Assembly (NCBI GenBank): GCA_965116815.1
Contig: OZ220722.1
Location: forward strand, 149,962-213,961
Length of the DNA stretch: 64,000 nucleotides
Reading direction: 5' to 3'
Source: Candidatus Poribacteria bacterium
GTDB taxonomy: Bacteria > Poribacteria > WGA-4E > WGA-3G
In this document: positions 1 to 64,000 of the stretch, piece by piece
Layout of the letters: each line of letters opens with the position of its first letter
Position numbering within the stretch: the first letter of the stretch is position 1
Made by a program: the position numbers and the translations under genes
Notes under the pieces: generated by a model
What the model saw: the letters and a program-made list of their open reading frames with translations, nothing else
The model's database searches: none
Told to the model about the DNA's origin: nothing

Positions 1-126
1 TATTTCTGTCCGAGCGACCTGAACTGTGCGTGGGAAGGTAGAATTTGCGAACCTGATCATAAAGAGCAGCAAAAATGGGCATTTGAACAGGGAATGAACG
101 TTGTCGCCTATGCCTTGACACGGTAA
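1..126 (+). CDS. 3' end of a CDS truncated by the window edge, product unknown
   Basis: Frame 1 is open from nt 1 to TAA at 124-126 (...AFEQGMNVVAYALTR*). Too short to assign a family. Confidence 0.35.
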   Translation, partial: YFCPSDLNCAWEGRICEPDHKEQQKWAFEQGMNVVAYALTR

Positions 127-127
127 G

Positions 128-268
128 TAGTTATCGGTTTTCAGTTAACTTTGGATGTAGGTGCATTTTTTGTAACCGCCAGGATCCAATGGATATGTGG
201 AAGATAAAGAAATTGCTATCGCACCCCAAACGAGCCTGATAATTGACGATCGACAACTGAAAACTAAC
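128..268. repeat. Family A palindromic intergenic element
   Basis: Left arm TAGTTATCGGTTTTCAGTTAAC (128-149) is inverted relative to right arm GACAACTGAAAACTAAC (252-268). The same arm sequence recurs at more than 10 other sites. Confidence 0.7.
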
Positions 269-325
269 AAGTGAAAGCACGCTATCATGATGATAGCAAT
301 CACATGACTTCCGCGGAGGAAAATC

Positions 326-2209
326 ATGGAAACGAATTATAGATCAGTTTGCTGGCATCTTTTGAAATGTCCGTTGTTTTGTCTCGTAACGCTGTTCATC
401 GTTTTTGCCCCTTACGCCAACGCGCAAGAACGATTCTCAGATGCGGTCGGTCCTGTTCCGGTTGAAGAGGTAACAGTAATAACCCCATTGGTCGTGCCAT
501 ATATAACATGGGGTGGTGAAGCAGCACTCTTCCATGCCAACGGTGGGCTGACGACTCGTCCCGGGACGATTATGGCGGAACTGGGCATGAATCTCAAATT
601 GGTGCCGGGCGATAATTTTCAGCAGCAGGTCCGCGACTATCTCTCAGGCAAATCCCCCTTTCTGCGTGGTACATTCAGAATGATAGCACAAGCGAGCGAA
701 GCCGTGGGAAAAGATGCCCGTACAAAACCGGTCGTTTTTGGGCAGCTCACGTGGTCGGCAGGCGATCATTTCGTTGGGCGTTCCAACATTCGCAAAATAT
801 CTGACCTCCGAGGGAAAAAGATCGCAATCCAAAAGGGGGGACCGCATGTAGGAATGCTCTATGATATGCTAAAAACCGCCCGTCTTTCAAAGGCACAGGT
901 AGAAATCGTTTGGGTGGACGAACTAACAGGGGCGAACGGACCCGCAGAACGCTTCCGAAATGACGCAACGATCGCAGGCTGCTTTGTAATAACGCCCGAT
1001 ATGATCGGATTGACAGGGGGACCTGAGAATACGGGGACAGGTGCTGAAGGCACCGTCAAAGGGGCATCGGTCGTCGTCAGTACTGCCACGCTTTCTCGGT
1101 CTATTGCCGATGTTTACGCCTGCCGCAAGGATTTTTACGACGCTTACAAGCCGTTTGTTGAACGCTTCTTTGCGGGTTACCTGAAAGGTGCCGAAGAGGT
1201 CGTCGCTCTCAAAAAAACCTACGAAGTGAGCGGATCCACAAAATACACGCAGCTCCTGACGATGATGCAAAACATCTATGGTAAGGAAGTGTTACCGACG
1301 CTCGAAGAGGATGCACACGGCTTAATCGCGGATTGCACGTTCGTTGGGCAACCGGGAAATATCGCTTTCTTTAACGATCCGAGCAATACGATTACCGGGT
1401 TTGAAGGCTTCAATAAAGCAGGGCTGGATATGGCTGTGAACTGGGGGTTTGCGAGACAGCGATATGCGTTGATTCCCTCCGGTTTAGATTTTAACTCGTC
1501 AACCTTTAAGAACTTGCTGACGACGACTGTTACAGCACCTACACAATTGAAACAAACACGTTTCAAGAAAGAGACTGTCCGCGCTGAAATTGAATCGTTC
1601 AATGAAGACGCAGTACTTGATGAAAAGACGCTTATCTCGTTCACAATCCAGTTCAAGGCAAACCAAGACACTTTTAGTGATGCTCAATACCAAGACGAAT
1701 TTGATAGGGTTGTTGAACTCGCCTCTAAATACGGGAACGCTGCAATCGCCATCAAAGGACACAGTGACCCCTCGCGAACGTTGAGTGTATTAGTTAAAAC
1801 AGGACTCCAAAAAGGTATTTTGAAACGGACAGGGACCCGAGGTAATTACAAATATTTTATGGACGGTAAGGCTTTTAGTTTGGAAGATACTGGAAATCTA
1901 ATTCGACTGGTCCAGCAGAAGAAGTTTGACGATGGCAGCAGCATTGAGAGTCCCTATCAAGTCATGCGGGCTGCGCTGAAACTCTCCGAGCAGCGCGGGC
2001 AAGCGGTTAAACAAGCGATTATCGCTTATGCACGTCGCAAAAACGCACGTATCGATCCAGACCAAATTGTGCCGGTAGGTGTCGGAATCAAGGAACCTGT
2101 TATCGCAAAACCGACCAGCCCTACTGAAGCAGCAGAAAATCGCCGTGTTGAATTCGCACTGATCAAAGTTTCAGCGGAAGCTGTCGCAGTCTCCGACTTT
2201 GATTTTTGA
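326..2209 (+). CDS. Secreted substrate-binding-domain / OmpA-family protein
   Basis: ATG preceded by GGAGGA (315-320). N-terminal hydrophobic signal. Central periplasmic-binding-like region. C-terminal OmpA_C-like domain (IKGHSDPSR...AENRRVEFALIKV). Confidence 0.75.
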   Translation: METNYRSVCWHLLKCPLFCLVTLFIVFAPYANAQERFSDAVGPVPVEEVTVITPLVVPYITWGGEAALFHANGGLTTRPGTIMAELGMNLKLVPGDNFQQQVRDYLSGKSPFLRGTFRMIAQASEAVGKDARTKPVVFGQLTWSAGDHFVGRSNIRKISDLRGKKIAIQKGGPHVGMLYDMLKTARLSKAQVEIVWVDELTGANGPAERFRNDATIAGCFVITPDMIGLTGGPENTGTGAEGTVKGASVVVSTATLSRSIADVYACRKDFYDAYKPFVERFFAGYLKGAEEVVALKKTYEVSGSTKYTQLLTMMQNIYGKEVLPTLEEDAHGLIADCTFVGQPGNIAFFNDPSNTITGFEGFNKAGLDMAVNWGFARQRYALIPSGLDFNSSTFKNLLTTTVTAPTQLKQTRFKKETVRAEIESFNEDAVLDEKTLISFTIQFKANQDTFSDAQYQDEFDRVVELASKYGNAAIAIKGHSDPSRTLSVLVKTGLQKGILKRTGTRGNYKYFMDGKAFSLEDTGNLIRLVQQKKFDDGSSIESPYQVMRAALKLSEQRGQAVKQAIIAYARRKNARIDPDQIVPVGVGIKEPVIAKPTSPTEAAENRRVEFALIKVSAEAVAVSDFDF

Positions 2210-2310
2210 TAGTTATCGGAGAAGAGAGTCATCAGTTATCGGTTATCAGTTAAAAGAGGTTTGATTAAACCATGTCCCTCTTGTAACTTAGAGACTGACA
2301 ACCAATAACA
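2210..2310. repeat. Family A palindromic element
   Basis: CAGTTATCGGTTATCAGTTAAAAGAGG - loop - CCTCTTGTAACTTAGAGACTGACAACCAATAAC. Starts with TAG directly after the TGA stop of the upstream gene. Confidence 0.75.
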
Positions 2311-2325
2311 AATAAAGGGTTCCTT

Positions 2326-3252
2326 ATGAAATGTATTCTAACTGCCGGGTCCAGCATGCTATCTATTCTGCTACTGGGGCTGTTTGTTTTCGGTCTCCAG
2401 ATTTGCAGTGCTGACGATGACATCCACAAAGATAACATCGTTGTGATCCTTGATGCCTCCGGTTCAATGCAGGACAAGTTTAGTGGAGATCGGACGAAAT
2501 CGAAGATGGAAGCCGCGAAGGCAGCACTCCAAGAAGTTCTCTCAAAAATTCCAGACGACACACATATCGGATTATTAGTGTTTAGTGGTGCCAACATCCG
2601 TAACGAATGGATATATCCGTTGGGTCCGAAGGACACGCAAAAACTGACAGCAGCCATTCATGTACCGCAACCCGGTGGGAATACGCCCTTAGGGAAATAC
2701 ATCCGAATCGGTGCAAATCGCCTCCTTGAACAACGGGAAAAACAGTACAACTACGGAAACTATCGGTTGTTAGTTGTCACAGACGGTGAGGCTTCGGATG
2801 CCGACAAAGTCAAGCACTATACGCCTGAAATCCTCAATCGACAGATTCGTGTTGATGTTATCGGTGTAGATATGAAAACCGATCACATGTTGGCAAATGT
2901 CGTAGATAGCTACCGCAAGGCGGATAACCCCGGCGAGTTGGTGGCAGCAGTGTCGCAGATCCTTGCAGAAACTGACGATACCGGAACAGACGTTGGTGGC
3001 GAAGATGCCTTTGAATATATTGCCCCACTTTCATCGGAGATTGCCGCTGATTTGATCCAGCAACTTACAACGCCGCCAAGCAATACGTCAATTGCTATAA
3101 AGCATGCAGAAGCAACGCCATCGCAAACGACAACACCGAAAAAGACTCCGACACCACAGCGATCTGATGAAAACCAAGGCACTTTATGGTTCGTTATGAT
3201 TCTAATTGTGCTTGCCGTTACAGGTTTCTTGGTTTTCAGAAATAGGAAATAG
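2326..3252 (+). CDS. von Willebrand factor A (vWA) domain protein with C-terminal TM anchor
   Basis: Signal peptide. MIDAS motif ILDASGSM (DxSxS). VVTDGEASD. P/T-rich linker. C-terminal hydrophobic helix WFVMILIVLAVTGFLVF. Confidence 0.8.
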   Translation: MKCILTAGSSMLSILLLGLFVFGLQICSADDDIHKDNIVVILDASGSMQDKFSGDRTKSKMEAAKAALQEVLSKIPDDTHIGLLVFSGANIRNEWIYPLGPKDTQKLTAAIHVPQPGGNTPLGKYIRIGANRLLEQREKQYNYGNYRLLVVTDGEASDADKVKHYTPEILNRQIRVDVIGVDMKTDHMLANVVDSYRKADNPGELVAAVSQILAETDDTGTDVGGEDAFEYIAPLSSEIAADLIQQLTTPPSNTSIAIKHAEATPSQTTTPKKTPTPQRSDENQGTLWFVMILIVLAVTGFLVFRNRK

Positions 3253-3256
3253 GACT

Positions 3257-4852
3257 ATGGACGCTGGAAAGAAAAAACGCCTAATCATCGCTACAGCAAG
3301 CTGGCTCATCATCATCGGCGTTAGCGGGTTAGCTTACAAATTTGTTGTTGAACCGTGGCTTCGAGGGGACCTCGTCAAAGAGACGAGTACACAAAGGTAT
3401 GCACACACTATCAAAGTGGCGCACGACTCCTTTCCGGGGTATGCGATACTCCGCTCTCCGGCTGTTCAGAACTTGCTCGACCGGCAAGGTATTAAACTCT
3501 CGTTTGTTGACGACAAAGCCGACTATGTAGGCAGGGCACGTGCCCTGAAAAGCGGTAAGGTTCAGATGGCAGTTTTCACCATCGATGCCTACCTCAAGGC
3601 GGGGAGCGTTATCGGTGAGTTTCCAGGTTCAATTGTCCTCGTGATCGATGAATCTAAAGGGGCAGATGCAATTGTTGCGTATAAGCGAGGGGTCCCTCAA
3701 ATACCAAGTTTGAGCAATCCGCGGGCGCGCATCGTGCTGACACCCGATTCGCCGAGTGAAACGCTTGCGCGTATTATGATTAACAAAATGAGTCTGCCAA
3801 GTCTTCCTAATGCGTGGGCAATGGAGACAAACGGTGCTGAAGATGCCTATAAACAACTCAAGTCCGCTGACCCTGATGAGCCGTACGCCTACGTCATTTG
3901 GGAACCGTACGTGACGAAAGCACTCGCTATTGAAGGCGTACATCTGCTGTTAGACAGTTCAAAACTGAAAGGCTATATTGTTGATGTGTTAGTGGTTCAG
4001 CGCGGTTTTTTGGATTCACAACGCGAACTCGTCACGCATGTTGTCCAAGCCTATCTCCGAGCAAACTATGACTACAACAATCAATCCGATGGATTAGCCT
4101 CTTTAATTCAAGCGGATGCAAAGCGATATGGCGACTCGCTTACCCGAAATGAAACAGATAAATTGGTCAAAGGGATTGAATGGCGGAACACGGTTGAGAA
4201 CTACGCGCATTTCGGTGTAATTCCCTCGACAGAGGCAAAAGGAACCGAGAGGCTCGAAGCGATGATCGCTAAAATTACACAGGTCCTCGTGCAGACGAAC
4301 TCAATTTCTGCCGATCCGCTGTCAGGAAATTATGAGCTGCTCTTCTTTGAGGGTATTTTGCGCTCACTCCACCACGATAAATTCCATCCGGGCATGCTGA
4401 ACGCAAGCGGTAATGATGGATTAGACGGCATTTTTGTTGGCTCAACCCCTATGGAACAAGTTCGAGAAGAAACCGCATTGAACCCACTTTCCGATGCCAA
4501 CTGGAACGCGCTCGCACCCGTTGCAGCCATGAAAGTAGACCCCATCCAATTCGGAAGAGGTAACGCCCGGATCCTCCCAGGTAGTAAACGTGCACTGCAA
4601 GAACTTGCAGCAAACCTAAAATCGTTTCCACAGTACTATCTCAGAGTCGTAGGACACACACGTCAGGAGGGAGATCCCGCCGCAAATCGGGTGCTCGCGT
4701 TACAACGTGCTGAGGCAGCCGCACAATCCCTGAGAGATTTTGGTATCGCAAACCATCGCATCCGCGCCATTGCAAGTAATCAGACTTCCACCCAGATGCG
4801 CGGGGCAGCCGCACAAAGTGTTACATTCCAGCTTCTCGGAAAACCGTATTAA
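3257..4852 (+). CDS. Membrane-anchored substrate-binding-domain / OmpA-family protein (paralogous architecture to 326-2209)
   Basis: Start taken at MDAGKKKRL, just past the vWA stop; the longer ORF from 3206 would overlap it. N-terminal TM helix. NMT1/SsuA-like binding domain. C-terminal OmpA/MotB-like domain (VVGHTRQEGDPAANRVLALQRAEAA). Confidence 0.7.
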   Translation: MDAGKKKRLIIATASWLIIIGVSGLAYKFVVEPWLRGDLVKETSTQRYAHTIKVAHDSFPGYAILRSPAVQNLLDRQGIKLSFVDDKADYVGRARALKSGKVQMAVFTIDAYLKAGSVIGEFPGSIVLVIDESKGADAIVAYKRGVPQIPSLSNPRARIVLTPDSPSETLARIMINKMSLPSLPNAWAMETNGAEDAYKQLKSADPDEPYAYVIWEPYVTKALAIEGVHLLLDSSKLKGYIVDVLVVQRGFLDSQRELVTHVVQAYLRANYDYNNQSDGLASLIQADAKRYGDSLTRNETDKLVKGIEWRNTVENYAHFGVIPSTEAKGTERLEAMIAKITQVLVQTNSISADPLSGNYELLFFEGILRSLHHDKFHPGMLNASGNDGLDGIFVGSTPMEQVREETALNPLSDANWNALAPVAAMKVDPIQFGRGNARILPGSKRALQELAANLKSFPQYYLRVVGHTRQEGDPAANRVLALQRAEAAAQSLRDFGIANHRIRAIASNQTSTQMRGAAAQSVTFQLLGKPY

Positions 4853-4856
4853 GGAA

Positions 4857-4953
4857 TAGTTGTCAGTTATCGGTTACCGGTTATCAGTTAAAGAGGTTTG
4901 ATTACATCAGACACCTCTTAACTAACAACTAACAACTGACAACTGATAACTAA
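4857..4953. repeat. Family A palindromic element
   Basis: TAGTTGTCAGTTATCGGTTACCGGTTATCAGTTAAAGAGG - loop - CCTCTTAACTAACAACTAACAACTGACAACTGATAACTA. Confidence 0.75.
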
Positions 4954-4961
4954 TAAAGAAA

Positions 4962-5747
4962 TTGATTGATCGGAAATTGTTTCGGAAGAAATTCCTACTT
5001 CATCTTCTTGGCAATTCTTACGTTATCTTTCCTTTTGCCGCAGGCGGCTCCATCGCTTTTGCATCTTGGATATTCAACTTAGAACCGCAGATTCTCTATC
5101 TATTCGGCAGTGCGATTCTCAGCATCTTGGTGCCCATCGGGACTCTGATTAGCAAATGGGCTGCCGGCACAGACGATATAGCCAAACAGGTTCATAGTGA
5201 GATTCTTCAGGAGGTCCATCAAAAACAAGAAGAAGCACTGAACACTTTACGTGAACAACTTGAAGCCGATGGCGATGCACGAACAGAGACAATGCTTGAA
5301 GAACTCCGCGCCTTGCACACGTCCTTTCAGGAGGAAGCAGGTGGAGACGGATGGATGGGAAGCCTTCCGATTACCGTCAGAGCCGACATTACCAATAAAG
5401 TTTCTGAACTCTTTACACAAGCAGTCGAGTGTTTGAAAGACACGCTTAAAATGCACCAAAAATCAACGGGGACGCAATTGGGAACTACCGTTAAAAGTGT
5501 GCTTCAACAACATCGAGAACAACAGATTAAAGATGTTCAACAGACGATCCTTCAACTTTCACACCTCTACGCCAGGGTGCTAACGCTCAATCCTGAAAGC
5601 GATGAGACAGAACTTACACGCCTTCGCTCGGAACTCGACGAAAGTCTTACTTTTGCCAAACAGGTTGATGCGAAGATACGAGAATTAACATCATCTCATG
5701 ATTATGATGCCTCTCAAACAAAAGATGAGGAATCTCAAGAGGAATAA
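4962..5747 (+). CDS. Two-TM membrane protein with long cytoplasmic coiled coil, function unknown
   Basis: TTG start. Two N-terminal hydrophobic helices followed by E/Q/L-rich heptad-like sequence. The architecture only resembles XpaC-type proteins. Confidence 0.55.
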   Translation: MIDRKLFRKKFLLHLLGNSYVIFPFAAGGSIAFASWIFNLEPQILYLFGSAILSILVPIGTLISKWAAGTDDIAKQVHSEILQEVHQKQEEALNTLREQLEADGDARTETMLEELRALHTSFQEEAGGDGWMGSLPITVRADITNKVSELFTQAVECLKDTLKMHQKSTGTQLGTTVKSVLQQHREQQIKDVQQTILQLSHLYARVLTLNPESDETELTRLRSELDESLTFAKQVDAKIRELTSSHDYDASQTKDEESQEE

Positions 5748-5762
5748 ATCAAAGGAAGAATT

Positions 5763-7559
5763 ATGACGCAATACACACGGCACTACGACAACATCTCCAG
5801 CAGCTGGGAACCTGTTTTAGAACGTTTAAAGACATTTGAATTACTCACACAGCAAATCAATAAAGGAAAAAAAGAACAGAAAACCGATTCAACCGAAACG
5901 CTCAAAACATTCTACACACATCATAATGAATTAATAGCAGATACGCGTGCCCGGGCAAGACAAGTACCGAGATATTGTGATGAGACGATTTTAGACACCG
6001 CCTTCGTTGAAGCTGTTTGGCTATCGCTTGAACACTACCCAGCTTTAGTACATCATCCAGAGATTGAAAATTTAGATACCGCCGGTTCCAAGACCTTCAC
6101 ACTTTTTACACCCGATGCTCCGACGACCTTAGATAAACGAGAAGATTTAAAAACCCGGCTCCAATGGACATTCAATCTCGATTCAGTAACCGTGGATAGG
6201 CTAACCGAGCAACTGTCCACACGAACGAGTTCACTTCGCCATCGGCATCAAATTATGAAGAGTTTAGAAACGCGCTTTAATCTGGTGTCCGATAACCCGA
6301 AACTGGATACAGATATTTTACAACTTTTTCAGTCTTTATATCCGGGCGCGCCTTTTGAAACAGGCGATGTGAAACTGGTGAAAACTTCCTCCGCCCTCTA
6401 TTTTTGTCTCCCAACTGAGCCGCAGGAGAAGGCACAGGAGTCCAGCACCTCCACAGGGGAACAGAGTGGAGAACACAATCCACCACAACGCCCTACAGCC
6501 TATTATGAAAAAGTCCTCCGAAAAATTTGGGAGGTCGAACCCTTTGCACATTTCCCTGTGTTCGGAACTTTTGACGCAGATGATTTAGACTTAAACTTGC
6601 GTCAGCAGATCGCTGCTGACACCGAACTGCCTTTGGAATTGGTTACGTCCACACTGACGCGTATGATTGGCGTTCTTCCCTTAGCAGAACTTGACAAATA
6701 TCTAATTCACGATACTTGGGGACATCAGTGGCAGGAAAGTCTACTCGACTTTGAGGAATCTTACACAAAATTAACTTTGTTCAAACGCCCACTATCCTTA
6801 ACGGAAACGGCTTCCGTTATGGGGAAGCAGACTTCGTTCGCTGATACATTCGTCAAAACTGAGACCGGCGCAATAGAACTTGATGCAGTCAAACTACAGC
6901 AATTTATTGATGCGGAATTGTACGAACGCACAATCATCGCCTTCACGCCTATTCTCGCAGAAATGCTCGCGGATGTGGTAGAATACAAGTTTTTGGAATT
7001 ACATCCTGAACAAGAACATCTGTTGCCGAGTTCCTCCCTACTCAAAGCATTTCCGAGTAAACTGGATTTGACCCTCGTGGACTTACGCACTTGCTTTGGG
7101 CATGCCTCCGAAGTTTTCCAAAATTGGGTCGCCTCTGAATCGACACAACGGCAATTACATAAGGAAATTTGCGAGAAACTTGATATTCCAAACGATGCGA
7201 CACGACACAAGGCACTTTCGCAAGTCCTCAGTAGGGCGGTCGAACTCTGTAAAGAGCAGCTTCACGCCTTTTATAAACCGGAATGGTTTTGGGAACAAAC
7301 CGAGACCGGTCAATTGAAATTGAACGCGTTCAGCTTCGCGGCACTGAACTTTCTCCGCATTCACACCGCCCTTATTCAGGCATACAAAGATCTCTCGCAG
7401 ATCGAAACACCGTGTGGCTTCAAGGATATCTTGGTATTGGCGATGGGCACCTATTTTGAAAGAAACCCACAGCAGAATATCTGGCAGCTTGACAGTTTTT
7501 TAACAGAGGCGTTTCTCCCGCGCTGGGAAAAATTTGCTGAGGTAGCTCCAAGCATTTAA
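5763..7559 (+). CDS. Hypothetical 598-aa protein
   Basis: ATG 6 nt after AAGGAAG, 15 nt after the upstream stop. Long uninterrupted ORF. No motif I can name (contains IHDTWGHQWQE). Confidence 0.6.
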   Translation: MTQYTRHYDNISSSWEPVLERLKTFELLTQQINKGKKEQKTDSTETLKTFYTHHNELIADTRARARQVPRYCDETILDTAFVEAVWLSLEHYPALVHHPEIENLDTAGSKTFTLFTPDAPTTLDKREDLKTRLQWTFNLDSVTVDRLTEQLSTRTSSLRHRHQIMKSLETRFNLVSDNPKLDTDILQLFQSLYPGAPFETGDVKLVKTSSALYFCLPTEPQEKAQESSTSTGEQSGEHNPPQRPTAYYEKVLRKIWEVEPFAHFPVFGTFDADDLDLNLRQQIAADTELPLELVTSTLTRMIGVLPLAELDKYLIHDTWGHQWQESLLDFEESYTKLTLFKRPLSLTETASVMGKQTSFADTFVKTETGAIELDAVKLQQFIDAELYERTIIAFTPILAEMLADVVEYKFLELHPEQEHLLPSSSLLKAFPSKLDLTLVDLRTCFGHASEVFQNWVASESTQRQLHKEICEKLDIPNDATRHKALSQVLSRAVELCKEQLHAFYKPEWFWEQTETGQLKLNAFSFAALNFLRIHTALIQAYKDLSQIETPCGFKDILVLAMGTYFERNPQQNIWQLDSFLTEAFLPRWEKFAEVAPSI

Positions 7560-7581
7560 AAGAAACAATTGAGAATTGCTT

Positions 7582-8814
7582 CTACAGATATAAGAGCAAT
7601 TGTTCGCGAAGGCGTTCATAGGCGAGATTTGCACCAGCGATGTTGCCTGAAGCTGGACCTATCTGAAGCTGCGCGATGGTGCCGGAGCCGAAGAGGTTTT
7701 CGATTGGTTGGAGTTGTAAATCAACATCAAGTCGCGGGAGTCCACACACAAGTGGAACTTGATGTTGTGTGATTAATTCTCTCAAAAAACCATAACGACG
7801 AAGGTCAAATCGATATCCCGTTGCGAGAATAACGCGAGATACGTCAGCGATGACACCACACGTTGTCTCAACCCGCAGCCTTTGTGATTGCGGACCCTCT
7901 CCCATCGCAACAATGTTGCGGATACAGGTCTCAGGATAGAGGTCAATATTTGGAGCATCTATCAACACCTCCATAATATCAGGCGTAATGCTCCCTTCCC
8001 CTCTGTTCTGCTGAATTATCTCGTAACGTCGCCGAAAATCGGTTTCGTTCGCAAACTCGGCGAGTGCCTTGGGACCTAACCATACCGGCGGAAAATCAAA
8101 TTGCTCCATTTTTAACTGCTTGCGAGCAATCAATGCTACACTCTGTCCGCGCGCGCTGAGGCTCCTTGCAAGTGTCCCCGCCGTCAATCCACCACCAACA
8201 ATAACAATTTTGCCCTTGCCACTTTGTTCATCCTCACAACCCATTTCAAATTGAGAGGCGTGTAAAATCCTGTCGGGATACCGACATTGCCATTGGACGA
8301 ACTCGGGTGGCACGTAAGCACAGTCGTCAGCCCCGATAGCAAGGATGACACAACGACTCCGAAAACCTTGATTATTCGTTGAGATTAGACGGAACGGAAA
8401 CCGCCCCGCGCCTTTGTCCCACCGCAATTTTGCCACATCAAACTGATAATAGACCTTGCGCACCTCCAATTCGGCAAGCGTATCCTTGCAGAAATCCCAA
8501 AAGAGTTGTGTAGAGGGTTGTGAATATGGCGGTGCCAACTCGCCTGTGCGGTTATGGCGTTCCGCGTATTCAACGATACCCAACGCATCCGGCGTAATGT
8601 GATGAACAGCAGGAGAACGGAGAAAGGTCATGCCTTGGCGTTCCGTTTTGCGCCGCCATTGGGTAAGAGGTCGCGGATGTCGATCAACGATTGCGAGGTG
8701 TTTCGCCGCCGTTGGCATGTCGCGGAGTAGCCGAATCGCAATAGCGACACTGTGTATCCCACCACCGATGATGGTAATTGGAATGTTCCGATGTGCCAAA
8801 CAGTTATCAGTCAT
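7582..8814 (-). CDS. FAD/NAD(P)-binding oxidoreductase (N-hydroxylating monooxygenase-like)
   Basis: Two dinucleotide-binding motifs: IIGGGIHSVAIA near the N-terminus and IVIVGGGLTAGTLA mid-protein. Confidence 0.65.
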   Translation of the reverse strand: MTDNCLAHRNIPITIIGGGIHSVAIAIRLLRDMPTAAKHLAIVDRHPRPLTQWRRKTERQGMTFLRSPAVHHITPDALGIVEYAERHNRTGELAPPYSQPSTQLFWDFCKDTLAELEVRKVYYQFDVAKLRWDKGAGRFPFRLISTNNQGFRSRCVILAIGADDCAYVPPEFVQWQCRYPDRILHASQFEMGCEDEQSGKGKIVIVGGGLTAGTLARSLSARGQSVALIARKQLKMEQFDFPPVWLGPKALAEFANETDFRRRYEIIQQNRGEGSITPDIMEVLIDAPNIDLYPETCIRNIVAMGEGPQSQRLRVETTCGVIADVSRVILATGYRFDLRRYGFLRELITQHQVPLVCGLPRLDVDLQLQPIENLFGSGTIAQLQIGPASGNIAGANLAYERLREQLLLYL

Positions 8815-8850
8815 TGGTTATCAGTTATCGGTTAAGAGGGATCTTGTAAC
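8801..8850. repeat. Family A element, truncated copy overlapping the start codon of 7582-8814
   Basis: CAGTTATCAGTCATTGGTTATCAGTTATCGGTTAAGAGGGATCTTGTAAC. The gene's ATG (8812-8814 on the minus strand) lies inside the arm. Confidence 0.6.
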
Positions 8851-8920
8851 AATTTACCGCTTTCTGGAGTCCGCAGTTGCTAAAATGTTGTCAAAATTCT
8901 TAAATTGACACCTATGGTCA

Positions 8921-9006
8921 TTAATTATCAGTCACCAGTAAGAGGCGTGCGATTAAATCTGAAATCTCTTGTAACCGACAACTGAAGACTGATAACTGAA
9001 AACTAT
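8921..9006. repeat. Family A palindromic element
   Basis: TTATCAGTCACCAGTAAGAGG - loop - CTCTTGTAACCGACAACTGAAGACTGATAACTGAAAACTA. The terminal CTA is the TAG stop of 9003-9818. Confidence 0.7.
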
Positions 9007-9818
9007 TCCGGCAGATAAACACTCTTCAAAGCGAAAGTCTGTGAGAAGAGTTCAGCAGTGGCACGGTAACGGCTGTAACGATATTGGACAACCCCAACGG
9101 ATGGCGCGATCCAATAAATGGCAGGTGGACTAATCAAGAAAGCCGACGGTTCGGGACTATCTCCGTAAACCACCTCTTCATGAACGACATAAGTGGTGTA
9201 ACTGCCTGCGGGGACGGTGACCCGCTCATTCTTGCCTGCTACATAGCGCGTGACCGTGACAGGTATGCCAACCGTCTTTTCAAAAACGACCCATTCTTTC
9301 CCGACTTCCAGCGGAAAATCTAATAGACGGCGTGGCGGGAAATGCTTTTGGTGATATATTGGATTATCAATAGGAAGAACAATGTCGAAAGCGGATTCTA
9401 TCAACGCCTGCGGGGTTTTGAAAAAGTAAGTAGCTAAAAGCGGATACGGGAAGTCTTCATGAAACTCGGTGTCCAACCGCAAATAATAGGCATTCGCTGA
9501 CAAGTGATCAACAGCCTCAAGGGTGAACTCGTCCGGTTTCTCAGTCGTAAGTGCACTAATTGTCATCTGTCGATGCGTTGTGCCACTGATATCGCGCGTG
9601 CCTTCAACCCGGACTGTAAATTCCTGATTGGTATCAACATTGATATAAGTCCACGCGGAGCCTGTAGCCGTTGGGAAATCGATAGCATGGAAACCTGTTG
9701 TCTCGGGCGGTGGAAGCGTTGTTTCACCGTGCGGATCAACCAACCCCTCGTCTCCACAACCCACAAGAAATAATAAAAGGATTATAATGGTTTTCGGTAA
9801 GAGACTCCTGATACACAT
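9003..9818 (-). CDS. Putative lipoprotein, unknown function
   Basis: Start chosen at MCIRSLLPKTIIILLLFLVGCGDEG (lipobox LVGC). The longer ORF to 9980 would overlap the upstream gene and read through a repeat. Confidence 0.55.
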   Translation of the reverse strand: MCIRSLLPKTIIILLLFLVGCGDEGLVDPHGETTLPPPETTGFHAIDFPTATGSAWTYINVDTNQEFTVRVEGTRDISGTTHRQMTISALTTEKPDEFTLEAVDHLSANAYYLRLDTEFHEDFPYPLLATYFFKTPQALIESAFDIVLPIDNPIYHQKHFPPRRLLDFPLEVGKEWVVFEKTVGIPVTVTRYVAGKNERVTVPAGSYTTYVVHEEVVYGDSPEPSAFLISPPAIYWIAPSVGVVQYRYSRYRATAELFSQTFALKSVYLPE

Positions 9819-9823
9819 CAGAT

Positions 9824-9866
9824 CCCTCTTTAACTGACAACTGATAACTGACAACTGACAACTATC
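9824..9866. repeat. Family A element, right arm only
   Basis: CCCTCTTTAACTGACAACTGATAACTGACAACTGACAACTA between the stop at 9869 and the start at 9818. Confidence 0.6.
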
Positions 9867-9868
9867 CA

Positions 9869-12475
9869 TCATTTTACTATACAAAATTTGCCGGTACTCT
9901 GGAACCCATTCCCATCGGTTGCCCGGAAGAAGTATAGCCCAGTGCAGACCATTTCGCCACGTGCGTTTGTGCAATCCCATTCAGATGCACTATTTAGCAC
10001 TTTGATTAAGTTTCCCAAAGTGTCGTAGATTTCAATAGTCAATCCCTTCGGATAGAAGGTGAGGTGTTTACCCTGCCCTGCATAAAGCGGGTTCGGTGCC
10101 ACCATAACATTCCGATGCTCGCTGTTCGCAATATAGTTGAAAGTGCGTCCCTGCCAAATTTGGGTGCCTGTTACACCAGCGGCGGATTGTCCACGAATTT
10201 TATAGAAATAGATACCCGTCGGTGGAAATCCGTTTGTTCGGAGTGTTCCAAGCCATTTCGTCTCGGTTTTCTGTGTTAAAACGACAGTATAATCGTTGTT
10301 ATCAGGCCCCTCCACTATCAAGTGGGGTGCGGCTTGTAGCGGTCGCGTGCTTTGAACTTCAATCTGCCATTCACCCGTGCCGTGCGGTTGAGTATCAATA
10401 AAGAAAGCAGGTGCCGTGCTTGTGGTATCCACGCTTGGGATAATACCGTTCGGCGCAATGCTTGGTGTGCCCATAAGTCCTATCGCATCAACAGGCACAA
10501 CGGCATAGTAATAATGGAGGTTGTTTGGATCAAAGAACTCGCTATCAACATCAATTCCCTCAAAGATAGTGGGGTCTTCAAACCTATTTTGCGTCACGCC
10601 AACGCGTCCGACGATGTTTATATCGTCTTCAGGGATGCCGTCTCCATTGCTATCGGCAGCACCGTGCACCACATCAGGATTCTCAAAAGGTTGAGGTACA
10701 TCTGTTTCGCGCAGCAGTAGAGAGCGTTTTCTGACGATTACGACTTCCCGAATACCCACCGGGTTCTCAACATCCCACGTTACAACCGGTCCATTAGTGC
10801 CTTGAGAGACCTGCGCGTTTGAAAGCGTTCCAGCCGACGGGGCACCCGCTGTATAACTAACAGATCCGCCAAAACTGCCACCTGGAATCACGACACGTTC
10901 GACATCAGGGTGCATATTAATTAAGATGAGGGTAATCTCCTGAATATCTCCCCCGAAATCCTTGAAGGTCATCTGCGCTTCTTGGGAACGTTGATAGGTG
11001 AACACCTCCCGGATGTCAGTGGTCCCATTCCGTTTCCTAACGATAAACTTGGCAGCCCACCCACGCAAACCGGTACCGCTGTGCCGCTGCAGTTCACTCT
11101 GAATGTTCTGTTGATCCTCAGGGGGAAGGCGACCGAGATTTATCGGCGCGAGGTCTGCGCCATCAATTCTAATGGCGAATTCCGGCATAATACCTGCCGG
11201 ACGGAAGACAATATACCGTGACGAGAAATGCTCAGGCATGGACTCTGAATCGAAATCGGCATGAACCGGATAACTCGTGTGGACATCGTTGGGATGAATA
11301 GCGATTGGTGGAAAGCGATGGGCGTTCCTATAGCCCGACATTCCAGTTGCCGTATTGGCGCGGGTATGCGTAAAATAATTCCACACCGTGAAGGTCTTGA
11401 ATGCCTCCGCGAGCGTGGTGCCGTTATCCGTAAAGACATCGTAGAAATTGCCCATCTCGCGATAACTGCCATCGGTGGTATTCCGGTAAAACTGCCGGAC
11501 GATATCGTACCCGAACCGTTCCGCCATGTATAAGGTCCAGATAACCGAACCGTACTCGTGGTCCCCGATACGACTCTCAAGTGAAATATCCGGAATGAGG
11601 AACCAGCGACGGAGCTGGTGGATGTAATAGTTATAGGAATTGGTTTCGTTCGGTTCATCAGGATCGGGAAGTGTATCGCCATCGTCAATAACCCCGCCAT
11701 CATACGTCATCACCTCTATCCAAGTTGCGGACGCTTCCATGAACCATGTCGGCATATAGGCATTATATCCAAACTGGACACCGTGCAGGAACTCATGTGT
11801 ACAAGTTGTCTCAAGATAGCGAATCCCCTCCGCTTTCCCGACGTAATCGTAGATACGAGAGTTGATCATGAAATAGGGCGCAACAGTTAGGGCAGTGGAT
11901 AAGACGCGTCCCTCAAACCAATCTGCCGTCGTGATACCAAGCGCAGGAAAAGTAAAAAGGTAGACATCGTATTTATGATTGCCACCGTTCTGCGCCGCCC
12001 AAAAATCGATGTAGGGAATTTTGAATCCCATCAGGTCAATTTGGACGTGATACGCACGTTCCATCGCATCGGCACAGAGATCAACATAATCGGGAACCCC
12101 ATTTCGTGGATGGAAATCCTCAAGGGGTGGGGCATGTGGACCGATACGCGTGTAATGGAATCTGAAATGTGGTGTATTGAATTTCTCTGGCAACTCCACC
12201 TCACCGAAGAAACTACCGGGAAGCCCAGGTCGAAGGAAAATTCCCTTTAGCTGCTGCCGATGCACGGAGGGCAAATTTTGCCAATTCTTGGCGAGGGTGA
12301 CAAAACTATCGGTTGCACATTCTGTGATTTCGCTTGCGGTATACCTCGGTTTGAGATTGGCGAACTGTCGAGCCGTTTGGATTGCACTTTGGAGTTCGGG
12401 ATCCGGTGGAAGCGTGTATGCCACGGATGAGAATACTATAGAGAGCACGATGACAAAAATAAACAGCAATTTCAT
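9869..12475 (-). CDS. Secreted HExxH metalloprotease-like protein with T9SS/FlgD-Ig-like C-terminal sorting domain
   Basis: Signal peptide MKLLFIFVIVLSIVFSSVAYT. CTHEFLHGVQ (HExxH). C-terminus ...GLYFFRATDGNGFQSTGKFCIVK. Confidence 0.7.
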   Translation of the reverse strand: MKLLFIFVIVLSIVFSSVAYTLPPDPELQSAIQTARQFANLKPRYTASEITECATDSFVTLAKNWQNLPSVHRQQLKGIFLRPGLPGSFFGEVELPEKFNTPHFRFHYTRIGPHAPPLEDFHPRNGVPDYVDLCADAMERAYHVQIDLMGFKIPYIDFWAAQNGGNHKYDVYLFTFPALGITTADWFEGRVLSTALTVAPYFMINSRIYDYVGKAEGIRYLETTCTHEFLHGVQFGYNAYMPTWFMEASATWIEVMTYDGGVIDDGDTLPDPDEPNETNSYNYYIHQLRRWFLIPDISLESRIGDHEYGSVIWTLYMAERFGYDIVRQFYRNTTDGSYREMGNFYDVFTDNGTTLAEAFKTFTVWNYFTHTRANTATGMSGYRNAHRFPPIAIHPNDVHTSYPVHADFDSESMPEHFSSRYIVFRPAGIMPEFAIRIDGADLAPINLGRLPPEDQQNIQSELQRHSGTGLRGWAAKFIVRKRNGTTDIREVFTYQRSQEAQMTFKDFGGDIQEITLILINMHPDVERVVIPGGSFGGSVSYTAGAPSAGTLSNAQVSQGTNGPVVTWDVENPVGIREVVIVRKRSLLLRETDVPQPFENPDVVHGAADSNGDGIPEDDINIVGRVGVTQNRFEDPTIFEGIDVDSEFFDPNNLHYYYAVVPVDAIGLMGTPSIAPNGIIPSVDTTSTAPAFFIDTQPHGTGEWQIEVQSTRPLQAAPHLIVEGPDNNDYTVVLTQKTETKWLGTLRTNGFPPTGIYFYKIRGQSAAGVTGTQIWQGRTFNYIANSEHRNVMVAPNPLYAGQGKHLTFYPKGLTIEIYDTLGNLIKVLNSASEWDCTNARGEMVCTGLYFFRATDGNGFQSTGKFCIVK

Positions 12476-12491
12476 GTTTTTAATTATGGAT

Positions 12492-12581
12492 AGGACTTAC
12501 GCAATTTTCTTACGAACAGCGACTACCACTCGCCACTGGCGAGGTTTAAAACCTCGCCAGCGAGGAAGCTGCGTAAGACCT
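12492..12581. repeat. Family B nested-hairpin element
   Basis: Outer IR AGGACTTACGCA / TGCGTAAGACCT. Inner hairpin CTGGCGAGGTTTAAAACCTCGCCAG (12536-12560). Second copy at 21749-21845. Confidence 0.75.
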
Positions 12582-12649
12582 GATGGAGTTCTAAGTGACT
12601 TTCTTCGTTATTAAAAAGAGTTTTTTGATTAGGTTGAGGTTTTGTTGTC

Positions 12650-13189
12650 TCAAGCAAAATGGGTAGGCTTGCCATCAAGACTGGTATGGTTCGTCTCCTT
12701 CCAATATGTTTCTACACCTTCTTCACCCTTCTTTTCTGCCCATGCGTTTAGTTGGTCTCTTTCACCGATGTAGTCATAAAGCGGGACCGCCATTCCGCAG
12801 GAGGTTTGCACGAGGTCAACGTTGAGATCGAAAATCTGTCTCGCCCCCGGCAGCGGTTGGAATAACGGAAAGAGCAGCTGCCATTCAGCATCGTCTTTGT
12901 GGACAGCCCTTGCAGTACCATAGAGGCGGAGGATCATGGGATTATCTTGAAAAGCGGTAAACATAAGCGTCATTCGCGGATTTTCTTGAACGTGCGCGGC
13001 GGTCTCATTCCCACTTCCCGTTACGTTTAACCAAGCGACGCGGTTTGAATCAAGCACACGTAAGGAATCCATACCCTTGGGAGACAGATTGATCCTGCCG
13101 TCGGCTGTTGCAGTCGCGACGAAGAAGATTTTTTGATCCTTGATAAATTGCTGTAGTTTTTGAGGAATCGTCGTGTATAATTTTGACAT
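12650..13189 (-). CDS. Pyridoxamine 5'-phosphate oxidase family (FMN-binding split-barrel) protein
   Basis: 179-aa ORF. FFVATATADGRINLSPKG...WLNVTGSGNETAAHV pattern typical of PNPOx-like proteins. Confidence 0.65.
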   Translation of the reverse strand: MSKLYTTIPQKLQQFIKDQKIFFVATATADGRINLSPKGMDSLRVLDSNRVAWLNVTGSGNETAAHVQENPRMTLMFTAFQDNPMILRLYGTARAVHKDDAEWQLLFPLFQPLPGARQIFDLNVDLVQTSCGMAVPLYDYIGERDQLNAWAEKKGEEGVETYWKETNHTSLDGKPTHFA

Positions 13190-13261
13190 CGTACTAACCT
13201 CTCCATCTCAGAAAGCGACCGAATAGGATATATAATCCACCCAGCCGCTTATACAAAGAAT

Positions 13262-14044
13262 TTAACGCGCTTTGATGGCACCCCACGTGAGCGCAAGTTT
13301 TCCTGCCGGTTCAACGTCAAAGGCAATTTGATAATTCGCCATAACCTCTTTGTCATCTAAGACACGATGGTAGACAGCAACATCATCAATCTCACCCTCG
13401 AAATAGAAGGGCTTGATAAAAGCATTACGGTCGTGTCCAACCGCGACAACAACATGGCTCCGCGTGTCGCGACTGTTTATCTTTCCATCCGCCTCGGCAT
13501 CGAGTTCACCGTTGATGTAGAGGAACTTTTTCTCGTCCTTGCCAGCAGCGACAAACGTGACATGCGTCCATTCTCCAGCTTTGACAGCGGTCTTCGTTTT
13601 GAAGACACCGAACCCATCACCGCCTCTCTGGGTTTGTATTGTACCGTCTGCTAAAAGTTCCAGCCATGAATCGCCGCCGCCTTGTGGATCATCGTCCCAG
13701 ATGATGACCTTTGGTCCGGCAGGTAGAGCTACCGGATTAATCCACATTGCGTAGGTAAGATCCTGTCCTGTGGTGGCTGGTCCCATGACGACATAATCCT
13801 CTTTACCGTTGAAACTGAGCGCATCTCCAACAATGCCCTCTACAATCTTGGGGGCACCTTTAATCTCCCCATCGTTTTCACCGAGGGCATCTTTGGCTAC
13901 CTTGGCATCGGTATCGCCCTTATCAAAAGTCCAATGCCCTCCCAATCCGTCTTCAATCGATTGTGCGTGTGCTATTCCTGTATACGCGGCTGCAAAGACA
14001 ACGACCGCCGCGCAAAAGAGCGTAAAGTATAGACCGAATTTCAT
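13262..14044 (-). CDS. Secreted LamG/concanavalin-like domain protein ending in the TWGxLK tag
   Basis: Start at MKFGLYFTLFCAAVVVFAAA (signal). LamG-like core (ALSFNGKEDYVV...WTHVTF...LYINGEL...IDDVAVYHRVL). C-terminus VEPAGKLALTWGAIKAR. Confidence 0.7.
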   Translation of the reverse strand: MKFGLYFTLFCAAVVVFAAAYTGIAHAQSIEDGLGGHWTFDKGDTDAKVAKDALGENDGEIKGAPKIVEGIVGDALSFNGKEDYVVMGPATTGQDLTYAMWINPVALPAGPKVIIWDDDPQGGGDSWLELLADGTIQTQRGGDGFGVFKTKTAVKAGEWTHVTFVAAGKDEKKFLYINGELDAEADGKINSRDTRSHVVVAVGHDRNAFIKPFYFEGEIDDVAVYHRVLDDKEVMANYQIAFDVEPAGKLALTWGAIKAR

Positions 14045-14360
14045 CTGTTCACCTCCTGGGTATCGTAAACCCATGATGTGCAATGTATTCGTCCAACAGA
14101 AATAAGATGCTCACTACTTCCATTTAACACCGATGTACATTATATACTGTTTTGGACGGATACGCAAGGGAAATAGTAGAGATATAGCATCCCGCTGGCA
14201 TGTAGGGTTTGAACGACTCTTGCTATAGATATGTTGCTCCTACGAGCCGGAAGATAATTTGAGACGGTGGACCGGCGAGGTTGGGAAATCTCGCTTACCG
14301 ATGGGAAAAATGAAGAGTCGGGATTCGGAGATCCCTCCTACAGCAATCGGGAGATTGCTC

Positions 14361-15002
14361 CTATAAGTCTTTGAGTGCTGCCCATGTTGTTGCTAATTTG
14401 TCTGAAGGGCTAACCGCTTGTGGTTCAGCACCTTCGATGTCGCTTACATGTTCACCTTCGTAGAGACGGATATGATCAAGCCAGACATCCACTTTTTGTT
14501 CGCCCATGATTATACCGGCGCGTGAATTCGCATCATCTGCCGTCATTTTGAACGTGATGAAGAATTCCTTCCACGTTTCAGACAGATTGATTGTCTGCCT
14601 CGCATATTCATTCCACGGCGCACCTTGATGTAGAATACGGATTACGACAGTTCTCGGTTTTTCGCTTTTCGCCCACAAGTTGTAAGTATAGGTCGTCCCT
14701 TTCTCCAACGTGAAAGGTTGCTGATAGAATTGGATATGCCATAGCGCGCCCGCTTTGCTAATTTTGACATAGACAACCTTCTTTCCAACGACCGGTTCCG
14801 CCTTTTTGCCCTCGGTTTGGAAAAGCGCAGCATCGGCATGCGTCCAATGGTGCCATCCTTCAAGATTGAGGTCGAAATCGCCGTTTTTGAGGATATTTTC
14901 CGGCGGTTTCTCAGCATAAGCAAGCGTTACACCCCCGAACAGCAACATCAGCACAAACAAGTAGGTGTAAGTTAGAATTCTTTTAGTTATGTTCATCTTC
15001 AT
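14361..15002 (-). CDS. Secreted carbohydrate-binding-module-like (CBM4/9-like jelly roll) protein ending in the TWGxLK tag
   Basis: AGGAGAGG directly upstream of ATGAAGATG. Signal/TM segment. NGDFDLNLEGWHHW...WLDHIRLYEG pattern. C-terminus SPSDKLATTWAALKDL. Confidence 0.6.
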   Translation of the reverse strand: MKMNITKRILTYTYLFVLMLLFGGVTLAYAEKPPENILKNGDFDLNLEGWHHWTHADAALFQTEGKKAEPVVGKKVVYVKISKAGALWHIQFYQQPFTLEKGTTYTYNLWAKSEKPRTVVIRILHQGAPWNEYARQTINLSETWKEFFITFKMTADDANSRAGIIMGEQKVDVWLDHIRLYEGEHVSDIEGAEPQAVSPSDKLATTWAALKDL

Positions 15003-15304
15003 CCTCTCCTTTTCGGTCATGCTCATCACCGTATATAGACAGTTCATTCGTCCTCAAACACCCGATTATAACGAAAATCACCAACACAATGGAAACCGAC
15101 GCGATCCGCAGACTTCTTTGAATATGATTCATAGATGTGTCCTGCTTTAAAGATGTAATTTGTAGCGTTAGTGAATTTCAGACCGACTTTGCTTTAAAGT
15201 TTTGTCAGATAGATATGAAGTCAAGGAAAGAAGGTTCGTCACATAGGGTGTGCCCGTTACGCTATAGAGAAACACGCCAAATGTATAAGTTTCTCGGATT
15301 GTAC

Positions 15305-15508
15305 TTAGAGATTGAAGACGTGTCGAAGCCATAGGAAAAATCTTGTGATGCGTCTATATGAACTTTTGATAACCTCAGAGTCACCATCCGACTCAAGCGA
15401 ACCTTCAACTGCCAGTTCTTTTTCGGCGAGTGCCTTGACTTCGTCAAAGATACCTTCCTCTTTGAGGAAATCATCAAAACTGCTGCCGCTATATTTATTT
15501 TTTTTCAT
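15305..15508 (-). CDS. Putative antitoxin fragment paired with the Gp49/HigB-like toxin
   Basis: Starts 1 nt after the toxin stop. The N-terminus MKKNKYSGSSFDDFLKEEGIFDEVKALAEKE resembles the N-terminal part of HigA-type partners, but no helix-turn-helix follows. Confidence 0.4.
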   Translation of the reverse strand: MKKNKYSGSSFDDFLKEEGIFDEVKALAEKELAVEGSLESDGDSEVIKSSYRRITRFFLWLRHVFNL

Positions 15509-15509
15509 A

Positions 15510-15866
15510 TTATTCTCTCTCCGCTCTCCACATATCTCTTCGTTTTCGCGCCAAACGCAAATCTCTTTGTGGCGTTCTTTGCGTCTTCTTGATAAAGCCG
15601 TGTAGAATTACCATCTCATTATCTTCAAGGATAAACAAAATTCGCGCTATGCGTTTCCTACGAAGGTTGCTGCGAATCTCCCATAAATCGGTTTCCAATT
15701 TCCGCACGAGGGGCATGCTCACGGGCCAACGAAACCGGACCTTTTCTATATCAACACCAATTCTTTGTTTATCCGCTTTATCAAGCCCTCGGAGCCATTC
15801 CCGCACAGGTTCATTATCCAGGTAGGTGCGAAAAAAGACGACACGGAGTTTAGGTTGCTTGTTCAT
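15510..15866 (-). CDS. Type II toxin, phage Gp49-like / HigB-RelE superfamily
   Basis: Start at MNKQPKLRVVFF. DLWEIRSNL...ARILFILEDNEMVILHGFIKKTQRTPQRDLRLARKR matches the Gp49-like pattern. The upstream part of the ORF (to 16037) overlaps 5S rRNA and is rejected. Confidence 0.7.
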   Translation of the reverse strand: MNKQPKLRVVFFRTYLDNEPVREWLRGLDKADKQRIGVDIEKVRFRWPVSMPLVRKLETDLWEIRSNLRRKRIARILFILEDNEMVILHGFIKKTQRTPQRDLRLARKRRDMWRAERE

Positions 15867-15902
15867 AATGTAAGATAACCAGATATGCCTGTAAACAAGG
15901 AA

Positions 15903-15932
15903 ATTGTAACACAATTTGGGATGCTGAGTCAA
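15903..15932 (-). promoter_or_regulatory. Sigma70-like promoter for the toxin-antitoxin pair
   Basis: On the minus strand: TTGACT (15932-15927), 18-nt spacer, TACAAT (15908-15903). About 37 nt upstream of the toxin ATG. Confidence 0.5.
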
Positions 15933-15957
15933 GAAAATCGGCAAATTGCATGAAGAG

Positions 15958-15980
15958 AGGGCAGGTGAATAACCTGCCCT
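15958..15980 (-). terminator. Hairpin downstream of 5S rRNA (putative rrn terminator)
   Basis: AGGGCAGG / CCTGCCCT 8-bp stem with a 7-nt loop, 12 nt after the 5S 3' end. The trailing sequence is only moderately T-rich. Confidence 0.45.
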
Positions 15981-15991
15981 TAGAGAGGTTT

Positions 15992-16108
15992 CCCGGCAGC
16001 GACCTACTTTCCCGCGGGGTCGCCCCCGAAGTATCATCAGCGCTGAAGGGCTTAACTACCGTGTTCGGGATGGGTACGGGTGGGTCCCCTTCGCTATAGC
16101 CACCGGAA
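15992..16108 (-). rRNA. rrf: 5S ribosomal RNA
   Basis: Reverse complement reads CCGGTGGCTATAGCGAAGGGGACCCACCCGTACCCATCCCGAACACGGTAGTTAAGCCCTTCAGCGCTGATGATACTTCGGGGGCGACCCCGCGGGAAAGTAGGTCGCTGCCGGG. Confidence 0.9.
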
Positions 16109-16123
16109 AGGTGTATAAGAATA

Positions 16124-16140
16124 TTTGACAATTGTATAGA
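16124..16140 (-). promoter_or_regulatory. 3' half of the 23S processing stem
   Basis: TTTGACAATTGTATAGA is the perfect 17-nt complement of 19184-19200. The two halves bracket the 23S gene (RNase III-type stem). Confidence 0.7.
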
Positions 16141-16169
16141 ATGTGAGGAGTCGGTAGAAGAAAGGAAGT

Positions 16170-19156
<2,987 letters not shown>

Positions 19157-19183
19157 GTAATATCATTCTACCGATTTACCCTC

Positions 19184-19200
19184 TCTATACAATTGTCAAA
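19184..19200 (-). promoter_or_regulatory. 5' half of the 23S processing stem
   Basis: TCTATACAATTGTCAAA, complementary to 16124-16140. Confidence 0.7.
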
Positions 19201-19228
19201 GAACAATGCCTATTTGTTATATAGGCGA

Positions 19229-19301
19229 TGGAGATGAGCGGAATTGAACCGCTGACCTTCTGGTTGCAAACCAGATGCTCTCCCAACTGAGCTACACCCC
19301 C
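19229..19301 (-). tRNA. tRNA-Ala(UGC): tRNA-Ala (anticodon UGC), no encoded CCA
   Basis: GGGGGTGTAGCTCAGTTGGGAGAGCATCTGGTTTGCAACCAGAAGGTCAGCGGTTCAATTCCGCTCATCTCCA. Folds as a 7/4/5/5 cloverleaf with the G3:U70 Ala identity pair and anticodon loop TTTGCAA. Confidence 0.92.
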
Positions 19302-19317
19302 ATGTGGCATGCTCTTA

Positions 19318-19347
19318 AGTATACCACAATCACGATATGAATGTCAA
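19318..19347 (-). promoter_or_regulatory. rrn promoter copy 1 (proximal)
   Basis: Minus strand: AAAAATAAAT-TTGACA (19347-19342), 18 nt, TATACT (19323-19318), with TGTGG just upstream of the -10. Confidence 0.6.
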
Positions 19348-19365
19348 ATTTATTTTTCAAAAATC

Positions 19366-19432
19366 GACCAGGGAGGAATCGCACCTCGCCTTCGGCTTTT
19401 CAAACCGAAACTCCTAATTTGAGCAACTGGTC
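19366..19432 (-). ncRNA. Degenerate tRNA-like element (Phe-type GAA anticodon loop), 67 nt
   Basis: GACCAGTTGCTCAAATTAGGAGTTTCGGTTTGAAAAGCCGAAGGCGAGGTGCGATTCCTCCCTGGTC. 6-bp acceptor, 3-bp D stem, 5-bp anticodon stem with loop TTGAAAA, 4-bp T stem with loop TGCGATT (non-canonical). Confidence 0.35.
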
Positions 19433-19447
19433 CAAAAGACGTTATTA

Positions 19448-19476
19448 AGTATACTACAAAAACCCCAAAATGTCAA
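19448..19476 (-). promoter_or_regulatory. rrn promoter copy 2
   Basis: Minus strand: GAAATAAAT-TTGACA (19476-19471), 17 nt, TATACT (19453-19448). Confidence 0.6.
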
Positions 19477-19542
19477 ATTTATTTCACGAAGACTTGCCAA
19501 AAATGTGATTTCTGTCGAATTTCAACTCACGCCGAGAAATTA

Positions 19543-19571
19543 AGTATACCATAAAACTTTAAAAAAGTCAA
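19543..19571 (-). promoter_or_regulatory. rrn promoter copy 3 (distal)
   Basis: Minus strand: AAAAATAAAT-TTGACT (19571-19566), 17 nt, TATACT (19548-19543). Confidence 0.55.
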
Positions 19572-19652
19572 ATTTATTTTTCAACATTTCAACATTACGC
19601 AAAATAGATAAGTTGTAAACCCTGTGGACCCGCTGTTGTTTCCATAGTAATA

Positions 19653-20627
19653 TTAATCTGTGTGTTGTGTTTTCAGTTTTCCCCAAGTCGTCACGAAAGA
19701 TTCAGCAGGTTCAACAGGATAGGCATCATTCATCCATTCAAACACCCACTCTGTTCCTTTAATTCCCAGCAAAATTGGTTTAGGTTCACCACCTGTTGCA
19801 GGAATTATGAAGTTGCCGATCGCTTGGAATTGCTCAATGTTTTGGACATCCAATTTCGTATAGGAAACATAGGCGATGTATTGCCCATCCGGGGACCAGA
19901 CGGGATTTCTATAGAGGTAGTCTTTTCTAACACGTAGCACGTTGACATCTGCATTAGGGCGTGGGGTGGTAACAGCCAACCCTGTTGTCCACAGTTGACC
20001 TTTTCGGACAACTGATGCACTAAAGACAATCTGCTTGCCATTCGGTGAAAAAGCAGGGTCGTCTGCTTTCTCTGCGATTTGAAAAACTTCTTTGGTAACA
20101 ATGTCAAAAAGATATAAATTGTTACGATGAGAAAAAACAATTTGTTGTCCATTGGGTGCCCACTCAACAGCATCAGCCCATTCCCAATCCAAGAGTTTTT
20201 CTACTGCCGGTTCACGTTTTACCAACTCTCGACTCTTTATTAGATACAATCCACCCTCATATCCGAAAGCGACATCCCCGTTTTTTGAAATATCAGCGTA
20301 TTCTATCCAATCAAATCTGCCTTTTGTTAAGTTCTTTTGAGAGGTTTTCGGGTTGCGTAGATCGAAAAGATAAATATCCCACTGCGACCAGGGTTCCTCG
20401 GCAACGGCAAGGATGTAATCACCGCCTTTTTGTATCGAAAGGCAATGAACTTGTTCAAAGGTTTGTGGGAAGAGTTGACGGGCGTTGGTGCCATCCACAT
20501 TAGAAATCCAGATTTCGCCCCAATCCAATGGATGCACAAAGATAATCTCGCCGCTCGGCACAGCATCCGCAGGGTTTGAAAAAAAGATGAACAAGAAACA
20601 TAAACAGCACACGCTATACCTATTCAT
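19653..20627 (-). CDS. Secreted PD40/TolB-like beta-propeller protein ending in the TWGxLK tag
   Basis: Signal peptide. PD40-like repeats (DPAFSPNGKQIVFS, NPVWSPDGQYIAYVS). C-terminus VEPAESFVTTWGKLKTQHTD. Confidence 0.7.
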   Translation of the reverse strand: MNRYSVCCLCFLFIFFSNPADAVPSGEIIFVHPLDWGEIWISNVDGTNARQLFPQTFEQVHCLSIQKGGDYILAVAEEPWSQWDIYLFDLRNPKTSQKNLTKGRFDWIEYADISKNGDVAFGYEGGLYLIKSRELVKREPAVEKLLDWEWADAVEWAPNGQQIVFSHRNNLYLFDIVTKEVFQIAEKADDPAFSPNGKQIVFSASVVRKGQLWTTGLAVTTPRPNADVNVLRVRKDYLYRNPVWSPDGQYIAYVSYTKLDVQNIEQFQAIGNFIIPATGGEPKPILLGIKGTEWVFEWMNDAYPVEPAESFVTTWGKLKTQHTD

Positions 20628-21639
20628 ATTTGACTCCAGTCAAGCCATTCGCCTTCAGTTCCCCCCATGTCGTTGTAAGCAAATTGGTAAGGGGATATTT
20701 TTTACGCGTCCATTCAAACGTACGTAATCCACCCTCAAACGCTCGAAAAATTGGTATATGTTGTTTGCCACCGTTGACTCGAACTGCGAAACAGGATAAT
20801 TGATCCTGCGAATCGTATAGTGCGTAAGCGATGTATCTCCCATCGGCTGACCATGTGATATATTGCGGAAAACTACCTTTTTCAATCTTCAATTGCTTTA
20901 CGTCAGCAGGGGCATCAAGGGCAACAATACCAATTCCATAAGTTCGTTTCAGTTGATTTTGCGAGAATGTCCTGGTAAAAAAAGCAAGGTGCTTTCCATC
21001 TGGTGAGAAAACTGGACGGAAACCATCTTCGCCTACTACCAGCGATGTCTGTCTGGTAAAAATATTGAGCAGAAATATTCCATCGAGATTGGAAAAAACG
21101 ATGTCTTCTCCATTAGGAGACCAGTCTACATAACCCGCGGGTCCGTTAAATAATTTCTCTGCCTTTGGAATAGGCGTGTGTACCTCGTGGCTCGGGATGA
21201 GATAAATTCCATCTGGATGTGCCTGATTAATTATGTTTGAGAAAACAACATCCCCGTTGCGTGAAATGGCTGCATCGGAAATTTCACTGAATCGTCCCAA
21301 GGTTAAATCCTTCCGACCAGCACGCGGATTCTGAGTATCCAAAAGGTACGCATCAACTCCGATTTCCTCCTCCCCAATTCTTTTGTTTTCCATTCCCTCA
21401 GCAACAACAAGGATGTACCGGTCACCTTCCTGTACTGAGAGTTCCATTGTAAATAGTGGCAGTTTGAAAAGCCCACGTGCATTGCGCCCATCCACGCTGC
21501 TCATCCATATCTCAAAGGGTTCGGTCGAGTGCGAGAATATGATTTTCCCAGACGGTGCAGCATGTATAGTGAAAGGAAAAAGTAGGAGAATGAGGCACAA
21601 ACTAAAAAACTTCGCTCGATTCCTAAACAATATTTTCAT
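20620..21639 (-). CDS. Secreted PD40/TolB-like beta-propeller protein (tandem paralogue) ending in the TWGxLK tag
   Basis: Start at MKILFRNRAKFFSLCLILLLFPFTIHA. Repeats VDWSPNGEDIVFS, PVFSPDGKHLAFF, ITWSADGRYIAYA. C-terminus LLTTTWGELKANGLTGVKYE. Confidence 0.7.
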   Translation of the reverse strand: MKILFRNRAKFFSLCLILLLFPFTIHAAPSGKIIFSHSTEPFEIWMSSVDGRNARGLFKLPLFTMELSVQEGDRYILVVAEGMENKRIGEEEIGVDAYLLDTQNPRAGRKDLTLGRFSEISDAAISRNGDVVFSNIINQAHPDGIYLIPSHEVHTPIPKAEKLFNGPAGYVDWSPNGEDIVFSNLDGIFLLNIFTRQTSLVVGEDGFRPVFSPDGKHLAFFTRTFSQNQLKRTYGIGIVALDAPADVKQLKIEKGSFPQYITWSADGRYIAYALYDSQDQLSCFAVRVNGGKQHIPIFRAFEGGLRTFEWTRKKYPLTNLLTTTWGELKANGLTGVKYE

Positions 21640-21748
21640 CAATCTGTTCCTCGTTTTTGTGGTGGCATCCTTCTCCAATACAGACGATGTAGATACACGA
21701 AGAGACGAAAACACCCATAGGACTGTGGATAGAAACTTATGGTTACTT

Positions 21749-21845
21749 AGGACTTACGCAAAAATGAAAGGTTGGAATTGCACACGCTCCACGCGCCACT
21801 GGCGAGGTTCCAAACCTCGCCAGCAAAGGAAGCTGCGTAAGTCCT
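21749..21845. repeat. Family B nested-hairpin element
   Basis: AGGACTTACGCA ... CTGGCGAGGTTCCAAACCTCGCCAG ... TGCGTAAGTCCT. Second copy of 12492-12581. Confidence 0.75.
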
Positions 21846-21852
21846 GTTACTG

Positions 21853-24800
21853 TTAATTCCCTTCCAGCTGCGCCTGTCCATCGGAATTCGCTGAACCAAG
21901 CCAGAGTTTAATGGCGGGACTGCTCGCAATACGCCGTTGACCGACGGACGCATTGATGACAACAGTATATGGAACGGTTTGTTGTGTGCCGACGAAGGGA
22001 TTACGTCGCAACTGATTGGTGCCCCTGCCGCTCGTAATAATATTTGGCACAAGGGTCAAAGTGGCTTCGGTCTTATTCCTTTGGAGTAAGGTGTTCTGTC
22101 GCTGGAGCCGCACCCCGAAAGGTAAGCCAACAGCAGTCAGATTCAGATTTTGCCTATTACCGCTTTGTCTCGCAACTTTGACGGCGATGTCAATCCGGGA
22201 ATCTGGAGTTACCACAACCTCCTTCAGTCCCGTTGACAGTATAATAGGTGCAGCTTCCCTAATGCTGGCCACAACGTTCTTGCGCTGAACAGTCTGATCG
22301 TTGTTCTGAATACGATAGATCTCAACGGGTGTGGCGGCGCGATGGAATTCATCACCAGTGGCAGTGGTAACAGAACCTACAACTTGAACCACAGAATTCG
22401 CTAAATCGGCATCGGGAGCAGCCGTGAGGGTTACGTACCCCTGTGTAATACCAGTACTGGAGAGAATTGCACTTTCACTGGCAGTGATGTCGGGTGGTAA
22501 GTTCTCAACGGACAAGAGTATCGGCTCTGTAAATCCGACACGACGCTGCAGCGTCACCTCCAATAGGACAGTTCCACCGCGTCCGATATTCGGATTATCC
22601 GGTGTCACAGAGATAGCGAAATCCGGGGTCGTCGGACGGGCATCTAAGTGGTAAACGTACCCTGCGCCTCCGTTGCCTGTGATGTCCTCAATGCGGACAG
22701 CATATACGCCGGGTTCATCGAAACTGTAATCAATGATAGCATTGCGTCTTCCACCAATACCAGCATTATTTGCCAATACCTCACCACTTGCATTGAGCAG
22801 GGTAAGCGATGGACTCAGCGGTGAATTGAGGCGTTCCGCGGAGACAGTCAAAGAGTAGCCCCCTATATCTGCAAAAAATCCCCAGGGTCCGTATCCATTC
22901 GTAACCTTCACCAGAATCTTGTTTCTGCCCTTAGAGATCGGCAGCTGGATCACATCATCTGCACGGCGTAACGGGCGATGGACGTATTTACTAAAGACGA
23001 GTCGGTCATTCACCCATATCTTGATAGTATCGTCTGAACCGAGGGATAAGAGATAGTTCTGGTCCCGATCAGCGTCGAGATAGGTTAAGGCATAGCCTGT
23101 AACATCGTCTTCAGGAACATTTGAAAAAACGTTTTCACCTCTACTCTCGGTTTTATACCATCCAATCTTTCGTCCATCTTTGCCGATGTATTCCTTGTTA
23201 AAATCTATCTCAGTTTCAGGAGGATAAACGGTATCAAATCCGGTCTCATCAATGTTATCAAACGGGAAGATCACCCACCACGGACCGAGGCTTGTCCCTT
23301 CTGAAATGGTAAAGCGGTAGTAGTCCGCTTCACCGGGTTCTGAAATGCGTCCACTGATTGCGCCGGGTGTTGTGATGTGTTGTGCGTGTTCAAGCTGGCG
23401 GGCAATGAGTTCACCTAAACGTTGCGCCTCTTGCGCAACAAAAGCGATGATCCGCTCACGTTCGGTCGTTGTAATGTCTGCGTTCTCTTTATTCGACATG
23501 CGTATAATCGTGCTTTCCCACTCCTCGGCAGAGAGCGCGCGATTGCTCGGTGAACGGAGTTCATGGCACGCTGTACATTTCGCTTGAAAAAGGATTTCAG
23601 ACTCAGCAAACTGAGGGGCGATCTCTTTTGCAACCGTTTCATTCTCGGTGGATTGAGCCACGACATTTTCTTCGATAACTTCTGGGTGGTCGTTAACAAT
23701 GAAGGGAAAAATGCCGTAAGGCGTACGGATCTGCTTGAGTCCAGGTTGCTCAGCACCCGTTAATTCGACCTGCCACTCGGTTTCAGGAAGATTTTCACCG
23801 CCAATAACACACTCAACAATATTGACTTCGGTAGGTGTGGACGGTCCATAAAAGCGTTTCGTCTCCGCTTCCAGCACAGGGAGCGTTCCGCCAGCAGGGA
23901 AAAGGTAGGTATTGTAAGGGAGAACGCCACCCGTTAATCGGTAAACCGAATCCGGATTGCCGCGATGTAACAAATCTCGGATGCGCAGTACGTATGGACC
24001 GTTGGCAGGAAGTGTAATATCAAGAAGCGGATCCAGACTGTAGAAGCCGTTACTCCGTGCCAACTCAACGCCTCTCTCATCGAAAAGAGACAAGGTCGGA
24101 TTGAAGAATTGTTGACTAATGTTGTTGAGACGATACGCTTTGACGCTGAACACGCACCGCTCTCCCTCGACTCCCTCAAAAACGTAATAATCTTCGTCTC
24201 CGCCCGGATTAATGAGTCCATTGATGAGGGTCGGCAATTCAATAGTGGTAGCGGATTCCGGGGTGTTATTCGACTCCGTTTCAAGAATGTCAGGCGTATC
24301 GCTAACCTCAAAGGGCCATGCGGTGGAGGTCCCGTGCTTACCGACGACCCGAACTTCACGCAGTCCGATGGGCGCATCCGGTGCGATAGACAACTCCGCG
24401 GTTAAACCCCCACTGGCTCTCGCTGCCGATGTGAGATAGGCGATAATTTGGGGTTCCGCTTCCGCACTGATCTCCGCGCCTTTTTCCGTAATCATCCGCT
24501 GAACAGTCGCCTTCCACTGCGCCGGAGTCATCGATCGATTGTTTGGAGAACGCAGCTCGTGACACTGTCCACAATTTGCCTCAAAAACAGGCTTGTGCGT
24601 CTCATCAACCTCACCGCCACTCGGGTGAAGTTGGGCAGTAATACCGGTTTCGCCCCCAATAATGAGGGTATGTGCCCCTTCTAAATCGGAGCCTTGAATG
24701 GCAACCTCTACAGTCGTGCCGGGTTGTCCTCCCGCCGGAAACAGCGAATTGAGCCGTGGGATCCCTTGAGCAAACGTAAGGACATTAATTAAAGAAGAAA

Positions 24801-24879
24801 GGAACAGAGCGAAAAGCATTTGGGTTATGCTTGCAAGACGATAGCGTCTCACCAAAATGAACATCGTATTGGTACGCAT
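21853..24879 (-). CDS. Large secreted protein with two c-type haem-binding motifs and pre-peptidase-C-terminal-like domains
   Basis: Signal peptide. CGQCHELRSP and CTACHELRSP (CxxCH x2). PPC-like GDEDYYVF and GEADYYRF segments. Jelly-roll-like region. Confidence 0.65.
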   Translation of the reverse strand: MRTNTMFILVRRYRLASITQMLFALFLSSLINVLTFAQGIPRLNSLFPAGGQPGTTVEVAIQGSDLEGAHTLIIGGETGITAQLHPSGGEVDETHKPVFEANCGQCHELRSPNNRSMTPAQWKATVQRMITEKGAEISAEAEPQIIAYLTSAARASGGLTAELSIAPDAPIGLREVRVVGKHGTSTAWPFEVSDTPDILETESNNTPESATTIELPTLINGLINPGGDEDYYVFEGVEGERCVFSVKAYRLNNISQQFFNPTLSLFDERGVELARSNGFYSLDPLLDITLPANGPYVLRIRDLLHRGNPDSVYRLTGGVLPYNTYLFPAGGTLPVLEAETKRFYGPSTPTEVNIVECVIGGENLPETEWQVELTGAEQPGLKQIRTPYGIFPFIVNDHPEVIEENVVAQSTENETVAKEIAPQFAESEILFQAKCTACHELRSPSNRALSAEEWESTIIRMSNKENADITTTERERIIAFVAQEAQRLGELIARQLEHAQHITTPGAISGRISEPGEADYYRFTISEGTSLGPWWVIFPFDNIDETGFDTVYPPETEIDFNKEYIGKDGRKIGWYKTESRGENVFSNVPEDDVTGYALTYLDADRDQNYLLSLGSDDTIKIWVNDRLVFSKYVHRPLRRADDVIQLPISKGRNKILVKVTNGYGPWGFFADIGGYSLTVSAERLNSPLSPSLTLLNASGEVLANNAGIGGRRNAIIDYSFDEPGVYAVRIEDITGNGGAGYVYHLDARPTTPDFAISVTPDNPNIGRGGTVLLEVTLQRRVGFTEPILLSVENLPPDITASESAILSSTGITQGYVTLTAAPDADLANSVVQVVGSVTTATGDEFHRAATPVEIYRIQNNDQTVQRKNVVASIREAAPIILSTGLKEVVVTPDSRIDIAVKVARQSGNRQNLNLTAVGLPFGVRLQRQNTLLQRNKTEATLTLVPNIITSGRGTNQLRRNPFVGTQQTVPYTVVINASVGQRRIASSPAIKLWLGSANSDGQAQLEGN

Positions 24880-24900
24880 CGTGAAAGGTCCTCCAAAAAA

Positions 24901-25989
24901 CTATTCCTCAGAATCCGTGAGTTCGTGAGTTAAGGCACGTGTACGGAGATTCCAAAGTCGGACTCTGCCATCACGACCACCCGCCGCAACAAACTCGCCA
25001 TTCGGACTGATCCGCACGGCGTAAACGGCATCCGTCGGTTCATCAAAAGTTACATAACGGTTGCCGGACCGAAGATTCCAGATAATCACGGAAGCATCCG
25101 CACTACCGGAGGCGATCATCGCCACTCGATTATTCGCCTGCCGAGGTGATACAAGCCCAGAATCCACACTGTAGACAGGACCCTGATGTCCGTTGTATTC
25201 ACGAACCAAAGCCCCTGTCATTTCCAATGAGTCTCGTCCCACAGCAATTTCATCGTCATCTTCGACTGGCACAACACGCCACGTCCGAACAGTATTATCG
25301 GCGGAACCAGAGACTATTACACCTTCTCTGGCTGAATACGCGAGACTATACACCGCGTCATCGTTGGCATCGAAGTTCACTAAAACGGTAAAGGTTTCCG
25401 GATTCCAGACCTTTATCGTTTTATCTTCACTACCAGTGACGAAGTAGTTGCCTGCTGGATGATACAAGGTGCAGAGGACTCTACCAACATGTTGGGTGAG
25501 CCATTTAGAAACCTGATCGTCTATGGAAAAGTCGCTACTTTCCAGTGGTGTTAAGTCGATAACAGCACTATACTCATCCATGCTGGCAGTGAGTAAAGTT
25601 GTGTCACTTGGGCTGAGCGAGATGGATTCAATGGTATCACCGTGAATCTCAAAACTGTTTATCAGTTCTTCAGAGATGACATTCCAAACGCGTATCTCAC
25701 CGCTTTGGGAAGCCAAACCGCTGCTCGTATAGAGGGTTTTACCATCTGAGGAAAACGCGAGACTCCTCACCTCACCGACATGCGGTTCATAGGTGTAAAT
25801 GACGCGTCGCGTCTCCAGATCCCAGAGTTCAACCCACTGATATTTTCCAACAGCGAGGGTCTTGCCATCCGGGCTAAATTCAAGTGACCAGATTGGAGAT
25901 AACGGTCCTGCCGCAAAACAGAGAGGGGTCGCGAAGATAGCGTAGGACACTGCTATTAGTTTTGCGATGTTACGAAGTCTTCCACCCAT
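24901..25989 (-). CDS. Secreted WD40-repeat beta-propeller protein
   Basis: Signal peptide. Repeated ...SPDGKTLA..., GEIRVWN, DKTIKVWN, DNTVRTWR, ASVIIWN, GRVRLWN WD-type blades. Confidence 0.75.
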   Translation of the reverse strand: MGGRLRNIAKLIAVSYAIFATPLCFAAGPLSPIWSLEFSPDGKTLAVGKYQWVELWDLETRRVIYTYEPHVGEVRSLAFSSDGKTLYTSSGLASQSGEIRVWNVISEELINSFEIHGDTIESISLSPSDTTLLTASMDEYSAVIDLTPLESSDFSIDDQVSKWLTQHVGRVLCTLYHPAGNYFVTGSEDKTIKVWNPETFTVLVNFDANDDAVYSLAYSAREGVIVSGSADNTVRTWRVVPVEDDDEIAVGRDSLEMTGALVREYNGHQGPVYSVDSGLVSPRQANNRVAMIASGSADASVIIWNLRSGNRYVTFDEPTDAVYAVRISPNGEFVAAGGRDGRVRLWNLRTRALTHELTDSEE

Positions 25990-26004
25990 ACTTAGACCTC
26001 GGAA

Positions 26005-26158
26005 ATGGCTATCAGCAGTCGGAAGCCATCAGCTGTCAGTGGTACTTGGATAGTTTAGGTGCTCCAAGATCGAACGGAGGAGTCCTCCCGGATATCAAAA
26101 AGCGATACGGGCTTCCAATCCCTATTTGCTGAAAACTGACTGCTGATGGCTGACCGCT
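26005..26158. repeat. Family A-variant palindromic element (GGCTATCAGC type)
   Basis: Left arm ATGGCTATCAGCAGTCGGAAGCCATCAGCTGTCAGTGG, right arm GCTGAAAACTGACTGCTGATGGCTGACCGC. Fills the whole gap between two genes. Confidence 0.6.
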
Positions 26159-26160
26159 AA

Positions 26161-27477
26161 TTACGCAAGAACACCGCGAACAGGTCTACCACCTCGTGAG
26201 AGGACAATGCGGACACCATCCGGGGATTCCAGATGCTCATTATAATCAATACCGAGGGATTGATAGAGTGTTGCCGACAAGTCTTCGGGACGCACGGGCG
26301 TTTCTGCAGGCTCAATACCAAGTGGATCCGAAGCACCGATGACCTGTCCACCTTGAACACCACCACCTGCTAACATAATCGAAAAGACACGGGAGTGGTG
26401 GTCGCGTCCAGCATTGCGGTTAATGACAGGGGTCCTGCCAAATTCACCCATTGCAACGACAAGCGTTGTCTCCAACAATCCACGGTCGCTCAGGTCTCCG
26501 ATTAAGGTAGCCATCGTCCGGTCAAAGCCGTTGAGCTTACCCGGCAATGATGAAAAGATGTTGTTGTGGTTATCCCAGCCACCGTTACTGACAGTGACGA
26601 AGTTAACGCCTGCCTCAACGAGCCTTCTGGCGAGAAGACAACTCTGTCCGAAAGTGTTGCGTTGATACGCATCGCGCGTTTTGTCTGACTCGTTGCTGAG
26701 GTCAAACGCAGCACGGGCATCGGTAGAACTCATTAGATTGTAAGCGGAGGTATAGAACTTATCAACCGCTTCAGCGGCTGGATTGCCTGTCTCATACTTC
26801 TTGAAGGCGGCATCAACAGCCTCACGCAATGAACGCCGCCGTTCGACGCGTTCATAAGAAACCCCTTTAGGTGGCTCTAAATCGCGCACTTTAAAGTTCT
26901 TACTCGCCGGGTTTCCACCGGGTGAGAAAGGGGCAAGCGACGCACCTAAGAAGCCTCCACCACCATAAGCAACCGGCGCAGGCACAGCGATATAGGGTGG
27001 CAAGGCACTTCGCTGCTCTTTGAGTTTGGAGACAACAGCACCGTATCCTGGGACAGCAAAACCGGGTAAAGGTTGATAACCTGTCATCATATAGTGTGTT
27101 CCGCGCTCATGCGCTGCCTCTGGAGATGTCATCGAACGGATGATGCAGAGTTTATCGGTCTGCTGTGCAAGTCGGGGGAGATGCTCGCTGATCTGGATAC
27201 CACTGACGTTTGTCGGTATCGGTTTGAAAAGCCCACGAATCTCTTCAGGCGCATCCGGTTTGAGATCCCACATATCAAGGTGGCTCGGACCGCCACCTAA
27301 CCAAACAAGAATAACAGAGGTAGCAGTTTCTTTCATCCGAGATGTAGTTCCAGCTTGCGCTTTAAGTCGGAATAGATCTGTGAGACTGAGACCAAATAAG
27401 CCGAGGGCACCAGCCTTGAGAAAATCTCGGCGGTAAAACCCTTCGCAATCCGTGTGTATGCTTCTGTTTTCTGCCAT
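26161..27477 (-). CDS. DUF1501 family (sulfatase-like) protein with twin-arginine signal
   Basis: AAGGAG 7 nt upstream of ATG 27477. FYRRDFLKAGALGLFGLS Tat motif. ...WDLKPDAP..., GGWDNHNN, EFGRTP and GRDHH motifs typical of DUF1501. Confidence 0.75.
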   Translation of the reverse strand: MAENRSIHTDCEGFYRRDFLKAGALGLFGLSLTDLFRLKAQAGTTSRMKETATSVILVWLGGGPSHLDMWDLKPDAPEEIRGLFKPIPTNVSGIQISEHLPRLAQQTDKLCIIRSMTSPEAAHERGTHYMMTGYQPLPGFAVPGYGAVVSKLKEQRSALPPYIAVPAPVAYGGGGFLGASLAPFSPGGNPASKNFKVRDLEPPKGVSYERVERRRSLREAVDAAFKKYETGNPAAEAVDKFYTSAYNLMSSTDARAAFDLSNESDKTRDAYQRNTFGQSCLLARRLVEAGVNFVTVSNGGWDNHNNIFSSLPGKLNGFDRTMATLIGDLSDRGLLETTLVVAMGEFGRTPVINRNAGRDHHSRVFSIMLAGGGVQGGQVIGASDPLGIEPAETPVRPEDLSATLYQSLGIDYNEHLESPDGVRIVLSRGGRPVRGVLA

Positions 27478-27488
27478 GGTTTTTCTCC

Positions 27489-28931
27489 TTAAGTTCGCGA
27501 GGGGCGTTTCCGTAACCTTTTCATCCATCTTTGCGCCTTCGCGATGTTAGTGTCAAAAGGCTCTTTCATCTCAAAATATTCTGTATGTCCTGCATATATT
27601 TGATGCCAATCAACGATGCATGGCATCCTGTTTTGAGTAAGGGTATGCATCAGAAATGCCCGAACTTTGGCACGGGTATCTTGCGGCGCATTGTCAATGG
27701 CATGCTGAATGTGTTCATCCGTAACAACCCGTTGCATCTGTCCTTGCTCCTGAAGTGCGTAATAGAGTCCACTTTCAGTATGGATATTATGATATTCTAA
27801 ATCTTGACTTTTAATCCAAGCATCTTCCCAATCCAGTTCTTCTTCAGCAATGAAAGCTTCAAGCAACCATTTCTTGGCAGCCCAATCAACACGATCAATG
27901 ACGTTTTGCCAATCATCCTCAAGGTCATCAAGGATAGATTCCCATGCCGAGAGAACCCACTCCGTCTCTTCGTCATATTCAGTAATGAACGCTTGAACGA
28001 AGTTCAGATATTCCCGCTGCAAGTCAACAGCAGAGATCGTTTTTCCAGATTTCAGTTCAACGCGCCACATGAAAGTATGATCACGTGAGATGTGCCGAAT
28101 CGCGTACACCGGGTCGGCAAGTTCAAAACCGGGGAGCGGCAATTTTTCCCCATGCATCTCATGAAATATTTCAATAGCAGAGAGTAAGAGTGCTGTAGTC
28201 CCAACCTTCAACGCCGTTGCGTACTCCGACATATTGGAGTCCCCAACGAGGAGATGGAGGCGACGGTATTTCGTGTAATCGCTGAGCGGTTCGTCTCGCG
28301 TATTAATAATCGCCCGACTGAATTGGATCCATTCATAAATTTCGGTAACGATGTGATCCGCACGTTGTGAAATTTGATAGTGCTGTTGCTCACCGAGTTC
28401 ATCCTGAAAATCGCCGAATTCGATCATCTCATCATAGGCACCAACCCTGCCCGCGCCCGCGTAAATCTGACGGGTAACGAAGAACGGCATGAGCGTTGGA
28501 ATAACGACGCGGTAAAAAGGAACATCTCGACTGATTTGGAAGTTTTCGTGACATCCGAAGGTCGCACCCGTAAAATGGTCAATATTGTTTTTGAAGAAAG
28601 CCGTGGGTAACCCTGTATCCGTGAGGATATTGTTGATGATACGTTCAATCGCTTTATCATAAGCGATGAGGTCAAAAAGCGTCGCACATTCGGGTGTAGC
28701 GTACTCAAGATGACCCATATCAATATAGAGACGACCTCCATTGAAGAGGAACCCACCGTTACCGGGCGGTTCACCCCAATCTCGGTAGTGAATGTCACGC
28801 AGACCGAGTTCCAGAACATCAAAGACGTAATCACGAACACGTGCAGCGACACCCTCAGAAGTGCCACGAATCCGTTCGGTATCGGTCATACATCCAAATT
28901 CAGTTTCGATTCCAAAAATTCTTTTGTTCAC
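27489..28931 (-). CDS. pafA: Pup/UBact ligase, PafA-type
   Basis: GIETEFG, NGGRLYIDMGHLEYATPEC, FGCHENF, FFVTRQIYAGAGRVG. Lacks the roughly 40-aa Dop loop present in the paralogue at 32236-33765. Confidence 0.8.
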   Translation of the reverse strand: MNKRIFGIETEFGCMTDTERIRGTSEGVAARVRDYVFDVLELGLRDIHYRDWGEPPGNGGFLFNGGRLYIDMGHLEYATPECATLFDLIAYDKAIERIINNILTDTGLPTAFFKNNIDHFTGATFGCHENFQISRDVPFYRVVIPTLMPFFVTRQIYAGAGRVGAYDEMIEFGDFQDELGEQQHYQISQRADHIVTEIYEWIQFSRAIINTRDEPLSDYTKYRRLHLLVGDSNMSEYATALKVGTTALLLSAIEIFHEMHGEKLPLPGFELADPVYAIRHISRDHTFMWRVELKSGKTISAVDLQREYLNFVQAFITEYDEETEWVLSAWESILDDLEDDWQNVIDRVDWAAKKWLLEAFIAEEELDWEDAWIKSQDLEYHNIHTESGLYYALQEQGQMQRVVTDEHIQHAIDNAPQDTRAKVRAFLMHTLTQNRMPCIVDWHQIYAGHTEYFEMKEPFDTNIAKAQRWMKRLRKRPSRT

Positions 28932-28946
28932 AATTTATGTCCATTA

Positions 28947-29717
28947 TTACGGAAGTGAGGCTTCAATTTCCTCAGAAGTCAACAACCGAAATTTGCTTGT
29001 TCCCCGTTGCGTGGTTTCCAAAACGCCTGCTTCAATCTCGCCATCTTCCTGTGCAGCATTGACAATCTCATGCATCTGCTCAGTATCCATCTGAGTGTCT
29101 TCCAATTCAGCATCTTCTGGTTCCCGCGAACTCAATTCTTTACCGACCGCCCACGTTTCTAAACCCAATTGGAGTGCAGCAGTTAAATCCCTGTCGGTAT
29201 CAGTAGACGCAGTAGCGAGATAGTTTTGCATTCCCTCTTCAATCGCTCCTGTACCACCGATAACAGTGGAGGTCGTGTCTGTCCGAACATTTCCGTCATA
29301 GTTGATACAGGTAAAACGGTTTTTCTCAGAAGTGCCGCCGAGTTCGGCAAGCAACATTTTAATAATATACGCCTCACCGACAATGGACTCAAACGCCTGC
29401 TTGAAGGTGTGCGCCAAGACAAAGTTCGTGAGTCGGTGTAAATTTACATCTTCGGTGGCGTTCTGAAAACCTTGGACGCTGGCGGTATCAGTGACAAGCA
29501 TCCGAAGACGCTCAATATCAGCGGGGTGCCCGATTGCGGAGAGGGCAATCCGATCATGTACCTCAAAAATTTTGCGTTGTCCTCTGCCGATAGTAAGGAG
29601 CACCATGCCTTCATTATAAGTAAGCCCTACAACAGGACTCCCAACCCGCAGTTGGTCTTCAATGTAATCTCGTCTGTCCTGGATCGCTTCTATCCAGCGA
29701 TACGGTTCATCTCGCAT
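28947..29717 (-). CDS. prcA: Proteasome alpha subunit
   Basis: 256-aa ORF. Bacterial PrcA-like N-terminus and core (GSPVVGLTYNEGMVLLT...HDRIALSAIGH). Sits in the proteasome cluster. Confidence 0.75.
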   Translation of the reverse strand: MRDEPYRWIEAIQDRRDYIEDQLRVGSPVVGLTYNEGMVLLTIGRGQRKIFEVHDRIALSAIGHPADIERLRMLVTDTASVQGFQNATEDVNLHRLTNFVLAHTFKQAFESIVGEAYIIKMLLAELGGTSEKNRFTCINYDGNVRTDTTSTVIGGTGAIEEGMQNYLATASTDTDRDLTAALQLGLETWAVGKELSSREPEDAELEDTQMDTEQMHEIVNAAQEDGEIEAGVLETTQRGTSKFRLLTSEEIEASLP

Positions 29718-29743
29718 TTCTTAATTATGTGCCTCGCAAGAGG

Positions 29744-29862
29744 GTTGTCGGTTATCGGTACGGTTTTTCTACGAAAAACCTTTCGGTTATCGGTTAAGAG
29801 GAAGACTTGATGATTTAGGTTTCCGTCTTAACCGACAACTGACAACTGATGACTGACAACCG
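29744..29862. repeat. Family A palindromic element
   Basis: GTTGTCGGTTATCGGTA...TTTCGGTTATCGGTTAAGAGG - loop - GTCTTAACCGACAACTGACAACTGATGACTGACAACCG. Abuts the TAA stop (29863-29865) of the Kelch gene. Confidence 0.7.
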
Positions 29863-30987
29863 TTATTGTGTCATTTTAATCGTTGCCCACGTTTTCAGAA
29901 GTTTTCCTATTGGAGTGACGAGCCCACGAACTATTGCCGTGTCATAAACCTCGACATTTACAAGTGGATCTTCATTACCGCCGCTATTTCCACCAAGGAT
30001 ATAGATTTGCCTATCTATTGGCTGAGCCCCATGACCATTTTTACCGGTCGGCATGTCCGGTGCCTGAGTCCAACGATCGGTTTTGGGATCGGAAATTTCA
30101 ATCGTTGGTAGATATAAGTAGGGTCCCTTGTCTCTGAAACCACCACCTATTACATATATTTTTCCATCCACAACACTCGCCGTGTGAAGTGATTTTGGGG
30201 TAGGCATCTCTGCTACATCCTTCCAACGATTTGTTTTTGGATCGAAAACCTCAACACTGGAAAGAAAAGGACCTGGATGATTTGGAATTTGGGGCCATCC
30301 GGTTCCGCCCATGACGTAAATCTTTCCATCCATAACACTGACTGCAGCACCAGCGCGAATATGGTTCATATTTCTGGCTTTCGCCCATGTGTCAGTGACC
30401 GGGTCATATACCTCCACGGTTTTTAGCCGCGTCGGTTTCCCCTCCTTAAAATTAATGGTTGCTGATCCACCGATGGCATATATTTTCCCGTCCACAACAC
30501 AGGTGGGAGCCATTCTGGGCGTTGGCATATCTGCTCTCTGTATCCATGTGTCTGTAACTGGATCGTACATTTCCACGGTTGGAAGTTCTTTAGGCTCCCA
30601 CACTCTAACTTTTCTCCACTCACGCCTAACCTGATCAAAGACATCAATCTCAAATCTCTTCAGTTCCGTTCCACCAATAGCGTAGATTTTTCCGTCCACA
30701 ACCGAAACAGATACACCCGTGCGGGCTGTCGGCATATCTGCTTTTCGTTCCCATGTATCGGTTTTAGGGTCGTACATTTCGACCGTTGAGAGGGACAAGT
30801 TTCCAAACCCCTCAATCTCGCCTCCTATGGCGTATATCTTTCCATTTACAATACATGTACCAAAACCGGAGCGCTGTGTCGGCATATCTGCTTTCCGCGT
30901 CCAATTTTCTTCGGCGGCAAGATTGACAACGTTGATAACCAACAACGCACATAAAATCAGGATTCCGAAGGTCAAATGAGTTTTCAC
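29863..30987 (-). CDS. Secreted Kelch-repeat beta-propeller protein with divergent TWxxIK tail
   Basis: Signal peptide MKTHLTFGILILCALLVINVVNLAAE. At least 6 repeats of DGKIYAIGG...VEMYDPxTDTW. C-terminus PIGKLLKTWATIKMTQ. Confidence 0.8.
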   Translation of the reverse strand: MKTHLTFGILILCALLVINVVNLAAEENWTRKADMPTQRSGFGTCIVNGKIYAIGGEIEGFGNLSLSTVEMYDPKTDTWERKADMPTARTGVSVSVVDGKIYAIGGTELKRFEIDVFDQVRREWRKVRVWEPKELPTVEMYDPVTDTWIQRADMPTPRMAPTCVVDGKIYAIGGSATINFKEGKPTRLKTVEVYDPVTDTWAKARNMNHIRAGAAVSVMDGKIYVMGGTGWPQIPNHPGPFLSSVEVFDPKTNRWKDVAEMPTPKSLHTASVVDGKIYVIGGGFRDKGPYLYLPTIEISDPKTDRWTQAPDMPTGKNGHGAQPIDRQIYILGGNSGGNEDPLVNVEVYDTAIVRGLVTPIGKLLKTWATIKMTQ

Positions 30988-31000
30988 GGTTTACCTCTAT

Positions 31001-31879
31001 TTAAGGTTGTGCCTCAGCGTAACATGCTTCCAATTCATCATCGGAAATATCTTCAACACCGGTGCGTGTCACAGTCTTGACATTTGGAAAAATTTGTGCT
31101 CTGGCGTTGTAACCGCTTGTCGCTGCATCATACTCGCTCGCGGTGTCTAAAAGCCGCAAGATCGTGATAGTTGCCTGTCGTTCATCCATCTCCTGTAAGG
31201 GTGTATCCCCGAACCGAGAGAGGTAACGTAACACACCCCGGATCCAGATTGAGCCAGATCCGGTTGTGGCAAAATTGACGTTCTCAAAGTGCGCACCGAG
31301 TGCATCATAAAAGAAAATCTTTCCGCCATTCTCTTCATCGGCGGCACTCAAGTCATACAATGCAAAGATCGGGATAACGCCCCCGATGCCTTGAAGTGCC
31401 ATGGGCAGATTGTCTCGAATGAGCCGGGATAGCATTCGGAGTTTACCTTCAAGGCTCAACTCTTGAAGTTGACTGCGGCGAAAGTATTGGAAAGAATGCT
31501 CCAATACTCTGGCAATTTCATAAGCAATTGCAGGCGAACCTGAAATGGCAAGCACAGAATGCTTATCAATCTGCAAGACCTTTTCCGCTCGGTCATAGAT
31601 GACAGAGGTACCAGCAGTCGCACGCCGGTCACCTGCGATCATGACACCATCCGCGTAACGAACAGCCACAACAGTGGTGCTGTGCGCTATCTCAACATCG
31701 ACACCGTGTTGTCCGGTTTCGGATGGCAAGTCTATCTTCAAGGAGTAGTTGGCGTGTTTCAAAAGGTTGAGGAAGTCGCCTTTATGATTCATGACTTCCT
31801 TGTACGGGTTAGCTCCCCTAACCCTCTCTTCATGCTCCACGCCCATTCGATTCAGGAAATTGCCCTTATCGTTCATCAC
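31001..31879 (-). CDS. prcB: Proteasome beta subunit with long propeptide
   Basis: Predicted mature N-terminus at ...IAHS/TTVVAVRYADGVMIAGDRRATAG. The ATG overlaps the modifier stop (ATGA). An alternative start at 31792 is possible. Confidence 0.8.
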   Translation of the reverse strand: MMNDKGNFLNRMGVEHEERVRGANPYKEVMNHKGDFLNLLKHANYSLKIDLPSETGQHGVDVEIAHSTTVVAVRYADGVMIAGDRRATAGTSVIYDRAEKVLQIDKHSVLAISGSPAIAYEIARVLEHSFQYFRRSQLQELSLEGKLRMLSRLIRDNLPMALQGIGGVIPIFALYDLSAADEENGGKIFFYDALGAHFENVNFATTGSGSIWIRGVLRYLSRFGDTPLQEMDERQATITILRLLDTASEYDAATSGYNARAQIFPNVKTVTRTGVEDISDDELEACYAEAQP

Positions 31880-32073
31880 TCCCCCGTTCTTTGGCGGTAG
31901 CGTCGGGATTGGTCCTTGTCAACACGACGCATGCGTTTGAGCAGCTCTTGCGTATCAGGTCGACTGACCTTCTGGCGCTTTGGCCCTTCATTATCGCCAT
32001 CGCCATCACCGGGTCCGATGGGTTTTGTGTCTTTCTGTTTACGTTCGAGCTGAGCAATCATCTTGGCTGCCAT
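31876..32073 (-). CDS. pup: Pup-like small protein modifier (UBact-type), 65 aa
   Basis: AAGGAG upstream. Between dop and prcB as in actinobacterial pup loci. Disordered, charged sequence ending ...LLKRMRRVDKDQSRRYRQRTGE. Confidence 0.7.
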   Translation of the reverse strand: MAAKMIAQLERKQKDTKPIGPGDGDGDNEGPKRQKVSRPDTQELLKRMRRVDKDQSRRYRQRTGE

Positions 32074-32090
32074 TCTGTTTCTCCTTTTTA

Positions 32091-32238
32091 GTAGTTTTCA
32101 GTTTTCAGAAGGAATAGTTATCAGTACTCAGTTATAAGTTATCAGTTAAGAGGTCTCTTATGGCAGTAACACTAAAAGTAACCAACACAAGTGTTTAACT
32201 GAAAACCGAAAGCGCAGCGTACTGACAACTGATAACTA
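32091..32238. repeat. Family A palindromic element
   Basis: GTAGTTTTCAGTTTTCAG...AGTTATCAGTACTCAGTTATAAGTTATCAGTTAAGAGG ... TTTAACTGAAAACCGAAAG...ACTGACAACTGATAACTA. The terminal CTA is the TAG stop of dop. Confidence 0.7.
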
Positions 32239-33765
32239 TTCCTGACGCAATTTTTCAATAAGAGTTTCAACAGTCGGCGATTGATCTAACGCCTCGTTAT
32301 ATTGATGGGCAATTTCCGCATCGGCGAGGGCATCCAGATTGACTTCGCGGGTGCGTCCGTTTACAGTGAAGGTGATACTATCCCATTGAATCGCTTTTAT
32401 AGAACTACTGAATCGATCAACAGCGCGTCCACGAAAGTACGCCCGCGTGCCAGCAGGCGGGTTATGAAGTGCAGCATCAATCTGCTCATCCGTAACAACA
32501 CGCCGCATCGGAATCCCATAGTATAGCCCTTCGTCTAAGGCAATGTTATGGTATTCCAAATCCAAACTTTGGAGCCACGCGTCATCCCACGCAAGCCCCT
32601 CTTCTTCAATAAAGGTTTCAAGCAACCACTTTTTCGCAACCCAATCGAGTCGGTCAATGAGAGACATCGGATCCGCCTCAAGCGCATTGAGAGTATCCTC
32701 CCATTCGGTGAGCACCCAGTCAGTTTCAGGTAGGGACGAGGCAACCTCGCCCCTACTGAGATATTTCTGTGCGAGTGCGAGGTACTCACGTTGATGGTCA
32801 ATGGCGGACATCGTTTTCCCCTCTTCCGTCATCACCATCCATCGATACGTCTGGTCATGCGACACAGTCTTAATGGTATCAATCGGGTTGACAAGTGTTA
32901 GACTCGCTGGAATTCTCCGTTGTTCAATCAAAGTAATAACGAGCGCTGTCGTACCGACTTTAAGTGCCGTTGCGTACTCGGACATATTCGCATCACCTGC
33001 AATACCGTGCAACCTACGGTATTTAGACGCATCCGCGTGCGGCTCATCTCGCGTGTTAACAATGGGACGATTGTGCATCGTATCCACGCTCGCCTCGACG
33101 TGAAAGAAATCGGATCGCTGGGATAGTTGGTAATGTCCCGGTGTTGCGAGTCCTGCTTCCGTTTCAATACCGAGTTTCCCTGCGCCAGCAAAGATTTGGC
33201 GCGTGATAAAAAACGGCATGATGCCCTGTTTGAGAGTCTCAAACGGAACTTCGCGTGCCATCAGGTAATTATCGTGACAACCGTAACTATGCCCGTGAAA
33301 ATCGGTATTATTCTTGTATAAAAGCACCCGCTTCCCGAGTTTCTCGCTTCGGGTTTCGGCACACCGCTGAAGGATACGTTCCCCTGCCTTATCGTGCGCG
33401 ACGAGATCAAACAGACGACTGCACTCAGGTGTGGAATACTCCGGATGTGCATGGTCGTTGTAGAGCCGCGCGCCGTTGACAAGGATGTGATCGCTCTTGA
33501 TTTCAGCAAAAGAGAGCCGCTCTTTCGTATTACGTTCCCGGTCGCGTTCCTCTTCCTCTTTTTCATCAGGATGATTTGAAAGTGAATTCGCGCGAAAGCC
33601 GCGTTCATCTCGAAATGGGTCTTCCCCGCGGTAGTCCCAGACCGGTCGAAAATCCTCCTGGCGATAACTTTTTATTAACTCAATCGACTGCTTAACGGCA
33701 TCAATGTGCGCTTCATTTTCGAGCGTTATTCCATATTCAGTTTCGATTCCAAAAAGTCTTTCCAT
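32236..33765 (-). CDS. dop: Depupylase/deamidase, Dop-type
   Basis: GIETEYG, WDYRGEDPFRDERGF, about 40-aa acidic insertion (Dop loop), NGARLYNDHAHPEYSTPEC, YGCHDNYL. Confidence 0.8.
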   Translation of the reverse strand: MERLFGIETEYGITLENEAHIDAVKQSIELIKSYRQEDFRPVWDYRGEDPFRDERGFRANSLSNHPDEKEEEERDRERNTKERLSFAEIKSDHILVNGARLYNDHAHPEYSTPECSRLFDLVAHDKAGERILQRCAETRSEKLGKRVLLYKNNTDFHGHSYGCHDNYLMAREVPFETLKQGIMPFFITRQIFAGAGKLGIETEAGLATPGHYQLSQRSDFFHVEASVDTMHNRPIVNTRDEPHADASKYRRLHGIAGDANMSEYATALKVGTTALVITLIEQRRIPASLTLVNPIDTIKTVSHDQTYRWMVMTEEGKTMSAIDHQREYLALAQKYLSRGEVASSLPETDWVLTEWEDTLNALEADPMSLIDRLDWVAKKWLLETFIEEEGLAWDDAWLQSLDLEYHNIALDEGLYYGIPMRRVVTDEQIDAALHNPPAGTRAYFRGRAVDRFSSSIKAIQWDSITFTVNGRTREVNLDALADAEIAHQYNEALDQSPTVETLIEKLRQE

Positions 33766-33766
33766 T

Positions 33767-33910
33767 TGGCTATCAGCCCCCAGCCATCAGTGGTCGGTTT
33801 CCGTCAACCATCAGCAAGAGGGAACTTGCGGCAATAACGCAACTGATAACAGCCACAGCGTTTCTTTGCTGATAGCCGAGAACCGGCAGCCATTCTTGCC
33901 GACGGCTACT
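33767..33910. repeat. Family A-variant palindromic element (GGCTATCAGC type)
   Basis: GGCTATCAGCCCCCAGCCATCAGTGG...AAGAGGG...GCTGATAGCCGAGAACCGGCAGCC...GCCGACGGCTAC. Fills the mpa-dop gap. Confidence 0.6.
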
Positions 33911-33933
33911 TCTCTGACGATTGATAATATCTC

Positions 33934-35760
33934 CTAAATGACACGCGAGCCAGACGCTCTGCGCCGCTCCTGTTTCTCAGCTTTGATAGGCGTAACTTTA
34001 ACAACATTCGCCGGATCGTAATCAAGGAGCTTGAGCCAATCCTCTGTTGCTTCAGTTGGTGGGAAAATTTCGCTTTCTTGATACTCCGCGGCAAGCGCAT
34101 TCAATAGGTCTGCGCGCGAGATGCCACTCTCTTTTTCCGGATTCTCAATTGCACGCTTGAGCGCGGACTCCTTCGCGCGCTGGACAATCGACTCAATGAT
34201 AGCACCGCTGCACAGATGTCCGCGATAGAGAATATCCCGTCTTCCACTCCTGAGAGAAACCTCAAGGAAACGGTTGTCTTCGTCCTCACGGAACATTTCA
34301 TCAACCACCTGTTCGATTAAATCAGTCACCGCCTTCTCAGTAGGGATAACTTCCGGTGGCGTTTCACCCGCTACCGGTGCCGCTTTGCTCTCTCCATCAA
34401 GCAACAACTCTGAAGCAATCGGCAGCTCAGGAGTGAAATAGATGCGGAAGATGTCTTTCGCAGCGTCTGCATCTGGACGCGTCACTTTAATTTTTCTATC
34501 AATGCGCCCCGGACGCAAGATAGCAGGGTCAATCAGGTCCGGACGGTTCGTCGCGAGGATAATAACAACATCCTGTAAAGATTCAATACCGTCCATCTCT
34601 GCACAGAACATCGGGACGAGCGTATTAGAGATGCTATGAGACCGGAGTGCACGCCGTGTCCCCAATATCGACTCCGCCTCATCTATAAAGACAAATGCAA
34701 GCTTGCCATCTTCCTTTTTCTCACGGGCAATCTGAAAAATCTCTCGGACTTTCCGCTCAGATTCACCGAGCCACATATTAAGAATCTCAGGTCCCTTAAT
34801 GTGTAGGAAACACCCCTCAACATCTTCTCCGCTCTCCTTTTGGAGCCGCTGCGTTAAGTTGTAAGCGGTTGCCTTGCCGATGAGTGTCTTGCCACATCCG
34901 GGAGGACCGTGAAGGAGGAAACCCTTCGGTGCACTATATTGGAACTGTTCAAAAAGTTTAGGATGTAGGATCGGGAGTTCAATCGTATCTTTAATGCGTT
35001 GGATCGTATCGTCGAGTCCTCCGACCTTCGACCACGGTATGTTCGGTACCGCCTCAAGGGCGTATACATCTGTCTCTGTGACAGGGAGATGTTCGACCGC
35101 GACCCGGAAGTTAGAGTCAATCCGAACTTCATCACCAGGTTTTAGTTTCGCATCTGCAAGGTCTGCGGAGCGTTCAAGGATGACCGATTGTGCGTTCGGT
35201 TCTTGACCGATGCGGAGCCGTCCATCTGGCAAAAGATCGGCTATCTTTGCGATAGGACCGGCATCGTTGTATCCGAGTTCACCAACAACCACAAAAGCGT
35301 CATTCAAGAGCACACTGAATCCTTTTTTAAGCTCGGCTGTCTTTAACTCTGGATCAATGTTAGCGTAGTATTCGGATCCACCGACGATAACGCGGGCGAT
35401 GTCCTCCTTGGGCAATCCGAGCAACGTTCCGATGCGATTCGCAGGGGCGGTCAACTTTTCAATCTGCGCCTCCATTTCTGCGTGGATACGGAGTGCTTCC
35501 TGCTGAATCGCGTGGATCCTTTCCTGAAATTCACCTTCATCGCTAAGGATAGAGCGACGAAGCTCAAGGAGCCAGCGACGGCGACGATCATCTACCGGGG
35601 TCTCAGCAATAATATGGTGAATCAGTTGCAACGAATAGCCAGAACTCGTTTCCTCCTCTTCAGGGGCGAGCTCTTCTTCGAGTTCCTCGTCATCTTCAAT
35701 AAACAGGTCATTCCCATCAGGGGCTGCGCCAATATCTCTACGATTCTTCTTATCGTACAT
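33934..35760 (-). CDS. mpa: Proteasome-associated AAA+ ATPase (Mpa/ARC-type)
   Basis: N-terminal coiled coil. OB-like region. Walker A GPPGCGKT. Walker B VFIDEAE. C-terminus ...RRRASGSRVI. Confidence 0.8.
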   Translation of the reverse strand: MYDKKNRRDIGAAPDGNDLFIEDDEELEEELAPEEEETSSGYSLQLIHHIIAETPVDDRRRRWLLELRRSILSDEGEFQERIHAIQQEALRIHAEMEAQIEKLTAPANRIGTLLGLPKEDIARVIVGGSEYYANIDPELKTAELKKGFSVLLNDAFVVVGELGYNDAGPIAKIADLLPDGRLRIGQEPNAQSVILERSADLADAKLKPGDEVRIDSNFRVAVEHLPVTETDVYALEAVPNIPWSKVGGLDDTIQRIKDTIELPILHPKLFEQFQYSAPKGFLLHGPPGCGKTLIGKATAYNLTQRLQKESGEDVEGCFLHIKGPEILNMWLGESERKVREIFQIAREKKEDGKLAFVFIDEAESILGTRRALRSHSISNTLVPMFCAEMDGIESLQDVVIILATNRPDLIDPAILRPGRIDRKIKVTRPDADAAKDIFRIYFTPELPIASELLLDGESKAAPVAGETPPEVIPTEKAVTDLIEQVVDEMFREDEDNRFLEVSLRSGRRDILYRGHLCSGAIIESIVQRAKESALKRAIENPEKESGISRADLLNALAAEYQESEIFPPTEATEDWLKLLDYDPANVVKVTPIKAEKQERRRASGSRVI

Positions 35761-35957
35761 TTGAACGTCTCCTCACACAGAAGCGGATGACTTTACGATA
35801 GAGTTTACCACAGTGCCCACAATTTTACCAACAATTATTTAGATTCTACCTAAATTGAGGAATACTGCGATAATTTTCAATAGTTTAGCACAATCTGCCA
35901 CACGAATGCAACAAAAAAACAAGTTTGAAAGAAATTTATAATGAATTCTCTAATATT

Positions 35958-36340
35958 TACTATAGTTTGGACAATCGTATCCGATTGAGGTAGAGTTTCC
36001 AAGGAACCGTAGATTTTTCTACGACTCACACATCTCTATGGAACTCAGAAAAAACGCTGCACACCGTAGGTTGGGTTGAACGGATCCCTCCAAAACATCA
36101 GACATAGACAATCCTCTTTGGCATCTAGGAGATCCCTGAACATCCCAAAGCCCGAGAGAAACCCAACGATGTTTCTGAAAGTGGTGTGTGTGTTGGGTTT
36201 CGCTCTATCTATTTATAGGAAGCGAGTATTAGCCAGATGCGGTTTCGATAGCACAAAAGGGGACCGAGGTTTTACCGCTCAACCCAACCTACGGTTCTCT
36301 TGATGGTTAATTACTACAAGAAATTGTCCAAACTATAGTA
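35958..36340. repeat. Nested inverted-repeat island 1 (outer 18-bp IR enclosing a family E element)
   Basis: TACTATAGTTTGGACAAT (35958-35975) vs ATTGTCCAAACTATAGTA (36323-36340), perfect match. Encloses E1 at 36064-36294. Confidence 0.7.
36064..36294. repeat. Family E structured repeat, copy 1
   Basis: Ends CCGTAGGTTGGGTTGAACGG / CCGCTCAACCCAACCTACGG. Inner pair GAAACCCAACG / GTTGGGTTTCGCT. Copy 2 at 62645-62890. Confidence 0.7.
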
Positions 36341-36439
36341 GATGTAGAGATGAGACAAACGATTAATTTGACTTTCATCAGACTGTATGTTAAGATAGCG
36401 ACAAACTCCCACTGCGAGGCAAGCAGGAGAACTCTTACC

Positions 36440-38206
36440 ATGACACTGATATCTTTATTAGAACATTCAATCGAGCACTACGGCAGTAAACCCGCATTGG
36501 CACATAAACCGAAAGGTGGCACCTATCAGGACATCTCCTACGCCGAACTCGGCGAATCGGTGCACGCTTTCAGTAAAGGCATCAATGCCTTAGGCGTGCA
36601 AAAGGATGATCGGATCGCGATCCTATCAGAGAATCGTCCGGAATGGGCGATCACGGACTTTGCTACCCTCAAAGCCGGTGGGGTAACCGTCCCCATGTTT
36701 TCAACGCTAACCGCGGCGCAGGTCGGCTATATCCTAAAAGATTCCGGATCAAAAATTATTTGTGTGTCTACAAGCAAACAGTTGGAGAAGGTAACCGCCA
36801 TCCGAGACGAGGTGCCGACACTTGAACAGGTAATCATCTTTGATCCGATTGAAGGTGAAACGCCAGAAGATGTTATTCAATTTGAAGCAGTGTGTGAATT
36901 GGAAGGCGAGGAAACAGACGCTGCTGCCACTGAAGACGACATCGCAACAATTATCTACACTTCGGGGACAACAGGAGATCCGAAGGGAGTTATGCTGACG
37001 CACGCTAATTTCATTTTCAATTTACAGGCGTGCAAATCGCTTATTGATGTCAGCGATGCAGATGTATTGTTATCGTTCCTACCGTTATCGCACGTATTTG
37101 AACGGCTCGGTGGGCATTATGTGCCGCTCTTCTCCGGTGCAAAGATAGCTTATGCGGAGAGTACGTTTACGGTTGCACAGAATATGGGAGAGGTCGCTCC
37201 GACGGTAATGCTCAGTGTACCGAGACTTTACGAAACAATGCACGATAGAATCCTACGTGCTGTGCAAGAGGGATCACCGCTCAAACAGAAAATTTTCCAT
37301 TGGGGTGTTTCAGTCGGGTCGGCAGTCAGTTCAGCGATTCAGCAAGGAAAAAAGCCGTCTGCAATTTTACAATTACAACAGAACATCGCCAACAAACTGG
37401 TCTTTGCGAAATTGAAAGCAGCAACCGGCGGAAGGCTACGTTTTTTCGTCTCTGGCGGTGCGGCGTTACCACAAGCAATTGCCGAATTTTTCCACGCGGC
37501 GGGGATCCTGATTTTGGAAGGCTATGGACTAACGGAGACCTCACCCGTTATTAGCATGAACCATCCGGAGGGTTGGAAGTTCGGGACGGTTGGGATGCCT
37601 GTCCCGGGCATAGAGGTACAAATCGCCGAAGACGGAGAGATTTTAACTCGCGGTCCGCACGTTATGAAAGGCTATTTCAATAACGAATCCGCAACAGCAG
37701 AGGTTATTGACGGAGAGAATTGGTTTCACACGGGCGACATCGGCATCATTGATGCGGATGGATTTGTCAAGATTACTGACAGAAAGAAAAACATCATCGT
37801 GCTTTCCAACGGTAAGAACGTTGCCCCGCAACCGATAGAGAGTGAGTTGGTGCAAAGTCCTTTCATTAACCAGATTCTGTTGGTGGGCAACGAACGCAAG
37901 AATCTCGCTGCGCTGATTGTCCCCAATTTTGATGCACTCAAGACGTGGGCAGCGGAAAACGGTGTTGCCACGGATGATCTCTCAACGATGCTCAAAACAC
38001 GTGAGGTGCAACAACTGATTCAAAGCGAAATCCGGAGTCGTTCGACCGATTTCGCTGACTTTGAACAGGTGCGACGGTTCACCCTGCTTGAGAAGGAATT
38101 CTCTCAAGAAGAAGATGAGATGACCCCTACGCTAAAGTTAAAGCGGAATGTTATCATAGCGCGATACGGGGATGCTATTGAGGAGATGTATCCAGAGGAT
38201 TCCTAA
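36440..38206 (+). CDS. fadD: Long-chain fatty-acid--CoA ligase (AMP-binding superfamily)
   Basis: Start at MTLISLLEHSIEHYG. AMP-binding motif IIYTSGTTGDPKGVMLTH. GYGLTETS. HTGDIG...TDRKKN. Confidence 0.8.
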   Translation: MTLISLLEHSIEHYGSKPALAHKPKGGTYQDISYAELGESVHAFSKGINALGVQKDDRIAILSENRPEWAITDFATLKAGGVTVPMFSTLTAAQVGYILKDSGSKIICVSTSKQLEKVTAIRDEVPTLEQVIIFDPIEGETPEDVIQFEAVCELEGEETDAAATEDDIATIIYTSGTTGDPKGVMLTHANFIFNLQACKSLIDVSDADVLLSFLPLSHVFERLGGHYVPLFSGAKIAYAESTFTVAQNMGEVAPTVMLSVPRLYETMHDRILRAVQEGSPLKQKIFHWGVSVGSAVSSAIQQGKKPSAILQLQQNIANKLVFAKLKAATGGRLRFFVSGGAALPQAIAEFFHAAGILILEGYGLTETSPVISMNHPEGWKFGTVGMPVPGIEVQIAEDGEILTRGPHVMKGYFNNESATAEVIDGENWFHTGDIGIIDADGFVKITDRKKNIIVLSNGKNVAPQPIESELVQSPFINQILLVGNERKNLAALIVPNFDALKTWAAENGVATDDLSTMLKTREVQQLIQSEIRSRSTDFADFEQVRRFTLLEKEFSQEEDEMTPTLKLKRNVIIARYGDAIEEMYPEDS

Positions 38207-38226
38207 GTACAAAGGAGCAACAGGAA

Positions 38227-39273
38227 TCAACGAGGTGACATTACAAGGAGTCCGTCTTTGATTATTTCAATTGTAGCAGGGGTTTCGCACATCGGTTCGC
38301 CGTCCGCATACAGTAGCATCGGCGTGTCAGTCTCAATTGTTAACGTACGGGTTTGGTGCATAGAGACAGCCGGATGTGATACATGCCCACCCCAAAAGAG
38401 CGTCACCATGAGTCGAAGCACCGTCAGAGAAGAAACTGGTCGGATAATACAGACATCGAAAAGCCCATCGTCGATTTGCGCATTCGGAACAATTTGAAAT
38501 CCACCACCGTATCGATTCGTGATCCCGGTCGCCGCGAGGAGGAGTGGTCCTTCGTGTGTACCAAAATCTCCTTCAAGTCGCACAAAAGGTGGTTCATAGT
38601 AGAACAACGTCTCGACCGCTGCGTAAGCGTAGGAAGCAGTCCCCGCAAACAACGGTGTTCCCTTCGCCGCGCGACGACTCACCTCCGTATCATATCCGCA
38701 GGTAGCAATGGTGGTGAAATAGTTGTCAGCCGTCGGCTCTCGGCTATCAGCGGAAAGAATTGTCGGTTGTCGGTTGTCAGTATCTGGTTGGAAGGCTGGA
38801 AGGCTGGAAGGATCGGTCCCCACTCTTCCGCCCTTCCTCTCTTCCATTCCAAGCTCCTGCTGATCGCTGACGGCTGACGGCTGACGGCTATTATAGCAGC
38901 GTCCTAAATCGACGCGGATAGGGGTGCCAGCTAAAAGAGTTGCTATCGCAGCGTCAGGTTTCAGTGGGATACCAACTGCTGCTGCAAAATCATTGCCGCG
39001 ACCACACGGAAGCACACCTAACGTTACATCCGGTGCCACCGCAATGCCGTTGACGACTTCGTGGAGTGTACCATCACCACCACAAGCAATCACCGACTGA
39101 ATGCCATTAGAAACGGCTTCTCGTGCGAAACGCATCGCATCCCCAGATGCTGCAGTGAACACCAATTGTCCTTGATATCCAGATTCAGTGAGGGCAGCAT
39201 AAGCCTGCTCAGCAATATTTCTTGCGTGCCCCTTACCGGAAATTGGGTTTGCGATGAGAATAAAATTTTTCAT
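38227..39273 (-). CDS. Diacylglycerol/lipid kinase family (YegS/BmrU-like) carrying a repeat-derived in-frame insertion
   Basis: ANPISGKG and CGGDGTLHEVVNG catalytic motifs. About 57 extra residues between VDLGRC and YFTTIATCGYD are encoded by a palindromic element. Confidence 0.75.
   Translation of the reverse strand: MKNFILIANPISGKGHARNIAEQAYAALTESGYQGQLVFTAASGDAMRFAREAVSNGIQSVIACGGDGTLHEVVNGIAVAPDVTLGVLPCGRGNDFAAAVGIPLKPDAAIATLLAGTPIRVDLGRCYNSRQPSAVSDQQELGMEERKGGRVGTDPSSLPAFQPDTDNRQPTILSADSREPTADNYFTTIATCGYDTEVSRRAAKGTPLFAGTASYAYAAVETLFYYEPPFVRLEGDFGTHEGPLLLAATGITNRYGGGFQIVPNAQIDDGLFDVCIIRPVSSLTVLRLMVTLFWGGHVSHPAVSMHQTRTLTIETDTPMLLYADGEPMCETPATIEIIKDGLLVMSPR
38721..38890. repeat. Palindromic element (A-variant arms + family C core) inside the lipid kinase CDS
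   Basis: Arms GTTGTCAGCCGTCGGCTCTCGGCTATCAGCGG / CCTGCTGATCGCTGACGGCTGACGGCTGACGGC. Core GGAAGGCTGGAAGGCTGGAAGGATCGGTCCCC...CTTCCATTCC. Confidence 0.7.
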
Positions 39274-39274
39274 T

Positions 39275-39399
39275 GGTTAACGGTTGTCGGTCATTAGAGA
39301 AATGGCTGTCAGCAATCAACCGTCAGCAGTCAGAAGAGATTTCTGTGGAATTGTGATAGTTTTACACACCACAGCCCGATAACTGAAAACTGATAACTA
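39275..39399. repeat. Family A palindromic element
   Basis: GGTTAACGGTTGTCGGTCATT...GGCTGTCAGCAATCAACCGTCAGCAGTCAGAAGAG...CCCGATAACTGAAAACTGATAACTA. The terminal CTA is the TAG stop of 39397-43548. Confidence 0.65.
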
Positions 39400-42300
39400 T
39401 TTTATCACCGCGATTTTGCCGACCTTTTTCTCCGTATCAAATTCAAGGACATAGATATAAACACCCGTCGATACATCCGCTGTGTTATTGCTCGTCAGCC
39501 ACCACTCCTTACGATTGTGGTCCTGATCGGTCACATCCAACGTTTCAAGCAACTCACCTCTTGCGGTGAAGAGCTGGATGCGTGTGCCGACGGGTAGCCG
39601 GTCAAATGTGATTGCACCTTTATCAGCCACATTCGGACGCACCGGATTTGGATAGACACGGACCTGTGTCAGATCTGACACTGCTACCTCCATAATACCG
39701 AGCGGTATTTCAAGGGGACGCGTAGAAGCACGGATAGGGTTTTCATCGATATCACTCACATTGGACACAGTAATTTCATACTGATCCGTTGTACCAATAA
39801 GTGATTGTCCGAAGTGCGCAAAAAGCCTCTCTGTATCAAACGCCAAGAGGGCACGTCTGCCCATCCGATCGCGAATGGCAGATGCCGGATTCACACCACC
39901 AATCCGCTTCTCGGCTCGCAAGACATATCGGTTCTCGTCACCGATTCCGAGGTCCATCCGTCGGTCAAATGTAACGAGCACCCAGAAATTTCCTTGCATG
40001 GAAACCTCACTGGGTATGGCAATCTGAGATTCAGGTTGCACCTCTCCGGGACGGTGATAAGCTGCACGGATTAATTGGGGCGGTTCTCGCGGTGTAGCAG
40101 AAACAGCCTCAGTGCGTCGTGTTTCTTTTCCCTCTTCATTTTTCGCCGTGATGGTGTACCAGTAGGTATTATCCTTTGTTACCTGTCTGTCTAAGAACCT
40201 TGTGACGGTGAGGTTTTCCGCGACCTTTTTATACTCGTCATTTGCGGGTTCCTGCGCCTTTTCACCCTGCGCGCGGTAGACAGTAAAGTAGAGGGTCTGC
40301 TGTAGGGGCGAGGTCACCTCGTCCCTACTCGCCTCGTCGTCCTGTTCAGCGTCCCATGTAACATGCACTGCCTTTTCCGTCAACGGCCTCGCTTCAAGGT
40401 TCCACGGCATGAGTGCATCAATAGCATCAGGATCCGTCGCGAAAATGGATTCAAAGCGATAAATTCCATCCTCAAGATTCACATAAAACTCGTCAAACCC
40501 GTTTTGATTGAGATCCACCGTAAAAAGAGCAGGCGTTTCCTCCATTCTCCGATGCCAAAGTGGCCGCAACGCCGCGCCATCCCACTGCATTACAAAGAGA
40601 TTCGGATAGGTAGCAACAACCAATACATTAGAACCATCACTATTCAGGTCTCCGATCGAGAGAGCGTTTCCTCTCAACCGGTGCGGCGCAATCGCGACAG
40701 CCGCATCGCGTGTTCCATCCGAGAGCATCGCGTAGCCGCTCGGTGTGTGCGTAAAAACAAAGAACTTCCAGATACGCGGTCCCGAAGGATTATCCGGTAG
40801 CGATAGTAAGCCACCAACGACAAACTCAGAAATACCATCACCCGTGAGATCGCCTACAGTAAATTGTGTGATGTCCTTAAGCGGAAGTTGTGTTTGCCAC
40901 TCAAGACGGAACGTATTACGGATGGAAGTAGATTCATAAACGAAAAGATCACCTTCGCTATCCGCTGCCACTAACTCCACGCTCCCATCACTATCAAAAT
41001 CGTCAATAGCGAAACGTTGCGCGAATACATTGGAACCGGCGGATTCGTTAACCAATACGGCACCCTCAAGATATGTGTTTGTTATACTGTCGTATTCAAA
41101 GATAAGGAGTCGATCGTTGTTGTTATCGGCACCGATAATCTCTTTTTGTTCATCTCGATCTAAATCAGCAATGACACCACCGGACAGAAAAGGTGTTTCC
41201 CAGATAATCTGGTGAGGGTACCCACCCGGCGTGGTGCTCTCAATGAGAAAGGTTCGCGCATCGTCGGTAGCGAGTACTTCGAGTAAACCGTCCCCGTCGG
41301 TATCATCCACCGCCCATGTAACGAATCCCTCTAAATTGGAAAGTCCATCTACAGTCTCAAGCGTATGTGCCAATTCATATCGATTGCCACTTGGAAGACT
41401 TTCATAGATGGCGAGGATAGCAGACTGCAACTCGGGGTCAACTATATCAGATGTAGATGGGCTTCCGACGATTTCCAGCAAACCGTCTCCGTCGAAATCC
41501 GCAGTAACACTTGCGATGTGGAGCGGTGGGATACTTATAGCCTTTTCAGTGAACCCGCTCGGCGAAATATGTCCACCGACAACGTCAATCGTATAAAACG
41601 CGCCGCCGTTATCCTGCCTTGCCTTGAGGTTCGTTGTATTCTCCGCCTCAACAAAAAACTGATAGGTGCCACTGTCGAAACCCAAAGAAAGGAAATGCTC
41701 TACACCGAGATCGGTTTTCTCAATAGGTGCGAAAGGCGAGAGACTGTCTTTCCGGCGGTAATAGAGTGTATTCCGGGTGACATCATCTGTCGCCCATGTG
41801 AAAATCGTAAGTCCTCGCTCACCGTAAAGGGTCTCTGTTGCAGTAAGAGAGATAATTTGGGGCGGGGTCCGGTCTATACTCAAAACAACTTGGTCGTGTA
41901 TCTGTTGTCCATCTGTGGCTGTCGCTGTTAAGCGGACGGTGTAGATGCCTTCTGGAACGGCTGTCGTATCCCAAACAACCAAGGTCTCACCGATTTTCTG
42001 TGTAGCGTCGGATTCGGTGAAAGGCGTAAACTCAACAGGGACCGTAGATGCTCCATAACTCATCTGCCAAGAGTGAAACTTATAGCCCCCGGCAGTCCCA
42101 ACGACGGTAATCGTATCCGCACCACCGCTATTGGTTTCAGGAGCGAGGATACGCGCTTGCAATGCACTACTTGCGAGTAGCGCGCGTTCGGCGTTCACAG
42201 TGCCTGCCCCGACAAATTTTTCATCCAATACATCACTATCCTCTTGGTAGACAGGGTCAGCGGTGTTAATGAGTATGTGCCGGACCTCTTCATGCGTCAG

Positions 42301-43548
42301 TGCCGGACGTTTGGACAGGATTAACGCTGCAACACCCGCAACATGCGGCGAAGCCATAGAAGTTCCTGTTAGGAGTCGATACTGGTTGTTAATCTGGGTA
42401 CTGAGAATGACGTTGCCCGGTGCCCCGATGTCCACAGACGCACCGAAATTGGACTGGTAGAACCGTTGTTGATTCTGCTCAGTTGATGCAACAGCGATAA
42501 CCTTTCGGTAGGCAGCAGGGAAAATCGCGGCAGCCTTCTGAGAATTGCCAGCAGCAGCGACCAATACAACACCCCGGGCATACGCATAATCAATCGCATC
42601 CTGAATGACGAAAGAGCGGTGTTCACTGCCCCAACTCATGTTGATAACGCTCGCGCCACTGTCGGCGGCATAGACAATCGCTGCGGCGGAATCATCGTCC
42701 TGCATTCGGGAACTTCCACCGAGGGAGAGACCAGCGCGGATCGCCATGAGCGGACAGTCCCACGCAACGCCAGCGATACCGATTCCGTTATCAGGCATCG
42801 CACCGGCAATGCCTGCAACATGTGTGCCGTGTCCCTTTTCATCAATAGGCTCGTTATCACCTTCGATGTAATCACCCTCTCCTTGCAAATTAGGTGCATC
42901 GGTAAAATCCCAACCGTAGACATCGTCGACATAACCGTTGCCATCGTCGTCAAGATCGTTATCTGGAACTTCGCCCGGATTTATCCACGCTTTGGGTGCC
43001 AAATCATCGTGTCTGTAATCAATGCCGGAATCGATGATGGCAATCACGACCTCTCGATTCCCCTTTTCGATCGCCCACGCCTGTGGTAATTTCATTAACG
43101 GTAGATTCCACTGTTCGGAATACTTCGGATCATTCGGAACGACCGCGTCCACTAACGTTGGGCGGAGGTAGTTATACGCAACCGCCTCAATGAGCGGACT
43201 CTGCTCATAAATACCGCTAAGCTCCTCCAGTGGCGCATCAGGGGCAAACCGCAACAGATAGATACGTTTTAGGTTTGGATTCAGTGAGGTGCGAGCGAGG
43301 TATGGAAACAATTGATGTAAGGACTCAACCTTGTGCTTCGCGTGCAGGATGGCGATAGGTGCATTCGCTTGCAATCGCTGAACATCCGCTGCTGCCTCTG
43401 GGGTTAAACGAATTAGGAGTTCACCCGGGGTAATGTGCGGGACAATCTCCGCTACAGGCGGATTCTCCGCTTTAATTAGCGAGAACTCGGAGCAGATTAA
43501 AATTATTAAAAGTAAGATACCTACCGGTAAAATCTTAGAGCATTTCAT
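39397..43548 (-). CDS. Secreted subtilisin-like (S8) serine protease with FG-GAP/VCBS repeats and T9SS/FlgD-Ig-like C-terminal domain
   Basis: Catalytic triad contexts DSGIDYRHDDL, HGTHVAGIAG, GTSMASPHVAGVAAL. Seven DxDGDG-type FG-GAP repeats. C-terminus VRVYPNPVRP...GVYIYVLEFDTEKKVGKIAVIK. Confidence 0.85.
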   Translation of the reverse strand: MKCSKILPVGILLLIILICSEFSLIKAENPPVAEIVPHITPGELLIRLTPEAAADVQRLQANAPIAILHAKHKVESLHQLFPYLARTSLNPNLKRIYLLRFAPDAPLEELSGIYEQSPLIEAVAYNYLRPTLVDAVVPNDPKYSEQWNLPLMKLPQAWAIEKGNREVVIAIIDSGIDYRHDDLAPKAWINPGEVPDNDLDDDGNGYVDDVYGWDFTDAPNLQGEGDYIEGDNEPIDEKGHGTHVAGIAGAMPDNGIGIAGVAWDCPLMAIRAGLSLGGSSRMQDDDSAAAIVYAADSGASVINMSWGSEHRSFVIQDAIDYAYARGVVLVAAAGNSQKAAAIFPAAYRKVIAVASTEQNQQRFYQSNFGASVDIGAPGNVILSTQINNQYRLLTGTSMASPHVAGVAALILSKRPALTHEEVRHILINTADPVYQEDSDVLDEKFVGAGTVNAERALLASSALQARILAPETNSGGADTITVVGTAGGYKFHSWQMSYGASTVPVEFTPFTESDATQKIGETLVVWDTTAVPEGIYTVRLTATATDGQQIHDQVVLSIDRTPPQIISLTATETLYGERGLTIFTWATDDVTRNTLYYRRKDSLSPFAPIEKTDLGVEHFLSLGFDSGTYQFFVEAENTTNLKARQDNGGAFYTIDVVGGHISPSGFTEKAISIPPLHIASVTADFDGDGLLEIVGSPSTSDIVDPELQSAILAIYESLPSGNRYELAHTLETVDGLSNLEGFVTWAVDDTDGDGLLEVLATDDARTFLIESTTPGGYPHQIIWETPFLSGGVIADLDRDEQKEIIGADNNNDRLLIFEYDSITNTYLEGAVLVNESAGSNVFAQRFAIDDFDSDGSVELVAADSEGDLFVYESTSIRNTFRLEWQTQLPLKDITQFTVGDLTGDGISEFVVGGLLSLPDNPSGPRIWKFFVFTHTPSGYAMLSDGTRDAAVAIAPHRLRGNALSIGDLNSDGSNVLVVATYPNLFVMQWDGAALRPLWHRRMEETPALFTVDLNQNGFDEFYVNLEDGIYRFESIFATDPDAIDALMPWNLEARPLTEKAVHVTWDAEQDDEASRDEVTSPLQQTLYFTVYRAQGEKAQEPANDEYKKVAENLTVTRFLDRQVTKDNTYWYTITAKNEEGKETRRTEAVSATPREPPQLIRAAYHRPGEVQPESQIAIPSEVSMQGNFWVLVTFDRRMDLGIGDENRYVLRAEKRIGGVNPASAIRDRMGRRALLAFDTERLFAHFGQSLIGTTDQYEITVSNVSDIDENPIRASTRPLEIPLGIMEVAVSDLTQVRVYPNPVRPNVADKGAITFDRLPVGTRIQLFTARGELLETLDVTDQDHNRKEWWLTSNNTADVSTGVYIYVLEFDTEKKVGKIAVIK

Positions 43549-43549
43549 A

Positions 43550-43657
43550 ATGGCTATCGGTTGTTGGCTATCGGCTGTCGGTTTTCAGCCATCAGCAAAG
43601 AGGCATTGTGATAGGACAGCATATTTGCATCTGCCACATACCGATTGCTGACCGTTC
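43550..43657. repeat. Family A-variant palindromic element
   Basis: ATGGCTATCGGTTGTTGGCTATCGGCTGTCGGTTTTCAGCCATCAGCAAAGAGG ... CCGATTGCTGACCGTTCAC. Confidence 0.55.
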
Positions 43658-43672
43658 ACTCATTTGTCTGAA

Positions 43673-43688
43673 TCAGGATTTTCAGGAT
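43673..43688. promoter_or_regulatory. Direct-repeat motif TCAGGAT-N2-TCAGGAT (candidate operator)
   Basis: About 125-140 nt upstream of the S8 protease start. A near-identical motif in a 30-nt conserved context lies at 46492-46507. Confidence 0.3.
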
Positions 43689-43884
43689 GATACATCTCTT
43701 TTTTATTACCTACCCTCGACCAAAGGCAGTGGCTTGTAATACGTATAAAAATAACGCATACATTGGCGTTAGCAAGTTAAATTATTTTAGCATATCATTA
43801 AAGAAAAAAATAGCAAAAGCGGAATCAGGACATCTGTCGGTCATCAACTGTCTATACATCTTTTGGTTTCATAGAGCTGAATTA

Positions 43885-43930
43885 ATAAAAGTAAAAGCCT
43901 TGCCATCAGCGGATGACTGATGACAAGGCT
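43885..43930 (-). terminator. Rho-independent terminator of the fused SBP gene
   Basis: Minus strand: AGCCTTGTCATCA-GTCATCCGC-TGATGGCAAGGCT (13-bp stem, 1 mismatch) followed by TTTTACTTTTATT. Confidence 0.6.
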
Positions 43931-43956
43931 CTGTTTATATTCATCCAATGGCGAGG

Positions 43957-46194
43957 TTATTCAAAGAGTTGAAGTGCCCCGTCCTTGACCATAAGTATAG
44001 TCGCGTCATATACTGCCTCGCCATTGGGGTCAAACGAGAAATTCCCTAAAATCGTTGGGAAATCCATCGTCTGCGCCAAGGCATCTCGGATCGCAGCGGG
44101 ATCTATTGATTGTGCGTCCGCAATCGCGTCGGCGAGAATGTAGAGTGTCGCGTACGATAGTGCCGCCCACGGTCCAGGTTCATAACCGTATTCCGCCTGA
44201 TAATGCTGGACGAAGGCTTGGCTGCTGGGTATGGTAGACAGACCCGTCCATGCCGTAAACGCTATTGCCCCCTCGGCGGCATCGCCCACCTGTTGGAGTT
44301 CTATTGCAGTCAGATCAGGAACAATCAGTTGAATAGTGTCAGGGATACCGAGCTCACCCGCTTGAATGATAACCTGCACCATCTCTACTGACAAGGCAGA
44401 GACAAAGAGTGCATCAGGCTGCGGATCCAAGTTCATGATGTTGGTTAACTGCTCAGAAAAATCGGTCTCTCCCTTTTCAAAGGTTTCCTCGGTCAAAATC
44501 TCGACACCGCTCGCCTCAAGTGCTTTCTTTATCTCATCGTTGCTACTTATGGCGTAGGTATCAGCGGCATCGTATATCAGTGCCACTTTCTCATAACCGA
44601 GTTTCTCGTGAGTCGCCTTCACACCACTCGGATTCATTATATCTACAGCGATACCGGCGCGGAAGACATAATCCCCAATCGAGCTCAAACCCGCAGCGGT
44701 AGAAACCGAACTAAAAGCGACCACTCCCGCCTCTTGCGCAATCGGAAAAGCGTCTTCAAGGTAATCTGAGATAGCGATTCCGACAATCGCAGGTACGCCC
44801 TGGTCCACCAATCCTTGTACGGCTGCAATTGCCCCCGCTTCGGAACTCTGATCGTCCGCCGGAACGAACATGATGTTCGCATCGCTGAGCATATTAATCT
44901 CTTTTTGTGCCAACTCAAAGCCGCGTTTCATCGGAAGCCCATACGGTTCGGCATCTTCCCCTGTTAAGGATACGACAAGACCGATGGGAATCGTTGGACC
45001 AGCAGTCATCTGAGGTGCTGCCGCTTCAAAGGGCTGAAGCTTCCCGTCTTTTACGATATGCACAACCCGTTCCCTAACCCGATCATACATTGCCTCTCCG
45101 TTGGGATCAAACGAAAAATTTCCTAAAATCGTTGGGAAATCCATCGTCTGCGCCAAAGCGTCCCGAATCGCAGCAGAATCTGTCGATTGTGCATGCTCAA
45201 TCGCGTTGGCGAGGATATGGAGCGTCGCATACGCTTGTGCCGCCCACGGTAAAGGTTCAGAATGGTACTTCGCCTGATACTTCTGGACGAAGGCTTGGTT
45301 ACCGGGTGCGTCAGAGCCAGCAGACCATCCAGAAACAGTTATCGTCCCCTCGGCAGCATCGCCAGCCGCTTGGATCTCTTTTATAGTCAAATCAGGAACA
45401 ATAAAGTGAACGGAATCAGGGATACCGATCGCGCGCCCTTGAACAATAATCTGCACCATCTCCGTTGCCAGTGCAGAGATAAAGACCGCATCGGGTGCCA
45501 TATCCATTATACTGGTGAGTTGTGCAGAAAAATCGGTATCGTGGGTTTGGAAAGTTTCCTGGGTCAGAATCTCAACACCACCTGCCGCAAGTGCTTTCGT
45601 TATCTCCTCATTACTACTTGTGGAGTAGGTATCTGCGGCATCGTATATCGTTGCCACTTTTGTATAGTCGAGTTTTGCCTGTGTTATCTCCAAACCAACT
45701 GGGTTCAGTATATTTACGGCGAGACCAGCCCGAAAAATATAATCCCCAAGACTGCTTAAACCCGCAGCGGAGGAGATCGGACTAAAAGCGACCACTCCCG
45801 CCTCTTGCGCTATCGGAAAAGCCTGTTCGAGATGTGTTGAGATACCAATACCGACGATAGCGGGTACGCCTTGATCCACCAAGGTCTGGACAGCTGCCTT
45901 TCCACCTTCTACGGTACTCAGAGCATCCTCAGTGACGAACGTGATGTTCACATCGCTGAGCATATTAATCTCTTCTTTTGCTAACTCAAGACCACGTTGC
46001 ATTGGAATCCCATACGATTCGGCGTTATCCCCCGTCAGAGCTACAGCAACACCGATGGGTATCCCTTCATCTGGCATCGGAGGGGTTTCGGTATCAGGCA
46101 CTATCTTAGCGACCTTTTCGCAACCGGAAAGCCCGACAACTAAGGCAACAATCGCGAAAATAAACGCGAATGTTACGATTCTTCTTACATTCAT
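43957..46194 (-). CDS. Lipoprotein made of two tandem LivK-like (type I periplasmic binding) domains
   Basis: Lipobox LSGC. Two roughly 350-aa halves are highly similar (EEINMLSDVNITFV...VDQGVPAIVGIGIS... vs KEINMLSDANIMFV...VDQGVPAIVGIAIS...). Both halves end ...MDFPTILGNFSFDPNGEA. Confidence 0.8.
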   Translation of the reverse strand: MNVRRIVTFAFIFAIVALVVGLSGCEKVAKIVPDTETPPMPDEGIPIGVAVALTGDNAESYGIPMQRGLELAKEEINMLSDVNITFVTEDALSTVEGGKAAVQTLVDQGVPAIVGIGISTHLEQAFPIAQEAGVVAFSPISSAAGLSSLGDYIFRAGLAVNILNPVGLEITQAKLDYTKVATIYDAADTYSTSSNEEITKALAAGGVEILTQETFQTHDTDFSAQLTSIMDMAPDAVFISALATEMVQIIVQGRAIGIPDSVHFIVPDLTIKEIQAAGDAAEGTITVSGWSAGSDAPGNQAFVQKYQAKYHSEPLPWAAQAYATLHILANAIEHAQSTDSAAIRDALAQTMDFPTILGNFSFDPNGEAMYDRVRERVVHIVKDGKLQPFEAAAPQMTAGPTIPIGLVVSLTGEDAEPYGLPMKRGFELAQKEINMLSDANIMFVPADDQSSEAGAIAAVQGLVDQGVPAIVGIAISDYLEDAFPIAQEAGVVAFSSVSTAAGLSSIGDYVFRAGIAVDIMNPSGVKATHEKLGYEKVALIYDAADTYAISSNDEIKKALEASGVEILTEETFEKGETDFSEQLTNIMNLDPQPDALFVSALSVEMVQVIIQAGELGIPDTIQLIVPDLTAIELQQVGDAAEGAIAFTAWTGLSTIPSSQAFVQHYQAEYGYEPGPWAALSYATLYILADAIADAQSIDPAAIRDALAQTMDFPTILGNFSFDPNGEAVYDATILMVKDGALQLFE

Positions 46195-46491
46195 GTTAAA
46201 TCTCCTTTATTTTCAAATGAAAATTCGGGCAGGGCAATTAAGACAAATAACAAAAACGCCACTGCCTTCAACCAGATTTGTCGTCAGCAAAAAGAAATTT
46301 TGTATTAAGCCCCATTGACACCCAAAAACCGATTTGGGGTTAAGTATCCTAAGACAACGTTCTGGTGTAAAAAACAAAATCTGTACCAACCATTATTTTT
46401 TGGTTGGAAGTTGGTGTCAACTGAAAAAACGAAAGATATAGTTTTCGGTTTCAAACATCATTGACAGAGGGCATAGGGTTTAATTTGTAGA

Positions 46492-46507
46492 ATCAGGATT
46501 GACAGGA
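46492..46507. promoter_or_regulatory. Direct-repeat motif TCAGGAT-N2-ACAGGAT (candidate operator)
   Basis: About 300 nt upstream of the SBP start. The context ATTTGTAGAATCAGGATTGACAGGATTAG matches 43662-43691. Confidence 0.3.
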
Positions 46508-46553
46508 TTAGCGGATAGACAGAATTAAAAAGAGGCGAGATTGAAAATCTTAC

Positions 46554-47489
46554 CTATTTCACCGGAGAAAATACAGCCAACACCTCCGATGTTTTTTCAT
46601 CAGCAATAACAGTTACGAGATTCCCGCGACTGTGATTAGAAAAATTGACCACCCACGCGAATCCTTGAAACGATAGATATGCGTGAACACCGTTCTGACC
46701 GGTTAAAGCAATTTTTACACGCGCGTCCGATTTTGCGATACGAAGTATTACGTCCTTCGTCTGTCCAGAAGAAAACTGCTGGGTCTTCAGTAAATCCACT
46801 ATCCGCTTACCCTTATCTACCGCTCGCGGCAACGCTTTCGGGTTTTGCTGCGCCAGATTTCGGAGTAGCGATGCATGTTGACGATATGTGTCCCTGTGCT
46901 TTTGATAGTTCTTGAGTCCGTAGGCAACTGGAATCCGTTCGTATTGCGCTGCACACATCTTCGCTGCATCCGATTCGAGGTGAAGCACCTTTACATAATC
47001 GCCGCTCTGTTCCGCCAACTCCCGCTGTTTCCTGAAGAAGGTCGGATAGATGCCATATTCATAAAACCGATCCGGATAGCGCGGTAACCATACTGCGATA
47101 AACTTCGCGATATTTTCGCGCTCGGTGTCCAGAACTGAAAAGGCATCGGGGTTAGAAACTCCACCCACAAATTCCTGCCATGCGGTCTCGGCACGCGTGC
47201 AGTGATATTGGTGCTGTTTCTGAATCTCACGCGCCTCTTTTTCCGCCCGTGCTGCCCACTTCTGGTATCCGTACCGTCTGTAGTAGTCGTGCGCAATCTC
47301 GTTCATTGGAACAGAGATACGTATGAGACATTCTGCTGCGGCTTCGTGCCAGAGCGCGAGCTTTCCAAAGTCGCCAGACCGCTCGTAACGTTTGATAAAA
47401 ACCTCAGCAGTGGCTGTACCTTCTCGGATCGCCATAGTTGGCTGTGCAGTGAGAAGGAGAATAGGAAAGAGCAATAAGGCACGAAGCAA
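46554..47489 (-). CDS. Hypothetical secreted protein
   Basis: Signal peptide MLRALLLFPILLLTAQPTMA. Helical, charged sequence. No recognisable motif. Confidence 0.55.
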   Translation of the reverse strand: MLRALLLFPILLLTAQPTMAIREGTATAEVFIKRYERSGDFGKLALWHEAAAECLIRISVPMNEIAHDYYRRYGYQKWAARAEKEAREIQKQHQYHCTRAETAWQEFVGGVSNPDAFSVLDTERENIAKFIAVWLPRYPDRFYEYGIYPTFFRKQRELAEQSGDYVKVLHLESDAAKMCAAQYERIPVAYGLKNYQKHRDTYRQHASLLRNLAQQNPKALPRAVDKGKRIVDLLKTQQFSSGQTKDVILRIAKSDARVKIALTGQNGVHAYLSFQGFAWVVNFSNHSRGNLVTVIADEKTSEVLAVFSPVK

Positions 47490-47537
47490 AGGGCGTTCTC
47501 CTTAAGTGGCGGACAGAAACCAAACGGCAGCTGTCCA

Positions 47538-48533
47538 CTACTTTAACATAAAGCGGACAGTCCCCGAAAACGTTTCATCAGGTGCCAGCACAATCACGCC
47601 TGCGGAAATCCCACGCGCTTCCAAGTTGATAGCATCTGTCGGGCAGGTATAAGGTTCAAAACAGATGGCATCCCTGTCCGGTGGTGTATAGACAACAAGC
47701 TCCCGAAATTGCGCGTCCGATTCCATCACCATACCGTATCCCGTATCCCTATTCTCAATAAGGCACCGACTTACATCGTCAACCAATTGAATGTCCGTGA
47801 AGACGTGGTCAAGCTTCAGTTTCGCGAAAGGTTGTCCATTCCGCAGGTCAAGTGTGCCAGCGACATCATGCTGAACACCCGTTGGCACGAGGACATCGTC
47901 CAATTCCCAATACTTAGCGGCAGGGACGGTAATCATCGCCTCAGCCGCATTCGCTTCGGTGCCGAGGTCTACACTGAAATAAGGGTGGATACCGAAGCCC
48001 GTCGGCATATTCCGATCACCTGTATTCTTGATAGCAATCCCCATCGTCAAAACGGCATCCTTGAGTGTATAGGTAATCTCAATTTTAAAAGGGAACGGAT
48101 ACTGGCGGCTGACATCGGGAAAATCTCGCGAATTGAGCGAGCACATCAAAGTTGCCCCGTTTTCATCGGCAACATGGCTTTCAACTTGATACGGTTGATT
48201 CAACAACAACCCGTGGATCGTTGTTGGGGATTCGGGTGCCTTGTCAAACTGATAAGTCTCATCCTCAAATTGCCACGTGCCGTTCCGGATTCGATTCGGA
48301 AAAGGGAACAGAATCGGATTGCCGTAAGCGGTTGGACGTTCCTCCAGCGTGGCGAGATCCGGCGGCGGATCTATCAAGTTCAACCAAGTGTCCCCATCTG
48401 CCACCCTGAACGCGTAACAGTTATTGCCGAGTGCAGGCACAATCTCGGCGACGGCTTTTCCATCTTGCTGTATATAGTAGACCTGAAAACTACTTACTGT
48501 TTCCACGGCTACTGAGTACGTTGTATGTGCCAT
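47538..48533 (-). CDS. Aldose 1-epimerase (galactose mutarotase-like) family protein
   Basis: GNPILFPFPNRIRNG, IHGLL and GFGIHPYF motifs. Start set at MAHTTYSV (GGAGAG upstream). Alternative upstream starts at 48641 or 48656 would add a hydrophobic leader. Confidence 0.65.
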   Translation of the reverse strand: MAHTTYSVAVETVSSFQVYYIQQDGKAVAEIVPALGNNCYAFRVADGDTWLNLIDPPPDLATLEERPTAYGNPILFPFPNRIRNGTWQFEDETYQFDKAPESPTTIHGLLLNQPYQVESHVADENGATLMCSLNSRDFPDVSRQYPFPFKIEITYTLKDAVLTMGIAIKNTGDRNMPTGFGIHPYFSVDLGTEANAAEAMITVPAAKYWELDDVLVPTGVQHDVAGTLDLRNGQPFAKLKLDHVFTDIQLVDDVSRCLIENRDTGYGMVMESDAQFRELVVYTPPDRDAICFEPYTCPTDAINLEARGISAGVIVLAPDETFSGTVRFMLK

Positions 48534-48705
48534 CGTTCTCTCTCCATCTGCCTTTGTGACTATCGTTAAAAGTAAGAAAAGAATTTTAATTATACCTTGC
48601 AGAGAAACGCCGTGAATTTGAAACTTTGACGTACCTTCCATACATCCCCCCTCCATTTTTCGGCGTACTCGCCCATAAGCGATCTGCTTCATTACCCGCT
48701 ATGGG

Positions 48706-48765
48706 TTTGGTTGGAAGGATGGGACCCCTTCCATGCTTCCGCTCTTCCATTCCTCTCCCTCTCTA
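48706..48765. repeat. Family C GGAAGG/CTTCC-rich hairpin element
   Basis: TTTGGTTGGAAGGATGGGACCCCTTCCATGCTTCCGCTCTTCCATTCCTCTCC. Related copies at about 38785-38850 and 61488-61561. Confidence 0.55.
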
Positions 48766-49380
48766 TTACGCTTTGGCGCACCAATGGATACCGCGCCGCA
48801 ACACCTCTCGGAAGTTCGGATTTGAAAAGGTGACATCATCGTGCCCACTCTGAAGGCAAAAGACACGGGAGTTGCCATATTCACGCGCCCATCCCAGTAC
48901 ATCCATGCTGTTCGGATGATCAACTGTCAGCAAGATGGAGCTATCATCGCCAGCGGATCCCATAGTATAGGTCTCGTCTCCCATCTCCCATTCGGCAAGC
49001 CCTTCCGTGATTGGATGGTTTGCATCAGCAACCTGCACTTGTAGTGTTTGACGAGGATAATATCCGAACTCGCCGCGCTCATCAATTCCGCACATTCCAG
49101 AATAGGCATCCCATTCTGGAAACGCCAAGATAGCATGATGCAGAATCACCATACCCTGCCCACGCGCTGTTAAACCGAGAATAGCCTCTGCTTGTGCATC
49201 TGTAGGATACGGACGGTGAAAATTGTAAAAGACAACGGTGTCGTAGTCCTGCAGGTCAGGGTCGTCCACAAAATCGTCCAGATCTCCTCGGACGAATTGA
49301 ACACCTTCCATACTCTCAAATACTGCGTCAAACTGTTTTTCCTGAAACCCGTGCTCACCAGTTACAACCGCAATTTTCAT
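48766..49380 (-). CDS. ThuA-like (trehalose utilisation) domain protein
   Basis: AAGGAG upstream of MKIAVVTGEHGF. ILHHAILAFPEWD. FCLQSGHDDVTFSNPNFREVLRRGIHW. Confidence 0.65.
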   Translation of the reverse strand: MKIAVVTGEHGFQEKQFDAVFESMEGVQFVRGDLDDFVDDPDLQDYDTVVFYNFHRPYPTDAQAEAILGLTARGQGMVILHHAILAFPEWDAYSGMCGIDERGEFGYYPRQTLQVQVADANHPITEGLAEWEMGDETYTMGSAGDDSSILLTVDHPNSMDVLGWAREYGNSRVFCLQSGHDDVTFSNPNFREVLRRGIHWCAKA

Positions 49381-49473
49381 AGTTCTTTCTCCTTTCAAAG
49401 TTTTATATTAACCACCATACACGGACAGGATTAGAAACCCAATCAGCGACAGGCATTTAAAAGAAAGAAATCT

Positions 49474-50805
49474 TTAATATCGCGCCCATTGCCATAATTG
49501 TCCCAAGGTCGGACGTTTGCCGTACATCAGAATCCCAACCCGGTAGATTTTCCCGCTGACAAGTGTGACGAGCAGGACAGTCGTGCACATCACTAAGATA
49601 TTCAGTAGAATCTCCCACAAAGGCGGCATCAGTACGTTGATACGCATGAACATAAGTATCGGTGAGAAAAATGGAACGTGTGAGAGCAATACACTAAGTG
49701 TGGAATCAGGGATTCTAAACAATTGGAACATCAGTACGAAGGGAACAACAATGAGCATCGTGAGGGGTACGCCTGTCTGCTGCGCCTCCTCTTCGCTGCT
49801 GCAAATCGCACCAACAACAGCATAAAGCGTTGAATACATGAAGAAACCGATAATGAAATATATGAAGAAATAGGTAAGTATCTCGGCACTACTCGCTTTG
49901 ACAGTCGCAATCACGAGGATAAGTGGTGTCGGCAAACCATCAATGCCAAAGATCCCAAGTATAGGCTCTATGTTCATTACCAGCAGCACTCCAAATACCA
50001 CCCAAACAGCGAACATCGTCAAACAGACAGAGCAGACACCGACGAGTTTGCCGAGCAGGAGCTGGTGCGGTTTTATCGAAGAAACAATCACCTCAACAAT
50101 TCGGGTTGTTTTCTCCTCAAGCACACTCCGCATGATGGAGTTAGCATAGATGAGAACGAACATGTAAAGCACAAAAACGAGGATGTATCCGAGTCCGAGC
50201 CGCGCCCCCGTCTCTATAGCACTTTCAACTTTAGCACCCCCGTCTTTCGCCTTGCCACTTTTAACAGCATAAGCGTTGAATCCAACGGCGCGCATAAGTC
50301 GACTGACTTCGCGCCGAGAATAACCGCTCTCGGCAAACCGTTTGTCACGGACGATATCTGAAATGATGCGGCGGAGCGCGTTTTGTACATTGGAATTTGT
50401 CACCGTTCTGGCATAGAAACGGACATCCCCGTTTGCAAAAACATCCTTCGGAATTTCAAGATAGGCGTAGAGCTTTTTTGTCCTGACGCGTTCTTGGAGG
50501 GCAATTTTTTCTTCTTCCGTGGCGGCGGTTTCCCTCTGTACCTGGTAGACGAGTTCACCCTTATGTTGAAAGGTCCGATGTTTAGCGATAGCTTCCTGCA
50601 TCTGATCAAAGATTTCCCCCGTCTCATCAATAACCGCGAGTTTTCTCATCTCTTCGGTTTTACCCTCCATGATTGCGAGAAAACTGGACAACGCCACTAA
50701 CCCACACATCAACACCGGCATGAGAAACAAGGAAACAATAAATCCTTTAGATTTAACGCGCGTCGTGTATTCACGTTTGATAACGGCGACAATTTTATTC
50801 GGCAT
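49474..50805 (-). CDS. ABC-2 type exporter permease (NatB-like)
   Basis: Start at MPNKIVAVIKREYTTRVKSKGF. One N-terminal TM helix, a large loop, then five C-terminal TM helices. Overlaps the ATPase stop by 11 nt. Confidence 0.7.
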   Translation of the reverse strand: MPNKIVAVIKREYTTRVKSKGFIVSLFLMPVLMCGLVALSSFLAIMEGKTEEMRKLAVIDETGEIFDQMQEAIAKHRTFQHKGELVYQVQRETAATEEEKIALQERVRTKKLYAYLEIPKDVFANGDVRFYARTVTNSNVQNALRRIISDIVRDKRFAESGYSRREVSRLMRAVGFNAYAVKSGKAKDGGAKVESAIETGARLGLGYILVFVLYMFVLIYANSIMRSVLEEKTTRIVEVIVSSIKPHQLLLGKLVGVCSVCLTMFAVWVVFGVLLVMNIEPILGIFGIDGLPTPLILVIATVKASSAEILTYFFIYFIIGFFMYSTLYAVVGAICSSEEEAQQTGVPLTMLIVVPFVLMFQLFRIPDSTLSVLLSHVPFFSPILMFMRINVLMPPLWEILLNILVMCTTVLLVTLVSGKIYRVGILMYGKRPTLGQLWQWARY

Positions 50806-51718
50806 TCTGCACCGTCCCCCCGTGTGCCTCAACGCTCTGGACAAAAATCTCGTGCAACGTCGGTTCCATTAGTTCAAACCGTGTCACATCAACACCCTTC
50901 TCGACCAGTTCGCCAAGTAATGGACGATAGTCCTCCGGTGTCTTCAACTTGATCTCAGCATACTGCCCGAAATCGTTGATCCCTTGAATGTAAGCGGAAT
51001 CGCGAATTGATTCGAGGCTACCGAGGTATTCAATCTCAACAGAATTTTTGCCGAATCCACGCTTCACAGCGCGGAGTTCACCTTCAAGCAACACTTTGCC
51101 TTGGTGAATGAGGCAGATGCGATCACAGAGTTTCTCTACTTGTTCCATTACATGGGTTGAGAAAATAATTGTACTGCCGTCCTCACGCAGTTCAAGCATC
51201 AAATCTTTAAGGAGCGTCATGTTAATCGGGTCCAGTCCAGAAAAGGGTTCATCAAGGATAATCAACTCCGGTTTGTGAATGACCGTCGTAATGAACTGAA
51301 TTTTCTGTGCCATCCCCTTAGAAAGTTCATTAATCCGCTTGTTTTCCCATTCCGACAGCTGCATTTTCTCTAACCACCGTTCAATCTCAACGAGTGCTTG
51401 CTGCTTGTATAAGCCTTTCAATTCGGCAATAAAAAGGATGACATCCCGCACCTTCATTTTGCGGTACAAGCCACGTTCCTCCGGCAGATATCCAATCTGG
51501 TCCAAAAAATCTCGGACCTGCCGATTTCCACTGAACGTAATACTCCCCGCATCCGGCGCAATGATGTCCATTATCATGCGGAGTGTCGTCGTCTTTCCAG
51601 CACCGTTGGGACCCAAGAGTCCGTATACGCTCCCCTTTTCAATACCGAAGGAGATATCCGACACCGCCGTGAAGTCACCGAACCTTTTATGAACATTTTC
51701 GAGCTGAAGGAGATTCAT
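50795..51718 (-). CDS. ABC transporter ATP-binding protein
   Basis: Walker A GPNGAGKTT. Signature LSKGMAQK. Walker B LIILDEPFSGLD. Confidence 0.85.
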   Translation of the reverse strand: MNLLQLENVHKRFGDFTAVSDISFGIEKGSVYGLLGPNGAGKTTTLRMIMDIIAPDAGSITFSGNRQVRDFLDQIGYLPEERGLYRKMKVRDVILFIAELKGLYKQQALVEIERWLEKMQLSEWENKRINELSKGMAQKIQFITTVIHKPELIILDEPFSGLDPINMTLLKDLMLELREDGSTIIFSTHVMEQVEKLCDRICLIHQGKVLLEGELRAVKRGFGKNSVEIEYLGSLESIRDSAYIQGINDFGQYAEIKLKTPEDYRPLLGELVEKGVDVTRFELMEPTLHEIFVQSVEAHGGTVQNAE

Positions 51719-51733
51719 CGTTTTGTATCCGCT

Positions 51734-52912
51734 CTAATCAATAAGTGATTGATAGGTGAGGACCCGGAATTGGGCATGAAATGACGAATCGCCAATCAAT
51801 TGCGTCATCAAGATGCCGATTAAATCTTCGACGGGATCAATCCAAAACGTCGTGCTTGCGAGTCCACCCCAACTGTAAGTCCCTAAGGAACCGAGCGTGT
51901 GCGTGTCAGCAACATCGGTAACGACAGCGAACCCAAGACCGAAACCGCACCCTGTCCTTTCAAGCGGTTGCCAATCGTCAGAGATATGGTTCATCCTGAT
52001 GAGTTCGACCGTTTTTCTGCCGAGGAGTCGGACACCATCAAGCTCTCCGTCATTCAGCAACATTTGGCAGAAACGGAGGTAATCGGCGGCAGTCGATTGT
52101 AAGCCTGCACCACCGGAGTGGAAAAAACTCAACGGTCCGCTTGAAACAGGCGCGTTCTCCATTACCTGAATGCCACCGCTTTCCGTGGGTTCATACAACG
52201 TCGCATATCGGTCAGCCTTGTCGTCCGGCACCGAGAAAGCAGTATCAACCATACCTAAAGGCTCACAAATTTGGGTTCTCAAGAATTCCGCAAACGGCAT
52301 TCCCGATACGACCTCCACAAGGTAGCCGAGCACATCGGTAGACATACCGTAATTCCACCCATCACCGGGGTGATGAAGGAGCGGGATATTTCCGAGCTCC
52401 TGCGCCATGTTCGCGAGGTCTCCACCGTAGAAATTCGCTTCTCTATACCGCTCATTAATCGGGTGCTCCCAGTCTCCTCCGTAGATAAGTCCAGCAGTGT
52501 GCGTGAGCAGATGCTTTACCGTCATCTCGCGTTCCGCATCAACGATAGCACCGCCATCCGCAGTATAAACCTGCATGTCCTTGAACGCAGGAATAATTTC
52601 GGCTATCGGTGCGCCGAGTTGAAAATGTCCTTCCTCATAGAGCATCATCACAGCAACGCTGGTAATCGGTTTCGTCATTGAGTAGATGCGGAAGATGGTA
52701 TCAAACGCTACCGGTTTCGCAGTAGCGATGTCCTGCGTCCCGAACTTCTCAAAATGGACGAGTCTACCCTCACGCGCGATCATCGTCAATGCACAGGGTA
52801 TTTTACCATAGTCAATCCAGCGTTGCATGACCGGAGCAATGCGTTCTAAACGCGAGGTTGACATCCCCACATCTTCAGGCACAGCCCGCGGTAATCCTTC
52901 ATATATTGCCAT
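51734..52912 (-). CDS. Serine hydrolase, beta-lactamase/transpeptidase-like family, no signal peptide (paralogue A1)
   Basis: SMTKPITS (SxxK nucleophile motif), HLLTHTAGL, YSWGGLASTTFWIDP. Very similar to 54381-55565. Confidence 0.75.
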   Translation of the reverse strand: MAIYEGLPRAVPEDVGMSTSRLERIAPVMQRWIDYGKIPCALTMIAREGRLVHFEKFGTQDIATAKPVAFDTIFRIYSMTKPITSVAVMMLYEEGHFQLGAPIAEIIPAFKDMQVYTADGGAIVDAEREMTVKHLLTHTAGLIYGGDWEHPINERYREANFYGGDLANMAQELGNIPLLHHPGDGWNYGMSTDVLGYLVEVVSGMPFAEFLRTQICEPLGMVDTAFSVPDDKADRYATLYEPTESGGIQVMENAPVSSGPLSFFHSGGAGLQSTAADYLRFCQMLLNDGELDGVRLLGRKTVELIRMNHISDDWQPLERTGCGFGLGFAVVTDVADTHTLGSLGTYSWGGLASTTFWIDPVEDLIGILMTQLIGDSSFHAQFRVLTYQSLID

Positions 52913-52928
52913 TAAAATCTCCTATAGA

Positions 52929-53135
52929 TTAGTTATCAGTTATCATATCATTTCTGATTGAAATTGTAGCATAAACTTTCAGTTTGGGTTTCCTTTGTAG
53001 CATAGACTGTTAGTCTGTGCCCTAAGGTGTGGTTAATGCGATATGAACTTTTAGACATGGTATCAGATGCAAGAAGTGTTTGATTCATCAAAAATCTCTT
53101 GTAACTGATAACCGATAACCGACAACTGATAACTA
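52929..53135. repeat. Family A element split by a 115-bp insertion
   Basis: Arms ATTAGTTATCAGTTATCA ... GATGCAAGAAGTGTTTGATTCATCAAAAATCTCTTGTAACTGATAACCGATAACCGACAACTGATAACTA. Insertion at 52946-53060 relative to the paralogous copy at 55751-55841. Confidence 0.65.
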
Positions 53136-54347
53136 TTACTCGGTTAGTGTCTGATAGACCAGCACCTTAAATTGTTGTTGGAAAGGGTAAGGGTTATTGA
53201 GAAGTTGTGTCAAGAGCAAGCCGACCAATTCCTCTTCAGGGTCAATCCAGAAAGTGGTAGCAGCGGCACCACCCCAACTGAAATTCCCGACCGATTCCAG
53301 AATATTCGGGGAATCCTTACCTGTCACAACAGCAAAACCGAGTCCAAACCAATCATCGTGATGCGGATAGCGCATCAATTCAACTGTCTTTTTGCCCAAT
53401 ATACGGACACCATCAAGTTCACCACCGTTGAGCAACATTTGAGAAAACCGCATGTAATCCGCAGCAGTCGAGACAAGTCCGCCACCGCCCGATGGGAAAA
53501 AACTGACCGCATCGTTTGCGAGGGGTGCATCTTCAACACGTCGTTTCTGTCCCTCTTCTCTGTTATGCCGGTACAGTGCTGCGTACCTCTCAACTTTCTC
53601 CGGTGGCACTGAAAACCCAGTGTCTACCATACCGAGGGGACCAAAGAGACGGGTTTGGAGGAATGCTTCAAACGGCATTCCGGACACCACTTCCACAAGG
53701 TAGCCGAGCACATCAACAGAAACACCATAGGTCCACCTTTCACCCGGTTCGTGAACGAGCGGAATGTTACCGAGTTTTCCCACCATATCCACCAAGGTTG
53801 AGTCGGGTTCAAAGATTTTCGCCTCCTTATAGCGTTCATCAACAGGTTTATTGCCCCAACCGTAGGTCAACCCGGCAGTATGCATAAGGAGGTGCTTAAT
53901 CGTTACCTCCTTCTTCGCATCCAAGATTTCACTCTGGTCCTCGTTGTAGACCTTCATGTCCTTAAATTCAGGGATAAATTTAGAAACGGGTGTGCCGAGT
54001 TGAAAATGTCCTTCCTCATAGAGTATCATCACAGCAACGCTGGTAATCGGTTTCGACATCGAGTAAATGCGGAATATCGTGTCTGGCTCAACAGGTTTGC
54101 TATTCTCAACATCTCGCATGCCGATGGTTTCAAAATGGACAATTTTCCCGCGTCGTGCCACAACCGTTAGGAATCCCGGCAGGTGCCCCTTATCAACGTA
54201 ATCTTGCATGACAGGACGGATGCGTTCAAGGCGCTCAGCAGAAACACCTACCTCCTCTGGCACCGCCATCGGTAGTCCCTGTCCCAAAGCGACGGTGGTA
54301 ACACCGAAAAGCAGTAAATATATGTAATAAGCCAATAATTTCCTCAA
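53136..54347 (-). CDS. Secreted serine hydrolase, beta-lactamase-like family (paralogue B1)
   Basis: Signal peptide MRKLLAYYIYLLLFGVTTVALGQG. SMSKPITS. HLLMHTAGL. FSWGGAAATTFWIDP. Confidence 0.75.
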   Translation of the reverse strand: MRKLLAYYIYLLLFGVTTVALGQGLPMAVPEEVGVSAERLERIRPVMQDYVDKGHLPGFLTVVARRGKIVHFETIGMRDVENSKPVEPDTIFRIYSMSKPITSVAVMILYEEGHFQLGTPVSKFIPEFKDMKVYNEDQSEILDAKKEVTIKHLLMHTAGLTYGWGNKPVDERYKEAKIFEPDSTLVDMVGKLGNIPLVHEPGERWTYGVSVDVLGYLVEVVSGMPFEAFLQTRLFGPLGMVDTGFSVPPEKVERYAALYRHNREEGQKRRVEDAPLANDAVSFFPSGGGGLVSTAADYMRFSQMLLNGGELDGVRILGKKTVELMRYPHHDDWFGLGFAVVTGKDSPNILESVGNFSWGGAAATTFWIDPEEELVGLLLTQLLNNPYPFQQQFKVLVYQTLTE

Positions 54348-54380
54348 TTCGTTCTCCTCCTTTTTAAGCCGATTAATTCC

Positions 54381-55565
54381 TCAATCAACAATTGACTGAT
54401 AAGTTAGTACACGGAATTGGGCGTGGAATGGTGAATCCGCACCGACCAATTGGGTCATAAAAATACCGATCAACGCTTCCACAGGATCAATCCAAAATGT
54501 GGTACTTGCCATACCTCCCCAACCGCAAGTGCCTACGGAACCGAGCGTGTCTGTATCAGCGACATCTGTAACAACGGCGAACCCAAGTCCAAAACCGGAC
54601 CCAGTTCTCTGGTTAGGTTGCCAGTCGTTAGAAATATGGTCCATCGTGATGAGTTCGGCTGTTTTTCTGCCGAGCAACCGTACGCCATCGAGTTCACCAT
54701 CGTTGAGCACCATTTGGCAGAAGCGGAGATAATCCGCGGCGGTCGATTGTAGCCCTCCACCACCAGAGTGGAAAAAACTCAGCGGTCCAGTTGCAGCATG
54801 GACCTTTTCAATCGCTTGAAGCGCACCATCTTCCCCGAATTCATATACCTTTGAATACCGGTTAGCATCTTCAACCCGCACCGAAAAACCGGTATCCTTC
54901 ATGCCTAAAGGCTCAAAAATACGCGTTTTCAAAAACGTCTCAAACGGCATACCAGATACGACACCTACAAGGTAACCGAGTACATCGGTAGACATACCGT
55001 ACTTCCACGCGGTGCCGGGTTGGTGAATGAGCGGAATACTTCCGAGTTTTTGTATCATGTTCACGAGATCTCCGCCGTAGAGATCTGCGTCCTCATATCG
55101 CTGATCAATCGGATGATCCTCCCTATCGCTTTCATAGATAAGTCCAGCGGTATGCGTGAGTAAATGTTTTATGGTTATCTCGCGTTCCGCATCAACAATT
55201 GCACTGCCGTCTTCCGTGTAAACTTTCATGTCTTTGAAGTAAGGAACAAATTCGGAGACAGGCGTACTGAGTTGAAAATGCCCTTCTTCGTAGAGCATCA
55301 TCACAGCGACACTTGTAATCGGCTTCGTCATCGAGTAGAGGCGGAAAATAGTGTCGAATTCCACGGGTTTAGCGGCGGCGATATCCTGCATGCCAAACTT
55401 TTCAAAGTGGACCAGCCTACCGCCACGCGCGATCATCGTCAATGCACAAGGAATTTTTCCGTTGTCAACATACCCTTGCATAACCGGCGTAATACGCTCC
55501 AACCGCGAGGTTGACATGCCCATCTCTTCAGGCATTGCCCGCGGTAATCCTTCATATACTGCCAT
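54381..55565 (-). CDS. Serine hydrolase, beta-lactamase-like family, no signal peptide (paralogue A2)
   Basis: SMTKPITS. Collinear with A1 over the full length. Confidence 0.75.
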   Translation of the reverse strand: MAVYEGLPRAMPEEMGMSTSRLERITPVMQGYVDNGKIPCALTMIARGGRLVHFEKFGMQDIAAAKPVEFDTIFRLYSMTKPITSVAVMMLYEEGHFQLSTPVSEFVPYFKDMKVYTEDGSAIVDAEREITIKHLLTHTAGLIYESDREDHPIDQRYEDADLYGGDLVNMIQKLGSIPLIHQPGTAWKYGMSTDVLGYLVGVVSGMPFETFLKTRIFEPLGMKDTGFSVRVEDANRYSKVYEFGEDGALQAIEKVHAATGPLSFFHSGGGGLQSTAADYLRFCQMVLNDGELDGVRLLGRKTAELITMDHISNDWQPNQRTGSGFGLGFAVVTDVADTDTLGSVGTCGWGGMASTTFWIDPVEALIGIFMTQLVGADSPFHAQFRVLTYQSIVD

Positions 55566-55584
55566 TAATGTCTCCTATAGATTA

Positions 55585-55750
55585 ACCCAAGTTGCTACTT
55601 ACAAGTTTTGAAGGTTCAAGGAGATTTTTCACGCATTTTCCTCACCCCAGAGGGGTGATATTGCTTCGCAGTGAGAATAGAAAATGCGGTCTACAACTTC
55701 TTGCACTCCAGCGGAGTGCTATGTGCACAAATAGGTGACAACTTAGGTGA
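55585..55750. mobile_element. Family D MITE-like element, copy 1 (166 bp)
   Basis: Terminal IR ACCCAAGTTGCTAC / GTGACAACTTAGGT. Internal hairpins CACCCCAGAGGGGTG and GCACTCCAGCGGAGTGC. Flanked by direct TAGATTA (55578-55584 and 55751-55757). The paralogous site at 52924-52930 has a single TAGATTA. Confidence 0.75.
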
Positions 55751-55841
55751 TAGATTAGTTGTCAGTTATCAGCTGTAAGAAGTATTTGATTCATCAAAAA
55801 CCTCTTGTAACTGATAACTGATAACCGACAACTGACAACTA
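55751..55841. repeat. Family A palindromic element
   Basis: TAGATTAGTTGTCAGTTATCAGCTGTAAGAAG...CCTCTTGTAACTGATAACTGATAACCGACAACTGACAACTA. Confidence 0.7.
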
Positions 55842-57158
55842 TTATTCAGTCAGTGCCTGATAGGTCAGCACTTTAAATTGATCGTGGGAAGAGGACACGT
55901 CACTGATCTGCGTCATGAGCAAACCGATCAACTCCTTTTCAGGGTCAATCCAGAAGATGGTCCCAGCGGCACCACCCCAACTGTAACTTCCTATCGACTC
56001 CGGCGTGTCTTTTGGGTCTTTTTCATCGGTGTCTTTCGATTCTTTATCATTTACGACGGAAAAACCGAGTCCAAACCAACCGTTGTGATGCGGATACCGC
56101 ATTAATTCGACCGTTTTTTTATCCAATATACGGACACCATCAAGTTCACCACCGTTGAGCAACATCTGACAAAACCGCATATAGTCTGGAGCAGTGGAGA
56201 CGAGTCCGCCACCGCCCCCTGGAAAGAAACGGATCTCACCATTCGCGAGTTGTGGATCCTTATCAACACGTTCCAACATCATTTTTTGCTCTTTATGACC
56301 TTTGATATCCTTCTTCTCTATAGCACCGTTCTTCTTTTTTTCTTTGTCTTTATCGCCTTTCATCCCGCCTTCTTTGTTAAGTTCATAGAGTGCGGCAAAC
56401 CTGTCCAACTTCCCTACAGGTACTGAAAATGCAGTATCAACCATACCGAGCGGTTCAAAGAGCCGCGTTTGGAGGAATTCTTCAAACGGCATCCCCGAAA
56501 CCACCTCCACAAGGTAGCCGAGTAGGTCAGTAGATACACCATAGGTCCACGCTTCACCCGGTTCGTGGACTAACGGAACAGTGCTCAATTTTTGTGCCAT
56601 ATCCGCCAACGTTGTGCCGGGTTCAAAAATTTTCGCCTCCCGAAAGCGTTTATCGGCGGGTTCGCCGCCCCAGCCATAGATTAACCCTGAAGTATGCATG
56701 AGGAGATGTTTGATTGTTATCTCCTTCTTCGCATCCAAGATTTCAGTCTGGTCCTCGCTGTAGACCTTCATATCCTTAAATTCAGGGATGAAATCGGACA
56801 CAGGTGTGTCGAGTTGAAAATGTCCTTCTTCATAAAGCATCATCACTGCGACACTCGTAATCGGTTTCGACATCGAGTGGATACGGAAGATTGTGTCTGC
56901 TTCGATGGACTTGTTATTTTCAATATCTCCCATACCGATGGTTTCAAAATGAACAATTTTGCCGCGTCTCGCCACGACCGTCAGGAACCCCGCTATACGT
57001 CCATCATCGACATAACCTTGCATCACAGGACGGATGCGTTCAAGGCGTTCAGCAGAGACACCAACTTCCTCCGGCACTGCCATCGGGAGTCCTTGTCCAA
57101 AAGCGAGTGTAGTAACACAAAAAAGCAGTAAACATGTATATGCCAACAATTTCCTCAA
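55842..57158 (-). CDS. Secreted serine hydrolase, beta-lactamase-like family (paralogue B2, with K/D/E-rich insertions)
   Basis: Signal peptide. SMSKPITS. Two low-complexity insertions relative to B1 (GDKDKEKKKNGAIEKKDIKGHKEQK and KESKDTDEKDPKDT). Confidence 0.75.
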   Translation of the reverse strand: MRKLLAYTCLLLFCVTTLAFGQGLPMAVPEEVGVSAERLERIRPVMQGYVDDGRIAGFLTVVARRGKIVHFETIGMGDIENNKSIEADTIFRIHSMSKPITSVAVMMLYEEGHFQLDTPVSDFIPEFKDMKVYSEDQTEILDAKKEITIKHLLMHTSGLIYGWGGEPADKRFREAKIFEPGTTLADMAQKLSTVPLVHEPGEAWTYGVSTDLLGYLVEVVSGMPFEEFLQTRLFEPLGMVDTAFSVPVGKLDRFAALYELNKEGGMKGDKDKEKKKNGAIEKKDIKGHKEQKMMLERVDKDPQLANGEIRFFPGGGGGLVSTAPDYMRFCQMLLNGGELDGVRILDKKTVELMRYPHHNGWFGLGFSVVNDKESKDTDEKDPKDTPESIGSYSWGGAAGTIFWIDPEKELIGLLMTQISDVSSSHDQFKVLTYQALTE

Positions 57159-57175
57159 TCCGTTCTCCTTTTTTA

Positions 57176-57982
57176 TTACGGCACCCGCTTAAGGTATCCC
57201 CAACGCGTTGCGAGTTTCCCACCGGGCTCAACGCTGAGAATTTGCGCTAACCCGACATCCATCGCCTCTTGAATTTCATCTTCAGTTCGTGCGACATTGG
57301 AGATGCGTATCTCGTCAATGATACCTTTTAATCCATTTGCGTTATCGAGATTCGGCACACCGATTGTAATCGGATCGTTACTCTGAAACGTCTGAGCGTT
57401 CGGAGCCTCGGTCTCCAATTCGCCATCAACGTAAACGCGTCCCATCTTACCATCATAAGTAAAGGCGAGGTGATGCCATTTATTATCCGTGATGTCGGTC
57501 GTCCCATCTATACTGAACGCGCATCCACCATTTGCCCCGATCTGTGCATGCAAAACGCTCTTATCTACATGAACCCAAATGCCGTAGTTTCGATTAGTGC
57601 ACCCCGCCTGCTGTTTGCAGACCATGCCCTGCCATTTCCCTGTGGACTCTTTCACTTTAACCCACGCTTCAATACTGAGCGTTTCTAACTCAAGTTCCTT
57701 CGTAGAATCCACGACCACGTAGCCGCCAGCATCGCCAGGGAGCTCCAATCCTGCCCCGAATTTCGCTTTGACCCACTTCGGACTTCCCGCAAATTTGCCA
57801 TCGTGCCCGTTGCCAGAGGCATCCTGCACCGTTTTCCCGGTCCCCTCTTCAAAAAGCCAAACAGCAACTGTATTTTCATCAACCGCTGCACGTGTAGATA
57901 CGCAGATAAACAACGTTAAAACCGCCATTGCGATAAAAGTATACTTGATGCTATAGCAAAATTTTGTATCCATGGTGCGCAT
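57176..57982 (-). CDS. Secreted LamG domain protein ending in the TWGxLK tag
   Basis: AGGAGG 6 nt upstream of the ATG. Signal/TM segment. LamG core (WHHLAFTYDG...VYVDGEL...IDEIRISN). C-terminus VEPGGKLATRWGYLKRVP. Confidence 0.75.
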   Translation of the reverse strand: MRTMDTKFCYSIKYTFIAMAVLTLFICVSTRAAVDENTVAVWLFEEGTGKTVQDASGNGHDGKFAGSPKWVKAKFGAGLELPGDAGGYVVVDSTKELELETLSIEAWVKVKESTGKWQGMVCKQQAGCTNRNYGIWVHVDKSVLHAQIGANGGCAFSIDGTTDITDNKWHHLAFTYDGKMGRVYVDGELETEAPNAQTFQSNDPITIGVPNLDNANGLKGIIDEIRISNVARTEDEIQEAMDVGLAQILSVEPGGKLATRWGYLKRVP

Positions 57983-58105
57983 GATTATCTCCTCCTTTAT
58001 TGCGGTATTCTATCAAAAAATGAATGTTAAGTCAAGTATTTGGTGGTGCATGCTCAGTGCCATTCAATACTCCATTCTCCGCTCTAATTTTTACCCCCAG
58101 ATTCA

Positions 58106-58134
58106 GTAGGTCCGGTTTCCCAACCGCACCGGAC
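58106..58134. repeat. REP-like GTAG + hairpin unit
   Basis: GTAG-GTCCGGT-TTCCCAACCGC-ACCGGAC. Related to GTAGGTTCGGTTTGCAACCGAACC at 62482 and 62551. Confidence 0.5.
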
Positions 58135-58215
58135 TTAAAAAAGAAGATTCAAACGTTCAGACAATCCGATAATTTATTTAAAACTAAATCGCTCTGCTCA
58201 TCAGAGATAAAAATG

Positions 58216-58244
58216 TTGACACGAGATTACGCATCGCATATAAT
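58216..58244 (+). promoter_or_regulatory. Perfect-consensus sigma70 promoter
   Basis: TTGACA (58216-58221), 17 nt, TATAAT (58239-58244), with an A-rich stretch upstream. About 130 nt upstream of tnpA. Confidence 0.6.
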
Positions 58245-58376
58245 TTCGCATGTTCACTTGTAGGCGTGCGGTGGACGTGCGCGAACTACAAGCGAGATAC
58301 ATAAGGAGGTCTTCCTAAATAGTTAATTATCTATGTTTTTCTTGTTTTTTCTATGTTTTTGTGGTATGCTTATAGT

Positions 58377-58982
58377 ATGAAACACTATAAAACACCACGA
58401 GAAACATCGGAGATTCTCGGTATTTCTATAGATAGACTCCGACGGTTAGCAGAGAACGGCACAATCTCTACTATCCGAACGCCGGGTGGACAAAGGCGTT
58501 ATGATGTGCAGGGGTATCTTGATGCGCAAACCGAAACAGAGATTACTACCATTGGGTATTGTAGAGTCAGCAGTAGCGGGCAAAAAGAAGACCTCACGTC
58601 CCAAGTCGCGTATGTCCAAAGCCACTATCCTGAAGCAGAGATTATTCGAGACTTTGGAAGTGGTATCAACTTCAAAAGAAAAGGACTTCTCTCCTTACTG
58701 GAACGCATCTTGCGAGGTGATAAACTCCACATTGTTGTTGCCCATCGGGATCGACTCGCCCGATTCGGCGGAGAAGTCATACAATTCTTGGTCGAACAAA
58801 ACGGTGGAGAAGTCGTGGTTCTCGACGAGACTGTTTACAGCCCCGAGGAAGAACTTACTGCCGATCTCCTCGCAATTCTGCATGTCTTTTCCTGTAGAAT
58901 GTATGGACTCCGGCGATACCGTGACCAAATCAAAGAAGATCGAAATCTTTCCCACAGTGGAACAGAAAGCGATACTCCGTAG
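58377..58982 (+). CDS. tnpA: IS607-type serine recombinase transposase TnpA
   Basis: MerR-like HTH (TPRETSEILGISIDRLRRLAENGTISTIRTPGGQRRY) followed by the resolvase catalytic motif IGYCRVSSSGQKEDL. Confidence 0.85.
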   Translation: MKHYKTPRETSEILGISIDRLRRLAENGTISTIRTPGGQRRYDVQGYLDAQTETEITTIGYCRVSSSGQKEDLTSQVAYVQSHYPEAEIIRDFGSGINFKRKGLLSLLERILRGDKLHIVVAHRDRLARFGGEVIQFLVEQNGGEVVVLDETVYSPEEELTADLLAILHVFSCRMYGLRRYRDQIKEDRNLSHSGTESDTP

Positions 58983-60072
58983 ATGGTTTGGCACGTCTCG
59001 ATATACGTATAATGCGTCGGTATCTGCTCTACAAGAGCAAGGAAACCCACCGAAGAACTTCAAAGGACTTGTTTCCATTGTGCTTGACCGCCTTCCCGAA
59101 TGGCATGTAGACACACCGCGCCAAATCAAGGCAGGCGCGGTTATGGATGCGTGTCAAGCGGTTCGCAATGCCAAAATAAAGGCAAAAGCGACAGGTGAGC
59201 GTCAAAACGTCAAGTTTCGGTCCAGAAAGAATCGTAGACAGACACTTTATCTGCGTGCCGACTCCCTGAAAAACAATGGTTTTTATGTTCGTTTTTTAGG
59301 TGATATGAAGATGTCAGAGCCTTTGCCTGCTAAACCACAAGGGACAGGTAAGAAATCAGAACGTGATACGAATGCGGAGGTCAAGGATTCTCAATTGATA
59401 CTGGAAAATGGCAGATATTTTCTCTGTGTTTCTTATGTTGAGAAGAAAAAGACGCGAGAACCAAGCGGTAGAATAGTAGCACTTGACCCCGGTGTTCGTG
59501 ATTTTATGACGTTTTTCTCTGAAGAGAGTTTCGGTTGGTTAGGACAGCAGTGTATCAACCGTATTCAAAGATTGTGTCAACACTGCGATAACCTCCTATC
59601 ACGCGCAACGCAAGAGAAACGCCCGCTACGGCGTGCTTTGCGGAAAGCCGCGAATAGAATAAAGGTAAAAATCCGTAATCTCATTGATGAACTTCACAAA
59701 AAGGTTGCACACTTCCTCGTAACAAACTTTGACATCATTTTGCTTCCAACCTTTGAGACGAAACAGATGACGAAACGAGGCGCGCGGAAGTTGCGAAAGA
59801 AGTCCGTTCGACAGATGCTAACACTCTCACACTATAGATTCAAAATATTTCTGAAACACAAGGCTTTGGAATATGGTGTGCGAGTTGTTGATGTCTGTGA
59901 AGTTTATACTTCTAAAACGGTGTCTTGGACAGGTGAAATCGTCGCGAACCTCGGCGGCTCTAAAGTTATCAAGTCATCGGAAGGTCATCGTATGGATAGG
60001 GATTTGAACGGCGCACGTGGGATATTCATCAAGAATGTCGCAGGTGCTTTGACGGTTCGTCCATCTACTTAG
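58903..60072 (+). CDS. tnpB: TnpB (OrfB) RuvC-like nuclease, zinc-finger cysteines absent
   Basis: Start at MDSGDTV (alternative at 58882). KIEIFPTVEQKAILRRWFG. RuvC-I ALDPGVRD. RuvC-II LPTFETKQM. RuvC-III MDRDLNGARGI. The segment between YTSKT and DRD reads VSWTGEIVANLGGSKVIKSSEGHRM with no Cys. Confidence 0.8.
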   Translation: MDSGDTVTKSKKIEIFPTVEQKAILRRWFGTSRYTYNASVSALQEQGNPPKNFKGLVSIVLDRLPEWHVDTPRQIKAGAVMDACQAVRNAKIKAKATGERQNVKFRSRKNRRQTLYLRADSLKNNGFYVRFLGDMKMSEPLPAKPQGTGKKSERDTNAEVKDSQLILENGRYFLCVSYVEKKKTREPSGRIVALDPGVRDFMTFFSEESFGWLGQQCINRIQRLCQHCDNLLSRATQEKRPLRRALRKAANRIKVKIRNLIDELHKKVAHFLVTNFDIILLPTFETKQMTKRGARKLRKKSVRQMLTLSHYRFKIFLKHKALEYGVRVVDVCEVYTSKTVSWTGEIVANLGGSKVIKSSEGHRMDRDLNGARGIFIKNVAGALTVRPST

Positions 60073-60138
60073 GTAGATGCAAACCGCGTTTTACAGAGAT
60101 TTTTCTGTAAATACGCAGGTTCAAAGGAACAGGCTGAT

Positions 60139-61311
60139 ATGGCAGAACGAATTAAAATGGGATTAGTCGGATGCGGTGGTATGTCCGGTGCTCACATGGG
60201 CGGGTATCGCCAACTCTGGTCCCAAGGCATCAGGGATTATGAGATTGTGGCAGCGTGCGACATCGCAGAGGAACGCGCTGAGGAACGTGCAAATCAGGCG
60301 CAAGAGTTCCAAGGTGGCACGAAACCAGCCGTCTATACAGAACTCGACCAGATGCTGGCGAAACACCCCGATCTGGAGTGTGTTGACATCTGCGCGCTTC
60401 ACAGTGCCCACCACACACTCGCTGTCCCTGCACTGGAGGCAGGGAAGCATGTTATCATCGAAAAGCCGTTCGGTATCACAATGCGGGCATGCAAACTGAT
60501 GATGGACGCGGCGGATCGAAACGATAAGATTATCTCTGTCGCTGAAAACTATCGCTTGGCACGTATCCAACGCACACGCAGCTGGGCAATCGCGCAAGGA
60601 CGTATCGGCGACCCTCGTATGTTCTTCTGGATAGAGGTCAACGAAGGCTTAGGGAAATGGGGTTGGCGTAACTTCAAGATGGATGCAGGCGGCGGTTGGG
60701 CATTAGATGGCGGCGTGCATTTCACCGATCTGATGCGCTATATCCTCGGCATGGAAGCCGAAGAGGTCTATGCCATCAACAAGGCTTACGAACCTTTCCG
60801 ATACGACAATCCGGCAGAAAGAGAAGGCGGTTATGCGGTTGATGTCGAGGATGCCATGATCGCTACCATCAAGTTTGAGCAAGGCGTTACAGCGCAGTGG
60901 ACATGGGTAGGTTCAGCCCCTGGGCGAGGATTCGGTCAACATACCGTCTACGGCAGCGAGGGCGCGCTTGACTGGAATCAAGGATTGGTGCCCCGCGGCG
61001 GTGAGCCGATTTCCAACGAAGACCTGATGAAAGAATTCACCGATAGCCTCAGCGATTCGGAACGGGAATACTTCTTCCCGGGCGGCGTAGAAGATACCGT
61101 TGCGATTGAACTGAAATACTTCGCCGATGCAATTCGGACAGGTGGTAAGCCGGAAGTAGATGATGTCGAAGGCATGCGGTCAGAAGCCATCTGCATGGCA
61201 GTCTATGAATCGGGATGGTTCGGTCGTCCAGTAACAATTGAAGAGATCGAAAACTGCGAACTGGAAGGCTACCAGAAGGAAATTAACGATAAGTTAGGAA
61301 TTGGGGTGTAG
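60139..61311 (+). CDS. Gfo/Idh/MocA family oxidoreductase
   Basis: N-terminal Rossmann motif MGLVGCGGMSGAH. EKPF motif (HVIIEKPFG). About 390 aa. Confidence 0.8.
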   Translation: MAERIKMGLVGCGGMSGAHMGGYRQLWSQGIRDYEIVAACDIAEERAEERANQAQEFQGGTKPAVYTELDQMLAKHPDLECVDICALHSAHHTLAVPALEAGKHVIIEKPFGITMRACKLMMDAADRNDKIISVAENYRLARIQRTRSWAIAQGRIGDPRMFFWIEVNEGLGKWGWRNFKMDAGGGWALDGGVHFTDLMRYILGMEAEEVYAINKAYEPFRYDNPAEREGGYAVDVEDAMIATIKFEQGVTAQWTWVGSAPGRGFGQHTVYGSEGALDWNQGLVPRGGEPISNEDLMKEFTDSLSDSEREYFFPGGVEDTVAIELKYFADAIRTGGKPEVDDVEGMRSEAICMAVYESGWFGRPVTIEEIENCELEGYQKEINDKLGIGV

Positions 61312-61323
61312 GTGCTAATTTAA

Positions 61324-61475
61324 CCCAAGTTGCTACTAACAGGTTTGGCACATTTTAGAAAGGGTCTTGGTCTTTTTCCCCACCCCGTAGGGGTGATATA
61401 TCTATAGAAAATGGCGTATTTACGCGATTGCACTCCAGCGGAGTGCTATATCCTATAATAAGTAGCAACTTGCGT
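61324..61475. mobile_element. Family D MITE-like element, copy 2 (152 bp)
   Basis: Terminal IR CCCAAGTTGCTACT / AGTAGCAACTTGCG. Hairpins CACCCCGTAGGGGTG and GCACTCCAGCGGAGTGC. Flanked by direct TAATTTAA (61316-61323 and 61476-61483). Confidence 0.75.
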
Positions 61476-61487
61476 TAATTTAATGAA

Positions 61488-61561
61488 AGGAGTGGAAGGT
61501 TGGAAGAGCTTAGTTGGGAGATTGGAGGGCACCATCCTTCCGTTCCTTCATGCTTCCATCC
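61488..61561. repeat. Family C GGAAGG/CTTCC-rich element
   Basis: AGGAGTGGAAGGTTGGAAGAGC...GGAGGGCACCATCCTTCCGTTCCTTCATGCTTCCATCC. Confidence 0.5.
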
Positions 61562-61594
61562 AAAAATCTTCTGCCTTTCTGATGGGTTAGAATT

Positions 61595-62395
61595 ATGAAT
61601 CGATTGGACGGGAAGGTTGCGATCGTTACAGGTGCAGGGAAAAAAGGTGAAGTTGACGGTACCGGCTACGCGACATCAATGCTCTTCGCGAGAGAAGGTG
61701 CGAAAGTCCTGTTGGCAGACATCTCCCCTGAGAACGCCAACGCCACACTCACAGAAATCGAGGCAGAGGGTGGCGAAGCATCGGTATTCATCGGCGACCT
61801 CTCCACAGAGGCAGCCTGTGCTGGAATGGTAGAAGCTGCCGTCGAACGTTTTGGTAAAGTGAACGTCCTCTTCAACAACGTTGGACTCGGCGGTTCCGGG
61901 GTGGTCACACAGGTAGACGAAGAGAAGTGGGACAGGGTGATGGATGTCAACCTCAAGAGCATGGTCATGGCGTGTAAATACGCCGTACCTCGGATGGCTG
62001 AGGCAGGCGGCGGCTCAATCATCAACGTCTCATCAATCGACGCGTTGCGCGCCGGTTCATCCCGAAATCTGCCGTATGCAGCCGCGAAGGGTGGGATGAT
62101 TTCCGCCACAACAGTGATGGCGGTTCATCACGGACGCGATAACATCCGGGTGAACTGTATCGCGCCCGGGCACCTCTACGCTTCGTTTCCTGCCCCCTAT
62201 CTGAGCGAAGCGGAGCGCGAACGGCGTCGTCTTATCGGACCGCTCGGTACAGAGGGAACCGCATGGGATGTCGCTTGGGCAACCGTTTTCCTCGCCAGTG
62301 ACGAATCGAAATGGATCTCCGGTGTCACTATTCCGATTGATGCGGGTCTACTCGCCGCAACACCACTCGCCGTTGTACACCAGCTTGATGAATAA
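61595..62395 (+). CDS. Short-chain dehydrogenase/reductase (SDR) family oxidoreductase
   Basis: VTGAGKKGEVDGTGYA (extended TGxxxGxG region), NNVG, catalytic YAAAK, about 266 aa. Confidence 0.8.
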   Translation: MNRLDGKVAIVTGAGKKGEVDGTGYATSMLFAREGAKVLLADISPENANATLTEIEAEGGEASVFIGDLSTEAACAGMVEAAVERFGKVNVLFNNVGLGGSGVVTQVDEEKWDRVMDVNLKSMVMACKYAVPRMAEAGGGSIINVSSIDALRAGSSRNLPYAAAKGGMISATTVMAVHHGRDNIRVNCIAPGHLYASFPAPYLSEAERERRRLIGPLGTEGTAWDVAWATVFLASDESKWISGVTIPIDAGLLAATPLAVVHQLDE

Positions 62396-62444
62396 AGGAA
62401 ACCTCATCGCCGCCTTGATGAATAAAGGAAACCCTCATTGCCGC
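62384..62444 (+). repeat. Tandem 30/31-bp duplication spanning the SDR stop codon
   Basis: CTTGATGAATAAAGGAAACCTCATCGCCGC (62384-62413) and CTTGATGAATAAAGGAAACCCTCATTGCCGC (62414-62444). Confidence 0.8.
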
Positions 62445-62445
62445 T

Positions 62446-62478
62446 GGCGAGGATTGTATCCTCGCCTCTTGTAATATT
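62446..62478 (+). terminator. Putative terminator hairpin after the SDR gene
   Basis: GGCGAGGA-TTGTA-TCCTCGCC followed by TCTTGTAATATT. The same GGCGAGG hairpin type forms the core of family B. Confidence 0.4.
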
Positions 62479-62481
62479 AAG

Positions 62482-62505
62482 GTAGGTTCGGTTTGCAACC
62501 GAACC
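62482..62505. repeat. REP-like unit (GTAG + 9-bp hairpin)
   Basis: GTAG-GTTCGGTTTGCAACCGAAC-C. Identical copy at 62551-62574. Confidence 0.65.
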
Positions 62506-62550
62506 ATAACTGTCAATTTTAGAAAAATAGCCCTCGCGGACCCAGGACCG

Positions 62551-62574
62551 GTAGGTTCGGTTTGCAACCGAACC
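62551..62574. repeat. REP-like unit (GTAG + 9-bp hairpin)
   Basis: GTAGGTTCGGTTTGCAACCGAACC, in direct orientation to the 62482 copy. Confidence 0.65.
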
Positions 62575-62644
62575 GGATTCTACGCGAAAACCTTGAAGGC
62601 TTCAAACGCCTCTTGAATCCCGTAGGGATGGTATCTGTGTAGGC

Positions 62645-62890
62645 CCGTAGGTTGGGTTGAACGGGGTTGAAAATCAAAGGCAGATATTTCAAAATACATC
62701 AAACCTAATATACCCGTATACACATAAAGAAACCGAGTGAAACCCAACGCTCTTTGCGTCAAACACTACAAACATGGCAGTAGTTTCCGTTGGGTTTCGC
62801 TATCTCGTTGACTGATAGAACGGTGTAAAGCGGTAAAAGTGCTTGGTGGGTCCGTATCATTTTTTTCGGTTCCGCTCAACCCAACCTACG
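62645..62890. repeat. Family E structured repeat, copy 2
   Basis: CCGTAGGTTGGGTTGAACGG ... GTGAAACCCAACG ... CGTTGGGTTTCGCT ... CCGCTCAACCCAACCTACG. Confidence 0.7.
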
Positions 62891-63026
62891 ATGCTATGAT
62901 GCGTTTTTTCTAAAATTGACAGTTATAGAAACCGCACCCACCGAATCTAAAAAAGAAAACGGGCAGTGTCCAATACGGCACTGCCCGTTGTTATCTCAGG
63001 GATTATTAATTGTTACTCTTCATCGG

Positions 63027-64000
63027 TTAGTCACGTGATTGTTTCAATACACCCCACTGCGTCGCAAACTTACCTTTAGCGGAAATGAACCCTCTCAAGC
63101 GGACCGTAGCTAACGTCTGACGCTCACCCGCCAAGGATACATCTTCAATCTGGTAATAGTAGATGACGTTCGGTTTCGCTGTGGCATCCGTCCATGTGTA
63201 GGTAGTGCTTTCCGCTTTCGTACCTGCCCCCGGAATCAGCTGCGCGTTGACGATCTTGAATTCACCCATCTTCGTTTGACTCCGCAGGATATTGAACCCC
63301 GCGTTGTCCACCTCAGATTGGGTTGTCCACTGGATGACAATTGCGCCGCTCTCGGTGCGTTCCGGACGGAAGTGTGAGAGTTCAACAGGGAGTTCGCCCC
63401 CTGCTCGGATGCCCGGACTACCGTAGTCGGAGCTGCTGCCATACCAAGTGTCAATTCTTTTTCTCGATAGCCACGAGAAATCGGTGTCTGCTGCGCGGAC
63501 CCATCCATCTCGCCGGGTGCCATCGTGTACTATGCCCCTGTTAGTGTACCTCCCGGTTCGCTGGTTATAGTCGCGATACCGCCGAATGATTGAAGTGCGA
63601 CTCGCGTCTTCCGTCCAACCGTCAGGCAATGCCCATGCGGGGGTCAAGGTTCGCCTATTAAGGTTTCCAACCTCATCGGCGGGATTACCTCTCCCATCAA
63701 CGAGCTGGATGTGGAACCCCTGGGTTGGGTGTAAGAAAGGATCGCGCCGGCTATTCATACCAAATTCACGAGCGAGTTCTGAGTAGACGCTGAAGACGCG
63801 GGTAGACACGAAGTGATCTCGTCCAGTCCTTTTGTGAGTAGTATCAGAGTGTCTGCCATTCGATGAGACGATGAGCACCGTTTGGTCCGCCGCGATAGTT
63901 TTTACGCTACCGCTATTTTTAAAATTAATTGTCCGGGGGAACCGATCGTCGTAGTTTTCAATGATGAGCTCCCATCCGCTGCCAGCATCTAAGGCAACGG
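63027..64000 (-). CDS. Secreted/surface protein, N-terminus beyond the window, ending in the TWGxLK tag
   Basis: The frame stays open from 63878 to nt 64000 (no stop). C-terminal beta-rich module ...VELSHFRPERTESGAIVIQWTTQSEVDNAGFNILRS... ends AKGKFATQWGVLKQSRD. Confidence 0.65.
   Translation of the reverse strand, partial: VALDAGSGWELIIENYDDRFPRTINFKNSGSVKTIAADQTVLIVSSNGRHSDTTHKRTGRDHFVSTRVFSVYSELAREFGMNSRRDPFLHPTQGFHIQLVDGRGNPADEVGNLNRRTLTPAWALPDGWTEDASRTSIIRRYRDYNQRTGRYTNRGIVHDGTRRDGWVRAADTDFSWLSRKRIDTWYGSSSDYGSPGIRAGGELPVELSHFRPERTESGAIVIQWTTQSEVDNAGFNILRSQTKMGEFKIVNAQLIPGAGTKAESTTYTWTDATAKPNVIYYYQIEDVSLAGERQTLATVRLRGFISAKGKFATQWGVLKQSRD

Follow-up and report, generated by a model that had tools for sequence, protein, structure and literature searches.

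A short C-terminal tail shared by unrelated secreted proteins of Poribacteria and its possible role as an envelope localization tag

Tag-bearing genes in the window

The window analyzed here, a 64-kb stretch of poribacterial DNA, includes seven open reading frames, all located on the minus strand, whose products end in the same short motif. The initial annotation had described these proteins as different in fold and, in the six cases with a complete N-terminus, as carriers of a signal peptide. Both statements were borne out: Pfam assigned Laminin_G_3 (two proteins), CBM_4_9, PD40 (two proteins) and Kelch domains, and a signal-peptide-like N-terminus is present in all six complete proteins. The gene at positions 13262..14044 codes for a secreted LamG (Laminin_G_3) protein of 260 amino acids (PF13385, E=3.8e-20, residues 93-247), which begins with the signal peptide MKFGLYFTLFCAAVVVFAAAYTGIAHA and ends with the tag VEPAGKLALTWGAIKAR (residues 244-260, encoded at 13265..13315). 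Within this tag L250, W254 and K258 are invariant among 34 homologues, and homologues as distant as 26% identity retain the tail. The secreted CBM_4_9 protein encoded at 14361..15002 (213 amino acids; PF02018, E=3.9e-20) has the N-terminus MKMNITKRILTYTYLFVLMLLFGGVTLAYA, which includes its signal peptide, and the tag VSPSDKLATTWAALKDL (14364..14414), scored at 28.6 bits by an HMM of the tail only. Two tandem paralogues code for secreted PD40 beta-propellers. The one at 19653..20627 (324 amino acids; PF07676, E=6.4e-13) has the signal peptide-containing N-terminus MNRYSVCCLCFLFIFFSNPADA and the tag VEPAESFVTTWGKLKTQHTD (19656..19715; tail HMM, 26.1 bits). The other, at 20620..21639 (339 amino acids; PF07676, E=1e-7), starts with a signal peptide in MKILFRNRAKFFSLCLILLLFPFTIHA and ends with the divergent tag YPLTNLLTTTWGELKANGLTGVKYE (20623..20697), which is the least canonical of the seven: it lacks the V-E-P-x-G-K segment, has 10 residues past the Lys, and receives the lowest HMM score (20.5 bits).

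The gene at 29863..30987, with a GTG start, codes for a secreted Kelch beta-propeller of 374 amino acids (Kelch_1, E=8.4e-77) that has a signal peptide and the tag VTPIGKLLKTWATIKMTQ (29866..29919). This gene sits within a Pup-proteasome gene cluster. A second secreted LamG protein (268 amino acids; PF13385, E=2e-28), encoded at 57176..57982, belongs to another subfamily than the first; the hydrophobic core of its signal peptide is FIAMAVLTLFICVSTRA and its tag is VEPGGKLATRWGYLKRVP (57179..57232; 27.5 bits). The seventh gene (63027..64000) is cut by the end of the window, which leaves the 3' part coding for about 323 C-terminal amino acids and the tag ISAKGKFATQWGVLKQSRD (63030..63086; 22.5 bits). 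The fragment corresponds to the C-terminus of giant surface proteins of a He_PIG/LTD-type family and shares 47% identity (E=7e-71) with the end of a 1681-aa tag-bearing protein (locus L064); its own LTD match is weak, and a separate Pfam scan returned none. When the 64 kb of the window were translated in six frames and ORFs of 20 aa or more were retained, the relaxed core W[GAS]x[LIVMF]K matched eight times. Seven are located 2-10 residues before the stop of long ORFs, the spacing given in the initial annotation, and the remaining one lies in a 35-aa junk ORF.

Extent, conservation and distribution of the tail

Alignment of 360 distinct tails gave the consensus [LT]-A-V-[ED]-P-x-G-K-L-[AST]-T-T-W-G-x-[IL]-K, followed by about three residues. 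The motif had been taken to be 12-15 amino acids long, a figure that has to be corrected, as the conserved unit runs from V(-10) to the C-terminal end and measures about 17-20 amino acids. The logo, shaped in part by the way the examples were collected, holds about 45 bits over 17 positions with V, K, L, T, W, G and K near-invariant, and V, K, L, T, T, W, G and K are conserved at 72-100% each in the 360 tails. The Lys is followed by 0-12 mostly polar residues (mode 3), and the termini are variable, polar or basic; neither a transmembrane helix nor a basic tail is present, as initially stated. In the fetched loci (917 kb), the distance from Lys to the end is three residues in 89 cases and two in 44, and the motif was found 186 times within 15 amino acids of a stop codon vs 19 context-less chance 5-mers elsewhere. 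The synonymous codons for conserved tag residues vary (AAA/AAG; CTT/TTA/CTC/TTG; ACG/ACA/ACT; GGT/GGA/GGG/GCA) and the DNA located 3' of the stop codons is unrelated among the seven window genes. Therefore, the tag is not a DNA repeat, and a DNA-level repeat as its source is excluded by the varying synonymous sites. The sequence upstream of V(-10) is unrelated from one carrier family to another and, in AlphaFold2 models, the tail is undocked on two folds, so that the alternative in which the motif is the last strand of a known domain does not hold, and the tag is an autonomous unit. Scans of the bare tails against Pfam and NCBIfam, including the NCBIfam sorting models, gave no model that covers the tail even at E<=10. 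No match or description was found in Pfam, NCBIfam, PDB or the searched literature, in agreement with the original view that no described family corresponds to it.

Poribacteria are uncultured, dominant symbionts of sponges and are found too in metagenome-assembled genomes (MAGs) from other sources. A scan of 185,579 species genomes identified at least 119 tag blocks, compared with about 7 expected by chance. The labels of these blocks are Poribacteria in 109 of the 119, unnamed MAGs in 8 and other taxa in 2, namely "Pseudomonadota" (L020) and "Deltaproteobacteria" (L062); GC and tetranucleotide composition do not tell whether these two loci are mis-binned poribacterial DNA. The tag is thus essentially limited to one phylum, and hundreds of secreted proteins across Poribacteria end in it. 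The carriers represent at least 14 unrelated architectures, including the 1681-aa multi-repeat protein and enzymes. Passengers comprise LamG, CBM4_9, CBM9, NPCBM, DUF1080, PD40, WD40, Kelch and BNR/Ycf48-like domains as well as cohesin, DUF3108-like, He_PIG+LTD, reprolysin-like+ankyrin and esterase proteins and families that Pfam does not recognize. Most carriers retrieved by the strict search pattern are members of one expanded LamG-like family (a single cluster holds 134 of the 165 carriers in the fetched loci), so that the spread to other folds, though real, concerns a minority.

The association with signal peptides proposed for the window proteins extends to the whole set. Signal peptides, as called by a home-made hydrophobicity heuristic rather than SignalP, are present in 137 of 146 complete carriers vs 183 of 543 other ORFs (p = 1e-42). 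A lipobox was found in 3 of the 137 carriers vs 29 of the 183 other ORFs with signal peptides (p=2e-5), i.e., tag carriers almost never have one.

Two comparisons among homologues bear on the constraint that acts on the tail. In one orthologue of the LamG protein (P0034, 68% identical), the only case of this kind, the tail is replaced by about 110 amino acids that end in a C-terminal domain (CTD) similar to type A of the type IX secretion system (T9SS). The Kelch family offers a natural control. Among soluble homologues, the tail is kept in 95 of 100, and its K and W are 98-99% conserved vs a domain non-consensus fraction of 0.22. In the sigma-factor/TM/Kelch fusions, which are tethered to the inner membrane, the tail G is replaced in 20 of 20, the W is lost in 5 of 20, 45% have another residue in place of I/L, and evolution is faster in the tail than in the domain. 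Judged from these sequences, the tail decays in the tethered Kelch paralogues, and in the LamG and soluble Kelch proteins it is better conserved than its domain across deep divergence.

The neighborhoods of the tag genes, which often stand in tandem arrays, were analyzed for a partner, and neither a cognate receptor nor a translocon nor a processing enzyme turned up among the neighbors. The recurrent neighbors belong to ordinary expanded metabolic families (Gfo/Idh/MocA, PhyH, xylose-isomerase-like TIM barrel, sulfatase, FGE, methyltransferase, alpha-2-macroglobulin/PBP1C) and were discarded as partners. A TPR neighbor was discarded too, as it always lies alongside an FG-GAP/ASPIC gene in a single syntenic block. 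No sortase-type enzyme was apparent in this neighborhood analysis, which covered 842 ORFs adjoining tag genes, and the rest of the 64-kb window contains no secretion or peptide-binding machinery. Many carriers adjoin putative periplasmic enzymes of sugar oxidation (Gfo/Idh/MocA, xylose-isomerase-like TIM barrel, DUF1080), an arrangement that would suit a purely periplasmic role and surface display equally.

Comparison with known C-terminal signals

The T9SS CTD and the poribacterial tail are alike in that both are C-terminal on Sec-exported proteins, are joined to unrelated passengers, and occur on many proteins per genome. However, the T9SS CTD is a folded Ig-like/beta-sandwich domain of about 70-100 amino acids, while the tail has 17-20 amino acids and no fold of its own. 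Type A CTDs are present on two other proteins of the window (TIGR04183, 37 and 24.2 bits, cutoff 23), so that the presence of T9SS-type domains and the difference in length reported in the initial annotation were both confirmed. The T9SS models (TIGR04183 type A, TIGR04131 type B, Por_Secre_tail and CHU_C) did not match the bare tails at E<=10, nor did T9SS C-terminal models match whole tag carriers at E<=1, with these two window proteins as positive controls. A rough pattern search for T9SS-like endings also came up empty, a result that carries no weight. T9SS-type CTDs in Poribacteria without detectable T9SS genes have been noted before, and no Por structural genes were found in poribacterial single-cell genomes (Kamke et al. 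2014, PMC3909097).

The LPXTG, PEP-CTERM, PGF-CTERM, GlyGly-CTERM and MYXO-CTERM signals share with the tail the condition of short C-terminal signatures on unrelated secreted proteins. Signals read by sortases, exosortases, archaeosortases and rhombosortases are confined to the lineages that own the cognate enzyme, and the tail is likewise lineage-restricted; the [ED]-P near its start adds a superficial likeness to sortase/exosortase-type signals. These signals consist of a motif, a transmembrane helix and a basic cluster, whereas the tail has no hydrophobic stretch. A miniature PEP-CTERM was excluded, since the tail has no transmembrane segment and no NCBIfam match. Dockerins are also C-terminal modules found on varied enzymes and binding modules, and they plug into a shared scaffold; the tag carriers are mostly glycan-binding modules and one of them has a cohesin domain, reminiscent of the dockerin-cohesin pair. 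However, a dockerin is a calcium-binding duplicated segment of about 60-70 amino acids for which Pfam has a dedicated model. At one third of that length, the tail has no D/N-rich loops and is not matched by the dockerin model.

The peroxisomal PTS1 and the encapsulin cargo-loading peptides resemble the tail in being very short, C-terminal and independent of the fold of the passenger, and they are read in extended conformation by a dedicated receptor. They differ in sequence and are cytoplasmic, with no signal peptide, whereas the tail is found on Sec-exported proteins. A microcompartment (BMC) or encapsulin cargo peptide was rejected because the carriers have Sec signal peptides. The beta-signal of outer-membrane proteins was also excluded: the terminal aromatic residue is absent (227 of the 360 tails end in R, K or Q) and the carriers have soluble folds. 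A type I secretion C-terminal signal is excluded by the N-terminal signal peptide of those 137 of 146 carriers.

Proposed role of the tail and alternative explanations

The AlphaFold2 models of the LamG and Kelch carriers, two unrelated folds, place the tail at pLDDT <50 and undocked. The core of the LamG protein encoded at 13262..14044 is modeled at pLDDT of about 90. In the Kelch protein the propeller exceeds 90, and residues 360-374 are below 50 and undocked. Both models show the tail as a low-confidence helix and not as a hairpin. On the other hand, the first half of the tail (A-V-D/E-P-x-G-K-L/F-x-T-x-W-G) is similar to the strand-turn-strand of NHL/YVTN beta-propeller blades, such as the segment SPSGKFVTQWGE (PAL, 3fvz) and the repeats SVAVDPSGKFAYVAN; the PDB matches are non-significant (E 0.06-1.4). 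This likeness supports a hairpin and serves as a conformational hint only. NHL/YVTN propellers are built of tandem repeats of about 40 amino acids, whereas the tail is a single half-blade-like copy that ends non-propeller proteins. About 42 YVTN/lactonase propeller proteins were pulled in by the tail profile and discarded as false positives. They match the "AVDPxGKL" half alone (tail positions 3-13) and lack TWGxIK.

The explanation that we consider somewhat more probable than all of its alternatives together is that the tail is a recognition tag acting after Sec export, read by a partner particular to the phylum, which would position or tether the protein in the envelope. The enrichment of signal peptides is observed, and on the basis of these sequences the signal peptide would bring the protein to the periplasm. 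There the passenger domain would fold and, as the models suggest, leave the tail free and flexible. A single shared envelope component would then bind the tail, most likely through a beta-hairpin that joins the edge of a beta-sheet of the partner, composed of a strand (A-V-E/D), a turn (P-x-G-K), a second strand (L-A-T-T-W) and the final G-x-I/L-K. Residues V, K, L, T, T, W, G and K may make the contacts. Binding would set the destination, i.e., transport to or across the outer membrane or retention at the surface or in the envelope, and could be accompanied by trimming past the Lys. By analogy, the tag may be a short functional counterpart of the T9SS C-terminal domain or of the dockerin. The restriction to one phylum fits a lineage-specific partner. 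A more specific version, which we put forward tentatively and regard as possible rather than probable, is a new poribacterial localization pathway in which an envelope receptor, translocon or transpeptidase reads this beta-hairpin tag of about 20 residues, which has neither a transmembrane helix nor a folded domain, on about a hundred Sec-exported proteins per genome and exports them across the outer membrane or attaches them to the surface; the tag would then represent a new class of bacterial sorting signals.

Other explanations were weighed against the same evidence. The tail could anchor periplasmic proteins to a membrane surface or to LPS with no partner, as a short amphipathic stretch in which an interfacial Trp is flanked by Lys/Arg, in the manner of the C-terminal helices of PBP5 or MinD. 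It is indeed short, C-terminal and Lys-flanked, with an invariant Trp and final residues biased toward R/K; L, W and I/L are spaced at i, i+4 and i+7, AlphaFold2 models a low-confidence helix, and the weaker constraint in the TM-tethered paralogues fits an anchor equally well. However, the mean Eisenberg hydrophobicity of the 10-residue tail core is about 0.02, and the hydrophobic moment (0.30 at 100 degrees, 0.44 at 110 degrees, 0.55 at 160 degrees) has no clear maximum near 100 degrees, beside residue identities that are highly conserved; these values lean against an anchor of this type but do not decide between helix and strand. Known lipid-binding helices keep periodicity and not identity, and a near-invariant Gly, two beta-branched Thr and the P-x-G-K turn disfavor a helix in a segment with only three hydrophobic side chains. 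The approximately 45 bits over 17 positions make the tail too residue-specific for a generic physicochemical anchor, which we consider unlikely. The idea that the tail is a structural element of its carriers, such as a cap, a swapped strand or an oligomerization hairpin that stabilizes or multimerizes lectin-like modules, is quite unlikely. The carriers are mostly small beta-rich binding modules, tandem carriers could hetero-oligomerize, and the tail resembles a propeller-blade beta-hairpin, but that same tail is found across all the architectures listed above, is modeled undocked on two of them, and has a CTD in its place in one orthologue; moreover, a folding element would not require the strict association with signal peptides.

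Seen as a signal for processing or turnover, the tail would govern maturation or half-life instead of location, either as a site recognized by a periplasmic C-terminal protease or a PDZ-type quality-control factor, or as a propeptide cleaved past the Lys. C-terminal peptides are recognized by PDZ domains and tail-specific proteases. Such readers, the nearly fixed distance of 2-3 residues from Lys to the end, and a tail predicted to be exposed and flexible would agree with this explanation. It is nevertheless very unlikely: proteases of the Prc/Tsp type prefer apolar ends while the last residues of the tail vary and are polar or basic in nature, conservation is concentrated 3-20 residues before the end, and one degron for about a hundred binding proteins per genome is hard to explain. 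Finally, the tail could have no shared function and be a leftover of the LamG family spread by recombination, or an artifact of gene calling or of a DNA repeat. The large LamG-like cluster and the frequent tandem arrays speak for it. The free variation of synonymous sites, the unrelated flanking DNA, the invariable location at the extreme C-terminus, and a conservation that outlasts that of the domains, with retention in soluble Kelch proteins and decay in tethered ones, speak against it. This last explanation is largely refuted by the purifying selection at the protein level, and we hold it to be highly improbable.

If the recognition tag is real, it would be a structurally new bacterial C-terminal sorting signal, short, non-membrane and with no fold of its own. 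An HMM of the tail would sharpen the annotation of thousands of proteins now called "hypothetical" or "LamG domain-containing", and the tag offers a way to the machinery through phylogenetic profiling or pull-down with the peptide. Glycan capture and contact with the host are the roles presumed for the classes to which most carriers belong, namely lectin-like, propeller and adhesin-like proteins. With perhaps 2-8% of ORFs marked by it, the tag would delimit the exported part of the interaction proteome in this phylum.

The C-terminal tail and its genes in the window

Seven proteins encoded in the window share a C-terminal motif of about 20 residues, as the ORF listing and a six-frame scan confirmed. 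The pattern W[GAS]x[LIVMF]K has eight occurrences in the 64 kb window; seven copies are close to the C-termini of long minus-strand ORFs, with 2-10 residues left to the stop codon, and the eighth lies inside a 35-aa junk ORF. The initial annotation described the carriers as having different folds and, where complete, signal peptides. Pfam assigned Laminin_G_3 (genes at 13262 and 57176), CBM_4_9 (14361), PD40 (19653 and 20620) and Kelch (29863), all on the minus strand, and the six complete proteins all have signal-peptide-like N-termini. The partial minus-strand carrier at 63027, without a Pfam assignment, represents the C-terminal part of a giant protein of He_PIG/LTD type and is 47% identical to a 1681-aa carrier in one of the fetched loci (L064). 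The tails are encoded by differing synonymous codons and the DNA past the stop codons is unrelated. Therefore, the repeated entity is the peptide, and a DNA repeat was ruled out as its source.

Other loci surround these genes. The Kelch gene (29863-30987) is inserted midway in a poribacterial Pup-proteasome cluster (27489-35772, minus strand) that includes two Pup-ligase/deamidase family genes (27489-28889 and 32236-33786), a proteasome subunit gene (31001-31918), a probable second one (28947-29720) and a proteasomal ATPase gene (33934-35772), all on the minus strand. Four tandem paralogous beta-lactamase-family serine hydrolase genes (51734-57188, minus strand) stand directly upstream of the LamG gene at 57176 and overlap it by a few bases; their products have a common C-terminal ...QF[KR]VL[TV]YQ[ST][LI]... 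ending, and two of the four have signal peptides. Just downstream of the same LamG gene is a TnpB/IS605 OrfB-like gene with Cas12f1-like TNB and HTH_OrfB_IS605 domains (58450-60072, plus strand). A Planctomycete-style trio (21853-27546, minus strand) comprises a WD40 propeller with a signal peptide, a DUF1501 protein and a 1008-aa secreted protein with two c-type haem-binding-like segments. At 15991-19434 (minus strand), tRNA-Ala and a weakly scoring second tRNA (Phe-GAA by ARAGORN; 33.9 bits in Rfam) precede the 23S and 5S rRNA genes. No 16S gene lies beside them and the next upstream feature is the PD40 gene at 19653, so the 16S gene appears to be unlinked.

Anatomy and predicted structure of the tail

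The consensus of 360 distinct tails is [LT]-A-V(96%)-[ED]-P(65%)-A-G(79%)-K(97%)-L(94%)-[ATS]-T(72%)-T(87%)-W-G(85%)-x-[IL]-K-[ATS]-[RSQ]-[RK]. Its information content is about 45 bits, where W and K, plus GKLxTTWG in the DNA-seeded set, were selected for. Across 917 kb of poribacterial sequence, 186 occurrences of the core have a stop codon no more than 15 aa away, and the 19 others all lack the upstream context. The Lys is most often followed by 3 residues (89 cases) or 2 (44 cases), which form a sharp peak. One 222-aa PD40 protein (P0177) has an internal copy (VSVEPMGKLKTMWGKLKEKD) as well as a terminal one, and has the appearance of a fusion between tandem tag-bearing genes after loss of a stop codon.

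Comparisons of the tail with Pfam, NCBIfam and PDB produced no matching entry, and no description was found in the searchable literature corpus, in agreement with the earlier view of the tag as undescribed. The weak PDB similarities are solely to strand-turn-strand segments of beta-propeller blades. AlphaFold2 models built with real alignments gave confident folds for both the LamG jelly-roll and the Kelch propeller and left the tail undocked from either domain, at pLDDT below 50. These results ruled out that the motif is the last strand of a larger known domain. Given the likeness to propeller blades and the presence of a P-x-G-K turn, a Gly and two Thr, a beta-hairpin is the likeliest conformation that the tail would adopt when bound.

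Carriers and distribution

At least 14 unrelated architectures bear the tail: LamG, CBM4_9, CBM9, NPCBM, DUF1080/3-keto-disaccharide hydrolase, PD40, WD40, Kelch, BNR/Ycf48-like, cohesin, DUF3108-like, the 1681-aa He_PIG+LTD protein, a reprolysin-like protease with ankyrin repeats, an esterase and several families without a Pfam match. One expanded LamG-like family (about 270 aa), frequently in tandem arrays, accounts for 134 of the 165 carriers in the fetched loci. Among complete ORFs, signal-peptide-like N-termini were present in 137 of 146 carriers compared with 183 of 543 non-carriers (Fisher p = 1e-42), which bears out the proposed enrichment on secreted proteins; the nine carriers scored as lacking one are mostly fragments or visibly have it. 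Hardly any carriers have a lipobox-type signal (3/137, against 29/183 non-carrier signal-peptide ORFs; p = 2e-5). The tag is on 7 of about 47 ORFs in the window and on 1.7-7.5% of ORFs away from the seed genes; a rough indication, extrapolated from the fetched loci and not a census, is a hundred or so carriers per genome.

Homologues of the LamG protein carry the name Candidatus Poribacteria. The tail is kept in the full-length ones (n=49), down to 26% identity, with P0034 as the sole exception, and L250, W254 and K258 are among just nine invariant columns of the alignment. A tail-only profile search of 1.84 billion cluster representatives returned 209 matches at E<=1e-3. Among the best 150 of these, the motif is 0-11 residues from the C-terminus in 96; another 42 or so, whose match covers just half of the profile, likewise its strand-turn-strand part, belong to unrelated YVTN propeller repeats and were rejected. 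Back-translated G-K-L-x-T-T-W-G-x-[ILFM]-K was also scanned against 185,579 species (one genome each, 596 Gb), giving at least 119 matching blocks where about 7 were calculated by chance. Among the 119 matches listed, 109 are labelled Poribacteria, 8 'uncultured bacterium', and one each Pseudomonadota (a sponge MAG) and Deltaproteobacteria; all named cluster members looked up are Poribacteria. Thus, the tag is phylum-wide and, among the matches listed, essentially restricted to Poribacteria. The tags on the two outlier contigs (JAPPIL010000222.1, with two carriers side by side, and JAFDHL010000343.1) are genuine and could reflect mis-binning, mislabelled relatives or transfer. The sole match in a viral collection (fetched locus L120, 1422-2513, minus strand; IMG/VR contig IMGVR_UViG_3300024518_000011) encodes a 363-aa esterase-like protein with a signal peptide and the ending GARGKLPTTWGEMKRQ. 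Either a (pro)phage borrows the host tag here, or host DNA was filed as viral.

Possible roles of the tail

The tail is, on balance, probably a post-Sec localisation tag recognised in trans, for sorting or tethering. T9SS CTDs, dockerins and PTS1-type peptides would be its counterparts in mode of working. P0034, whose LamG domain shares 68% identity with the window protein, lacks the tail; in its place stand about 110 residues with a weak match to the T9SS type A CTD at their end, and this single swap suggests that the two C-terminal modules may be alternatives. Genuine T9SS type A domains, which the initial annotation had used as a contrast, end two large secreted window proteins (9869-12475 and 39397-43548, minus strand; TIGR04183 scores of 37 and 24.2 bits), one without another Pfam domain and the other a subtilase with FG-GAP repeats. 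For Poribacteria, Kamke et al. 2014 (PMC3909097) only discussed the TIGR04183 domain and reported that the Por machinery, the T9SS structural genes, had not been found.

The Kelch proteins are informative about constraint. Soluble secreted homologues kept the tail in 95 of 100 cases, with K and W 98-99% conserved despite a far more diverged domain (0.222). Paralogues built as an ECF sigma factor, one TM helix and a periplasmic Kelch domain (n=20) have a decaying tail: the Gly is replaced in all 20, the Trp is lost in 5 and the Ile/Leu is changed in 45%, and the tail diverges faster than the domain (0.126 versus 0.074). It thus seems that an exported protein requires the tag only if nothing else tethers it. 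Members of this group (P0378-P0405, about 649 aa, TM helix at about residues 221-240, propeller about 60% identical to the window Kelch protein, degenerate tag VDPMGKLVQTWETIKNSNH) look like one-polypeptide sigma/anti-sigma sensors derived from a tag-bearing secreted protein.

A membrane anchor acting without a partner is an unlikely account of the tail, since residue-specific conservation is high, core hydrophobicity is near zero and helical periodicity is not clear, all of which point away from a lipid anchor and towards a protein that recognises the tail. No partner emerged from the window or the neighbourhoods of tag genes. An intramolecular or oligomerisation element of the carriers is slightly less probable still; the predictions left the tail undocked on two folds. 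We consider a processing or degradation signal improbable, and a functionless relic or artefact, given the conservation in soluble carriers, very improbable indeed.

In nine fetched poribacterial loci (L009, L089, L066, L088, L021, L022, L050, L002 and L029), one or two tag-bearing genes come last in a conserved, recurrent block. Ahead of them are genes for an FG-GAP/ASPIC-type protein, a TPR protein that is secreted and, in several loci, an FGE/SUMF1-like protein.

The tag lacks the defining features of the known families tested, probably also those of amphipathic-helix membrane anchors, and it would be a new form of C-terminal signal for sorting or docking; a genuinely new pathway behind it is conceivable, although we lean against it. 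Recognition of the localisation tag would lead to docking in the periplasm, attachment at the surface or crossing of the outer membrane. A surface outcome is favoured by the CTD swap and by the giant adhesin-like carriers, a periplasmic one by the frequent neighbouring genes for seemingly periplasmic sugar-oxidation enzymes.

Follow-up and report, generated by a model that had tools for sequence, protein, structure and literature searches.

The gene at the centre of this analysis lies on the minus strand at 38227..39273 of the 64-kb stretch of sponge-symbiont Poribacteria DNA that was analysed as a whole (the window), and encodes a DgkB/YegS/BmrU-type lipid kinase of 348 aa, recognised from its open reading frame and its Pfam and PDB matches. 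The two-domain architecture is present, with a DAGK_cat domain (PF00781, residues 4-126, 1.9e-31) followed by a YegS_C beta-sandwich (PF19279, residues 191-342, 4.4e-32). The original prediction, made from the letters of the DNA, had proposed about 57 extra residues between two halves collinear with the family, and both Pfam and an alignment with PDB DgkB 2qv7 place extra residues at the domain junction; the peptide quoted in it corresponds to residues 127-184, the net insert to N128-N184. In this alignment, kinase residues 5-128 correspond to chain residues 28-152 and residues 183-336 to chain residues 152-305, leaving ~55 extra residues at the domain junction, with no counterpart in 2qv7 for 129-182. 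The nucleotide-binding motif GGDGT (G65 G66 D67 G68 T69) is invariant across 55 orthologues, and the dN/dS of the flanking domains (0.04-0.08) indicates strong purifying selection. It is this selection that argues for a functional kinase, lipid kinase activity being predicted from the sequence.

An AF2 model built on a deep alignment (pLDDT 89.5, pTM 0.85) was used, since a shallow alignment of close orthologues gave a poor one (pLDDT 50). Its best Foldseek match is DgkB 2qv7 (E 8.7e-26, target-normalised TM 0.80). Both domains are modelled with a pLDDT of 95-99, and residues ~131-180, at 46-53, show no secondary structure. Thus, structure prediction, which had been suggested as a way to see whether the extra segment is a surface loop, yields an unstructured loop between the domains, and the insert is predicted to be a disordered loop joining two confident domains at a structurally permissive site.

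The DNA encoding this loop is a composite palindromic element of 175 nt with the termini AATAG...CTATT (38718..38892, minus strand), delimited by inverted repeat, fold and codon mapping. The interval first proposed, 38721-38890, was correct to within 3 nt; codon mapping gives a net in-frame insert of 171 nt (38722-38892, codons N128-N184), and the 57 codons contain no stop, confirming that the frame stays open through a member of a palindromic family. The element consists of 7-nt repeat arms around an 8-nt GGAAGG/CTTCC hairpin core. Its inverted arms (38718-38751 / 38859-38892) measure 34 nt and are 79% complementary, and its tandem units, as detected by TRF, are GCTGACG x3.4, TTGTCGG x2.7, TGGAAGGC x2.9 and CTCTTCCG x2.9. 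The arm heptamers are GC-shifted variants of TAACTGA, namely GCTGACG and TTGTCGG, the latter equivalent to CCGACAA. In the mRNA sense the element folds at -72.8 kcal/mol (z = -5.5), a value equalled by none of 200 dinucleotide shuffles.

Four parts, all on the minus strand, can be distinguished along the mRNA. The 5' outer arm (38853..38892), AATAG + (CCGTCAG)x3 + CGATCAG + CAGGAGC, encodes NSRQPSAVSDQQEL and carries its heptamers in the 'reverse', translatable orientation (the GCTGACG array at 38866-38889); this type of arm recurs intergenically at 39305-39335 and 43551-43600. The GGAAGG/CTTCC octamer hairpin core (38788..38852), defined by TRF, inverted repeat and alignment and encoding LGMEERKGGRVGTDPSSLPAFQ, is a distinct small repeat nested within the heptamer-armed element, and aligns with 48696-48768, with L015:2000-2075 and with the kinase cores of three orthologues (L004, L005 and L008). 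The inner 3' arm (38760..38787; TRF and mapping), CCAGATACTGACAACCGACAACCGACAA in the mRNA sense, encodes PDTDNRQPTI and is common to the window and orthologue L001, in which comparison of the insert DNA shows the inner element to be complete. Finally, the 3' half of the outer core together with the outer 3' arm (38718..38759), mapped as TTCTTTCCG CTGATAG CCGAGAG CCGACGG CTGACAA CTATT in the mRNA sense and encoding ILSADSREPTADN(YF), has its heptamers in the 'forward' orientation and is purged of in-frame stops. The kinase element is, then, a mosaic, combining outer arms with an inner 3' arm and with a GGAAGG hairpin, itself a distinct element also found alone. Terminal inverted repeats, a MITE feature, are present in kinase and intergenic copies (AATAG...CTATT plus inverted arm arrays), and TAT/CTAT occurs at both ends of the kinase copy, overlapping the termini. 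As regards the encoded protein, the tryptic peptides predicted across or within the insert include QPSAVSDQQELGMEER, VGTDPSSLPAFQPDTDNR, QPTILSADSR and EPTADNYFTTIATCGYDTEVSR.

The heptamer-armed palindromic family, with TAACTGA-type units, has ~10 intergenic copies in the 64-kb window, where eight heptamer arrays of at least 3 units are found, compared with none in 50 mononucleotide shuffles. The best preserved member, taken as reference on the basis of repeat search, TRF and folds, lies at 4855..4957 and reads AATAGTT(GTCAGTT..)n TTAAAGAGG-loop-CCTCTTAAC (AACTRAY)n AACTAAT. Further copies lie approximately at 2205-2330, 8799-9010, 9800-9869, 29745-29866, 32110-32243, 43551-43650, 52925-53140 and 55757-55846; TRF reports the consensus TAACTGA x4.7 at both 53102-53134 and 55808-55840, and related units at other sites. 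Another member (39276..39404) occupies the spacer between an S8 peptidase gene and the kinase, with the peptidase stop TAG inside its AATAG terminus and its other end reaching the kinase start codon; the orthologous spacer measures 0-199 nt and contains several different cores. Contact with gene ends is recurrent, as heptamer arrays adjoin the kinase ATG (39276), the S8 ATG (43551) and a start at 52912, and six genes have their stops in or beside an AATAG terminus. The intergenic copies continue the palindrome (AGGAATAG/CTATTCCT), without a clear target-site duplication. No Rfam family matched the window repeats, a parent IS combining a transposase with matching ends was not found within the 64 kb, and none of the 40 window ORFs scanned encodes a RAYT or PF01797-type protein; the sole transposon-related ORF in the window, TnpB/Cas12f-like (58486-60072), has no matching ends.

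The GGAAGG core also occurs alone, without heptamer arms, at 48706..48765, between the ORFs 47538..48692 and 48766..49398, as seen from sequence, fold and alignment, the two copies being aligned through GGTTGGAAGG...CTTCC...CTCTTCCATTCC; the kinase core matches L015:2009-2057 as well. This core had been described as shared, intergenic and translating to a similar peptide: the first two statements stand, and the third is a trivial consequence of the 8-nt repeats that both copies share.

Leaving the kinase site aside, 600 kb contain 31 heptamer arrays, and no long ORF encloses any of them. One array (9832-9859) was considered as coding-embedded and rejected, as it sits 5' of the likely start codon. 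The in-frame repeats found outside the kinase are other small hairpins, among them copies in neighbouring genes. Thus, a GTAG-headed 27-nt palindrome lies in frame in the S8/FG-GAP gene (40302..40328, minus strand, SRDEVTSPLQ), 1.4 kb from the kinase insert and in a loop whose length likewise varies among S8 orthologues, and a second copy of it lies in frame in the gene for Dop, the Pup deamidase (32730..32756, minus strand, SRGEVASSLP), where the length is unchanged relative to PDB Dop 4b0r. Unrelated metagenome contigs from other bacteria, of other phyla, carry in-frame arrays in TilS and DsbD linkers, ValRS and AlaRS. A database search with an insert-type peptide returned only spurious ORFs of 36-77 aa, in which heptamer arrays of many phyla are translated; the kinases themselves were missed, so the search is uninformative on coding copies.

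The age of the insert was approached through orthologues. In 25 Poribacteria species representatives the linker consists of 10 aa (YVRSEKGSEH) and the insert is absent, so the possibility that repeat-free relatives contain the same segment is not realised. At one shared site, 52 species representatives and the window carry inserts of 18-64 aa. All of the closest 120 database proteins have the insert (29-62 aa), and nearly all the distant homologues among the matches listed (33-46% identity, ~290-310 aa) match ~1-127 and 183-347. The repeats are specific to one clade: the flanks of the insert-bearing clade contain 23 heptamer arrays in 305 kb, versus 0 in 148 kb in the insert-free clade.

Within the insert-bearing clade the site is occupied by at least six different cores, including the GTAG-headed, REP-like hairpins found in the linker of L007, L035, L041, L043, L044, L046, L048 and L049; REP-like orthologue cores (GTAGGAGGGATCTCCGAATCCCGAC) are scattered over >20 other sites. 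Core types are interspersed on the tree of the kinase flanks, and the window and L001, at a dS of 0.32, share their right-hand arms and have different cores. The intergenic spacer next to the kinase turns over in like manner (0-199 nt). The encoded peptide differs among orthologues, varying in core sequence and even in repeat family, and hairpin strength ranges from -7 to -73 kcal/mol. Covariation in eight same-type inserts gave a term of 0, which lends no support to selection on RNA structure. Because identity to the insert-free clade is as low as ~60%, the original insertion event is not reconstructable. The linker insert is an old, composite, nested and repeatedly remodelled 'nest', not one recent insertion; the proposal of an inserted element of ~170 bp was right about the palindromic family and the reading frame, and has to be revised in that this is a nested site of 52 species representatives, with rapid turnover, rather than a single simple insertion. 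In E. coli, BIMEs are extragenic mosaics in which several small hairpin repeats share a locus, and in Nostoc small dispersed repeats and STRR heptamers reportedly nest in repeats and occasionally enter conserved genes. The kinase nest resembles both arrangements, although BIMEs are extragenic and the likeness to Nostoc is one of description.

Every insert-bearing species representative except L053 has the insert in frame and without a stop; L053 is a long-read MAG whose flanks are frameshifted. In the kinase inserts taken together, C stands at each of the 26 in-frame YGA positions, compared with 27 T and 37 C out of frame (Fisher p = 2e-5), and the in-frame XAA position is never T (p = 1e-3); out of frame, T reaches 38-42%, and in copies outside the kinase 43% (YGA) and 59% (XAA). 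Metatranscriptome contigs span both insert junctions, and none has an insert-skipping joint; these are assembled contigs, in which DNA carry-over is possible. An assembly chimera, which would have undermined the original prediction, is ruled out by the agreement of contigs from four independent runs that cross the insert free of indels (X1, X2 and X5 do not differ at all, and X4 differs by 3 substitutions), and no +/-7-nt variants were seen in contigs of seven runs. We infer that the insert is translated as part of the kinase, that it is selectively neutral, and that it has been remodelled by slippage, nested insertion or recombination, and deletion.

The explanation that we consider probable is that a nested mosaic of small non-coding hairpin repeats became lodged in the linker of a functional kinase in the ancestor of one Poribacteria clade. 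It is proposed that in this ancestor repeats occupied an inter-domain linker of ~10 residues. The outer part would be a copy of a clade-wide family normally found in gene spacers, built of AATAG, reverse heptamers, hairpin core, forward heptamers and CTATT, and the GGAAGG/CTTCC octamer hairpin would be a second element inside this outer copy. The element would be transcribed with the gene, and its translation would yield a disordered surface loop of low complexity. Selection on the insert would be limited to two requirements, a length that is a multiple of three and the replacement by C of the stop-making T of the forward heptamers in frame. Otherwise the interior would behave as intergenic copies do, undergoing slippage of 7-, 8- and 24-nt units and deletion, and would also be rebuilt through nested insertion of, or recombination with, other genomic hairpin repeats, and such rebuilding would therefore place different cores at one codon position in close relatives.

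It has also been considered that the insert grew in situ as a microsatellite, from a mutated heptamer seed by slippage and local duplication, without any mobile element and with its likeness to the family due to mutational bias. Three heptamers are present in the linker of L045, which has the ancestral 10 aa and is the sole return to that length among insert-clade representatives; L043 contains three tandem copies of a 24-nt unit; heptamers are the bacterial repeat class most prone to slippage (Mrazek 2007, as relayed in PMC4679880); and neither a target-site duplication nor a transposase was found in the 64-kb window. The heptamers of L045 could represent the beginning of an array and not what a deletion left behind, in which case part of the growth would be in-situ expansion. 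However, the insert has the full architecture of the family (termini, opposed arm arrays and core hairpin), and near-identical copies of the GGAAGG, GTAG-headed and canonical AAGAGG..CCTCTT cores exist at other places in these genomes, which slippage cannot explain. Growth in situ as an account of the whole insert is thus unlikely.

Less likely still is an adaptive origin, in which the repeats would be kept to tune or switch the kinase, either by phase variation through gain and loss of 7-nt units or by a loop mediating localisation or interactions. Coding units of 7 and 8 nt are a classical substrate for phase variation, the adjacent S8 gene shows similar loop variability, and, L045 being the only one at 10 aa, the insert has been kept through the whole radiation of the clade. 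A switch, however, should leave many 'off' alleles, and all representatives except L053 are in frame; nor does the absence of +/-7-nt variants in the seven runs fit it. Moreover, the arrays have just 3-4 units, neither the sequence nor the family of the core is conserved, covariation is nil, and a cytoplasmic enzyme has no obvious need to vary. That the insert is missing from the protein, through RNA removal, ribosome bypass over its very stable hairpin (-72.8 kcal/mol here), pseudogenisation or an assembly artefact, is highly improbable and was rejected, because neither splicing nor bypass would require the frame that is open in all but one representative, with stop-forming T excluded only in frame, while RNA contigs keep the insert without a skipping joint, the dN/dS of the flanks excludes a pseudogene and four independent DNA assemblies agree.

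Repeat DNA that becomes protein has been described in Rickettsia and in a small number of further bacteria, and the kinase nest is a case that probably belongs to a different family. Rickettsia palindromic elements (RPE; Ogata et al. 2000, 2002), as presented in the account of them in PMC10969869, are dispersed hairpin repeats of ~100-150 bp in a host-associated bacterium, which enter metabolic genes in frame and place a peptide at a permissive surface position of a protein that stays functional. The parallel drawn in the original prediction is sound in function, as the kinase element is also a dispersed palindrome, resident in a host-associated bacterium, that adds a peptide in frame to a functional, unrelated metabolic gene; it is functional only, and the two belong to different phyla. 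In contrast to the unique palindrome of RPE, the kinase element has arms of tandem heptamer arrays and nests several repeat families in one mosaic. Its peptide is variable, with cores swapped between close relatives, whereas RPE peptides are described, in the account consulted, as conserved within a family, and coding copies are ~1/12 of those in the window versus nearly half in some RPE families according to the same account.

Intragenic GTAG/CGTC REPs have been documented in several species (Di Nocera et al. 2013, PMC3733652). These are usually extragenic, near the 3' ends of ORFs, and the intragenic ones, whether single, dimeric or clustered, encode 20-82 aa; in two Xanthomonas species, different REPs lie at about one position of recB (PMC3733652). 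The GTAG hairpins of the eight orthologue linkers and the 27-nt palindromes of the S8 and Dop genes fit this description. The kinase insert of the window does not, as it lacks a GTAG-headed stem-loop and its backbone is the heptamer-armed element. Persistence over >50 species with turnover at one codon position was not found described for REPs in the literature.

The heptamers themselves recall the TAACTGA repeats of Beggiatoaceae, Cyanobacteria and Bacteroidetes (MacGregor 2015, PMC4679880), which are intergenic, in 2-6 copies, and often abut start codons 5' or overlap stop codons. Read forward, they give stops in every frame, and in reverse they are translatable (LSVISYQ-type); copies occasionally lie within ORFs, in Beggiatoaceae and Cyanobacteria, mostly at protein peripheries, only 1 of 170 sets was an indirect repeat, and Poribacteria was not a reported host (PMC4679880). 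The window repeats share the TAACTGA unit and the placement at start and stop codons, but their units are degenerate (YAACYGA, GCTGACG) and, unlike those direct repeats, their arrays are inverted pairs around a core hairpin with conserved AATAG/CTATT termini. The coding copy also differs in being internal, at a domain junction, and in including a stop-purged forward arm. In the literature on Poribacteria and palindromic repeats, only CRISPR mentions were found. The idea that in-frame insertion is rare outside Rickettsia was overstated, taking into account PMC3733652, PMC4679880 and the in-frame copies in neighbouring genes and metagenome contigs.

The kinase site shows at unusual resolution how selfish hairpin repeats turn into protein sequence, with one codon position common to >50 species, a sister clade without the insert to represent the starting state, and a length divisible by three and the lack of in-frame stops as the only visible constraints on the insert. 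It constitutes a natural experiment on how far a linker tolerates insertions, how fast repeat families turn over and whether residents attract new repeats. It also extends TAACTGA-type heptamers to Poribacteria, arranged there as palindromic elements, which may help to explain their spread. In MAGs of sponge symbionts, inserts of this kind inflate the diversity of protein families, interrupt short-read assembly within coding sequence and can be taken for domains specific to a lineage. More tentatively, and with considerable doubt, the kinase linker may be one case of a cross-phylum heptamer-armed class, in which resident repeats attract further hairpins, by insertion into loops or arms or by recombination, and form self-renewing in-frame nests in the loops and inter-domain linkers of conserved proteins. 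Candidate cases would be the kinase linker and the S8/FN3 loop, together with TilS and DsbD linkers, ValRS and AlaRS in other bacteria, and a mobilising activity driving the nests may be common to Poribacteria, Cyanobacteria, Beggiatoaceae, Bacteroidetes and others. If this were true, such nests would be a general and ongoing source of new disordered protein segments.

The lipid kinase ORF (38227..39273, minus strand, 348 aa) carries DAGK_cat at residues 4-126 and YegS_C at residues 191-342, according to Pfam. Alignment with the best relative of solved structure, S. aureus DgkB (2qv7), falls into two blocks (query 5-128 with chain 28-152, and query 183-336 with chain 152-305), so that about 55 kinase residues are left without a counterpart, located precisely where the catalytic domain crosses to the beta-sandwich domain. 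By codon mapping, the net insert runs from N128 to N184, that is, 171 nt at 38722-38892. The original prediction, a palindromic repeat lying in frame inside a lipid kinase, is confirmed by the ORF, Pfam, the DgkB alignment and the orthologues, and its insert coordinates, peptide and arms proved right on codon and inverted-repeat mapping.

The outer inverted arms lie at 38718-38751 and 38859-38892 (34 nt, 79% complementary), enclosing an inner inverted pair at 38789-38810 and 38825-38846, and TRF resolves tandem units of GCTGACG (x3.4), TTGTCGG (x2.7), TGGAAGGC (x2.9) and CTCTTCCG (x2.9). Read in mRNA sense, the element (175 nt, 38718-38892) forms a single long hairpin of -72.8 kcal/mol (z = -5.5), a stability reached by 0 of 200 shuffles, and is parsed into an outer 5' arm (38853-38892), a GGAAGG hairpin (38788-38852), an inner 3' arm (38760-38787), and the 3' half of an outer core followed by the outer 3' arm (38718-38759). 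The insert is a nested mosaic, not a single simple element.

The same architecture is found at some ten intergenic places of the window. Arrayed RTCRGTT heptamers follow an AATAGTT terminus and lead into a hairpin core, whose canonical form is TTAAGAGG-loop-CCTCTTAAC; arrayed complementary units come next, with the TRF consensus TAACTGA at 53102-53134 and 55808-55840, and an AACTATT terminus closes the element. Arrays of at least three heptamers number eight in the window, against none in 50 shuffles. The kinase copy has the termini of the intergenic members, and its arms show a shift to GC (GCCGTCA / TGACGGC), a variant also present between genes, at 39305-39335 and 43551-43600. The GGAAGG/CTTCC core of the kinase copy is a small hairpin in its own right, and a solo, armless copy of it lies between two genes at 48706-48765, just where an intergenic copy had been predicted. 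Intergenic spacers are the usual seat of these elements. The TAG/TAA stops of six minus-strand genes (ends 9869, 29863, 32236, 39397, 53136 and 55842) fall in or beside the AATAG terminus, and the opposite arm adjoins the next start codon at 39276 (kinase ATG), 43551 (S8 ATG) and 52925-52945. The elements touch or overlap 3' coding ends, whose original stops they may have replaced.

Heptamer-armed elements occupy two spacers of a Pup-proteasome cluster (27489-35760), made up of an AAA ATPase (33934-35760), Dop (32236-33765), two proteasome subunits (31001-31879 and 28947-29717) with a Kelch-repeat protein gene between them (29863-30987), and PafA (27489-28931). They also partly set apart (52925-53140, 55757-55846) four tandem beta-lactamase-family (PF00144) paralogues at 51734-57158, which are 67-80% identical across long stretches. 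The window further holds a CTGGCGAGGTTnnAACCTCGCCAG palindrome downstream of genes (12526-12561, 21789-21824, 62434-62469), a 30-nt tandem duplication (62384-62444), and two perfectly inverted 22-nt repeats separated by 377 nt (62506-62527 / 62905-62926). An rRNA/tRNA group spans 15991-19432, with 23S rRNA (16168-19155) and 5S (15991-16107) on the minus strand and tRNAs at 19229-19301 and 19365-19432, and is followed by a PD40-repeat protein gene; no 16S gene adjoins the 23S-5S unit, from which it appears to be unlinked.

An artefactual origin of the insert, as an assembly chimera, is contradicted by DNA contigs from four independent sequencing runs, which span it without indels. Another possibility, that the segment belongs to the kinase family itself and is also present in repeat-free relatives, was evaluated on 80 species-representative genomes (L-numbered loci). 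By its source names, the organism is a sponge symbiont belonging to Candidatus Poribacteria. In the 120 closest database proteins (75-94% identical, 317-349 aa), 29-62 aa are inserted here without exception, and 52 of the 80 genomes, plus the window, carry 18-64 aa. In the repeat-free clade, however, the segment is absent: 25 of the 80 genomes (57-65% identity) have a linker of 10 aa, consensus YVRSEKGSEH, running directly into YFTTI. Likewise, most of the 150 distant homologues listed (33-46% identity, ~290-310 aa) match in two stretches (~1-127 and ~183-347). Thus, the segment is an insertion specific to one Poribacteria clade, and the original reading survives. The heptamer repeat family is likewise specific to that clade, with 23 arrays outside the kinase in 305 kb of flanks from insert-bearing genomes and none in 148 kb from insert-free ones. 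Unrelated extra sequence occupies the site in two basal genomes (L068, L076). In L045 (JAPPLI010000029.1), the 10-aa linker is built from three heptamers (CGACAAC CGGCAAC CGGCAGC), left behind by a deletion or else representing a seed. This record bears a Gammaproteobacteria label, yet it encodes a kinase with 73% identity to that of Poribacteria, and the contig is probably mis-binned.

The content of the linker has changed repeatedly. At the DNA level, at least six core types occur among the inserts: the canonical AAGAGG..CCTCTT core (peptides LKRDLLNENPLP, EGITSPENLLT and LKGGxVEPEPSLT); the GGAAGG octamer hairpin (window, L004, L005, L006, L008, L053); two GTAG-headed REP-like hairpins, GTAGGAGCGAGTTCCACTCGCGAC (L007, L035, L044) and GTAGGAGGGATCTCCGAATCCCGAAC (L041, L046, L048, L049, and L043 as three tandem 24-nt units); a ATTGTGGCA...TGCCACAAT hairpin (L002); and a longer, GTAG-containing core (peptide ARNEMEGGSTE). 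Nesting is visible in several inserts, as in L013 and L016, where an inner, AACTATT-ended element lies within the outer element's loop. The REP-like hairpin recurs in both clades at over 20 further sites, so that the linker occupants come from several genome-wide repeat families. Core types are mixed across the neighbour-joining tree of flanking protein sequence; the window and L001, with a flank dS of only 0.32, have right-hand arms in common and different left halves and cores, and a further core is found in the database kinase P0003, which shares 89% identity with the window protein. Among close species (loci L001-L053), the intergenic spacer between the S8 and kinase genes (window 39274-39396) measures anywhere between 0 and 199 nt and holds several cores; in L004, a ~52-nt GTACCACAATCTGTTAGATTGTG unit is repeated three times in tandem, and the shortest spacers (TAGTTATCA|ACCATTAACC) resemble one unit per arm and look like footprints or seeds. 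Since this spacer varies as the linker does, turnover is a property of the repeat family and not of the kinase site. The original reading of a single palindromic element holds in that the insert is an in-frame family member, but the site is a nested mosaic, remodelled repeatedly.

The AlphaFold2 model resting on a deep alignment (a run with close orthologues alone was uninformative) has a mean pLDDT of 89.5 and a pTM of 0.85, and resembles DgkB (E 9e-26), sphingosine kinase and YegS. Both domains score 95-99, and residues ~131-180, between strands 117-128 and 184-186, score 46-53 without secondary structure. The insert is best read as a predicted disordered surface loop, at the domain crossover. 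Regarding the RNA, the hairpins of the orthologues span -7 to -73 kcal/mol, and in eight aligned same-type inserts covariation is absent outside the TC.G / C.GA positions that are invariant in each heptamer; the structure looks like a legacy of the element, not a product of selection at the site.

All inserts are stop-free and a multiple of three in length, with the sole exception of L053, a long-read MAG with frameshifts in the kinase flanks. In the forward TAACTGA heptamer, TAA and TGA arise in all frames (MacGregor, PMC4679880). In kinase inserts, Y of YGA is C in 26 in-frame cases and never T, against 27 T and 37 C out of frame and 39 T and 52 C in copies outside the kinase; X of XAA is T in 0/19 in-frame cases, against 15/39 out of frame and 49 T and 28 C outside the kinase (Fisher tests, p = 2e-5 for YGA and 1e-3 for XAA). 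The stop-forming T is purged only in frame, and thus an open frame is the only detectable constraint, as would be expected if ribosomes translate through the insert. Flank dN/dS is 0.04-0.08 (window versus eight insert-bearing orthologues), and the kinase gene is, judging from sequence, functional. Both insert junctions are crossed by metatranscriptome contigs of two runs (X3, 38176-38788 and 38764-38982; X6, 38524-38809), assembled sequences that may include DNA carry-over, and no insert-skipping joint is present in them.

Rickettsia palindromic elements (RPE) are selfish palindromic DNA lying in frame in a working gene, in the account of Ogata (2000, 2002) conveyed by PMC10969869. The parallel drawn with them in the original prediction holds at the functional level, although membership in the RPE, MITE or REP families is not established: no TSD is demonstrable at the kinase element, the GTAG-headed stem-loop is absent from the window's kinase copy, and no cognate transposase was seen among the window genes. 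The sole transposon-related gene there, a TnpB/Cas12f-like ORF (58486-60072; HTH_OrfB_IS605 plus a Cas12f1-like TNB domain), has no adjacent Y1 transposase, and no link with the repeats was found. The insert is similar to the intragenic REPs of Di Nocera et al. (PMC3733652), clusters of which encode up to 82 aa, and different ones of which occupy nearly the same site in recB of two Xanthomonas species. The heptamer of the arms is TAACTGA, which MacGregor (PMC4679880) described from Beggiatoaceae, Cyanobacteria and Bacteroidetes. Unlike these systems, the Poribacteria element, from a different phylum, sets its heptamers in inverted arrays on both sides of a core, between fixed termini, in a nested multi-family mosaic, and the kinase site combines persistence with rapid turnover at one codon position in more than 50 species, the encoded peptide not being conserved. 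No paper on Poribacteria repeats was found, nor any Rfam family matching those of the window.

Other genes also host in-frame copies. A 27-nt GTAG-headed palindrome (GTAGGGRCGAGG-NNN-CCTCGYCCCTAC) lies in identical phase in two unrelated genes, the S8/FG-GAP gene next to the kinase (40302-40328, SRDEVTSPLQ) and the Dop (Pup deamidase) gene (32730-32756, SRGEVASSLP), where it takes the place of a loop with length unchanged versus solved Dop structures. All four copies found in 600 kb are within long ORFs. Of 31 heptamer arrays in 600 kb, 0 are, apart from the kinase site; a related palindrome is found in an acyl-CoA synthetase ORF of L003. The S8/FG-GAP loop between VxVTW and FTVYRAxG (window ~40290-40360) has 11 aa in most insert-free-clade members and 12-44 aa in the repeat-rich clade, with a complete in-frame GGAAGG hairpin in L015 (L015:2009-2057) and the half-core peptide PSNLPTFQP kept by many species. 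This loop, 1.4 kb away from the kinase site, is the second place where in-frame repeats are hypervariable. For the kinase site itself, the original interpretation is supported in substance and refined to a nest of hairpin repeats, in frame, of ancient origin and remodelled time and again, within a permissive linker.

In a metagenome scan, the GACAACCGACAACCGACAAC array matched at least 120 contigs from many environments, most of whose long-ORF contexts are doubtful because the contigs are GC-rich. Pfam-confirmed genes with the array in frame encode ValRS (L174:136-3252), AlaRS (L126:7201-9000), TilS, between two domains (L148:7042-8589), DsbD, between DsbD_N and the membrane domain (L196:4652-6694), and a GT4 glycosyltransferase (L157:7808-8950), with inverted arms like those of the Poribacteria element in contigs L174 and L196. 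Thus, in-frame residence of this element class appears to recur across bacteria, with inter-domain linkers being favoured.

Follow-up and report, generated by a model that had tools for sequence, protein, structure and literature searches.

We analysed a stretch of 64,000 nucleotides of Candidatus Poribacteria DNA, referred to here as the window, which is also recovered in sponge metagenomes and sponge genome projects. Between 51734 and 57158 it carries four tandem PF00144 genes, all on the reverse strand (51734-52912, 53136-54347, 54381-55565 and 55842-57158), in an A-B-A'-B' order with paralogs sharing approximately 76-80% DNA identity (repeat families D1-D5). The spacer separating two of these four beta-lactamase-family genes is occupied by a short repetitive element (copy 1), and a related sequence (copy 2) has the stop codon of a GFO/IDH/MocA oxidoreductase gene on one side and a short-chain dehydrogenase gene on the other. 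Copy 1 is situated 13 nt upstream of the ATG of the serine hydrolase gene at 54381-55565 (reverse strand; Pfam PF00144, E 1e-65), just past the GGAG ribosome-binding site, and lies between that site and whatever promoter serves the gene. Its proximity to the start codon makes it usable for asking whether such insertions alter expression. The protein of the gene neighbouring the element has no exact match on record. Between the two copies lies an IS607-family element (58353-60072, forward strand) that encodes a TnpA serine recombinase (58353-58982; NF033518, 176 bits) followed by an ORF for a TnpB-like RNA-guided nuclease ending at 60072 (NF040570, 115 bits); with a read depth three to four times that of its flanks in runs X1 and X2, this element is multi-copy. 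Elsewhere in the window, the reverse strand of 15991-19432 holds 23S and 5S rRNA genes and two tRNA genes, with no 16S rRNA gene anywhere in the 64 kb. Poribacteria have been reported to carry their 16S and 23S genes unlinked.

An earlier note on this DNA had described two MITE copies with terminal inverted repeats, two internal hairpins and flanking direct repeats, and all of these features are present as stated. Some of the boundaries moved when they were set by comparison across the family. Copy 1 spans 55585-55748 on the forward strand (164 bp; nhmmer E 4.7e-38, full model), so that the proposed start stands while the proposed end at 55750, and with it the length of 166 bp, does not. Its left terminal inverted repeat (55585-55598, ACCCAAGTTGCTAC) has the same sequence as the ends of IS982-family elements, and the right one (55735-55748, GTGACAACTTAGGT) is complementary to the left at 11 of 14 bases. 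Two hairpins, each defined by folding and covariation, occupy the interior of the forward strand: hairpin 1 (55643-55657, CACCCC-AGA-GGGGTG) and hairpin 2 (55703-55719, GCACTCC-AGC-GGAGTGC), which correspond to REP-like units 1 and 2 discussed below. The junctions read ...CCTATAGATTA / ACCCAAGTTGCTAC...GTGACAACTTAGGT / GA / TAGATTAGTTG. The heptamer TAGATTA was correctly reported on both sides, at 55578-55584 and 55751-55757, and the duplication can be read either as 9 bp with one mismatch (TATAGATTA at 55576-55584 and GATAGATTA at 55749-55757) or as the 7-bp TAGATTA plus two extra bases (GA).

Copy 2 spans 61323-61475 on the forward strand (153 bp, a short variant; nhmmer E 6.3e-41), with inverted repeats at 61323-61336 and 61462-61475, hairpins at 61381-61395 and 61430-61446, and junctions of the form ...GCTAATTTA / ACCCAAGTTGCTAC...GTAGCAACTTGCGT / TAATTTAATG. 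The end assigned to it previously was right; the start (61324), length (152 bp) and 8-bp duplication were each off by one base, since the eighth ‘A’ is the first base of the element and the duplication is a 7-bp TAATTTA, found at 61316-61322 and 61476-61482. Both copies carry the hairpin pair CACCCC-NNN-GGGGTG and GCACTCC-AGC-GGAGTGC. Copy 1 is a long variant with an extra segment at 55661-55683 (TTGCTTCGCAGTGAGAATAGAAA), a form that recurs at three other loci (L018, L019 and L022) and in copies at L075 that lack the inverted repeats. The two window copies share 66% identity and fall into different subfamilies. A family HMM (described below) matched the window exactly twice, with E-values of 6e-41 for copy 2 and 5e-38 for copy 1, and exact occurrences of the 13-mer CCCAAGTTGCTAC within the 64-kb window are confined to the two left ends.

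The sister spacer in the gene array had been put forward as an empty site for copy 1, and it proved to be one: 52921-52939 reads CCTATAGATTAGTTATCAG, with a single TAGATTA, a lone TATAGATTA (52923-52931) and no element. The predicted presence/absence polymorphism was also borne out. Contigs of related strains from other sponge samples, whose flanking genes are 97-98% identical to those of the window, have much shorter spans after 55579: 70 nt in run X5 and 101 nt in run X10, against 245 and 259 nt for the corresponding window spans from 55579 to 55825 and 55839. Beyond 55579 these contigs continue as ATGTGGCTATCAG... (ATGTGGCTATCAGCCATCAGTTATCAG...), in heptamer repeats with the MITE absent. 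A contig from run X6, on the other hand, crosses the left junction of copy 1 with the element present, so the insertion is polymorphic among close relatives. The element-less allele and the window diverge at base 55580 and beyond, so this allele is not a base-perfect empty site; the paralogous spacer is the cleaner one. The empty paralogous site fits the original claim of transposition after the segmental duplication, and the copy-1 insertion is much more recent than the duplication of the genes, which now share approximately 78% identity. For copy 2, no clean empty site could be read, as related strains differ across the whole spacer.

Other small repeats populate the same spacers. Tandem heptamers (GTTATCA / GTTGTCA and their complement), which resemble cyanobacterial STRR repeats, are found at many gene ends (55758-55841, 53087-53137 and others; repeat families D7 and D10), and their unit number at the copy-1 spacer varies between related strains. 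The sister ‘empty’ spacer has its own insert of approximately 118 bp (52943-53068), absent from the MITE spacer. Its two hairpin units, TTGTAGCATAAACTTTCAGTTTGGG and TTGTAGCATAGACTGTTAGTCTGTGCC, each bear a GTAG tag, and TATCA lies on the flanks. Units of this GTAG-tagged type are present at 10 or more Poribacterial loci, and the read-depth bin is approximately 16 times deeper than its flanks; they represent a second small repeat family that is distinct from the MITE.

To place the two copies in a wider context, one genome per species was scanned with a pattern containing the two hairpins but not the element ends. The scan returned at least 110 loci. All but two of those listed come from Candidatus or uncultured Poribacteria or from MAGs labelled ‘uncultured bacterium’, the remaining two being from a Blastocatellia MAG. 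These loci share the ends AACCCAAGTTGCTACTAAC...GGTGGCAACTTGGGTTA, even though the ends formed no part of the search pattern. A 152-position HMM trained on 43 seeds yielded at least 154 matches in the listed loci, 79 of them full length, with copy lengths of 144-193 bp and a mode of 151-153 bp. No gene was found inside the copies, in line with the original reading of the element as a MITE. With element boundaries set symmetrically (A-CCCAAG...GGGT), the terminal inverted repeats ACCCAAGTTGCTAC / GTGGCAACTTGGGT are conserved in 78 copies.

The earlier note had proposed tabulating the duplications across the family, and had allowed that the two seen in the window might be chance matches in A/T-rich flanks if other copies lacked them. 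The outcome was the opposite. An exact direct repeat abuts the element in 56 of 78 full-length copies, and a repeat with one mismatch in 11 more (72-86% of copies), compared with 4% exact repeats in a control that paired left and right flanks from different copies; chance is thereby excluded at the family level. Duplications of 7 bp predominate (33 copies), followed by 8 bp (16 copies), 9 bp (three copies), 5-6 bp (three copies) and 10 bp (one copy). They are 93% A+T, begin with TA in 50 of 56 cases and end with TA in 51, conforming to TA-N3-TA and TA-N4-TA. The copies are strongly biased towards intergenic DNA, with one of 79 falling within an open frame of 150 codons or more, where 74% of random windows do so. 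Reads cover the element 5-15 times as deeply as its flanks. Copies within the genome OY764073.1 average 95% identity and reach 99%, compared with a pairwise mean of 73% family-wide and the 66% seen for the window pair, a distribution that points to lineage-specific bursts superimposed on old subfamilies. Taken as a whole, the family shows features by which bacterial MITEs are recognized: short length, no coding capacity, inverted repeats, target duplications and many dispersed, polymorphic copies.

Some of these properties could also be expected of a structured non-coding RNA gene or cis-regulatory RNA that is retained for its function rather than being mobile. Both strands of both window copies fold better than 200 of 200 shuffled sequences (z −3.2 to −4.7), and base pairing in the stems of the hairpins is kept in at least 99% of approximately 145 copies, with changes occurring on both sides and hardly ever on one (pair 61/69, for example, is C-G in 127 copies, T-A in 16 and G-C in three). 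Metatranscriptome contigs cover the element, although RNA reads from a repeat cannot be traced to one particular locus. That the two strands fold equally well speaks against a dedicated transcript, as do the absence of any Rfam family at the gathering score or at E ≤ 1 and of any consensus-like site in a simple promoter scan of both copies. The terminator scan gave a single hit, hairpin 1 of copy 1 (55642-55658, forward strand), which lay within the shuffle background. Together with the duplications, the inverted repeats, the many copies per genome and the presence or absence of the element between strains, all of which indicate mobility, these observations make an RNA gene a highly improbable explanation.

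The ends of the element identify the kind of mobile DNA involved. Elements of the IS982 family are approximately 1 kb long, have ends starting 5'-AC with a conserved AC(N)6T(N)5TT, and generate direct repeats of variable length, from 2 to 10 bp (PMC7335449). The MITE end ACCCAAGTTGCTACTA fits this consensus with AC at positions 1-2 and T at position 9, departing from it with TA rather than TT at positions 15-16, and the MITE duplications of 5-10 bp, mostly 7 or 8, fall inside the published range. For comparison, Lactococcus IS982 has the ends ACCCGAATTGCTAGTT, and ISEfm1 has the ends ACCCGTGGTGCTAGTTAA and an 8-bp duplication, TAAAATTA. An IS982-family element on the Nostoc punctiforme plasmid pNPUN02 (WP_012413301.1) begins ACCCAAGTTGCTAGTTACAGATT: 20 of the 23 bases of the MITE left end ACCCAAGTTGCTACTAACAGGTT are identical to its left end. 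A metagenome scan for the 16-nt end with a DSFP-coding motif approximately 400 nt inward gave one match, a 925-bp element with the ends ACCCAAGTTGCTACT / ACTCAAGTTGCTACT and a 273-aa transposase. Further elements found solely by similarity to this protein (L121-125, L127, L128 and L131) all have ACCCAAGTTGC(T/C)ACC at both ends; these protein-found IS982-family elements measure 928-995 bp (approx. 0.95 kb), and several end with ACCCAAGTTGCYAC. The MITE end matches those of L121-L124, L127 and L128 at 14-15 of 15 positions. Transposases of the comparison elements score 160-172 bits on NCBIfam NF033520, an equivalog model with a cut-off of 130. The earlier note had hinted that 7-8-bp duplications would narrow the IS family; the ends and the transposase models together assign it to IS982.

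Elements with ACCCAAGTTGC ends (pNPUN02 and L120-L132) thus resemble the MITE in their terminal 14-16 nt, which are identical and start 5'-AC, and in their A/T-rich, TA-bounded duplications of variable length. They differ from it in being autonomous, with a length of 0.93-1.06 kb and a DDE transposase of 273-276 aa, and in the length of their duplications, which for L121-type elements is 5-7 bp (e.g. TAGTA, TACTTA, TACTA and ATAATTA). Their hosts are cyanobacteria and unidentified bacteria, none of them Poribacterial; one transposase cluster is labelled both Promineifilaceae (Chloroflexota) and Lentimicrobium (Bacteroidota). The flanks of the IS982-type elements with MITE-like ends are 52-58% G+C and contain no MITE copies.

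We conclude that both window sequences very probably represent a non-autonomous MITE of approximately 152 bp that is derived from, or parasitic on, IS982-family insertion sequences. Judging from the sequence of its ends, the MITE would be mobilized by an IS982-family DDE transposase, acting in trans and recognizing the 13-18-bp inverted repeats (ACCCAAGTTGCTAC...). Insertion would take place at A/T-rich intergenic TA-N3/4-TA sites, with repair of the staggered cut leaving a 7- or 8-bp duplication. The transposition pathway of IS982 has been termed uncharted by the family's reviewers (PMC7335449). A precedent for an IS982-derived MITE is MITECca01, described alongside ISCca4 in the Cardinium endosymbiont of Oedothorax gibbosus (PMC9769881). 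Like the Poribacterial MITE, MITECca01 is short, gene-less and multi-copy, has IS982-type inverted repeats, resides in a bacterium that lives with a host and is presumed to be driven in trans by an IS982-family transposase (PMC9769881). It is longer, at approximately 240 bp against approximately 152 bp, and belongs to a different phylum; its parental IS is known from the same genome, unlike that of the Poribacterial MITE, and neither a REP-like hairpin cargo nor a link to a Y1 transposase has been reported for it. No MITE or REP description for Poribacteria was found in the searchable literature; this large family is apparently undescribed, while being of an IS982-derived kind that is already known.

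The identity of the mobilizing enzyme is less clear than its family. The absence of an autonomous partner from the window, noted previously, was upheld by searches with the ends and with the family HMM. A wider search for a longer element with the same ends, which had been recommended alongside, found no IS982-family element with ACCCAAGTTGC ends in the approximately 0.9 Mb of Poribacterial DNA (110 loci) or the window. It looked for solo inverted repeats and for inverted pairs with a spacing of 250-4000 bp, grouped repeated ORFs into clusters, and used IS982 transposases as tblastn queries; the only output from the Poribacterial loci and the window consisted of variants, neighbours and one locus (L070) with different ends. 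When the Nostoc-type and L120-type transposases were used as protein queries, none of the best 120 matches to each carried a Poribacteria label, and an L120-type element at 80% identity or above was absent from the contigs of four runs that contain the window.

The L070 element is the only IS982-family element in the Poribacterial DNA searched. It is 1021 bp long, has ends of the ACGTGAGTT type, ACGTGAGTTTGA (L070:652-1750 and L143-L151), and is present in many near-identical copies per assembly. At L070 its right end is apparently duplicated, giving spans of 1021 and 1076 bp. It would be a candidate for the mobilizer, acting across subgroups with no ACCCAAGTTGC-ended cognate present, and its duplications share the signature of those of the MITE: 7 bp in three copies, 8 bp in five, and 6 and 9 bp in one each, A/T-rich and mostly TA...TA. 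By comparison, the elements of other phyla whose ends are identical to those of the MITE make duplications of 5-7 bp rather than 7-8 bp, a discrepancy that counts against the IS982 model. The resident ends, however, share just AC and AGTT with the MITE inverted repeat, approximately 7-8 of 17 positions as read by eye, and transposases are normally specific for their own repeats. Moreover, the approximately 0.9 Mb sampled comes from several genomes of 5-6 Mb each, so a low-copy cognate could easily be missed. We therefore regard the resident transposase as a rather doubtful mobilizer. With IS982-type ends on the MITE, and resident ends that differ while the duplications match, the family assignment is firm. 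The acting enzyme may come from an unsampled low-copy IS982-family element that ends in ACCCAAGTTGC, from the resident ACGTGAGTT-type element working outside its own subgroup, or from a partner since lost.

The interior of the MITE is not remnant IS sequence but a pair of REP-like hairpin units. Many HMM matches span positions 50-135 alone, without the ends, and such hairpin doublets lacking inverted repeats occur in many loci, often clustered. Each unit has a 6-7-bp stem and a 3-nt loop followed by (A/C)TATGTCTATAGAAA, with stems that vary (CACCCC, CACGCC, TTGCTCC, GCACTCC, CGCTCC and others). Four of the 110 loci listed also contain a gene for a 159-aa Y1_Tnp protein (Pfam E 3e-28); for a single-copy gene, chance alone predicts approximately 0.16 Y1-containing loci. 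At each of the four, the gene has MITE copies or core units within 20-110 bp on its flanks, and at three of them these flanking copies are inverted. The protein passes the IS200 model NF033573 (75.3 bits, cut-off 55) and fails the REP-associated tyrosine transposase model NF047646 (28.5 bits, cut-off 80). An arrangement of MITE(+), Y1 gene and MITE(−), approximately 800 bp in all, is found at L056:5741-6532 and L094:1464-2258 (reverse strand). The loci belong to different Poribacterial species, and their two units are 92.6% identical over 798 bp, with unrelated DNA outside; the unit may itself be mobile, for instance as a MITE-bounded composite.

This arrangement raises the question of whether the whole 152-bp unit could be REPIN-like and moved by the Y1 (HUH) enzyme through single-stranded hairpin intermediates, rather than by a DDE transposase. 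A gene bracketed by copies or core units, inverted in three of four cases, is a hallmark of RAYT/REPIN systems, and both the compensatory changes that maintain the hairpins and the spread of doublets without inverted repeats are in keeping with such a mode of transposition. HUH/Y1 transposition as known for the IS200/IS605 family, however, leaves the target unduplicated and does not depend on terminal inverted repeats, and Y1 enzymes therefore do not explain the observed insertions, 72% of which have exact 5-10-bp duplications abutting IS982-type inverted repeats. REP and REPIN-RAYT systems share with the MITE the short G+C-rich intergenic hairpins and a Y1 (HUH) gene flanked by inverted copies, but REPINs lack the DDE-type inverted repeats and target duplications that the MITE possesses (PMC3116915, PMC3337134). 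A REPIN is made of two inverted REPs that form one long hairpin, whereas the two hairpins of the MITE differ in sequence, share the same orientation and each run into a TATGT... tail, and the MITE-linked Y1 protein scores as IS200-type rather than with the RAYT clade, falling well below the cut-off of the RAYT model (28 against 80 bits). On balance, movement of the entire unit by Y1 is improbable.

Since the hairpin units exist on their own and flank an IS200-like Y1 gene, the MITE looks instead like IS982 ends placed around a REP doublet. The element could conceivably be a chimera of two systems, in which the IS982-type ends provide a DDE ‘vehicle’ and the hairpins are still acted on by the Y1 enzyme whose gene is bracketed by inverted copies; we put this forward tentatively, as a possibility that falls short of being the likely case. 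If true, two unrelated transposases would recognize one short sequence, so that DDE and HUH systems would overlap in an unusual way, and a MITE-bounded composite could carry the Y1 gene along as cargo.

Setting the mechanism aside, the element is an ordinary kind of mobile DNA, and the unusual detail is its interior cargo. It provides a well-supported mobile DNA family for Poribacteria, an uncultivated phylum of sponge symbionts, with a clear target rule (TA-N3/4-TA with a 7-8-bp duplication), and its strain-polymorphic insertions offer ready strain markers for sponge metagenomes. A related hairpin was observed in the Blastocatellia MAG (nzgw74), where L049:1669-1900 is a tandem array of 46-47-nt units with the hairpin GCACTCCAGCGGAGTGC and AATGTTTATATAC..., reflecting either a binning error or the occurrence of the hairpin unit beyond Poribacteria.

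Follow-up and report, generated by a model that had tools for sequence, protein, structure and literature searches.

Homing roles have been shown for other TnpB proteins, and in characterised TnpB and Cas12f proteins the zinc-ribbon (TNB) domain adjoins the RuvC pocket. According to the TnpB/Cas12 census (Altae-Tran et al. 2023, PMC10691335), the role of this ribbon is unclear; its C4 zinc finger is usual in TnpB, not universal, and C4 loss has already been noted in large TnpB branches. Pro-Fanzor/TnpB2 proteins (Yoon et al. 2023, bioRxiv 10.1101/2023.08.09.552727; Jiang et al. 2023, PMC10530073) are defined by a DPG motif together with a Glu that precedes the zinc-finger position by six residues, and the pro-Fanzor search pattern requires CxxC...CxxC (Yoon et al. 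2023, bioRxiv 10.1101/2023.08.09.552727). The catalytic triad of Fanzor2 is D324/E467/D501, with E467 experimentally defined as catalytic (PMC11832414). For 18 of 22 IS607 TnpBs, experiments established AGGAG as the TAM (PMC11061315).

We analysed an IS607-type element carried by a 64,000-nucleotide stretch (the window) of contig OZ220722.1, from a Candidatus Poribacteria bacterium (GCA_965116815.1). Coordinates are positions in the window, and all features lie on the + strand. The best solved relative of its TnpB is the mimivirus Fanzor2 (ApmFz2, L79; PDB 9b0l; E 6.6e-25, profile E 2.7e-59). The explanation that we favour, and consider likely, is a live IS607 element with a nuclease of the pro-Fanzor/TnpB2 branch, whose ribbon lacks cysteines and whose N-terminal domain is overprinted in tnpA.

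Ends, target site and predicted guide RNA of the element

The element occupies 58309..60132 (1824 bp). Its ends were defined from two genomic copies (A1 versus A2) and from the uninterrupted orthologous site in L058, L059 and L060. Relative to the empty site, the filled one contains exactly the element and one extra AG; in sister genomes the orthologous site is precisely empty and reads ...AAGGAG|GCTGATATG. Terminal inverted repeats are absent from 58309-60132, and there is no target duplication besides the common AG. The first-pass annotation had suggested defining the ends from other copies and had itself put the right end near 60110; the copies and the empty site move it 22 nt further downstream. 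The host genome holds four intact copies, and we found no non-autonomous right-end copies in it. Related loci number 45, in about 25 genomes, all Candidatus Poribacteria. The copy alignment was BLAST-anchored; when the four copies were aligned globally with MAFFT, flanks included, the two subfamilies came out misaligned. The element is a mobile IS607 insertion sequence in the genome of a sponge-symbiont Poribacteria.

The tnpA gene (58377..58982, 201 aa) encodes the MerR-HTH serine recombinase that had been proposed from the sequence: it matched NF033518 (IS607 transposase) with 176 bits against a cutoff of 110 and Pfam Resolvase with E 1e-16, and the MerR domain was matched as well. Substitutions between copies fall mostly at tnpA codon position 3. 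Two subterminal direct repeats, TCTATGTTTTT, are present at the left end (58330-58340 and 58350-58360) and are kept in all copies; one 20-nt repeat unit is missing from the left end of copy A2. By analogy with IS1535/IS607 biochemistry (PMC6188088), these repeats are probably TnpA binding sites.

The flanking target, AAGGAG (58303..58308), serves the interrupted Gfo/Idh/MocA gene as its Shine-Dalgarno sequence and contains both the AG crossover core of 2 bp and the predicted TAM (AGGAG). We compared 22 distinct left flanks: the terminal sequence is AGGAG in 18 and AG in every one. The core dinucleotide is AG at each of these left junctions, as it is at all right ends, and the GG core of the H. 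pylori IS607 was found at none of the junctions examined. On the right, a start codon lies 2-11 nt away in 41 of 45 flanks, versus 18% for random positions. Given the preference for AGGAG, the element lands downstream of the Shine-Dalgarno sequence of a host gene and upstream of its start codon. Insertion strictly between ribosome-binding site and start codon offers a clean case of a motif common to TAM and target, with likely consequences for host gene expression.

We then delimited a predicted omega-RNA scaffold at 59946..60132, overlapping the 3' end of tnpB, where 59946 is not a defined 5' limit. Covariation marks helices at 60013-60047, 60054-60057/60082-60085, 60062-60079 and 60086-60116. 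The two hairpins noticed at first, at 60062-60079 and 60091-60110, are real parts of this scaffold; the second extends to 60086-60116, with compensatory changes in 10 of 12 pairs. The scaffold has 59 pairs: pairing holds in 96% of cells, and in 22 pairs both partners vary. Its covariation score, 0.268, compares with 0.13 for shuffled alignments (0 of 500 reached the observed value) and 0.03-0.07 for slid ones; the folding z-score is -4.8. A long-range helix between 59946-59951 and 60117-60122 is tentative: it has one covarying pair in A-type tails, sits in conserved codons, and is not kept in the other tail types. Rfam, including RAGATH-18, gave no match at E <= 1 for the window or for three other tail types.

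The structured 3' RNA abuts the transposon right end at 60132, so the guide should start at 60133. The predicted guide (60133..60152) begins with the first base past the element and covers the spacer, the ATG at 60139 and the first Gfo/Idh/MocA codons; its length, about 16-20 nt, is suggested by characterised TnpBs. The empty site of L058 has an identical sequence right after AAGGAG. A guide adjoining the start of the Gfo/Idh/MocA gene had been anticipated, with its beginning placed just past about 60110; the location next to the gene holds, and the beginning shifts 22 nt downstream.

Cysteine-free ribbon segment and catalytic residues of TnpB

The 389-aa ORF from ATG 58903 to 60072 matched NF040570 (guided_TnpB) at 116 bits, above the curated cutoff of 100. 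An AF2 model of this form (pLDDT 93) has a TM score of 0.74 to 9b0l. The fold is that of a TnpB, with TM 0.73-0.78 and Z 26-27 to ISDra2 TnpB, and the RuvC Asp...Glu...Asp series is present. The first RuvC Asp, D195 (59485..59487; D334 in the 528-aa form, P0291), lies in the DPG motif of ALDPGVRD and aligns to Fanzor2 D324, and the RuvC-III Asp, D367 (60001..60003, RMDRD), aligns to D501.

Two candidates exist for the Glu. E285 (59755..59757, TFETK) occupies the canonical RuvC-II position and had been the residue chosen by the first-pass annotation; E333 (59899..59901, DVCEVYTSKT) is shifted, standing six residues before the former zinc-finger position (E333-VYTSKT-V340), and aligns to Fanzor2 E467. 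In 121 relatives D195, G197, E333 and D367 are invariant and P196 occurs in at least 90%, whereas the E285 column holds Glu in about 65%, with N, D or S in the others and N in Fanzor2 (L79). The canonical Glu, whose loss marks TnpB2 as defined by Jiang et al., is thus retained here and lost in about 35% of relatives, and the operative residue is ambiguous because both E285 and E333 are present. From conservation and alignment, E333 is the probable catalytic Glu, giving a probable triad of D195-E333-D367. The alignment to Fanzor, a check that had been proposed earlier, accordingly leaves both Asp assignments in place and favours E333 over E285 as the Glu.

Between RuvC-II and RuvC-III, residues 335-367 read YTSKT-VSWTGEIVANLGGSKVIKSSEGH-RMDRD with zero Cys, and the zinc-ribbon remnant covers residues 340-362 (59920..59988). 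In a gap-free alignment to L79 (Fanzor2), the CxxC...CxxC positions correspond to V340, T343, S358 and E360; across the family, 91% of Cys-less members have a deletion at the aligned position of the fourth Cys. There is no C4 zinc finger in this interval, and the initial observation that all four Cys are replaced was confirmed.

We considered whether artefacts of sequencing or assembly, or decay into a pseudogene, might mask a normal CxxC...CxxC module, since a frameshift near 59900-60000 had been named as grounds for abandoning the claim. No CxxC occurs in any of the three frames of 59890-60012, which means that no zinc module or frameshift is hidden there. All four genomic copies keep the Cys-less motif, with synonymous changes among them, and 113 of 117 close homologues are Cys-less; the motif is thus common to the four copies and to more than 110 database homologues from independent assemblies. 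Furthermore, the dN/dS of the zinc-ribbon segment is about 0.1 (about 0.11-0.14 between subfamilies). We found no evidence in favour of an artefact, and regard this explanation as already refuted, with next to no probability left to it.

The same replacement is widespread. Of the 150 nearest cluster representatives, about half are without the cysteines and belong mostly to one clade; in the full-length representatives (n = 121), 48 have no Cys and 14 have 1-3, and nearly all of these reduced-Cys proteins fall within one clade of 67 rows with 96% support. One Cys-less relative at 40% identity (L069) also adjoins an overlapping IS607 tnpA. Judged from these alignments, zinc-finger loss is a trait of a large clade and not rare here. 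The protein is not the unusual one-off that had been imagined, and such losses are already in the literature, as the census records (PMC10691335).

Within the Cys-less clade the cysteines have given way to conserved S, W/F, T and G, with a near-invariant Trp/Phe at the first knuckle and a shortened second knuckle. Structure prediction of this region, also proposed at the outset, gave AF2 pLDDT values of 89-96 across residues 331-370, and the former zinc ribbon is predicted to be a cysteine-free mini-domain that folds without metal. A variant zinc site built from other ligands (His, Asp or Glu, namely E345, E360, H362 and D365) is very unlikely in our judgement. The local sequence of the Poribacteria group does hold several acidic residues and one His (SSEGHRMDRD), but in the wider Cys-less clade the candidate ligands are unconserved save for E345 (72%) and the RuvC-III residue D365; H362 is mostly I or V, and position 360 is variable or gapped. 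A large, evidently maintained Cys-less lineage is a natural test of whether the zinc ribbon is dispensable, and a template for metal-free compact editors.

Dual coding of tnpA and tnpB

The 389-aa ORF is real, as first described, and it misses an N-terminal domain encoded inside tnpA. The tnpB frame is open from GTG 58486, and an alternative-frame ATG at 58522 is conserved in all 19 distinct copies. Most cluster representatives are long forms, of 500-545 aa. We infer that TnpB probably starts at ATG 58522 and has 516 aa (58522..60072), not 389, with its first ~130 residues probably encoded in the +1 frame inside tnpA, across about 460 nt.

The stretch at 58687..58836 encodes both tnpA codons 104-153 and, in the +1 frame, a conserved part of the TnpB N-terminus with the motifs PYWN, LLLPIGIDSP and KSWFST. 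The mean third-position diversity of tnpA was 0.073 over codons 104-153, versus 0.27 over codons 37-103 and 0.42 over codons 154-170 (permutation P < 5e-5, 19 copies). W111 and F112 are invariant across 53 long forms at 31-48% identity. The family profile aligned the TnpB SWF to SWY of the Fanzor2 RuvC-R and reached L79 residue 77; phmmer started from the single 528-aa sequence stopped short of the Fanzor2 N-terminal domain, which came within reach with the family profile only. Similarly, the fold alignment of the long-form model to 9b0l paired model residues 68-520 with chain residues 53-515, whereas other TnpB and Cas12f structures align to this model only from about residue 144. By profile and by fold, a Fanzor2-type structured N-terminal domain (RuvC-R, thumb) thus precedes the TnpB core. 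Suppression of synonymous sites, the invariant Trp-Phe pair and the profile and fold matches together demonstrate dual coding in tnpA/tnpB.

We weighed the alternative that the real TnpB has 389 aa and that the upstream frame and its motifs are by-products of constraints on tnpA (protein, codon bias, or an RNA/DNA element). The Pfam and NCBIfam models span only residues 7-374 of the short form, gene callers often give forms of 382-396 aa, and over the entire overlap substitutions fall chiefly on tnpA third positions. Against this, the synonymous diversity of tnpA collapses exactly beneath the alternative-frame motifs, and Trp and Phe persist through the 53 diverged long forms. One relative (L073, P0203) carries the same N-terminal motifs where neither other frame is open; in another (L072), we found no serine-recombinase motif over the stretch with these motifs. 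In a 40%-identical element, stop codons are depleted in the tnpB upstream frame (P 0.0005), and profile and fold alignments alike run into the Fanzor2 N-terminal domain. We consider the 389-aa alternative quite improbable. A reading of the upstream frame as non-coding had been suggested by codon-phase counts over the whole overlap, which indicated no constraint; the per-codon analysis of 19 copies overturned it.

Where exactly the 516-aa form starts is uncertain: disorder is predicted for residues 1 to ~68 of the long form, and synonymous sites of tnpA show no suppression beneath this part. In the predicted model, the N-terminus folds confidently in two islands only, a helix at 74-82 and a strand at 113-118. 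The long tnpA/tnpB overlap implies that current annotations of many of these genes either give a truncated protein (about 380-396 aa) or conceal tnpA beneath a long ORF. Furthermore, the lineage reveals bacterial relatives of the Fanzor2 N-terminal domain, a point of relevance to the origin of Fanzors.

Nuclease activity and comparison with known systems

The median dN/dS is 0.078 over 664 pairs, which demonstrates strong purifying selection. The first-pass annotation had raised the possibility of a domesticated or inactive copy, which does not agree with what we observed: the insertion is polymorphic and multi-copy and has an intact TnpA partner. Its absence from sister genomes, the four intact copies, the purifying selection and the covarying scaffold argue against decay or domestication. 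TldR-like inactivated or exapted proteins have lost catalytic residues and transposon context; here the residues are invariant and the element is mobile with tnpA. TnpB is most likely an RNA-guided DNA endonuclease; its cleavage activity and TAM use are predicted.

In the mechanism that we propose, TnpA (serine recombinase) would move the element as double-stranded DNA, with exchange at the 2-bp AG core and a strong AGGAG preference, so that it would land between the Shine-Dalgarno sequence and the host start codon, in the same orientation as the gene. The tnpB 3' end and a 60 nt tail would be transcribed into omega-RNA, with the scaffold ending at 60132 and the adjacent host sequence serving as guide. 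TnpB would then cut the vacant site (TAM AGGAG plus guide match), and the element would be restored by recombination.

It is less probable, indeed unlikely, that TnpB binds omega-RNA and target yet cleaves weakly, acts as a nickase or purely binds DNA under RNA guidance, and is not a double-strand homing endonuclease; it might, for example, assist TnpA in locating AGGAG sites or act as a repressor of the vacant site. None of the four zinc ligands is left and the second knuckle is shortened, and by analogy with characterised proteins loss of the ribbon could impair substrate loading, which counts against an active nuclease. Inactivated, exapted TnpBs are known (PMC10691335), and rearranged RuvC-II sites alter the cleavage behaviour of Fanzor and TnpB2. 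However, D195, E333 and D367 are invariant across the 121 diverged relatives, every Cys-less one included, whereas the known DNA-binding derivatives lack these catalytic residues, and the gene remains in a mobile IS beside tnpA.

Taken jointly, the results may describe a large branch of bacterial TnpBs of the pro-Fanzor type, active without a zinc site and overlooked by searches that require CxxC pairs, which carries an N-terminal domain thought special to Fanzor2, overprinted on tnpA for about 460 nt in the IS607 elements examined. It would home to the gap between Shine-Dalgarno sequence and start codon, using AGGAG as both target and TAM, and its right end, AAAGGAACAG, may give a substitute ribosome-binding site through which insertions are tolerated. 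We put the chances of this joint reading, taken whole, at about even.

Compared with IS607/IS1535 (Chen et al. 2018, PMC6188088), the present element likewise has a MerR-HTH serine recombinase and subterminal direct repeats, lacks inverted repeats and target duplication, and exchanges over a 2-bp core common to ends and target. IS607/IS1535 use a GG core and a nearly random target, whereas the core here is AG, with a strong preference for AGGAG between Shine-Dalgarno sequence and ATG. The core of ISFba1 TnpB (Ren et al. 2024, PMC11061315; PDB 8iaz), also from an IS607 element, is close in size (387 aa versus 389 aa here), and its TAM and that of related IS607 TnpBs, 5'-AGGAG, is identical to our left-flank consensus; the two proteins are 17-18% identical in fold alignments. 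ISFba1 keeps its canonical Glu (E290) and its cysteines, whereas the present TnpB is Cys-less with E333 as the probable Glu, and the ISFba1 guide RNA is RAGATH-18-derived, a family for which our Rfam scans gave no match here.

In the census (Altae-Tran et al. 2023, PMC10691335), C4 loss extends across whole branches judged still active, such as RIIIr-4, and these may or may not include the present lineage; RuvC-III is rearranged too in RIIIr-4, whereas the present TnpB has a typical DRDxN. Both defining features of pro-Fanzor/TnpB2 are present here, as are the association with an IS607 TnpA and a predicted guide RNA overlapping the 3' end of the gene. The searchable texts on pro-Fanzor/TnpB2 make no mention of the N-terminal domain or of the tnpA overlap. 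The present TnpB lacks the CxxC...CxxC pattern, and Cys-less members cannot be found in the pro-Fanzor collection because the pattern requires it. Pro-Fanzors have been reported mainly from Cyanobacteriota; a Poribacteria lineage widens the group to animal symbionts.

Fanzor2 (ApmFz2) is the best solved relative by fold as well, with 415 residues aligned (Z 28.7). ApmFz2 belongs to a eukaryotic virus and carries a nuclear localisation signal, whereas the present TnpB is bacterial, with 45 of 45 related loci in Candidatus Poribacteria. The C4 zinc finger persists in ApmFz2, where N occupies the position of the canonical Glu, whereas the present protein is Cys-less with Glu at both positions; the ApmFz2 TAM is GGG, and the flanks here indicate AGGAG. 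The two proteins have in common the DPG motif, the shifted catalytic Glu (probably E333 here), an N-terminal domain with a SW[FY] strand, and an IS607-type context with a serine recombinase.

Element boundaries and insertion site

The first-pass reading of the gene pair as a MerR-HTH serine recombinase with a TnpB was borne out by profile matches above cutoff. tnpA (58377-58982, + strand, 201 aa) scored 176 bits against NF033518 (IS607 transposase; cutoff 110), and the 389-aa protein read from ATG 58903 scored 116 bits against NF040570 (guided_TnpB; cutoff 100) and matched the Pfam Cas12f1-like TNB domain (E 9e-13); the open tnpB frame (58486-60072, + strand) overlaps tnpA. Copy-to-copy comparison placed the ends at ~58307-58310 (left) and 60132 (right), and in congeneric sister genomes the orthologous site is uninterrupted (...AAGGAG|GCTGATATGGCAGAACG...), the left flank through 58308 being joined straight to 60133. 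The element therefore comprises 58309-60132 (1824 bp): its existence was confirmed, with the right end at 60132 rather than ~60110. AG is common to both junctions with no further duplication, in line with a serine recombinase, whereas the core dinucleotide of IS607 itself is GG (PMC6188088). Four intact copies occur in the genome (two at 97-99% identity, two at 85-88%), and all 45 related loci come from Candidatus Poribacteria genomes. Median dN/dS was 0.078 (664 pairs, TnpB residues 160-378), and between subfamilies the Cys-less segment gave ~0.11-0.14. The interval is thus a mobile element and not a relic; the empty sister sites, the intact copies and the low dN/dS reject its reading as an inactive or domesticated copy.

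The distinct left flanks all end in AG (22/22), and 18 of the 22 end in AGGAG, with A-rich sequence further upstream. In 41 of 45 distinct right flanks, a start codon with no fewer than 80 open codons after it lies 2-11 nt past the right end (mode 6-7), compared with 18% at random positions. The landing site is thus the gap between Shine-Dalgarno sequence and start codon, with element and host gene in one orientation; strict insertion of this kind was not found in the literature searched. AGGAG is the measured TAM of 18 of 22 IS607 TnpBs (PMC11061315), so that the left flank would fit the rule that the TAM is the transposase target motif. Upstream, 58216-58308 contains an exact-consensus promoter (TTGACA-17-TATAAT, 58216-58244), a hairpin leader and AAGGAG; they belong to the Gfo/Idh/MocA gene (ATG 60139), as its promoter, leader and ribosome-binding site, and were split off by the insertion; in sister genomes they run directly into that gene. 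The right end (60123-60132), like those of loci L012-L055, carries a purine-rich A(A/G)GAACAG 2-11 nt ahead of the host start codon; the present copy has AAAGGAACAG. With read-through of the element, this sequence could give the downstream gene a replacement ribosome-binding site.

The left end contains the direct repeat TCTATGTTTTT twice (58330-58360); copy A2 (L008) lacks one 20-nt unit, so the count of presumed TnpA-binding repeats is polymorphic. Most copies (L012-L053) have GTGGTATAAT ~6 nt 5' of the tnpA ATG, the box reading TATGCT in this copy (58363-58379); a -10 box this near the tnpA start would make the tnpA mRNA leaderless. At L055 (CBDBPM010000002.1) an in-frame tnpB stop lies just ahead of the ANLGG codons, so the family also includes decayed copies. 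A 491-aa Poribacteria database entry (P0095) with Resolvase and TnpB TNB domains in one product reflects a fusion of TnpA to TnpB, a frameshifted read or misassembly of the overlap.

Loss of the zinc-finger cysteines

The absence of zinc-finger cysteines, as first proposed, held: there is none in residues 335-367 of the 389-aa model, and the CxxC...CxxC columns of the closest solved relative, mimivirus Fanzor2 (L79, PDB 9b0l; E 6.6e-25), align gap-free to V340, T343, S358 and E360. A frameshift or sequencing error near 59900-60000 had been considered as a possible mask for a normal module. No CxxC occurs in any frame of 59890-60012, the Cys-less motif is retained in 4/4 genomic copies with synonymous changes there, and two unrelated TnpBs encoded elsewhere in this genome carry ordinary CxxC pairs. 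On these grounds a sequencing error, a frameshift and a pseudogene were all ruled out. The two other TnpB genes, at 322653-323483 (L005) and 5532947-5533549 (L006) of G000:C1 (27-29% identity), have a standard CSDCG...CPECG zinc finger, so it is the lineage, rather than the host, that has lost the cysteines.

The segment is Cys-free in 113 of the 117 closest database homologues holding the motif, and carries one stray Cys in the other four. Searched without a profile, 1.84 billion cluster representatives yielded 5912 relatives; 121 full-length relatives from the best 150 of these comprised 48 with no Cys, 14 with one to three and 59 with the full set. In a tree of full-length representatives built without the zinc-finger columns, nearly all reduced-Cys forms fell into a single clade (67 rows, 96% support). 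Within it, the first Cys is replaced by N, A or V, the residues between the first pair by Ser plus Trp/Phe (84% aromatic) and the second Cys by Thr, while the third position is variable or gapped and the fourth column deleted. AF2 predicted the Cys-less region confidently (pLDDT 89-96), and a Cys-less member at 40% identity is likewise carried by an IS607 element of this kind. Given this clade-wide loss and the precedent of zinc-finger-less TnpB branches (2023 TnpB/Cas12 census, PMC10691335), the loss is therefore a lineage character and not a singular oddity. No functional study of any such Cys-less protein was found in the literature searched; a structurally distinct nuclease is a plausible reading.

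Predicted guide RNA scaffold and a probable longer tnpB

The 3' tails fall into at least three types, every one ending ...A(A/G)GAACAG. For the 200 nt 5' of the right end in 16 copies of one type (A-type), the predicted consensus structure had 59 pairs, 22 of them changed on both sides, and 96% of cells were paired; the covariation score was 0.268, against 0.13 for shuffled alignments (reached in 0/500) and 0.03-0.07 with slid partners. Both omega-RNA hairpins predicted earlier recurred as helices, at 60062-60079 and 60086-60116, with compensatory changes in 10 of 12 pairs of the second, and the single-sequence fold z-score was -4.8. There was no Rfam match, including to RAGATH-18, whose RNAs guide other IS607 TnpBs (PMC11061315). 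The scaffold extends to 60132, so the predicted guide begins at 60133, over the Gfo/Idh/MocA start-codon region; the anticipated place was right, but the first base lies beyond the proposed ~60110 end. Copy A2 (G000:C1:3838047-3839832) and L025, from another Poribacteria genome, occupy the same orthologous site (right flank ATAGCCATGCAAG...) with different tail (scaffold) types, which suggests repeated homing to one site or tail exchange.

The 389-aa model of TnpB is probably incomplete; the frame is open from 58486. Most cluster representatives have 500-545 aa, with ~146 additional N-terminal residues. In most Poribacteria copies the tnpB frame stays open across tnpA, and so it does at the distant locus L069, which has fewer tnpB-frame stops than synonymous permutations give (P 0.0005). 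Alignment of 53 long forms (31-48% identity outside Poribacteria) showed W111 and F112 of the extension in every sequence and W72, L83 and S110 in at least 90%. The extension motifs are kept at L073 (P0203), where neither other frame is open; at L072 (P0257) one other frame is open for 145 codons, and a search there for a serine-recombinase motif found none. The long-form profile matched Fanzor2 at E 2.7e-59, reaching L79 residue 77 and aligning SWF with SWY, the RuvC-R segment of the Fanzor2 N-terminal domain. AF2 of a 528-aa form (P0291) predicted residues 1-68 to be disordered, followed by a helix at 74-82 (pLDDT ~85) and a strand at 113-118 (~74). Fold alignment to 9b0l covered model 68-520 and chain 53-515 (Z 28.7, rmsd 3.6 Å, 415 residues), whereas with all other TnpB/Cas12f structures it began only at model residue ~144.

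We consider synonymous diversity, measured at tnpA codons with an invariant amino acid in 19 distinct copies, to be the decisive evidence for a longer gene. Mean third-position diversity was 0.27 at codons 37-103, 0.073 at codons 104-153 (zero at 23/33 codons), 0.42 at codons 154-170 and 0.042 at codons 171-200, over the annotated TnpB N-terminus (codons 104-153 vs 2-103, permutation P < 5e-5). The collapse at codons 104-153 therefore indicates that 58687-58836 codes for protein in both frames. A whole-region codon-phase count across the overlap gave no sign of dual coding; this count is blind to it because constrained patches alternate with free linkers. The in-frame ATG 58522 is kept in 19/19 copies, and the product is likely 516 aa, with a 461-nt overlap with tnpA. 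A Fanzor2-type N-terminal domain overprinted on tnpA was not found in the literature searched.

Active site and relation to Fanzor2

In the 121-sequence alignment, D195, G197, E333 and D367 (389-aa numbering) are invariant and P196 is conserved in at least 90%. The catalytic Glu had been assigned to E285 (TFETK), which does occupy the canonical RuvC-II position but is Glu in only ~65% of relatives (N, D or S in the rest); the invariant Glu is E333, six residues ahead of the former first Cys. E333 aligns to E467 of the Fanzor2 triad D324/E467/D501, established by structure and mutagenesis (PMC11832414), and the canonical column is N in Fanzor2. Within the clade (alignment A1), N, D, S, Q or G has repeatedly taken the place of the canonical Glu, whereas the shifted Glu does not vary. 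Both glutamates are present in this protein; the invariance of E333 and the repeated loss of E285 in relatives suggest that E333 is the operative Glu, and proteins with both look like an intermediate state of active-site rearrangement. The published pro-Fanzor/TnpB2 signature is DPG with the shifted Glu, and its search pattern also demanded CxxC...CxxC (bioRxiv 10.1101/2023.08.09.552727), so Cys-less members were invisible to that search. The description that fits the locus best is that of a pro-Fanzor-branch IS607 TnpB lacking the cysteines.
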